This document shows positions 1-64,000 of a stretch of 64,000 nt of DNA, piece by piece. Numbering within the stretch: the stretch's first letter is position 1; the number at the start of each line of letters is the position of its first letter. The DNA lies in the NCBI GenBank assembly GCA_002269645.1, contig NIVC01000037.1, positions 558,001-622,000 on the forward strand, given 5' to 3'. Made by a program: the position numbers and the translations under genes. Under the pieces are notes generated by a model. That model was given only the letters and a program-made list of their open reading frames with translations, was not told the DNA's origin and did not search any database. This stretch comes from Macrostomum lignano (lineage: Eukaryota).

Positions 1-14
1 CTTCTGTGAAGGAT

Positions 15-275
15 AGTGAGATGAAGGGTAGAGATGCAGGGTGAGGGATAGTATGACAGTAGAAGATGAAGATTAGATATGTAGAGTGAGAGATAGCATG
101 AGAGTGGGAGATGAAGGGTAGAGATGTAGGGTGAGGGATAGCATGAGAGTGGAAGATGAAGGGTAGAGATGCAGGGTGAGGGATAGCATGAGAGTGGAAG
201 CTGAAAGGTAGAGATGCAGGGTAGAGATGCAGGGTGAGGGATAGCATGAGAGTGGAAGATGAATATTAGATATGA
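15..275. repeat. ~45-bp purine-rich degenerate tandem repeat
   Basis: gagatgaagggtagagatgcagggtgagggatagcatgagagtg, about 5 copies. Confidence 0.75.
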
Positions 276-2102
276 AAAATTATGAATTATGAAAAAAATT
301 AGAAAGTTAGTTTCTGTAAAATGATTGACTGAAATGCAGCAGTTTAACTTGCGCAATTAATTATTTATAAAATATCGCTATTCATACTAAGCCTGGCTAA
401 GATAAAGAATACGCTCGTAGAAACAGTTATAAAGCTTCTTAGAGTTGCAAAATCATAATAACTTTAGGAAAAGAAGAGAGAAATGGCTACACAGGGACCT
501 GTGAGGGTCGGGTGGAGACGGAAAGCAACAGGTGCCTCTCTCTCTGAACTGACTCGGGCGGGTGGCCAGACACAGCGAACTATCTATCTATTAGTTAGAG
601 GCCAGAGGTGAAGCGAGACGGACCGTTACAGATAAGAAGGAACCAAAAACCGAAAAAGAAAAACTGGAAAGAATTTCGGCATAAACAATGGGACAGGCAG
701 TGATGGACCGGCATTTGGGGGGGGGGTAGATGAAGCGGTCAGAATCCGTCTCTCGGATGCCATGCAGGATTTCCAGAGGAGACCGCACAGGGGTATCTCC
801 TGCTCTCTCCTGAGAGGGTGTCTGTTTCTCTTTCTGTCCGTCTTTATCTGCATTCCAGCGCCGGACTGGTTACGTAAGAAGTCGAAGAAGTGGACAGTTT
901 TTAGACAGTTTTCATTATCTGATCTTCCTCAACTCCCCACGCCGCAACCCGGCCGTAAGCTGAGAGTCAAAGCTGCCCCCCCAGACAGAAATTCAGTTGA
1001 AGTTTCTCATGCTCGAACATTTATTTAATTAATTTTATTGAGTCAATTTCTGTTGGCATCATTCAATGCAGAAGTATAGTTTGGCTGCCGTAGCATCAGC
1101 ATGAGTCACTCTCGACAATGAGGCCAAGAGACAGCCAGCCACCGCCGCCACCATCACCCTGGGTCTCCCAGCCTCCCCAGCAGCAAGCGTTCATTGAGGA
1201 AACTGCAAGCAGGAAAGTGTTGAAACACGCATCATCATCACCCACTGTCCCATAACTGCATGAGCACCCTCAGCTACCTTCTCTTGTCTCGCCTCAAGCC
1301 AAGCGTGTACAAACAAATGTATAGAAGCGACACAACCTGTCAGTCATTTTGGAGTAATGTCTCAAACTCGAACTTTGTGAGTCATTTTTCAGTTAGCTGG
1401 GGCTTTAAAAGTTCAGCTAGGGGGGGGGGGGGTGGCTTTAGAACTTTATATTTAAGACAGTGAGGGTTTCGGTTGTTGAGTCAGATCGGGACCAGCTGAC
1501 AAGTTAGCAACTGTCAGCGAATGAGTCAGCGCTGGCTGATATTGTCAACAGTAGCTCTAATGCACAGTTATAGAATTAAGGATTAACCGCTTACCGCTTT
1601 CAACTGAATGAGCTGCAGGCACCGCAATGGATAACAGCAAACCGAAGAATGAAATCATATTTATGTAGCTATTCATTTTCTGTATCGAATAGGAAAAGTT
1701 TAGGCCCTTATGTGATTAGTTACTAATAATAATAAGCATAGAGCGAGGTCTTTGCAACTAGAGTGCCCACATCTGCCTGTACATGCTGGCTGCTCATTCG
1801 ATGACTTCAATGGAGTAGAAAAAGTATGAGTAGGATTTAGAAATCGTTGTTGCAAGAGAGCTAACTGTCTGGCAGGCGAGGGCTGAGGCTAGGGAGCTGG
1901 GGGGTAAGTACTGGCTACTATTAAATACAATGCTCACTGTGCTCTGTCGGACACACTAGTTGGATAGGACGCAGCCCATAGGCATTTCATTGGCTGCTTG
2001 GGTTGGCCAATGACAGGCCGGGACTGAGACCGGGGATTCTTAGGTTGCCTGCTATCGATAAGGTTGATATGTGGAGAGTCAGACATGTAAGAGTCAGGGC
2101 GA

Positions 2103-2794
2103 CATTGTAAAAGTCATAGATATGGTGAGAGTCATAGAGACATGGTCAGAGTCATAGACATGGTGAGAGTCATAGAGACATGGTCAGAGTCATAGATATG
2201 GTCAGAGTCATAGACATGGTGAGAGTCATAGAGACATAGTCAGAGTCATACTCGTAGAGACATGGTCAGAGTCATAGATATGGTCAGAGTCATAGAGACA
2301 TGGTGACAGTCATAGACATGGTGAGAATCATAGAAATGGTGAGAGTCATAGAGACATGATCAGAGTCATAGACATGGTGAGAGTCATAGACATGGTGAGA
2401 GTCATATAGACATGGTGACAGTCAGACATAGTGAGAGTCATAGACATGGTGAGAGTCATATAGACATAGTGAGAGTCATAGACATGGTGAGAGTCATATA
2501 GACATAGTGAGAGTCATAGACATGGTGAGAGTCATAGAGACATGGTCAGAGTCATAAACATAGTCAGAGTCATAGAGACATGGTCAGAGTCATAGACATG
2601 GTGAGAGTCATAGACATGGTGAGAGTCATATAGACATAGTGAGAGTCATAGACATGGTGAGAGTCATAGAGACATGGTCAGAGTCATAAACATAGTCAGA
2701 GTCATAGAGACATGGTCAGAGTCATAGACATGGTGAGAGTCATAGAAATGGTGAGAGCCATAGAGACATCGTGAGAGTTATAGAGACATGGTGA
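2103..2794. repeat. 18/20-bp minisatellite GAGAGTCATA(GA)GACATGGT
   Basis: Direct tandem copies; same family as 7918-8295. Confidence 0.95.
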
Positions 2795-3749
2795 GGAGTC
2801 CAAAGTCCTGCAGTCAGCTGTTGATCAGGCAGCAACAGAGGGGAGGCCAAAATCTCAACGGGAATTCAAGCCGACCCCCCAGCCACTTGTTATTCGGCGG
2901 GCAGCAATCCAATGACCCAAGATGCTTTCATGTTTTCTCTGCTTGTAAAGCAGGCAGATTTCCAGACGGAGATTCAGCCGAAATTGAAGCGGACAGGGCA
3001 CTGAAAGCCACTGCTGGGGGGGGGGGCTCGGAGCATTTTTAAGGAGCTTGGCAACTGTCCAGAAAGCTTCAATAAGCCAGGTAAGAGATGATGAAGGCGG
3101 GCTTACAGGTAAAGCCGAGCTGCTGACAGCAGCAGATGCTGTTGGGGCTTCTTTTGGCTTTCCAAATATTCCCATTTCTGCCAATATAGAAGCCAATGGA
3201 ACCGGATTATTGCCTTTAATCCGTCTGAAATCGCGCTTTTAATTCCCCACTATAATCGTAAACTTATACCGGATACGGTATTGTTTGACTACCTGTCAAA
3301 ATCGTTTTTTTTCATGATGCAATGCAGCTGGGGGCAATGACTAGGCGTAATTAAGAGGCTCTTCATATAAGATAGGGAGAATTGGGGGAAGACTGCACGG
3401 GATGAGGCATTGTCGGCCTGACAGCTCCCGGATCCTCTATAAGAACTATAAGTGGGGGGTACACAGCAATGTGTACACATTAGTTTATGCGACTGAGCAC
3501 ACATGCGTTTGTATAGGCCAACTCGGAGCCTCAGTGGGGTTCGATCTCGGGTCCTTCCCAACTCCCCAGTCTGTGTTTACTCACTCAGGCTCCGGTTCTG
3601 GGCTGTCATGGACTGCTGCATACTGAATCTGGACTGCAAACCTTGCTTGTTCAACTTTATTTTCTTCAAAGCTCTCTCGGCTCTATCAAATTCAGGGGGG
3701 TGCAGCGGGGAAGTCCAATAGGAGAAAGACGTCTTGATTCAGATAAAAT

Positions 3750-4092
3750 ATCCAGCTTATGGCTGCTGGCCAGATCAGAGAGGAAAGCTGAGGGAATAGA
3801 AAGAGAGAGAAGAGAGGAGAGAGGAGAGAGAAGAGAAGAGAGAAGAGAGGAGAGAGGAGAGAGAGAGAGAGAAGAGAGAAGAGAGAAGAGAGAAGAGAGA
3901 AGAGAGAAGAGAGAAGAGAGAAGAGAGAAGAGAGAAGAGAGAAGAGAGAAGAGAGAAGAGAGAAGAGAGAAGAGAGAAGAGAGCTGAGAAGAGACACAAG
4001 CCAAGAGTGATCCGGGTTGCTATTGTGAAGTTTCAAAGGACCCGAGGGCCGGATACAGAGGCTTCACAGGGCCGGAGTTTGACAATCCCTTC
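3750..4092. mobile_element. Partial copy of the 30810-32147 hAT element with expanded (GAAGAGA)n
   Basis: gagctgagaagagaca...ttgctattgtgaagtttcaaagg...ggatacagaggcttc...gggccggagtttgacaatccct matches 30985-31075 and 32125-32147. Confidence 0.65.
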
Positions 4093-4669
4093 AATCGATG
4101 ACGAAAAAAAGATGGCTCAAAATTTTTTGTCTGCTTTCAATTGAAAACAACAATTTAATAGAAATTAAAGGGAAAATGCGAGCCCCCCAGAGCAGTCCCA
4201 ATGCGGGCCAACTCAAATGAGAGAACTCAGCCACCAAAGCAGAATGCGCGGGAATAATGGATTGAACGACGCGGAAGCAAAACTATGTCCATTGCGCCGT
4301 GTCCCAGTGCGTGCCAGTGGGCTTCGAATCCACAGAAATTGGGACTCATTCGTGTAGAAAGATAAGCCAACTGCGGGCAGCGGAGCTCGCATGAGATCAA
4401 GGGAAGAATAGGGATTTTTAGCTTTTCTGACAGCTGCGGGCCGCCCCCTGCTCAAACCCTCCTGTGTATTTCTTTCTTTTCAAACTTGATACCGATCAGA
4501 TGATGGCGGCGAAATCTTTTTTGGCCTGCTCGGTTCTCGGACCTGCTTAGAGCCAGAAACCTGTCAGTATGATTTCTATATTGAAGTCCTCCGTGACTTC
4601 CTGGCCACCGAAATCTGATATCCGCGCCGCTCGACTGCCCGACTCCAAATATCCAGGTCCACCAGCGGC

Positions 4670-5335
4670 TCCTTCTCAGTCTCTGCCCTCTCTCCGTCTC
4701 TGTCCTCTTTCGGTCTCTGACCTATCCCGGTCTCTGCCCTCTCGCAGTCTCTGCCCTCTCTCTCAGTCTCTGCCCTCTCTCTCAGTCTCTGTTCTCTCTC
4801 AGTCTCTGCCCTCTCTCTCAGTCTCTGCCCTCTCGCAGTCTCTGCCCTCTCTCTCTCAGTCTCTGTCTTCTCTCAGTCCCCACCCTCTCTCAGTCTCTGC
4901 CCTCTCTCAATCTCTGTCCTCTCTCAGTCTCTACCCTCTCCCGGTCTCTGCCCTCTCTCAGTCTCTGTCCTCTCTCAGTCCCCGCCCTCTCTCAGTCTCT
5001 GTCCTCTCTCAGTCTCTGTCCTCTCTCAGTCTCTACCCTCTCTCTCAGTCTCTGCCCTCTCTCTCAGTCTTTGTCCTCTCTCAGTCTCTGTCCTCTCTCA
5101 GTCTCTGTCCTCTCTCAGTCTACCCTCTCTCTCAGTCTCTGTTCTCTCTCAGTCTCTGCCCTCTCTCTCAGTCTCTGTTCTCTCTCAGTCTCTGCCCTCT
5201 CTCTCAGTCTCTGCCCTCTCTCTCAGTCTCTGTTCTCTCTCAGTCTCTGCCCTCTCTCTCAGTCTTTGTCCTCTCTCAGTCCCCGCCCTCTCTCAGTCTT
5301 GTTCTCTCAGTCTCCGTCCTCTCTCAGTCTCTGAG
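4670..5335. repeat. CT-rich minisatellite (ctctcagtctctgccct variants)
   Basis: Source of the SQSLPSL ORFs. Confidence 0.9.
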
Positions 5336-6643
5336 AAAAAAAGCTATACATTGCTGCTGGTACATCTTACACAACCAATGCTTTGTATAAGCAAAATGCA
5401 CTTAGCAACCAGATCTTGTATAAAAATGTACTCATAATTGAAGGCAGTAAAGCAAGCCTCTCACAGACAAAAATAGTTTTAAATAGAAACCAAACACAAT
5501 TCGCCACGCCTTCCCAGACAGATTTTATAGTCTATTATTGGTGTCTATCTATTATCGCCTCTACAGCAGCGAGCACAGTGTAAAGTAAGTGGCCCCATTC
5601 GCTTTCACTCGAGTGAAGTCCCCAGAGACCTCACGGGCCACAATAGCGCCTCGCTCTATGAACTGGCGAGAAAGGAAGCCAATTATCGCTGAGCCCAGAA
5701 GGGCTTAAGAGAGGGTTACAGTTTTGCTTCTCGCAGCTGAACTCAACTCTTGCAGTCCACAGTCAGCTCTCTTCTCACCTGACCGGACTTCAGGCATGGA
5801 CAAATACCAGCTGCAGGAGTGACTGACAGGTAAGAAGCCCCGACCTGCCCTACCCCCCTCTCAGCCCCAGCAGCAGCTCAAATCGATGAAGCTACTGCAT
5901 AACGGGCAGCGGTGCGAGACCCGGGTCGGTCAAATCTGTGAAGCAATAGATGCGTTCTCAGCTTTTTACAAAACTGTGTGAGCAGTAATTTCTGCTTCTG
6001 GCTCTCTGCGCGATGCCATGCAGTCGCAGAACAAAGAGCTGCAGACACGGATCTGCGGAGTTGGACTCGTTTTTCGCGGTTTTGACTTCAGCTATTCTGC
6101 TGCCGAGTCCCCCTTTCTTCTCCCGACTTCACTCTATCGTGCTCTCACCTCCGCCCACCCACCCTTCAACTTTTTACTGCTGCTCGTTATCGTGAAGTGG
6201 AGGGAGAGAGAGAGAGGGAGTGAAACCGCTTTCCGCTTGGATCCTCGTGATCATTCTCCCCCAAAAAAGCCGGAATCCCCATTGGGATTTCAATTCGGCC
6301 GGGAGCTGGTTGGGAGGGAAGCTGGGCCCGACCCTCCATCCCTACTCCGCCTTCCTCACTCTCCGACCCCCCTTAATCTCCTCAGCCCTGTGACTCATTC
6401 ACTCCCTAGCGCTAGGGCAATTCTTTACATTGGAGACCCCGCCACCTCATCGCGTATTCTCCCCGATCGGACGAGTAAAGTTACCTTCGTTCTGCCGGTT
6501 TCTTCGAAATCTTTATCGGCTCCGCCGTCTCACCCAGAATGGCTAATTGCGCCGTCAGCTCAGTATTGGTCTGCGATTTGATCAGCCCAGCTGCCACAGT
6601 ATCCAGACAGCCTTCTGCCTGCAACCTTTAAGCGTTTAATCTC

Positions 6644-6743
<100 letters not shown>

Positions 6744-7244
6744 TTTTTCAATTCAATTTTTGGCGTCTTCACAAGCTGCAACTTTTGCCTGTTTTGCATA
6801 ATTTTCTAATCCCCTCCCTTGCCTAAATTTTTCTAAAGTCTGCTGTTTTTAGTAGAAAATTTCTGTGGGGAAATATGACTTCCACACTAAAGCAACGAAT
6901 AGCCGGCAAAAAAGAGTAAAAAACTCGCTTTTTTGCCTTGCTTGCTGTCTTCTAAAAGAACTTCCATAAATCCTATTTGACTGTTTTAGTACGCTAAGGG
7001 AATTGGCATTGGTGGTATTGATTTCTGCTCCCGAGCTGAAGAAGATTCTGGCTGGTCTGTTCGAGAGTGCAAAATTGTCTTTTCTGACTAATTTATGAAA
7101 TGTTTCGCCTAAAATGCTAGGGTAGAATTATGGGGATTAAGATTCTGATAAGAGAGTTTCTGAAGGGTGGGATGTCTGAAGCCAGACATTCCATGAGAGT
7201 GAGAATTCTAAGAGGAGTGAGATTCTAATGTGGCTGTAAGGGTA

Positions 7245-7529
7245 GAGATTCCCTGGGGAGAGATTCCCTGGGGAGAGATTCCCTGGGGAGAGATTCCCTG
7301 GGGAGAGATTCCCTGGGGAGAGATTCCCTGGGGAGAGATTCCCTGGGGAGAGATTCCCTGGGGAGAGATTCCCTGGGGAGAGATTCCCTGGGGAGAGATT
7401 CCCTGGGGAGAGATTCCCTGGGGAGAGATTCCCTGGGGAGAGATTCCCTGGGGAGAGATTCCCTGGGGAGAGATTCCCTGGGGAGAGATTCCCTGGGGAG
7501 AGATTCCCTGGGGAGAGATTCCCTGGGGA
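7245..7529. repeat. 15-bp perfect minisatellite GAGATTCCCTGGGGA x19
   Basis: 19 identical units inside degenerate gagattct flanks (7130-7685). Confidence 0.98.
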
Positions 7530-7917
7530 GAGATTCTTAGGTGACAGAATCTAGGGGAGAGATTCTCAGGAAGAGCTTCTCAGGCGAAAGATTTTCAGGG
7601 AAGAGATTCTCAGGAAAGAGATTTTCAGTGGACAGATTCTCAAAGGACAGATTCTCAAGGGAGAGATTGTCAGGAGATTTCAATGCCGACAACAGGATCA
7701 CGTGAAAGCTTGTAAGAACGAGTTCGTAGCTTTCAGCCTCTACTGTGACGCCCGTCTGTCTGCGCCAGGTTTTACTGGTACCTTTCTACGGTAATTGAAT
7801 AATTGCTTTAATTGCGGGGCCTCTTACCGGGCCGGAAAATCGGGTTGCAAAACTGAAGTTTTTTAGTTGCCTTTTCTATATGCGCGCGTGTCAATTATGC
7901 AGACTTCCTGCCGCTTC

Positions 7918-8295
7918 AGAGACATGGTGAGAGTCATAGACATGGTGAGAGTCATAGACATGGTGAGAGTCATAGACATGATGAGAGTCATAGACATGGT
8001 GAGAGTCATAGACATTTTGAAAGTCATAGACATGGTGAGAGCCACAGACATGGTGAGAGCCACAGACATGGTGAGAGCCACAGACATGGTGAGAGTCATA
8101 GACATGGTGAGAGTCATAGACATGGTGACAGTCATAGACATGGTGATGAGAGTCATAGAAATGGTGGGAGTCATATACATGGTGAGAGTCATAGACATGG
8201 TGAGAGTCATAGAAATGGTGAGAGTCATAGACATGGTGAGAGTCATAGACATGGTGAGAGCCATAGAGACATGGTGAGAGTCATGGTGAGAGTCA
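7918..8295. repeat. 18-bp minisatellite GAGAGTCATAGACATGGT
   Basis: Same unit as 2103-2794. Confidence 0.95.
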
Positions 8296-9029
8296 GACAC
8301 AAGGTCTGAAAGCAAGACCGGGCCGGAAAGTCAGGTGATGAATCTGAAGTTTTGCTTTCTGCTTCAACTAAAGCGACTTCCAGCGTTGTGCGTCAATTAT
8401 GCAGACTTCCTGCTGCTGTCAGAGGGAGTTCGGGCGCGGGGGGGGGCCTGACAACCCAGTCAAACACACAGCCATGCACACAGTCAAACAAAGACCAGAA
8501 GGAAGACGAGTCATTGGGGAGATGGAGGGGATTAAATTAAATTCGCATAGCGCTTCCTGCAGTCTTGACTTTCTCTCCAGAGAAAGGGAGGGGGTTGTTA
8601 AGCCTGGCTGCTGGGATGGCGGTGGGCAAACACGAGCCCATTATCATCATCATCATCATCATAGAGCCCCCAGATGGACCTCCAGTTGATGACGTCACAC
8701 TGGGCGGGCCGGCCTACCAGTTTAGATATTGGGACGCGCCGCCACCCCCGCTGAGGGTCAGGCGGGTGGATTATGCAACTCACCAGTTGGCAGGGCCAAG
8801 CTTTTTAGGGCTTTTGGAGGCTCACTTTCTTAAGTAGCCGTTTGGAGGGCCAGCTTCAAAGGGCGCACCGCGTGGCGTCTTTGTTGCAGCTGGACAAAGA
8901 CAATTATAGAAAATCTCTGTGCTAGCAGAGCAGTTCAATATCCTCGATCTTACGCGCTTGTAAAACTTTAAAATATACAAGCTATTCCATGACAGCCTGA
9001 TTCTTAAAATCCAAATGAGATGATTTGAG

Positions 9030-9200
9030 GCACTGATTTTGGCGCCCTTCTTAGCACTGATTTTGGCGCCCTTCTGACACTGATTTTGGCGCCAATCTTA
9101 GCACTGATTTTGGCGCCAATCTTACGCTCGTAGCACTGATTTTGGCGCCAATCTTAACACTGACTTTGGCGCCAATCTTAGTCCTGATTTTGGCGCTCCT
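9030..9200. repeat. ~24-bp tandem repeat gcactgattttggcgccaatctta
   Basis: About 6 degenerate copies. Confidence 0.85.
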
Positions 9201-9837
9201 AAGAAAACTGTGAAGTTTGGTAATTAATCCTGTTACCTGTTACTGTCACAAACAATTTGACAAGAACAGGCATGACTTATTGAACTGAGTTCTTTGTTTT
9301 AATTTCTACTGTAGTCAGTTCAGTGCTTTCAAAAAACTGAAGCAGTGGAAGTAATTTTGCTCCAATTGCATTTGTCTCACCAAAAAATATACACACTCCA
9401 CTGCAGCTACTCGCCTAACAAAGGAAACTTACTCTCCATGGTACGTGCACTGACTAAGACAGAAGATTTGCATGCCTCAGTGATATACAAATCGGTCCCG
9501 ATACCGCACCATGTGGCCTTTATCCCACCAGAGACTGACAGCTCCACGGAGTCTTTCTTAGGGGCAAGAATTGCGCGCTCGATTTGATTCAGCTTGAAAA
9601 TACTGCGACTCCGGTCTGGCTGCAGAAACAAATTGTAACCAGCTCCACTGCAGCTGGCGCCATTTATCTGACTGTGTAGCTGAGAACAGCAAATTTGTCT
9701 TCATTCTGTAATTTAACTTACTAGGTAGGTATAGAGAAAAAAGTTTCTACTGGCTACTTGGACGACTAAACAAGTAGTATGTTGAAGATGTTTGCTTTTA
9801 TCTATCAATGAAGCTTATACAACGTGGATGTGAACTG

Positions 9838-9990
9838 AAGAGTCAAAATGGAGCCCGAAGCATTCGGTCCCGATTTCTCTAAGCCATACCAACATATAAA
9901 ATCTCGTCATTCAAGCATTTGAAGCTCCAAATGAAGGGGATTGGCGTAGAGAAACCGGGACCCAATGCTTTAGGCTCCAGTTTGACTCTT
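9838..9990. mobile_element. Foldback MITE-like inverted repeat
   Basis: ~53-bp imperfect arms aagagtcaaaatggagcccgaagcattcggtcccgatttctct / agagaaaccgggacccaatgctttaggctccagtttgactctt. Confidence 0.6.
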
Positions 9991-10021
9991 AAATTCAACA
10001 TTCTCTGTTCAAAGACCTGAT

Positions 10022-10607
10022 CCTGTGTGGCGCCCTCAGTGTGGCGCCACCTGTGCTGCGCCCTCAGTGTGCCGCACTCAGTGTGGCGCCACCTGTGCTG
10101 CGCCCTCAGTGTGGCGCCACCTGTGCTGCGCCCTCAGTGTGGCGCCACCTGTGCTGCGCCCTCAGTGTGGCGCCACCTGTGCTGCGCCCTCAGTGTGGCG
10201 CCACCTGTGCTGCGCCCTCAGTGTGGCGCCACCTGTGCTGCGCCCTCAGTGTGGCGCCACCTGTGCTGCGCCCTCAGTGTGGCGCCACCTGTGCTGCGCC
10301 CTCAGTGTGGCGCCACCTGTGCTGCGCCCTCAGTGTGGCGCCACCTGTGCTGCGCCCTCAGTGTGGCGCCACCTGTGCTGCGCTCTCAGTGTGGCGCCCT
10401 TAGTGTGCCGCACTCAGTGTGGCGCCACCTGTGCTGCGCCCTCAGTGTGGCGCCACCTGTGCTGCGCCCTCAGTGTGGCGCCACCTGTGCTGCGCCCTCA
10501 GTGTGGCGCCACCTGTGCTGCGCTCTCAGTGTGGCGCCACCTGTGCTGCGCTCTCAGTGTGGCGCCACCTGTGCTGCGCCCTCAGTGTGGCGCCACCTGT
10601 GCTGCGC
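10022..10607. repeat. 28-bp minisatellite CCTCAGTGTGGCGCCACCTGTGCTGCGC
   Basis: About 21 near-identical copies. Confidence 0.97.
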
Positions 10608-11904
10608 CGTCAGCTGGTGCTCCCAGTGAGGCGCCCAAAAAATTAACCCCACGCCGAAGAAGTAGCGGAACTTTTCTTAGAAACGACTCGAAAGAGAACG
10701 AGAGCAAAGGAAATACAGAGAAAGATCTTTCAGGGAAATCGGGAACTCAGAAATCTGACAAGGCAAGCTGGAAGAGACGCCAGGCAGAGATGGCTGAGGC
10801 CCGATAAACTCAATCCGAGGGGCTCAAGCCAGAATTTCTCCAAGGCGGCCCTGCAGCCGACCGCTGCTGCTCCCAGAAGAATTCTCTACAGAAAGAAGAA
10901 AACTGGAGTTAAAAAGCAGAAGAAAGATGAGTCACGGAAATCCCGGATGAGGCCAGGAGCTCCAGCAGATCCGTTGAAACTGCTTTTTTGGAGCAAGACG
11001 AACGAAACAAAAAAAGAATTTGGCCACCTTGTCAGGTCAGCCGGGCTATCAACTCCTTGGTACACGAGGCTGGGGAAACAGACTGGACAACTTTTTGCTG
11101 GCAGAAAAAAACCCCCTCTAGAAGAGATGAAAAAACTGGTTAAGGTTGGGGGGAGAAGGTTAGGAAGAGAGAAGTGAAACACAGGACCCCTCAGAGCCGG
11201 GAGGGGGGCCAGGTGGGAATTAAAAGTTACAGCCGGGAAGCAGCAGAAAGCGCCTCCTAGAAGCAGTCAAGTGTCGGGGTGTGAATTTCCTGCAGACATT
11301 CAGGTGACGGCCGCAGAGGTTTAAACCTCTCCCTTCTCAATTCTCCTGCAAGCGGCTTCGATTTTCCTGCCGCGACAACTTTTTGTCTTGCCGCCACTTT
11401 TTGTTTCTTCACTTTGCTGCTGCTGCTGCTGCTGCTAAGAAGCAGGAGAAGCCGAGGGCCTTTCCCAGCGGGCGTGCTGAGCTGCCTCAATTCTCTTCTC
11501 CCCCCCCCCTACCAACTCCCTTTTACTTTTCTCAAGCAGCCTCTTCACGGCACTGCAGCCCCGCGGCCGCAGTCAAAAACGAAATGAAATATTTGTGACA
11601 GTGTCTGGTGCGCCTCGTCAGGTGTTGATGAAGCATGCAGCCTCGTCTCTTTTTCTCCTGTTAAAATTTTAAACCTCATCGTCATGTAGCCCCGCGGGGT
11701 GGTGAAACTGAGAGCCTGGGGCAGCCTGTGGAGTCTGGAGGCTTTTGGCTCAGGCTGTCAAAAAGCTGATCCATTCCTCATAGCAGCTTGCACCTCAAAT
11801 TTTATTCTCAACCGTCTTTCAGAGAATTAGAAATGCAAGGTAATTAAAAAAATCCGCGAATTTGATTACTTGAGGAATGTGATCGAAAACTTGAAAAATG
11901 TGGA

Positions 11905-13110
11905 TACCTGGGGAATGTGAACACTTGGGAATGTGAACACTTGGGAATGCGAATACTTGGGGAATGTGAACACTTGGGAATGTGAACACTTGGGAATGTG
12001 AACACTTGGGAATGTGAACACTTGGGAATGCGAACACTTGGGAATGCGAACACTTGGGAATGTGAACACTTGGGAATGTGAACACTTGGGGAATGTGAAA
12101 ACTTGAGGAATGCGAACACTTGGGAATGTGAACACTTGGGAATGTGAACACTTGGGAATGTGAACACTTGGGGAATGTGAACACTTGGGAATGCGAACAC
12201 TTGGGAATGCGAACACTTGGGAATGTGAACACTTGGGAATGTGAACACTTGGGGAATGTGAAAACTTGAGGAATGCGAACACTTGGGAATGTGAACACTT
12301 GGGAATGTGAAAACTTGGGGAATGTAAACACTTGGGAATGCGAACACTTGGGAATGTGAACACTTGGGAATGTGAACACTTGGGGAATGTGAAAACTTGA
12401 GGAATGCGAACACTTGGGAATGTGAACACTTGGGAATGTGAAAACTTGGGGAATGTAAACACTTGGGAATGTGAAAATTTGGGGAATGTGAACACTTGGG
12501 AATGCGAACACTTGAGGAATGTGAACACTTGAGGAATGTGAACACTTGGGGAGTGTAAACACTTGGGAATGTGAAAATTTGGGGAATGTGAACACTTGGG
12601 AATGTGAACACTTAGGAATGTGAAAACTTGGGAATGTGAACACTTGGGAATGTGAACACTTAGGAATGCGAATACTTCGGGAATGTGAACACTTGGGAAT
12701 GTGATAACTTGGGGAATGTGAACACTTGGGAATGCGAACACTTGAGAAATGTGAACACTTGAGGAATGTGAACACTTGGGAATGTGAACACTTGGGGAAT
12801 GTAAACACTTGGGAATGTGAACACTTGGGAATGTGAACACTTGGGAATGTGAACACTTGAGGAATGTGAACACTTGGGGAATGTGAACACTTGAGGAATG
12901 TGAACACTTGAGGAATGTGAACACTTGGGGAATGTGAACACTTGGGGAGTGTAAACACTTGGGAATGTGAAAATTTGGGGAATGTGAACACTTGGGAATG
13001 TGAACACTTAGGAATGTGAAAACTTGGGAATGTGAACACTTGGGAATGTGAACACTTAGGAATGCGAATACTTCGGGAATGTGAACACTTGGGAATGTGA
13101 TAACTTGGAA
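11905..13110. repeat. 16/17-bp minisatellite GGGAATGTGAACACTT
   Basis: Long array with internal block duplications. Confidence 0.97.
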
Positions 13111-13496
13111 ACGTGAACGTTTTGGGAATGTAAACAAACTTGTGAATTGGAAAATTTGGAGGTTTCAAATATTGTGGGAATGTAGGCTCAGTGAAAAGCC
13201 ATATTTAAATATTTAACCACAGTCAAACGCATTACTTAAATCAAAACCGATTATATTATCAATAACTAGCTGGGCCAGCGTCCATCAATCAAAACTGGCT
13301 GTCAACCGGATTATTTAGATATTAGTCAGTTAGTAAGTTGGGGCCACTGCCGAAAATCAAGGCGGCAGAAATCCTGAATTTAAGCTCATCCCCATCTCTG
13401 CAATTCTGTTTTTTTAAACGGGAGATTTCTCAAGGAACTTACTCCGTTCGAATGGTAGCATGTAGAAAAACGGATGCTATCGTTAGCGCGCATCGA

Positions 13497-13967
13497 ATAA
13501 GCGCGCAGATTTTGGTAGAGTAACCCATAAGCGCGCAGATTTTGATAGAGTCCCCCTTAAGCGCGCAGATTTTGGTAGAGTCCCCCTTAAGCGCGCAGAT
13601 TTTGATAGAGTCCCCCTTAAGCGCGCAGATTTTGGTAGAGTCCCCCTTAAGCGCGCAGATTTTGGTAGAGTCCCCCTTAAGCGCCCAGTTTTTGGTAGAG
13701 TCCCCCTTAAGCGCCCAGTTTTTGGTAGAGTCCCCCTTAAGCGCCCAGTTTTTGGTAGAGTCCCCCTTAAGCGCGCAGATTTTGGTAGAGTCCCCCTTAA
13801 GCGCGCAGATTTTGGTAGAGTCCCCCTTAAGCGCGCAGATTTTGGTAGAGTACCCCTTAAGCGCCCAGTTTTTGGTAGAGTCCCCTTTGAGCGCCCAGTT
13901 TTTGGTAGAGTCCCCTTTGAGCGCCCAGTTTTTGGTAGAGTCCCCCTTAAGCGCCCAGTTTTTGGTA
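13497..13967. repeat. 30-bp minisatellite AGCGCGCAGATTTTGGTAGAGTCCCCCTTA
   Basis: About 16 copies, bracketed by inverted taagcgcgca/tgcgcgctta. Confidence 0.97.
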
Positions 13968-14337
13968 CGCTTATAGCAGTGCGCGCTTATGCAGCCTTCA
14001 CTAAAGAAAAGGCCCAATTAGGTGCCGATGCATTCTACAAAAAATCCGTCTAAAAGATTCGAAATCAGTACTTTTAATTTGCTTGGTTTGCGGTATTCGA
14101 CTCGCAGCCCCCCCCCCCTCTTAAGTTACTGCGCGCTTCTCACCGCAGAATCGAAAGCACGCCAGAGGGCAAATTCTCAGTTTCACGACTTGAGCAGATG
14201 CTTAAATTTCTTAAATTTTAGAATAGCCGAGGTTCTAAAATATATTTATTGGCTGTATCGGGTCTGAGCAGCATCGGACCTACCACCGAGGTTTTCAATT
14301 CAGAAAGGGTTAGCAGGGCTTGCTTGGTTCGCCTTTT

Positions 14338-15034
14338 TCACAGGCTTCTGCTTTCGATTTTGCTGCTTGCTGCTTCTGCTGCTTCAGCTACCCGCGTGGC
14401 GGAGAGGGGAGGACGGGTGGAGGGCGGAGAAATTAATTAACTATTCGGTGTTAATTAAAGTTTTATGCTCACGCCGGGCGAGAGAAATGCCGTATCCTAC
14501 ATGCATATTAGCCTGTATACAGTGCCGGCTTTAGATGGCTCAGTCTGGGCCGCTTGCGTTTCCAACAGCCAGCTGAGCTCAGCTTTGACTCTTCTGTCAC
14601 TGAACCTGCCTCTCAGCTTTGATTCTTCTGTCACTGAATCTGCCTCTCAGCTTTGACTCTTCTGTCACTGAATCTGCCTTTCAGCTTTGATTCTTCTGTC
14701 ACTGAATCTGCCTCTCAGCTTTGATTCTTCTGTCACTGAATCTGCGCCTCTCAGCTTTGATTCTTCTGTCACTGAATCTGCCTCTTAGCTTTGACTCTTC
14801 TGTCACTGAATCTGCCTCTTAGCTTTGACTCTTCTGTCACTGAATCTGCCTCTCAGCCTTCTTCATCATTCCTCTGAATCTGTGTTTTGAGCCCCAAAAG
14901 ATGAAATACTTACGCGCCTCCTCGGGCAGCCTGTCGGCATCGGGTGCCAGCATGAGGTGCGCCGGCGTCAGCAGCAACAGCGTCAGCAGCACCAGCATCG
15001 GTGCGAGCTGCAGTCGACCCCAGGTGTTCGCCAT
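14338..15034 (-). CDS. Candidate small secreted peptide precursor, 3 exons, 64 aa
   Basis: Exons 14914-15034 (MANTWGRLQLAPMLVLLTLLLLTPAHLMLAPDADRLPEEA, donor GTAAGT), 14473-14496 (24 nt; ctaat...tgtag acceptor, GTGAGC donor), 14338-14387 (long pyrimidine tract acceptor, TGA). Hydrophobic signal-peptide-like core; AATAAA at 14250-14245. No homologue recognised. Confidence 0.45.
14577..14860. repeat. 34-bp minisatellite in intron 1 of the candidate peptide gene
   Basis: ttcttctgtcactgaatctgcctctcagctttga, about 8 copies. Confidence 0.95.
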
Positions 15035-15194
15035 GCAATCAGCACAAAGGTAAACCAATAAACTAATTTTCACACCTGTTCCTTCAAGAGAATTATCAAA
15101 GCCGATAATTGAGTCAGTTGGTCATTTTTCTTCTAACCAAAGTTTTTTCTCTAGAAAAATGTTTCTCTTCCCTCTACTCGCGCGATCAAAAAGG

Positions 15195-15325
15195 GGAAAG
15201 TGGGCGGAGCTGGACGGAGGAGAAGGCCGCAAACATTGCGGGTTTGGCTCACGCATGGCGAACCAATGAGACGAGGGGGGGGGGGAAAGTGAGAAGGCAG
15301 CGACGTGAGTCACATGGCTGGCTAA
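15195..15325 (-). promoter_or_regulatory. Putative promoter cluster upstream of the small secreted-peptide gene
   Basis: GGGCGG box (~15202), CCAAT (~15263) and overlapping GACGT/TGAGTCA (CRE/AP-1-like, ~15302-15312), 170-280 nt upstream of ATG 15034. Motif inspection only. Confidence 0.3.
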
Positions 15326-15559
15326 ATGCAGCGGCTGAGTCCGCTTCATTCTGCACTGCCACTTCATTGGGGCACTGGGGCTCGATGCATGCCAGACAGG
15401 TTGTCAGGAAGGGCTGCTGCTTGATTGACAAGCCGGACAGCTGGCAAAGAGCTGGCATTTGGGAGAAATCTGATCAAAATGAGTTTCCATGCTCAGTGCG
15501 GGCCCATTGTGCTCGCATGCTGTTCACGGTACTACTTATCTTTCTGACTCTGTATGCCT

Positions 15560-16472
<913 letters not shown>

Positions 16473-17159
16473 CAAGATATTTTAATTACGAAAGCTTAGA
16501 AAAAAGCAGGTCAAAAATATTCGCAAAGAATTTCCGGAGGCAAATATGACATGAAGAGTGACAAGCGGAGAGGGCAGCAATAGCAGACAGGGCTGAACAA
16601 TGAGCCGGTACTCTATAAATATATCGCAGAGAGTCACTAGGCGGTTTCGCTCTCTCCAGCTGCCGAGTAATCCGATACGCGCAAGGCGTCCGGCTGGAAT
16701 CGGCGCCCAGCTGCAGCCGCCCTCTGCCGCCGTGTATCCAGGCTAGCAGCAGGCCCAGAACTGGGCTATGCAATGCAGAAAGATCTGAAGTGGCCAAAGT
16801 CAAACAATGCCGACACCCTGGCTGCAGAGTCTGCTACCAATTTTTTCGACTCCTAAAATGTGTAAATAATAGCTTCATCAGCCATGGGTTGAGCTCGTAT
16901 CACTTTCCCCGTGGGACTTTTCTGATTCTTGTCAAACACGGCGGGCCTGCTGTGCCTGTCAGCTCTGCCGGAGACAATGGGAGCTGCGCTGGTTGCAAAG
17001 TGGCAAGGGAATTTGCTCTTTGTCTGAGACTCTGGCATCAGTTCCCTTTGTATTTTTCATAATGGGCCAGCTGATGTCGTTCATACATTGCCTGCTGCTG
17101 CGGTCTCAGAGGGAATGGGAATACCTTCCATATATTTCAGCACTGTGGTTACTCAGGAT

Positions 17160-17542
17160 TTGAGCTGAGATGATTGGGGATCTGAGCTGAGATTCCTGGG
17201 GATCTGAGCTGAGATTACTGGGGATCTGGGCTGAGATTATTGGGGATCTGAGCTGAGATTTCTGGGGATCTGAGCTGAGATTTCTGGGGATCTGAGCTGA
17301 GATTTCTGGGATATATGAGCTGAGATTACTGGGATATATGAGCTGAGATTTCTGGGGATCTGAGCTGAGATTTCTGGGGATCTGAGCTGAGATTTCTGGG
17401 GATCTGAGCTGAGATTTCTGGGGATCTGAGCTGAGATTACTGGGATATATGAGCTGAGATTTCTGGGGATCTGAGCTGAGATTACTGGGGATCTGAGCTG
17501 AGATTACTGGGGATCTGAGCTGAAATTATTGGGGATCTGGGC
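17160..17542. repeat. 22-bp minisatellite GGGGATCTGAGCTGAGATTTCT
   Basis: About 17 copies with variants. Confidence 0.95.
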
Positions 17543-17569
17543 AGAGTTCACTATTACTAGCACACACAC

Positions 17570-17740
17570 GCTCACACAGGGTGTACATGTACATCCACCC
17601 TGACTTTCTAAACGTCAGGCATGTGTACACTCTCCGTGCCTTGGGGGTTGGCCCTGGTGCGTACGAACCACAAATTAATGGGGCCGTTCAGGGGAATCAA
17701 ACCCCTGTGACGCTACTAAGCCCCTTTAACACCACTACCT
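17570..17740 (-). mobile_element. Diverged SINE fragment, same family
   Basis: cacgctcacacagggtgtaca...caggcatgtgtacac...gccttgggggttggccc...ggggaatcaaacccc. Confidence 0.5.
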
Positions 17741-18204
17741 AAATTGGCAAAGGTTAAAAAAACACTGGACATTGTCTTCAAGTAATTCGCTCTGTGACTG
17801 CAACACGCACTGGTCTGGTGACTGTCAAGTGGTGCTGCTTGGCCTAGCAGGAGAACCACTTTTTCCGCTATTTTTTTAGACCAAGCATCCTTGTCTCATA
17901 CATAGGTAGGTGCTTCAGTGAGTTCAACAGGACGCCATTCTCAGCGCAAATCCAACTGCTACAAGCAGACCATAAACTCTTCATCGTTTGGGAAAAGCAG
18001 CACAAGCACTTCGGGACAAATTCAGGAAATTCACCCCAGGTTCCGGAGTTCAGTGCTCAACAGGGGGTTGGGAGGAGAGTTGGCCGTGAGCCTGCTTTGT
18101 TCTGCTAGAGATTATAATGGTGTGGCTACAACTTACTTTTTATTGGCAGGAGTCTTTCTGCTCTATTTTGCGTTTATTTGTGTTTCTTTGGTCTGTTTTA
18201 GTTT

Positions 18205-18962
18205 GTGTCTGTTGCAGTCTGTGTCTATTGAACTCTGTGTCTATTGCAATCTGTGCCTATTGCAATCTGTGTCTATTGCAGTCTGTGTATTGCAATCTGT
18301 GCCTATTGCGATCTGTGCCTATTGCAATCTGTGCCTATTGCAATCTGTGCCTATTGCAATCTGTGCCTATTGCAATCTGTGTCTATTGCAATCTGTGTCT
18401 ATTGCAATCTGTGTCTATTGCAATCTGTGTCTATTGCGATCTGTGCCTATTTTTTGCAATCTGTGTCTATTGCAATCTGTGCCTATTTTTTGCAATCTGT
18501 GTCTATTGCAATCTGTGCCTATTGCAGTCTGTACCTATTGCAATCTGTGTCTATTGCAATCTGTATCTATTGCAATCTGTATCTATTGCAATCTGTGCCT
18601 ATTGCAATCTGTGCCTATTGCGATCTGTGCCTATTGCAATCTGTGCCTATTGCAATCTGTACCTATTGCAATCTGTGCCTATTGCAATCTGTCCCCATTG
18701 CAATCTGTGCCTATTGCAATCTGTATCTATTGCAATCTGTGCCTATTGCAATCTGTCCCCATTGCAATCTGTGCCTATTGCAATCTGTATCTATTGCAAT
18801 CTGTGCCTATTGCAATCTGTATCTATTGCAATCTGTGCCTATTGCAATCTGTATCTATTGCAATCTGTGCCTATTGCAATCTGTATCTATTGCAATCTGT
18901 GCCTATTGCAATCTGTATCTATTGCAATCTGTGCCTATTGCAATCTGTATCTATTGCAATCT
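18205..18962. repeat. 16-bp minisatellite TATTGCAATCTGTGCC
   Basis: Source of the Cys-rich ORFs 17918-19127. Confidence 0.97.
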
Positions 18963-21614
18963 GTCTGTCTGTTAGATTTGGACTTGATATTTTTACTTTT
19001 AGAATTTAAAGTATCTCTTGACAAATATTTTTTGACATTTTGGTTTAGTTTTGTATTTTTTGTCTATCTGAGGCGACAGAAAAAGTTGACAGCCACAGCA
19101 GACACTCTCTACGGTACGAGCCAATGAACTGCCGGGTCGCATTGAGAGTCGCAATCAGCGCTTTTATCGCGAACAATGGAGGATCTGAGGGGGGGGCGGC
19201 TATTCACAGCAGAAAGTTAGGAACAAACGGCTAAGCAAAGAGCCTATTAATTGGGTGTTGAGTTTCCAAGGCTTTAGCCGAAGCCTCCTCTAAAAAGGAA
19301 CTCCAACACTTGAGTGCCAATTCTGCCGTTGGCCAGCCAAAATAATTGAGAATGAAAGGCGCGGATAGCTACGAGTATATTGTGAGTGGGAGAAACCGAC
19401 ACACTGCCGCTTCTCCGACGGTCTCTCTCTCTGGCGCGCATTTTCACACTTTCCCTTTTCCTCTCCTCATAGCCCTCGCACAGGCGGCGAGCGCTGTATA
19501 AGGGGAGAAACTCAAGCCGCAATTGAAAGTACCACACAGAGCGGCATTATAAAGGAGCGCATATATAGCGTTCTCAGAGCCGTCTCAAAGCGCTACTTGA
19601 GGCGCCGCCGCGCCTGTCCACTTTTAAATATATGTTCAGCTCCAACTCTTGATTAAACTGGAGTTATACAAAAGACAGCAGCTTTTGTTGCCAAGTAAAC
19701 AGCGCGCAGAAAAAGCGATTATTTTGTGCGCAAAAGTAACAAAGACCCTTTGCTTGATTCGAACACGGAAGTTGCAGTCTACACGCCGGTCACATGGTGT
19801 ATTGATTCCGTAACAAATTCCAAGATTCGAGCGCCTTTCTGTTACTAACAGACTAATTTAACAGACTACTAACAGTAAACCAATGGCGAAATTTTGCAAT
19901 AAAAGCGAATTTTCCATTAAGTAACAGATCAGGTGCTTGAAATTAGGCAAAAAATAGTCTTTTTTCACAGTCAATATTACATATTCAGAGACAGCTTCAA
20001 AAGTCTAAAAAGTCAAAATCCCGAAAAATAAAAATGCACAAGAGAGATGACCCTCCACAGCAGATCCTTCACAGAACGCACAGATCCTTCACAGCACAGA
20101 TCCGCCTCAGCACAGACCCTCCTCAACACAATCTCCACAAAATCACCCTGCCTTGGGGTTGGCCCTTATGGCATTACGTTCACCGCCGAGTGCCCACCCC
20201 AACTTGGCGTGTTGCCACCAAGGACGACTAGTGTCTTACCAGTAAATCTTTCTTCCTGTATCTGCTACCCTGCTAGTTTGGAGTTTCGTCTCTTTTGACG
20301 TTCTTTCTTGTTTATTTTGACATAATAAAATCAGCAGTTTTAGATGAATTTTTTAGTATATAGGACTGTACTGTTGACAAGTATTTTGAGCTGTTAAAGT
20401 CCGAATTATTCAACTTATTGATGTCTTAACTGAAAGAGCATATGTTACTGCCTATTCTGCGACAAAATAAGCATCTTACGATCAATATCGTGCACAGGAG
20501 ATACATTAAAAAATCGACCTCCAATGAAATTCTGAGTCTAGTGTCCTTCTACTTAAGTAGTCCTTGATTGCCACCCAGAAAAAAACTGACAATCGAAGGT
20601 CACAATTCACAGTTCTAATGAGTGTGGGATATCCAGTTCCGCCAGAGTGTCAGAGCATGGCAAATATATTTATTAGTATTTTAATAGGCTTAGAATGTAC
20701 ATGCAAATATAATATTATATCATATTTGAATCCCCAACTCAGCACATACTACTCTCAGCGGATACAGCATATAACAATGGCAAAAGACAGTCACAGACAA
20801 GTAGACAGAGCAGCACACAGCTAGATAAAAAGCAAATTTAACAAATAAATGAATCGCACAATTTTTTTATCAGAGAAATTTCGCTGACAACATTTTTTGC
20901 ACAAGATTTAATTGTTGATAAGACTGAATCAAACCGAGTCAGTGAGTAAAGGCTCAGTGCTAATTACCCTCTAAACAATGCCGCATATGTCTCCTATTGC
21001 AAATCTCCAATCAGCCAATGGAAAGTGTGCATACAGCAATGTTAATTGCATTATTTATTTACTTGATTCTTAAAAAGCTCTATAGAAACCATAAAGAAAT
21101 ATATTAAAATGCTGCCCAAGTCATGCAATCACAAGCACACACACATTTATACAAGCAGCAAAACAATCACCCGCACCACTTGACTACTACTTTTGAGCGT
21201 CTGTAAAGAGTTTTGTCGTGAAAATTTGTGCATGAAAATAAATTAATTGCATATTATTTACTAGTTTTCATTAAACCATCAATTAATTATTGTAACGTCA
21301 GATCTGCGTCGGGTTTTCTTAGCCATAGACAAAAGCTCGGAACAAATATTAACTCAGATTGTAGTCAGTATGAACCATGGGGATGATTAAAAGCATAGAC
21401 TGCTTGTCTGCCTTAAATTTGGGGGTACAACTACACTACTTAATTATCTTTACTCTATTATTTGTCTATTGTAAATTTATATCGCAGAAGTCTCTGATAA
21501 TGAGCACTGCAGAGATTCGGCATTGCAGCTTTTACCATAGACAACAAAGGAATCTTCAGTAGCCAATTGGTGCGAACGGGGCTTCGCGGAGCAAAATTGA
21601 ACCCCCCCCGTTTA

Positions 21615-22035
21615 AGCTTTGAGTCAGTTTGAGCTTAGGAGCAGTTAGTTGCTTTATAATTCAGAGCATACATGCGCACCCCTTGATTTACACCGGCCGT
21701 GCCAAAAATTCGACTTACCTGTGAAAGAAGCCTAAGCAAAATTAACGTCATTTTGAGTAAACGGCGGGAGTAAGTATAACTCTACTATTAAGGCTTAATA
21801 CCTCGTCATCTAATTAGTACTACGTCAGTATTTTTGGGGGGATTTTTGCGACTTACCTTGGCTGGGCCCCTCGCCAGTCGGCCGGGTGTTGCGCAAGTAC
21901 GATCCAGAGTGGCAGAACGCTACATTAAAGACAACTGCTGGCTGTCCAAAAGTTTAGCAGCAGTTGTCTTGAGTATAGCGTTCTGCCTTCTGGATTAAGT
22001 CATCTGCTCCTAAGCTCAAACTGACTGCAAAAAGC
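21615..22035. other. Foldback element enclosing the 28S fragment
   Basis: Perfect 23-bp inverted repeat AGTCAGTTTGAGCTTAGGAGCAG (21622-21644 / 22004-22026), an inner stem caccggccg/cggccgggtg, and an internal ~94-nt hairpin (21902-21995). No clear TSD. Confidence 0.7.
21757..21818 (+). pseudogene. Degenerate 28S rRNA fragment (H68-H71 region, R2 target)
   Basis: GTAAACGGCGGGAGTAA (17 nt) and CCTCGTCATCTAATTAGT (18 nt) are identical to the conserved eukaryotic 28S sequence GTAAACGGCGGGAGTAACTATGACTCTCTTAAGGTAGCCAAATGCCTCGTCATCTAATTAGT, separated by a diverged spacer of similar length. Not an rRNA gene. Confidence 0.85.
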
Positions 22036-22234
22036 CGTAGCAAAAAACTGGCTGACAAAGATGGAGACTGTTTTGCAACAAAAGCCGGACGGCATTGGGG
22101 CAGAGGAAATCTTGCCTAAACAGTTCAAAAACACGCATTAAAACAAACAAATTGACCAGACAGACAGATACACAAAATGTTTCAAATTTAACAATAATGA
22201 ACAATAATAAATATAGGCGCACAGCAGCAGCAGC

Positions 22235-25200
22235 TCAGGATCTGTGCAGATTGCGGCTGAGCACGCTGCGCACGTCGGTGACAAACCGCAGCGAGTCCAG
22301 CACTGGCAGCAGCGCCAGTAGGGCCGTGTCCGAACTGTCCGAGAACCACGACACGATGGGGATGGCGTTCTCTGCGGATGGTGGGTTTGGATAAGAGAGA
22401 TCGCCTACTGAAGAGTAGCATGAGATGAGTGCGACGAGGATCCTTAAAGTGTGTCTACAAAATGTACCCACAGGCGAGATTCTGGCTCAGTGGTTGAGAT
22501 GGATTGATGACAACAAATAACTCAGACACCTGTCGCGAGTTTGAAACTCACTTTTGAAACTCATAAACTCGGGATCTAGTTAATTATTAGAGCTTTTTAT
22601 CACGGCGAGGCTAGGACCTGGGAGACTGGCCTAGCAACTGAGGATCTAAGAGGCTGGCCCAGCAACTGAGGATCTGAGAGGCTGCCCTAGCAACTGAGGA
22701 TCTGGGAGACTGGCCTAGCAACTGAGGATCTGAGAGGTTGGCCCAGCAACTGAGGATCTGGGAGGCTGGCCCAGCAACTGAGGATCTGGGAGGCTGGCCC
22801 AGCAACTGAGGATCTGAGAGACTGGCCCAGCAACTGAGGATCTGGGAGGCTGCCCTAGCAACTGAGGATCTGAGAGGCTGCCCTAGCAACTGAGGATCTG
22901 AGAGGTTGGCCCAGCAACTGAGGATCTGGGAGGCTGGCCCAGCAACTGAGGATCTGAGAGGCTGCCCTAGCGATTGAGGATCTGAGAGGTTGGCCCAGCA
23001 ACTGAGGATCTGGGAGGCTGGCCCAGCAACTGAGGATCTGAGAGGCTGGCCCAGCAACTGAGGATCTGGGAGGCTGCCCTAGCAACTGAGGATCTGGGAG
23101 GCTGCCCTAGCAACTGAGGATCTGAGAGGCTGCCCTAGCAACTGAGGATCTGAGAGGTTGGCCCAGCAACTGAGGATCTGGGAGGCTGGCCCAGCAACTG
23201 AGGATCTGAGAGGCTGCCCTAGCGATTGAGGATCTGAGAGGTTGGCCCAGCAACTGAGGATCTGGGAGGCTGGCCCAGCAACTGAGGATCTGAGAGGCTG
23301 GCCCAGCAACTGGGGATCTGGGAGGCTGGCCCAGCAACCGAGGATCTGGCAGAGTAACACAGCTTGAGGACCCGGGGAATGTGGAAGGCAGGTAATAGGC
23401 ACTGGGGAACACAAAAAGCAAGAATAAAGTCAACCTCTCCCACCTGGAAAAGTGCGATAAGCTCCCGGAGAATAGTCCAGAATAAAAACGGAGCCCAGGT
23501 CGGGCGACACGGCGGCCAGATTCTTGATGTAGCTGCCGTTGTCAACTTGGCAGTCCTGCCTATAGAAGCCGCGCTTCAGAATCTGGCGGCCATTGTCCAG
23601 CCGCTGGGCCACGGCCTCGCCGTAGATCTGGAGAGATGCGGTGAACACCACCAGGTCGTACCACTGGCTGACGACGTCTAGAAAGAAGTCAACGTGAGGC
23701 CGCTTGCGCACGAAGAAGCGGACATTGTGCCGGTCGATGCGCACCTGCGGAAGCGGACAATGGGGTGGATAGTTGATTGCGGCCGAACTGAAATCCGCAT
23801 TATTCCACACCTCGTACTAAAATCCCATTATTTCACATCTCATAGTGAAATCCCATCATTCCACACCTCATAGTGAAATCCCATTATTTCACATCTTATA
23901 GTGAAATCCCATTATTCCACACCTCATACTGAAATCCCATCATTCCACATCTCATAGTGAAATCCCATTATTCCACACCTCATACTGAAATCCCATTATT
24001 TCACATCTCATAGTGAAATCCCATCATTCCACACCTCATAGTGAAATCCCATTATTTCACATCTTATAGTGAAATCCCATCATTCCACACCTCATACTGA
24101 AATCCCATCATTCCACATCTCATAGTGAAATCCCATTATTCCACACCTCATACTGAAATCCCATCATTCCACATCTCATAGTGAAATCCCATTATTCCAC
24201 ACCTCATACTGAAATCCCATTATTTCACATCTCATAGTGAAATCCCATCATTCCACACCTCATAGTGAAATCCCATTATTTCACATCTCATAGTGAAATC
24301 CCATCATTCCACATCTCATAGTGAAATCCGCATTATTCCACATCTCATACTGAAATCCCATCATTCCACATCTCATAGTGAAATCCAATTATTCCACATC
24401 TCATATTGAAATCCCCATTATTCCACATCTCACATTGAACTCCTATTATTCCACATTTCATACTCAAACTCTCAAACTCACGTGAACAATGAAGTCTGCT
24501 GGCTGTTTTGTCTGGCCTCCCATCTGCACCAGGCCGTCATGCTGAGAGTGAATCAGAGTCTCGTCCAAATCCAGCACAAGGGTTTTGCGCCTGACCCGGC
24601 CTGCAGTTGGTGGCATCGGGCCAGTTTGCTTGTGCCAAAAGTTACAATAAAAATATTGCATTGCATTGAAAAAATTAATAGTAAACTTACTTAGTCGCAA
24701 TTTGGAATGCGGCGACAGTGGAGCAATGTCATATCTGACTGTTCTGTATTGCTGGATCTGGGAAAGATATTTATAGATTAATATTCAAATTCAAATTTAG
24801 TAAGATTTATTTAAACATACCTTGCAACTTCATTTTTGTTGTCCTATATTTTTCTATTGACTTTTCAGTTTATATTTCCATTTTCTATCCCATTGTATCA
24901 GTAGCGAAACCAGAAATTTTTCAAGGGCGGATTCTGAGGGTAAAGTCCCGGGAGGGGGGGGGTGGCGGAGGGGTGGCTCTGTTTTTGGCGAAAATTCGCT
25001 TGGTCTCCCCTTTGATTTTTTTTTTGGTCCCCCGCCTAAGGGGGGGGGGAGGGACCGCCCTCCCCGCCCCCCCTGGTTGCGCCACTGCATTGTATTGATG
25101 TTTTGTAGAGTTCTAATGTAACCATAATTTTTCTATATTTATATCCATACTCTATAGCCATTTAAAGTTTCTCCTTATAGTCTATATATATATCTATAGC

Positions 25201-27956
25201 TAATTAATATCTTTTAACTTCTCTTACTTTTAATGATCCTCTTCTATCATTTACCACAATAATTGACAAAGTAAAGAATGTCAGCAATACTTTAACCCAT
25301 CACTCTTAAACAGACATTTATCCTAATATTAGCCCCTATAACCCTAACAATACAATATGCAAGTGGTATAAAAATATCTATTGATGAGTCTCTGACCTTG
25401 TGGACTTAAGACTTCTCTTAAAACAGCTTTAAATGTTTAATAAACATTCATTTCTATTGCTCTATCCTTCTACCTATGAAATCTATGATTTTAATGATCT
25501 TTTAAGTTTTAGTTATTGAGTGGCCAATATTATTAAATATAGGAACCAGATAAAAATGCATTTCTGTAAGGATATCTAAATCTATCTATACATATCCTGA
25601 AAATATATACCCTATATATCTTCCATCTAGACCAATGCTTAGTTAACAGTTGTTTTGTCTATTGCCATTTCGTTTGCTCTTTTGTCCACAAAACTATGAT
25701 ACAATCACTTTGTCAACTAGAAAATATTAAATTTAATGTCACCTATCAGTATTATAGGTTTAGAATTCAAAAAAATAACAAGATAACAATCTCATTTTTT
25801 AATAATACTGACAATTGATAAGTACTTATTAATGCAAGGTACCATTTAAATAGTACTATTGTTATTTACATAGTAACTAAAATAAATACAAGGTTTATAT
25901 ATTGTGTAATACTTTTATTGTTTGTTTCTTCTGAAACACCCTTTGTACTTAAAATCATTAATAGTACAATCTAATAAAAACCTAATGCTATAAACATATA
26001 TAAATCATGCCTAAACTCCATCTACTAGCTTTAGTTAGTTTGAACTCATATGAAAAAATATTTAGGGACAAATATTCAGTAGTCCCTGATAAGATAAATA
26101 TTTATAAGGTATTTATTTTAGTTACCAAATAAAAACACTGGCAATATCTACACAATACCATACAATTGCAAGCTATCTTGCAGAATTGTTCATTAAACTC
26201 ACTATATGCACATTTTTTAGCTATTGATATAAAACCTTCCAAAAATGAGTATTTTCATTAAGCCAACATTTTAGAAGTGTTTAGGCATTAAAATTCCATT
26301 GTTAATTGTTAATTGAAATAGCACAATACATGTTGGAACAAAAGTCATCCACAAGTTATTTTTAGGTAGAAAGCACTTTATTTGCAATATTTGTAGCTTA
26401 GTAGCAAAATATTTCTAACCCAAACCCCTCTTTTTAGAGCCTTAAAGTATGTAATTCATTTTGGCAATAGACACATTTTTGCCATTGACATTAGTGCAAA
26501 AGTTCAAAATTACATAAATTGTAAATAGTTATTAAAATAAAAAAAAACCCTGGAAATTGCAATCAAAGTTAAGTTGCAACCCTGCACAATTGAATTTTAT
26601 TGCCAAAACACTTCTAAAATGTTGGCATAATGAACATAATAAAAATATTCATTTTTGGAAAGTTTCATGTCAATAGCTAAAAAATATGTGTACAGTGAGT
26701 TTAATGCATGATTCTGCAAGATAGCAATTGCAAATAATGAATGCTATCTTTGTGCCATAGTTGGAAAGGTGGCACAGTGTGCGCCGGAACTATTTTGATG
26801 GCTTTTGAGCATTGCACGCCGTGTGCCGTGAAGAAAATATTTTATGTGCCGCAGCGCGCCATGATAAGGTAAGTCTAAGGTAAGGTAAGGTAATTAATAA
26901 TTCACTGGTAAACAAATTTGAATTTATGGTAGACAAATTTGAATTTAATTTACATATTTTATATCATGATTTACATAATTTTAGTACTCTTTGATAGTAT
27001 AACATTTTATTTTACGAATTATGGAATTAGGCCTAACACTATATATTTTGCAAAGTATAACAAAGTGTAACTATATATTTTTTCAGCGCCATGCGCCATG
27101 TGCGCCGCCAGAGCATTTCCAATTTTTCCTTGTACCTCATGTGCGCCGTGTGTGCCAAAAAAGGGCCAATTTGTGCTAGAAAATTCACCAAAAACTGCTA
27201 CCTTCCCAGCTATGGTCTTTGTGCCTTTATAATTGTATCTTTCTTAATTTATATTTTCATTTTCTTCTAAAGTATATTTTATATTACTTTATAATAAAAC
27301 AATATTTGTAGTTATAACTCACTATTCTTTGGAGTCCCAAGTTTAGAATGAGAAAGTGACACATTATAGTCTCAAGGATTGACCTTAGTTTTTAGATACA
27401 TTTGAACTTAACAATATCTATAAATTGAATATTGGTATTAACACACTGACCAAACTTAAAAGCATGCCATTTGGCTAGATGTCCTGTCTTTTAAAGTTTA
27501 AAGTGGATGATTAAACAAAAAGTTTAAGATAACAGAGTTAGGCCTATAAGATGATAAAGTATCTAGGAACCATTAATATTGGTATTGAATTTGTATCTAG
27601 GCTTAAAATATGAAATTTCAAAGGCCTACTTTGCTATGCCTCAACAAAAAACTAAAATTAAATGCTATAAGTATTTACTGTAACTATTATAGGCTTCTTT
27701 ATCTACCAGCAATGGCTAACATACAAAGTCCCTATATTAGGCCTATACAAAAAGCATCAAAAAACATTAAACAAAAACAACGAAAACAAGTCACTTGTTC
27801 AAAGAATTATTATCAACTAACCTCACGACACTTTTTACGAAGGATCCAAGAGAAGAATGTCAATACTTTTGAGAAAGACAAAAAAAAGTTTCTAATTAGA
27901 GCAAAGACTCCTACTTGAAACCAAGCTACTCGTTCATTCCTTTGACTCAAAAGCAT
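22235..27956 (-). CDS. CTDNEP1: CTD nuclear envelope phosphatase 1 / Dullard (HAD FCP/SCP family), 5 coding exons, 252 aa
   Basis: Exons on minus: 27822-27956 ([45 protein letters not shown]), 24691-24757 ([22 protein letters not shown]), 24482-24600 ([23 protein letters not shown]...ADFIVH), 23444-23744 ([37 protein letters not shown]...YIKNL...GAYRTFP), 22235-22371 ([19 protein letters not shown]...SRNLHRS*). All introns GT-AG, phases consistent, total 759 nt. DLDET catalytic motif and the overall sequence match CTDNEP1 as recalled. Confidence 0.93.
22612..23348. repeat. 28-bp minisatellite in Dullard intron 4
   Basis: GGCCCAGCAACTGAGGATCTGGGAGGCT and variants. Confidence 0.97.
23800..24462. 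repeat. 28-bp minisatellite filling Dullard intron 3
   Basis: GAAATCCCATTATTCCACACCTCATAGT and variants. Confidence 0.97.
24899..25087. mobile_element. hAT-type MITE in Dullard intron 1
   Basis: TIRs CAGTAGCGAAACCAG / CTGGTTGCGCCACTG and a perfect 8-bp TSD CATTGTAT on both sides. Confidence 0.85.
26163..26733. mobile_element. Long-TIR foldback element (about 150-bp arms)
   Basis: 26163-26312 is the imperfect reverse complement of 26585-26733 (e.g. gccaacattttagaagtg / cacttctaaaatgttggc). Confidence 0.6.
26755..27215. mobile_element. hAT-type MITE in Dullard intron 1
   Basis: TIRs CCATAGTTGGAAAGGT / ACCTTCCCAGCTATGG, perfect 8-bp TSD TCTTTGTG, subterminal gcgcc/gtgcc repeats. Confidence 0.85.
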
Positions 27957-29813
27957 TTTACTACTTAAATTGCGTATAGATCAAAACGGAACCGAAAAAT
28001 CTCTTAAATTATGATTTACCGTCTGTAATATCTATTGTTAATAATAAGTATAATATACTCTTTCTTAGTATTACACGAACACGAGGCAAACTGATTAAAC
28101 GAAATTTTTTGTTCTCCGAAAAATATAGTCAAACGGATATTTTGAAAAGTAAACAAAAAAGACGACAAAATTATCTGACGGAATGGAATAGTTAGAGAAA
28201 ATTACAAATTTCTGTTGTGTGAATTTAGCAGAAATATAAATCTAAAATTCTGAGTTACAAGTTTCTGACGACCTAACAGCTTTTTTTTAGCCTAAGCTGC
28301 CTAATTTCAACTTTCAAGTCAAAGTGTGCTCGAACTGTTTCGAGAGAACAGTCATTATAATAAGATTTTTTGTTTGTGTTCTTTTTCTTGTTGCTTACAA
28401 AATTATGTTGTTTTTTCATATCGGCGAGATAGATAATGCTCACGCTACAAAAGCAGATAAGATGTAAATGAAAGAGGCTGTTGAGTGTTAAGTACTTTTA
28501 TACATTTAGAGAAATTTACACAAAATTTAATTGTGATCTTTTTTGATAAGCCTGCTGTTGTATTACTGATTGTAAGAAATTAAAAGTTGGACCTTTCGAT
28601 CACGAATTATGCATCCTTCAGACATAAAAATATACGGGATTTAGAACTAAAAAACGGTTGTATTACAATTATAATCAAGTTGTGCCGCCCTACTTTAGCT
28701 TAACATTGTCGAAAAAAACACCGAGTGATAGTATATCAAAAATAAAAACATACTTTACCAGGTTTAAATGAAATTTAACAAATATTTGTAGCTTTTACAA
28801 AGTTATAAAGATTTAAATATCATTCTGAAAATAACGGAACATATTCCTTTGTTTCTATGTAAAATAGTGGCATACGCTTTTAACTTGGAAACCGTGATCA
28901 CTGAATTATTTATGTTGTCGCGCTTTCATTAATTAATATTTATGTGTATTCACCTGCCTTATCCTTCGACAGTTTCCCGTTTTGTCAGAAATGTTTGAAG
29001 CGGTGGGTATTGGTATTTTCTTTTTTGGTTGCTATTGAGAGTAAAAAATGTTATTCAATGCTATAAAAAATAAGGAAAGACTATCATTTTTCCATGGCTG
29101 ATGATGACCATGACGGCATGACCATGTTATTGTAACAGTATTGTAACTTTTGAAAATATGACTTAGATTTAGATTATTTTACTGGACGTTACTACTGGAA
29201 GTGAAAATTTTAAGAGATTTTTTTTTATACAAACAGGCTTTTTTCTGCATCTTTAGACCATTTGATCAAATGTCAATTTTGATACCATATAGTTTCAAAA
29301 AATATTCGATTCATTTGCAGCCTTCCCCTCCATGACGTCAGGGAAATTAATTGTGATCGTTTCAATGTTTCTAAATGACGATTTTTTATTATCGAATAAG
29401 AACTATAACCTTATCTATAGACCATTGTCAGTTGTTAAAAACTAAAATAAAGGCGATAACAATACAAATTTAAATTACTGTTGCTAGTGCCTGGAATTTC
29501 ACATTATGTTATTCAAAAAAATAATAGTAATGGCAGCAGGTAGCTCTAGTTTAAAATTTAAAGTTTTGTACTTTATTGTATGTTTGTATTGAGTATTTTT
29601 TAAGCTAAGTGAAACTGAGTCAAATATAGAATCCATGGTGTTGGCTGGGATGCTGCCAATTTATTGGTAGATAATTTAATAAACATGTCATTGAGACTTA
29701 GTCATCTTGTTTTAAGACTTCAAGCTTATAAAAGTTGGCATGAAAATTATATGACTTGCATACCCTACCATGCACCGATAATCTCTGCTGAAAAAATCCT
29801 AATCTACTCACAG

Positions 29814-42489
<12,676 letters not shown>

Positions 42490-43639
42490 ATTTCGACAAA
42501 CGGGATTTGACAGGATCATACAGATTGGGCTTCGCCGCGGCAAACCATTCAGTTTTGGATTTTTATGAAAAAAAGGTTAATGGAAAAAACTCAAGTATTT
42601 ATTGTTGTTTTGTTAACGTGGCAGTTATATTTTATGAATTTTTGTCCATCATCCCTGAACTGTGATACACGAGTGTGTCAATTAAACCAGCAATTTAGTA
42701 TTTTTGTCTATTATGTACAACTCTTGACTTTGTTATTTTTTATATTTTATATGGAAATTGCCTCTTAATTTCTAAAGACTGAAATCTAACTTACTTTAAT
42801 TGTTACCTATATAGTAAAGGTTGTTTTTAATTTTTCTGCTAACGAATCTGTCAGGTAGGTTATGAATTGCTCTTTGTTCCATAATTGTGATATTATTATT
42901 TCTGCAGCTGATACTTATTTTATAAAAATTGCAGTTCATTTAGCGAAAGCCGACACTCAAGAGATTTTTCTATTTTCTATTTATTTTTCCTTAGATTAAA
43001 CCCCAAAATAACGTATATTTGCATAGCTATGCATATTTTATCTGTGTATTAACACTCAGCATCTACTGAGTCGCAGGTATACTGATGCTAATGCAGTTAC
43101 TTTAGAAAAATTAAAAAAAATATCTTTGAAGGAAAAATACCTTCATGCTTGTAATGCTGTCTAAATATACAATTCCTATTGTTAAATTATAGTATAGACC
43201 CGAAACACTAAATCGCTTTTATGCATACATATTATAGTTTGCATACGTTTTGTAAATTTCTTTCGTGCTTCTTTCACAGCAATCAACTTCAATGAGCCCA
43301 CGCTATTTTTAGCTGAAATACTCGTACATGTATGTGTCATAGGAGTCAAAATGAATCGGTTTCTATTATTATTCGACTTTACAACTTTAGCTCGCACACT
43401 CGTACAGGCCAGAGACGAAATAAAAAAAAGAATTTGTTTCTTTAGTACAAAAATACATGTACGTACGTAATGTGCATTTGGAATTATACATGTATGTTTT
43501 AAAAAATTCCTGATTTGAAGCGCACGAAGCGTTTCTGTGAAAATGAACCGCATGAATTCTCCGATTAATTGTTATAGTGCTTAGTAAAAGGATAACTGCA
43601 CTATATTAAAAATGATAGCTAGAGTAGATATAGGGATAG

Positions 43640-43730
43640 CGACGTTTGCCTGCGGGACGTTTGCCAGCCGACGTTTGCCTGCGGGACGTTTGCCAGCCGA
43701 TGTTTGCCAGCTGACCTTTGCCAGCCAACA
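43640..43730. repeat. Short tandem gacgtttgcc(agcc/tgcgg) repeats
   Basis: About 6 copies in otherwise AT-rich intergenic DNA; may be a transposon subterminal array. Confidence 0.7.
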
Positions 43731-44233
43731 TTCAGTCAGTGAGTGAAAAATTTGATACTGAAATATTCGTAGTTTACAAGATATTACAAGTCTTTCTTTT
43801 TCTTAATTTTTCAGAAATTTTAAAACGCATTAAGATGCCAAGAATTCACATTCTTCAAAGATAGAGAACAAACTTCAAAGTTTTAAGTTTAATAACGAAA
43901 ACTGTTGCAAAAGGCAATTGATATATTCTGTGGGAAACGAAAAACAATTTTCAAACGGTAGATTCTTTTAACAATATTCTTTTTGCTTTTGTATAAGTAC
44001 ACACTTTAAGTATTTATTTTACTGCGGTTTTGATTCGAAGATGCATGACGCGCACATTTAAGTTATCGCTTTGTGATGTAAATTTTTGTATATTTTGCAT
44101 TATCCTAAGCGGCAGATTGACTCATATCTTGAAAAAGGAGTCTAGTTTTTTTATTTTGAATCGTATTTATTTATAGAATGCTTTCAATGCGTACGATGTG
44201 ATTTAGATTTTTCCTGGTCAATCATGCCCCATC

Positions 44234-63917
<19,684 letters not shown>

Positions 63918-64000
63918 ATAGTATGTCTGGTTTCGCTTGTAAAAAAGTAAATCCAACTCAAATCCGCGCCCAAACGGCCCTGAAACATTGTTTGACAATC

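What the first reader, a model, noticed from the sequence alone, without database searches (positions are those of the whole stretch)
14245..15320. Hidden three-exon gene candidate for a 64-aa secreted peptide with a 24-nt microexon
Seen: predicted product MANTWGRLQLAPMLVLLTLLLLTPAHLMLAPDADRLPEEARYGISLARPEAAEAASSKIESRSL*. Support is a signal-peptide-like hydrophobic core, strong donors (GTAAGT, GTGAGC), a branch-like ctaat..tag and a long pyrimidine tract, phase 1-1-1 compatibility, AATAAA ~90 nt after the stop, and GC/CCAAT/CRE-AP1-like motifs upstream. Acidic xA/xP spacers and single Arg sites recall peptide-precursor processing (inference). I recognise no known neuropeptide, and there are no dibasic or amidation sites. 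Exons 2-3 were chosen by eye.
Basis: partly seen in the sequence, partly recalled or inferred. Interest (0 to 1): 0.7.

Follow-up and report, generated by a model that had tools for sequence, protein, structure and literature searches.

The report
Probable signal-peptide exon; three-exon gene unsupported
The sequence contains one block that looks like an ordinary first exon encoding a secretion signal, but the proposed 64-residue three-exon peptide gene with its 24-base microexon is no better supported than thousands of equally legal paper splicings.

Summary
The ATG is at 15034, GTAAGT follows 14914, the 24-nt and 50-nt blocks are where stated, AATAAA is at 14250-14245, and the translation matches.

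Only exon 1 stands out from background. It is a 0.69-GC block in 0.35-0.45 flanks. Its codon-position GC and CTG-Leu usage resemble the window's recognisable exons. A canonical signal-peptide layout ends at a perfect phase-1 donor.

Exons 2 and 3 are not supported:
- 6160 three-exon and 84 of 88 two-exon GT-AG models also reach a stop before the AATAAA.
- The microexon has a weak acceptor, and leaving it out keeps the frame.
- Exon 3 uses GCA 4/4 and GAA 3/3, against 7% and 29% in real exons here.

No homolog, Pfam family, Rfam family or peptide-processing motif was found. The protein databases are poor in eukaryotes, so the homology negatives are weak.

Best reading (about 0.5): a genuine signal-peptide first exon whose partner exons are not those proposed. 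Main rival (about 0.35): a chance ORF in a CTG-rich block of satellite-laden intergenic DNA.

The parts
15035..15400 (-). Upstream flank, a putative promoter/5'UTR. It is bounded further upstream by the (CTGTCTCTCC)n and (CTAT)n arrays at 15560-16472.
   Evidence: 3 CCAAT/ATTGG, 1 GC box and 2 AP-1-like sites, against 0.8, 0.13 and 0.29 expected. No TATA, Inr or CRE. The start context is gattgcATGg, with T at -3, which is weak. A 3-codon uORF starts at about 15126. Arrays.
14914..15034 (-). Candidate exon 1 coding part: 40 codons plus 1 nt, phase 1. Layout: n-region MANTWGR, h-region LQLAPMLVLLTLLLLT, c-region PAHLMLA, then PDADRLPEEA.
   Evidence: Translation. GC 0.69, by codon position [0.75, 0.42, 0.88]. 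It is the strongest of the 4 signal-peptide-like ATG-ORFs in the window, and the only one with a downstream GTRAGT donor. Periodicity statistic 0.35. CTG makes up 10 of 13 Leu codons, against 57% in real exons. The maximum-likelihood GC block is 14913..15032. Caveat: TRF marks 14965-14996 as a 15-nt x2.1 repeat inside the hydrophobic core.
14908..14913 (-). Donor GTAAGT immediately after exon 1.
   Evidence: There are 18 GTAAGT on this strand in 64 kb. Reading through instead gives a 65-aa ORF that ends in the first minisatellite unit.
14578..14857 (.). 34-bp x 8.2 minisatellite, lying inside the proposed intron 1.
   Evidence: 94% matches.
14473..14496 (-). Not supported.
   Evidence: The acceptor ...ctaatatgcatgtag| has pyrimidine fraction 0.44, ninth of 88. 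The length is a multiple of 3, so skipping it keeps the frame.
14338..14387 (-). The acceptor is good but the content is not coding-like.
   Evidence: Acceptor pyrimidine fraction 0.72, tied best of 88. Codons are GCA 4/4 and GAA 3/3, against 7% and 29% in 1327 real codons. GC by codon position for e2+e3 is [0.56, 0.64, 0.44].
14245..14250 (-). AATAAA hexamer 88 nt after the proposed stop.
   Evidence: The hexamer occurs 42 times on this strand of the window, or 0.66 per kb, so it is not informative.

Best explanation
The block 15034..14914 on the minus strand is most likely the genuine first coding exon of an unidentified gene for a secreted or type-I membrane protein, transcribed leftwards. 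It would encode an ER-targeting signal peptide with three parts: a basic n-region MANTWGR, a Leu-rich h-region, and a small-residue c-region. Signal peptidase would be expected to cut after TPA or MLA. About 15 residues of mature N-terminus follow, and the exon ends at a phase-1 GTAAGT donor.

That means the 24-nt microexon, the 50-nt last exon, the 64-aa product and the peptide-precursor processing. The true partner exons are either beyond the left edge of the window, which implies a first intron longer than 14.9 kb through satellite-rich DNA, or too short or too fast-evolving to recognise.

Shown: the sequence features, the composition and the chance rates. Inferred: that the exon is transcribed, translated and spliced at all.
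For: - The signal-peptide layout is the strongest of 365 ATG-ORFs in the window. It is the only one followed by a GTRAGT donor after the predicted cleavage site. Only 4 of 200 composition-matched shuffles gave a hit this good with a donor.
- GC is 0.69 against 0.35-0.45 in the flanks. GC by codon position is [0.75, 0.42, 0.88], like the Dullard-like exons at [0.63, 0.39, 0.73] and [0.62, 0.44, 0.84], and the BRSK kinase exons.
- This periodicity is reached by 0.2% of non-coding windows against 6% of exon windows. It persists outside the CTG-rich core at [0.79, 0.50, 0.82].
- Leu is CTG in 10 of 13 codons and Glu is GAG in 2 of 2. These are the codons preferred in 1327 recognisable codons of the window.
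- The maximum-likelihood GC block is 14913..15032. It therefore starts at the ATG and ends at the GTAAGT. On the plus strand neither edge has a splice signal.
- The block is single-copy in the window, so it is not part of a dispersed repeat.
- The 22 kb left of the Dullard-like gene otherwise holds no recognisable gene.
- From established knowledge (not tested here), phase-1 introns are typical after signal-peptide exons.
Against: - No transcript data could be consulted.
- No homolog was found in any search, though these databases barely cover eukaryotes. A conserved Dullard exon found only 12 candidates, the best at 72% identity.
- No phase-compatible downstream exon with coding-like composition or a Pfam domain exists in the 14.9 kb to the left.
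- The hydrophobic core is a CTG-rich 15-nt duplication in a window that is 26% tandem repeat. A Leu-rich frame can therefore arise without selection.
- A signal-peptide-like score at least this high occurs in 44% of shuffled windows when no donor is required.
- A crude codon log-odds model does not prefer the sense frame over two others. The codon-aligned antisense, Gln-rich frame has mirror-image periodicity.
- The start context has T at -3. Ala codon use in exon 1 (GCG 3, GCA 2, GCC 1) is not the preferred one.
- Verified exons here do not have such sharp GC edges; their offsets are 11-50 nt. The exact edge coincidence should therefore not be over-weighted.
Confidence: 0.5

Rival explanations
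1. Chance ORF. A short CTG-rich, GC-rich block in satellite-laden intergenic DNA happens to start with ATG and to be followed by GTAAGT. Nothing is transcribed or translated, and there is no gene here.
For: - 26% of the window is tandem repeat, and TRF flags a 15-nt duplication inside the hydrophobic core.
- Signal-peptide-like ORFs are expected about 5 times per window, and 0.155 times per window with a GTRAGT donor.
- Three frames of the block are open, and they score alike in a codon model.
- No downstream exon, homolog, Pfam family, TATA or Inr was found.
- The -3 start context is weak.
Against: Only 2% of shuffles give a hit at the observed signal-peptide score with a donor. The 3-base GC periodicity sits in the top 0.2% of non-coding windows and persists outside the CTG core. 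Leu and Glu codon choice is the preferred one. The block's edges coincide with the ATG and the donor on this strand only.
Confidence: 0.35
2. A complete small gene ending at the AATAAA at 14250. Exon 1 would splice to the well-marked acceptor at 14387, giving a two-exon, 56-aa product MANTWG...EEAPEAAEAASSKIESRSL. The reader's 24-nt microexon could be included as well, giving 64 aa. Either way the product would be a lineage-restricted small acidic secreted peptide.
For: The acceptor at 14387 has the joint-best pyrimidine tract of 88 AGs in the stretch. It keeps the frame with or without exon 2. AATAAA lies 88 nt after the stop. The donors GTAAGT and GTGAGC resemble real donors in the window.
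Against: - 84 of 88 two-exon and 6160 three-exon models also end in a stop, so the fit is not evidence.
- Exon 3 uses GCA 4/4 and GAA 3/3 against 7% and 29% in real exons. The joint probability is about 6e-7 if codons were drawn from real usage. GC3 falls from 0.88 to 0.44.
- The microexon acceptor is weak, and its CTAAT lies only 13 nt from the AG.
- Both acceptors are TAG, whereas most real ones seen here are CAG.
- AATAAA is frequent.
- There are no processing sites and no family match.

My estimate for the exact three-exon model is about 0.03. For the two-exon version it is about 0.07.
Confidence: 0.1
3. The GC-rich block is coding on the opposite (plus) strand, as a Gln-rich internal exon (...RRRQQQQRQQHQHR...).
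For: The codon-aligned antisense frame is open from 14891 to 15058. It has the mirror-image GC periodicity and a similar codon log-odds score.
Against: No AG acceptor or GT donor lies at either edge of the block on the plus strand. No coding-like plus-strand segment flanks it within 1-22 kb.
Confidence: 0.03

Closest known systems
Ordinary first coding exon encoding a Sec-type (ER) signal peptide, followed by a phase-1 intron
   Same: The n/h/c architecture, about 25 residues to a small-residue cleavage motif, a short hydrophilic continuation, a phase-1 GTAAGT donor, and codon-position GC like local exons.
   Different: No downstream exons, transcript or homolog could be tied to it. The hydrophobic core overlaps a 15-nt tandem duplication.
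Arthropod/metazoan neuropeptide or peptide-hormone precursors (prepropeptides)
   Same: Only the N-terminal signal peptide and the small predicted size.
   Different: No dibasic or monobasic-plus-Gly amidation sites and no repeated peptide copies. No known peptide motif occurs anywhere in the 15 kb downstream. No Pfam family reaches its curated cut-off. The best is Prepro-orexin at 13.2 bits against a cut-off of 22.6, E 0.09, over the signal-peptide part only.
Microexons (27 nt or shorter) of animal genes
   Same: The length of 24 nt, a multiple of three, with GT-AG borders.
   Different: Known microexons are defined by transcript evidence and strong flanking signals or conservation. Here the acceptor is weak, no data exist, and the exon is dispensable for the frame.
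Lineage-restricted (orphan) small secreted peptide genes
   Same: A short ORF, a signal peptide and no homologs.
   Different: Absence of homologs here is largely a database limit. The proposed mature part has non-coding-like codon use.

Membership tests
   No RNA-seq is available. The species appears absent from the protein and contig collections.
   The donors GTAAGT and GTGAGC are good. Acceptor 14387 has pyrimidine fraction 0.72, while acceptor 14496 has 0.44 with its CTAAT only 13 nt from the AG. Real acceptors here are mostly Y-rich plus CAG.
   Exon 1 passes with [0.75, 0.42, 0.88] and CTG-Leu. Exons 2+3 fail with [0.56, 0.64, 0.44], GCA 4/4 and GAA 3/3.
   6160 three-exon and 84 two-exon GT-AG models also give an ORF with a stop before the AATAAA.
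Secretory signal peptide | Positively charged n-region, uncharged hydrophobic h-region of at least 9 residues, and small residues at -3/-1 | tested here: met
   My own von Heijne-style heuristic gave the top score of 365 ATG-ORFs. SignalP was not available.
Neuropeptide / peptide-hormone precursor | Basic cleavage sites flanking the bioactive peptide(s), often with Gly for amidation | tested here: not met
   The 64-aa product has none. No motif clusters occur in any minus-strand frame of 1-15200.
Neuropeptide / peptide-hormone precursor | Sequence match to a described precursor family | tested here: not met
   Pfam gave 0 families for the 64-aa and 56-aa products. The read-through ORF gave only a sub-threshold Orexin hit. 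Homology searches were empty.
Neuropeptide / peptide-hormone precursor | Conservation of the mature peptide in related species | not testable with these tools
   No related genome was reachable. The nearest relative's contig L001 shares no DNA similarity with the window.

The most novel reading that the evidence does not exclude
The locus is a complete, lineage-restricted gene for a tiny acidic secreted peptide of 56-64 aa. Exon 1 would splice to 14387, with or without the 24-nt microexon, and the transcript would be polyadenylated near 14230. It would have no relatives in any described peptide family.
Probability: 0.08. Interest if true: 0.35.

Novelty: new member of a known kind. Interest (0 to 1): 0.15.

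Why it matters
If exon 1 is real, it marks the 5' end of an unidentified secreted-protein gene in a stretch that otherwise looks empty and satellite-filled. That is useful for annotating this genome but biologically ordinary. The three-exon peptide gene would be only mildly interesting even if true, because orphan small secreted peptides are common, and present evidence speaks against it. The main value of the re-analysis is methodological. Frame compatibility, a stop codon and a nearby AATAAA do not support an eye-picked splice model. Codon-position composition separated the one credible exon from the two that are not credible.

Tried and rejected
I replaced them with concatenated stop-free minus-strand segments, which gave no domain.
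- **A codon log-odds model** trained on the window's long exons is dominated by GC content. It does not separate frames: sense 23.7, antisense 28.1, third frame 23.5. I did not use it as evidence for the frame.
I searched the read-through ORF instead and got 0 hits.
- **A metagenome contig scan** with the exon 1/read-through peptide matched 600 patterns, none confirmed.
- **A literature search** for the string MANTWGRLQL found 0 papers.
- **Rfam and tRNA scans** found nothing.
- **A self-BLAST of the locus** found no second copy in the window.
- **An inverted-repeat search** for transposon ends found only short chance pairs and the C12/G11 homopolymers.
- **A neuropeptide motif scan** of all minus-strand frames found only isolated chance G[KR][KR] sites.
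- **A search for the true exon 2** used phase-1 acceptors with a good pyrimidine tract and an open frame. It gave 58 candidates, none coding-like. A periodicity scan was also empty.
- **GC change-points as an exon-edge detector** were not reliable when calibrated on verified exons, with offsets of 11-50 nt or worse. I therefore down-weighted the perfect edge coincidence at exon 1.
- **Synteny through a relative's contig** (L001, RagA next to a Dullard fragment) gave no RagA hit and no DNA similarity in the window.
- **A Pfam scan of plus-strand and upstream segments** was prepared but not submitted. By eye the segments look non-coding, and the compositional scan had already found nothing there.

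Full report
**Setting**

The window is eukaryotic, arthropod-like in gene content, and unusually rich in micro- and minisatellites. TRF masks 26% of it.

Three genes can be recognised:
- A Dullard/CTDNEP1-like phosphatase gene lies on the minus strand. Its exons are about 24600-24482 and 23744-23444, and the last exon ends near 22241.
- A DUF5580-family gene lies on the plus strand at about 38274-42456.
- A BRSK/SAD-kinase gene lies on the plus strand at 44234-61777.

The finding lies on the minus strand, about 7 kb downstream of the Dullard-like stop. It sits in a 22-kb stretch in which I found no other gene.

**Checking the observation**

- e1 is 15034..14914, 121 nt, ending ...GCG CG|GTAAGT.
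- e2 is 14496..14473, 24 nt.
- e3 is 14387..14338, ending in TGA.
- AATAAA is at 14250..14245.
- The proposed intron 1 contains a 34-bp x 8.2 minisatellite at 14578-14857.
- Read without splicing, the ORF is 65 aa and stops in the first repeat unit.

**Is it more than chance? Exon 1**

With a crude von Heijne-style test, the window has 365 ATG-ORFs of at least 35 aa. Four are signal-peptide-like. The candidate scores highest and is the only one with a GTRAGT donor after the predicted cleavage site.

In 200 shuffles that keep local composition:
- Signal-peptide-like ORFs appear 5.1 times per window.
- A score at least as high as observed appears in 44% of shuffled windows.
- With a correctly placed donor the rate falls to 0.155 per window.
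- At the observed score with a donor, only 2% of shuffled windows qualify.

So the signal-peptide look alone is worthless, and the combination is moderately unusual.

Composition adds independent weight.
- Exon 1 is 0.69 GC in 0.35-0.45 flanks.
- Its GC by codon position is [0.75, 0.42, 0.88]. The Dullard-like exons give [0.63, 0.39, 0.73] and [0.62, 0.44, 0.84]. The BRSK kinase exons give about [0.55-0.65, 0.23-0.35, 0.58-0.70].
- The periodicity statistic of 0.35 is reached by 0.2% of non-coding 120-nt windows, against 6% of windows inside recognisable exons.
- Periodicity persists when the CTG-rich core is removed: [0.79, 0.50, 0.82].
- CTG supplies 10 of 13 Leu codons and GAG 2 of 2 Glu codons. 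These are the preferred codons in 1327 codons of recognisable exons.
- A maximum-likelihood segmentation puts the GC-rich block at 14913..15032. Its edges are therefore the ATG and the GTAAGT. On the plus strand neither edge carries a splice signal.

Cautions on exon 1:
- TRF marks a 15-nt x 2.1 duplication inside the hydrophobic core.
- Three frames of the block are open, and a simple codon model does not prefer the sense frame.
- The -3 base of the start context is T.
- Ala codon choice in exon 1 is not the preferred one.
- Verified exons do not show such sharp GC edges, so I do not lean on that coincidence.

**Is it more than chance? Exons 2 and 3**

Between the exon 1 donor and the AATAAA there are 88 AG and 24 GT dinucleotides. 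84 of the 88 two-exon models and 6160 three-exon models yield an open frame with a stop before the AATAAA. "Phase 1-1-1 compatibility" therefore has no discriminating power.

The microexon's acceptor has a pyrimidine fraction of 0.44, ninth of 88. Its branch-like CTAAT lies only 13 nt from the AG. The microexon is 24 nt long, so omitting it leaves the frame unchanged and gives a 56-aa product. Nothing in the sequence calls for it.

The acceptor at 14387 is good, tied for the best tract at 0.72, but what follows is not coding-like.
- Codon-position GC for e2+e3 is [0.56, 0.64, 0.44].
- All four Ala codons are GCA, which is 7% of Ala codons in real exons here.
- All three Glu codons are GAA, which is 29%.
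- The stretch is essentially a (GCA/GAA)-type low-complexity sequence.

AATAAA occurs 0.66 times per kb on this strand. Upstream, the CCAAT, GC-box and AP-1-like hits are mildly above expectation: 6 in total against about 1.2. There is no TATA, Inr or CRE, and the motifs were chosen after the fact.

**Relatives and families**

Nothing was found in any search:
- The 64-aa product in the 5.8-billion-protein index.
- The read-through ORF in 1.84 billion representatives.
- Metagenome contigs.
- The literature.
- Pfam for the 64-aa, 56-aa and read-through products. The only hit is a sub-threshold Prepro-orexin match of 13.2 bits against a cut-off of 22.6, covering only the signal peptide.
- Rfam and tRNA scans.

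These negatives are weak. A highly conserved Dullard exon retrieved only 12 candidates, the best at 72% identity. The collections therefore hardly cover this lineage.

**Where would exon 1 splice?**

I looked for a partner exon in the 14.9 kb to the left.
- Pfam on all minus-strand open segments of at least 33 aa outside repeats gave nothing.
- A frame-aware periodicity scan gave nothing convincing.
- A list of 58 phase-1-compatible acceptors with a decent pyrimidine tract contained no coding-like ORF.
- No neuropeptide-type motif clusters were found.

If exon 1 is real, its partners are either outside the window or too small or divergent to see.

**Verdict**

I weighed the chance rate of such an ORF-plus-donor, 0.02-0.15 per window. 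I set it against a plausible rate of real, unassigned signal-peptide first exons in a window of this gene density. I then discounted for the missing downstream exons.

My resulting estimates are:

| Reading | Probability |
|---|---|
| Chance ORF in a CTG-rich block | about 0.35 |
| Complete small gene ending at 14250 (exact three-exon model about 0.03, two-exon version about 0.07) | about 0.1 |
| Plus-strand Gln-rich exon | about 0.03 |

Mechanistically the best reading is ordinary: co-translational ER targeting by a cleavable signal peptide, followed by a phase-1 intron.

The peptide-precursor idea fails its defining tests. It has no basic processing sites, no amidation signal and no family match. 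Transcript data would settle all of this at once.

Noticed in passing
window 1-20000 and throughout: Very high density of tandem repeats: 26% of the window is masked by TRF. Examples are (CTAT)x172 at 15794-16472, a 16-nt unit x75 at 11911-13136, a 28-nt unit x19 at 10073-10613, a 30-nt unit x16 at 13498-13967, and a 15-nt unit x20 at 7240-7536. Many give long spurious ORFs on both strands.
   Followed up: partly
window 22241-24600, minus strand: Dullard/CTDNEP1-like phosphatase gene (NIF domain). Exons are about 24600-24482 (DLDETLIHS), 23744-23444, and a last exon ending near 22241. It is only 58-81% identical to the nearest database proteins, so the lineage is poorly sampled. An unexplained G/C-homopolymer-rich block lies at 24945-25083.
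   Followed up: partly
window 38274-42456, plus strand: DUF5580-family gene with N, middle and C domain pieces at 38274-38459, 41096-41863 and 42316-42456. It has long poly-Gly and poly-Pro runs.
   Followed up: partly
window 44234-61777, plus strand: BRSK/SAD-type kinase gene. An AT-rich first exon is followed by kinase exons at 45290-45470, 48255-48395, 49346-49462, about 51518-51568, 57736-57832 and 58749-58895. A long Ala/Ser/Pro-rich last exon carries the UBA_BRSK and KA1_BRSK domains.
   Followed up: partly
window 34806-35054, 63603-63889, 16622-16797: GC-rich blocks of 0.61-0.65 in AT-rich flanks that I could not assign to any gene. 34820-35020 (+) and 63615-63875 (+) are open and score as coding-like in the crude model, but have no Pfam match.
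   Followed up: partly
window 37911-38080 and 32951-33070: Non-repeat windows whose 3-base GC periodicity is as strong as that of exon 1. The first lies at the edge of a tandem array just upstream of the DUF5580 gene. They could be unrecognised exons.
   Followed up: no
window 14108-14121 and 15269-15282: On the minus strand a C12 run lies upstream of the candidate locus and a G11 run downstream, forming a 14-nt, 86% inverted pair 1147 nt apart. Similar homopolymers occur near the Dullard-like gene. This is probably a genome-wide habit rather than transposon ends.
   Followed up: partly
L001 (Logan SRR18067591 contig, 5349 nt): In the nearest relative found, a Dullard fragment sits 1.2 kb from a RagA/Gtr1 gene on the opposite strand. 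No RagA is present in this window, so local gene order differs or the relative is distant.
   Followed up: yes
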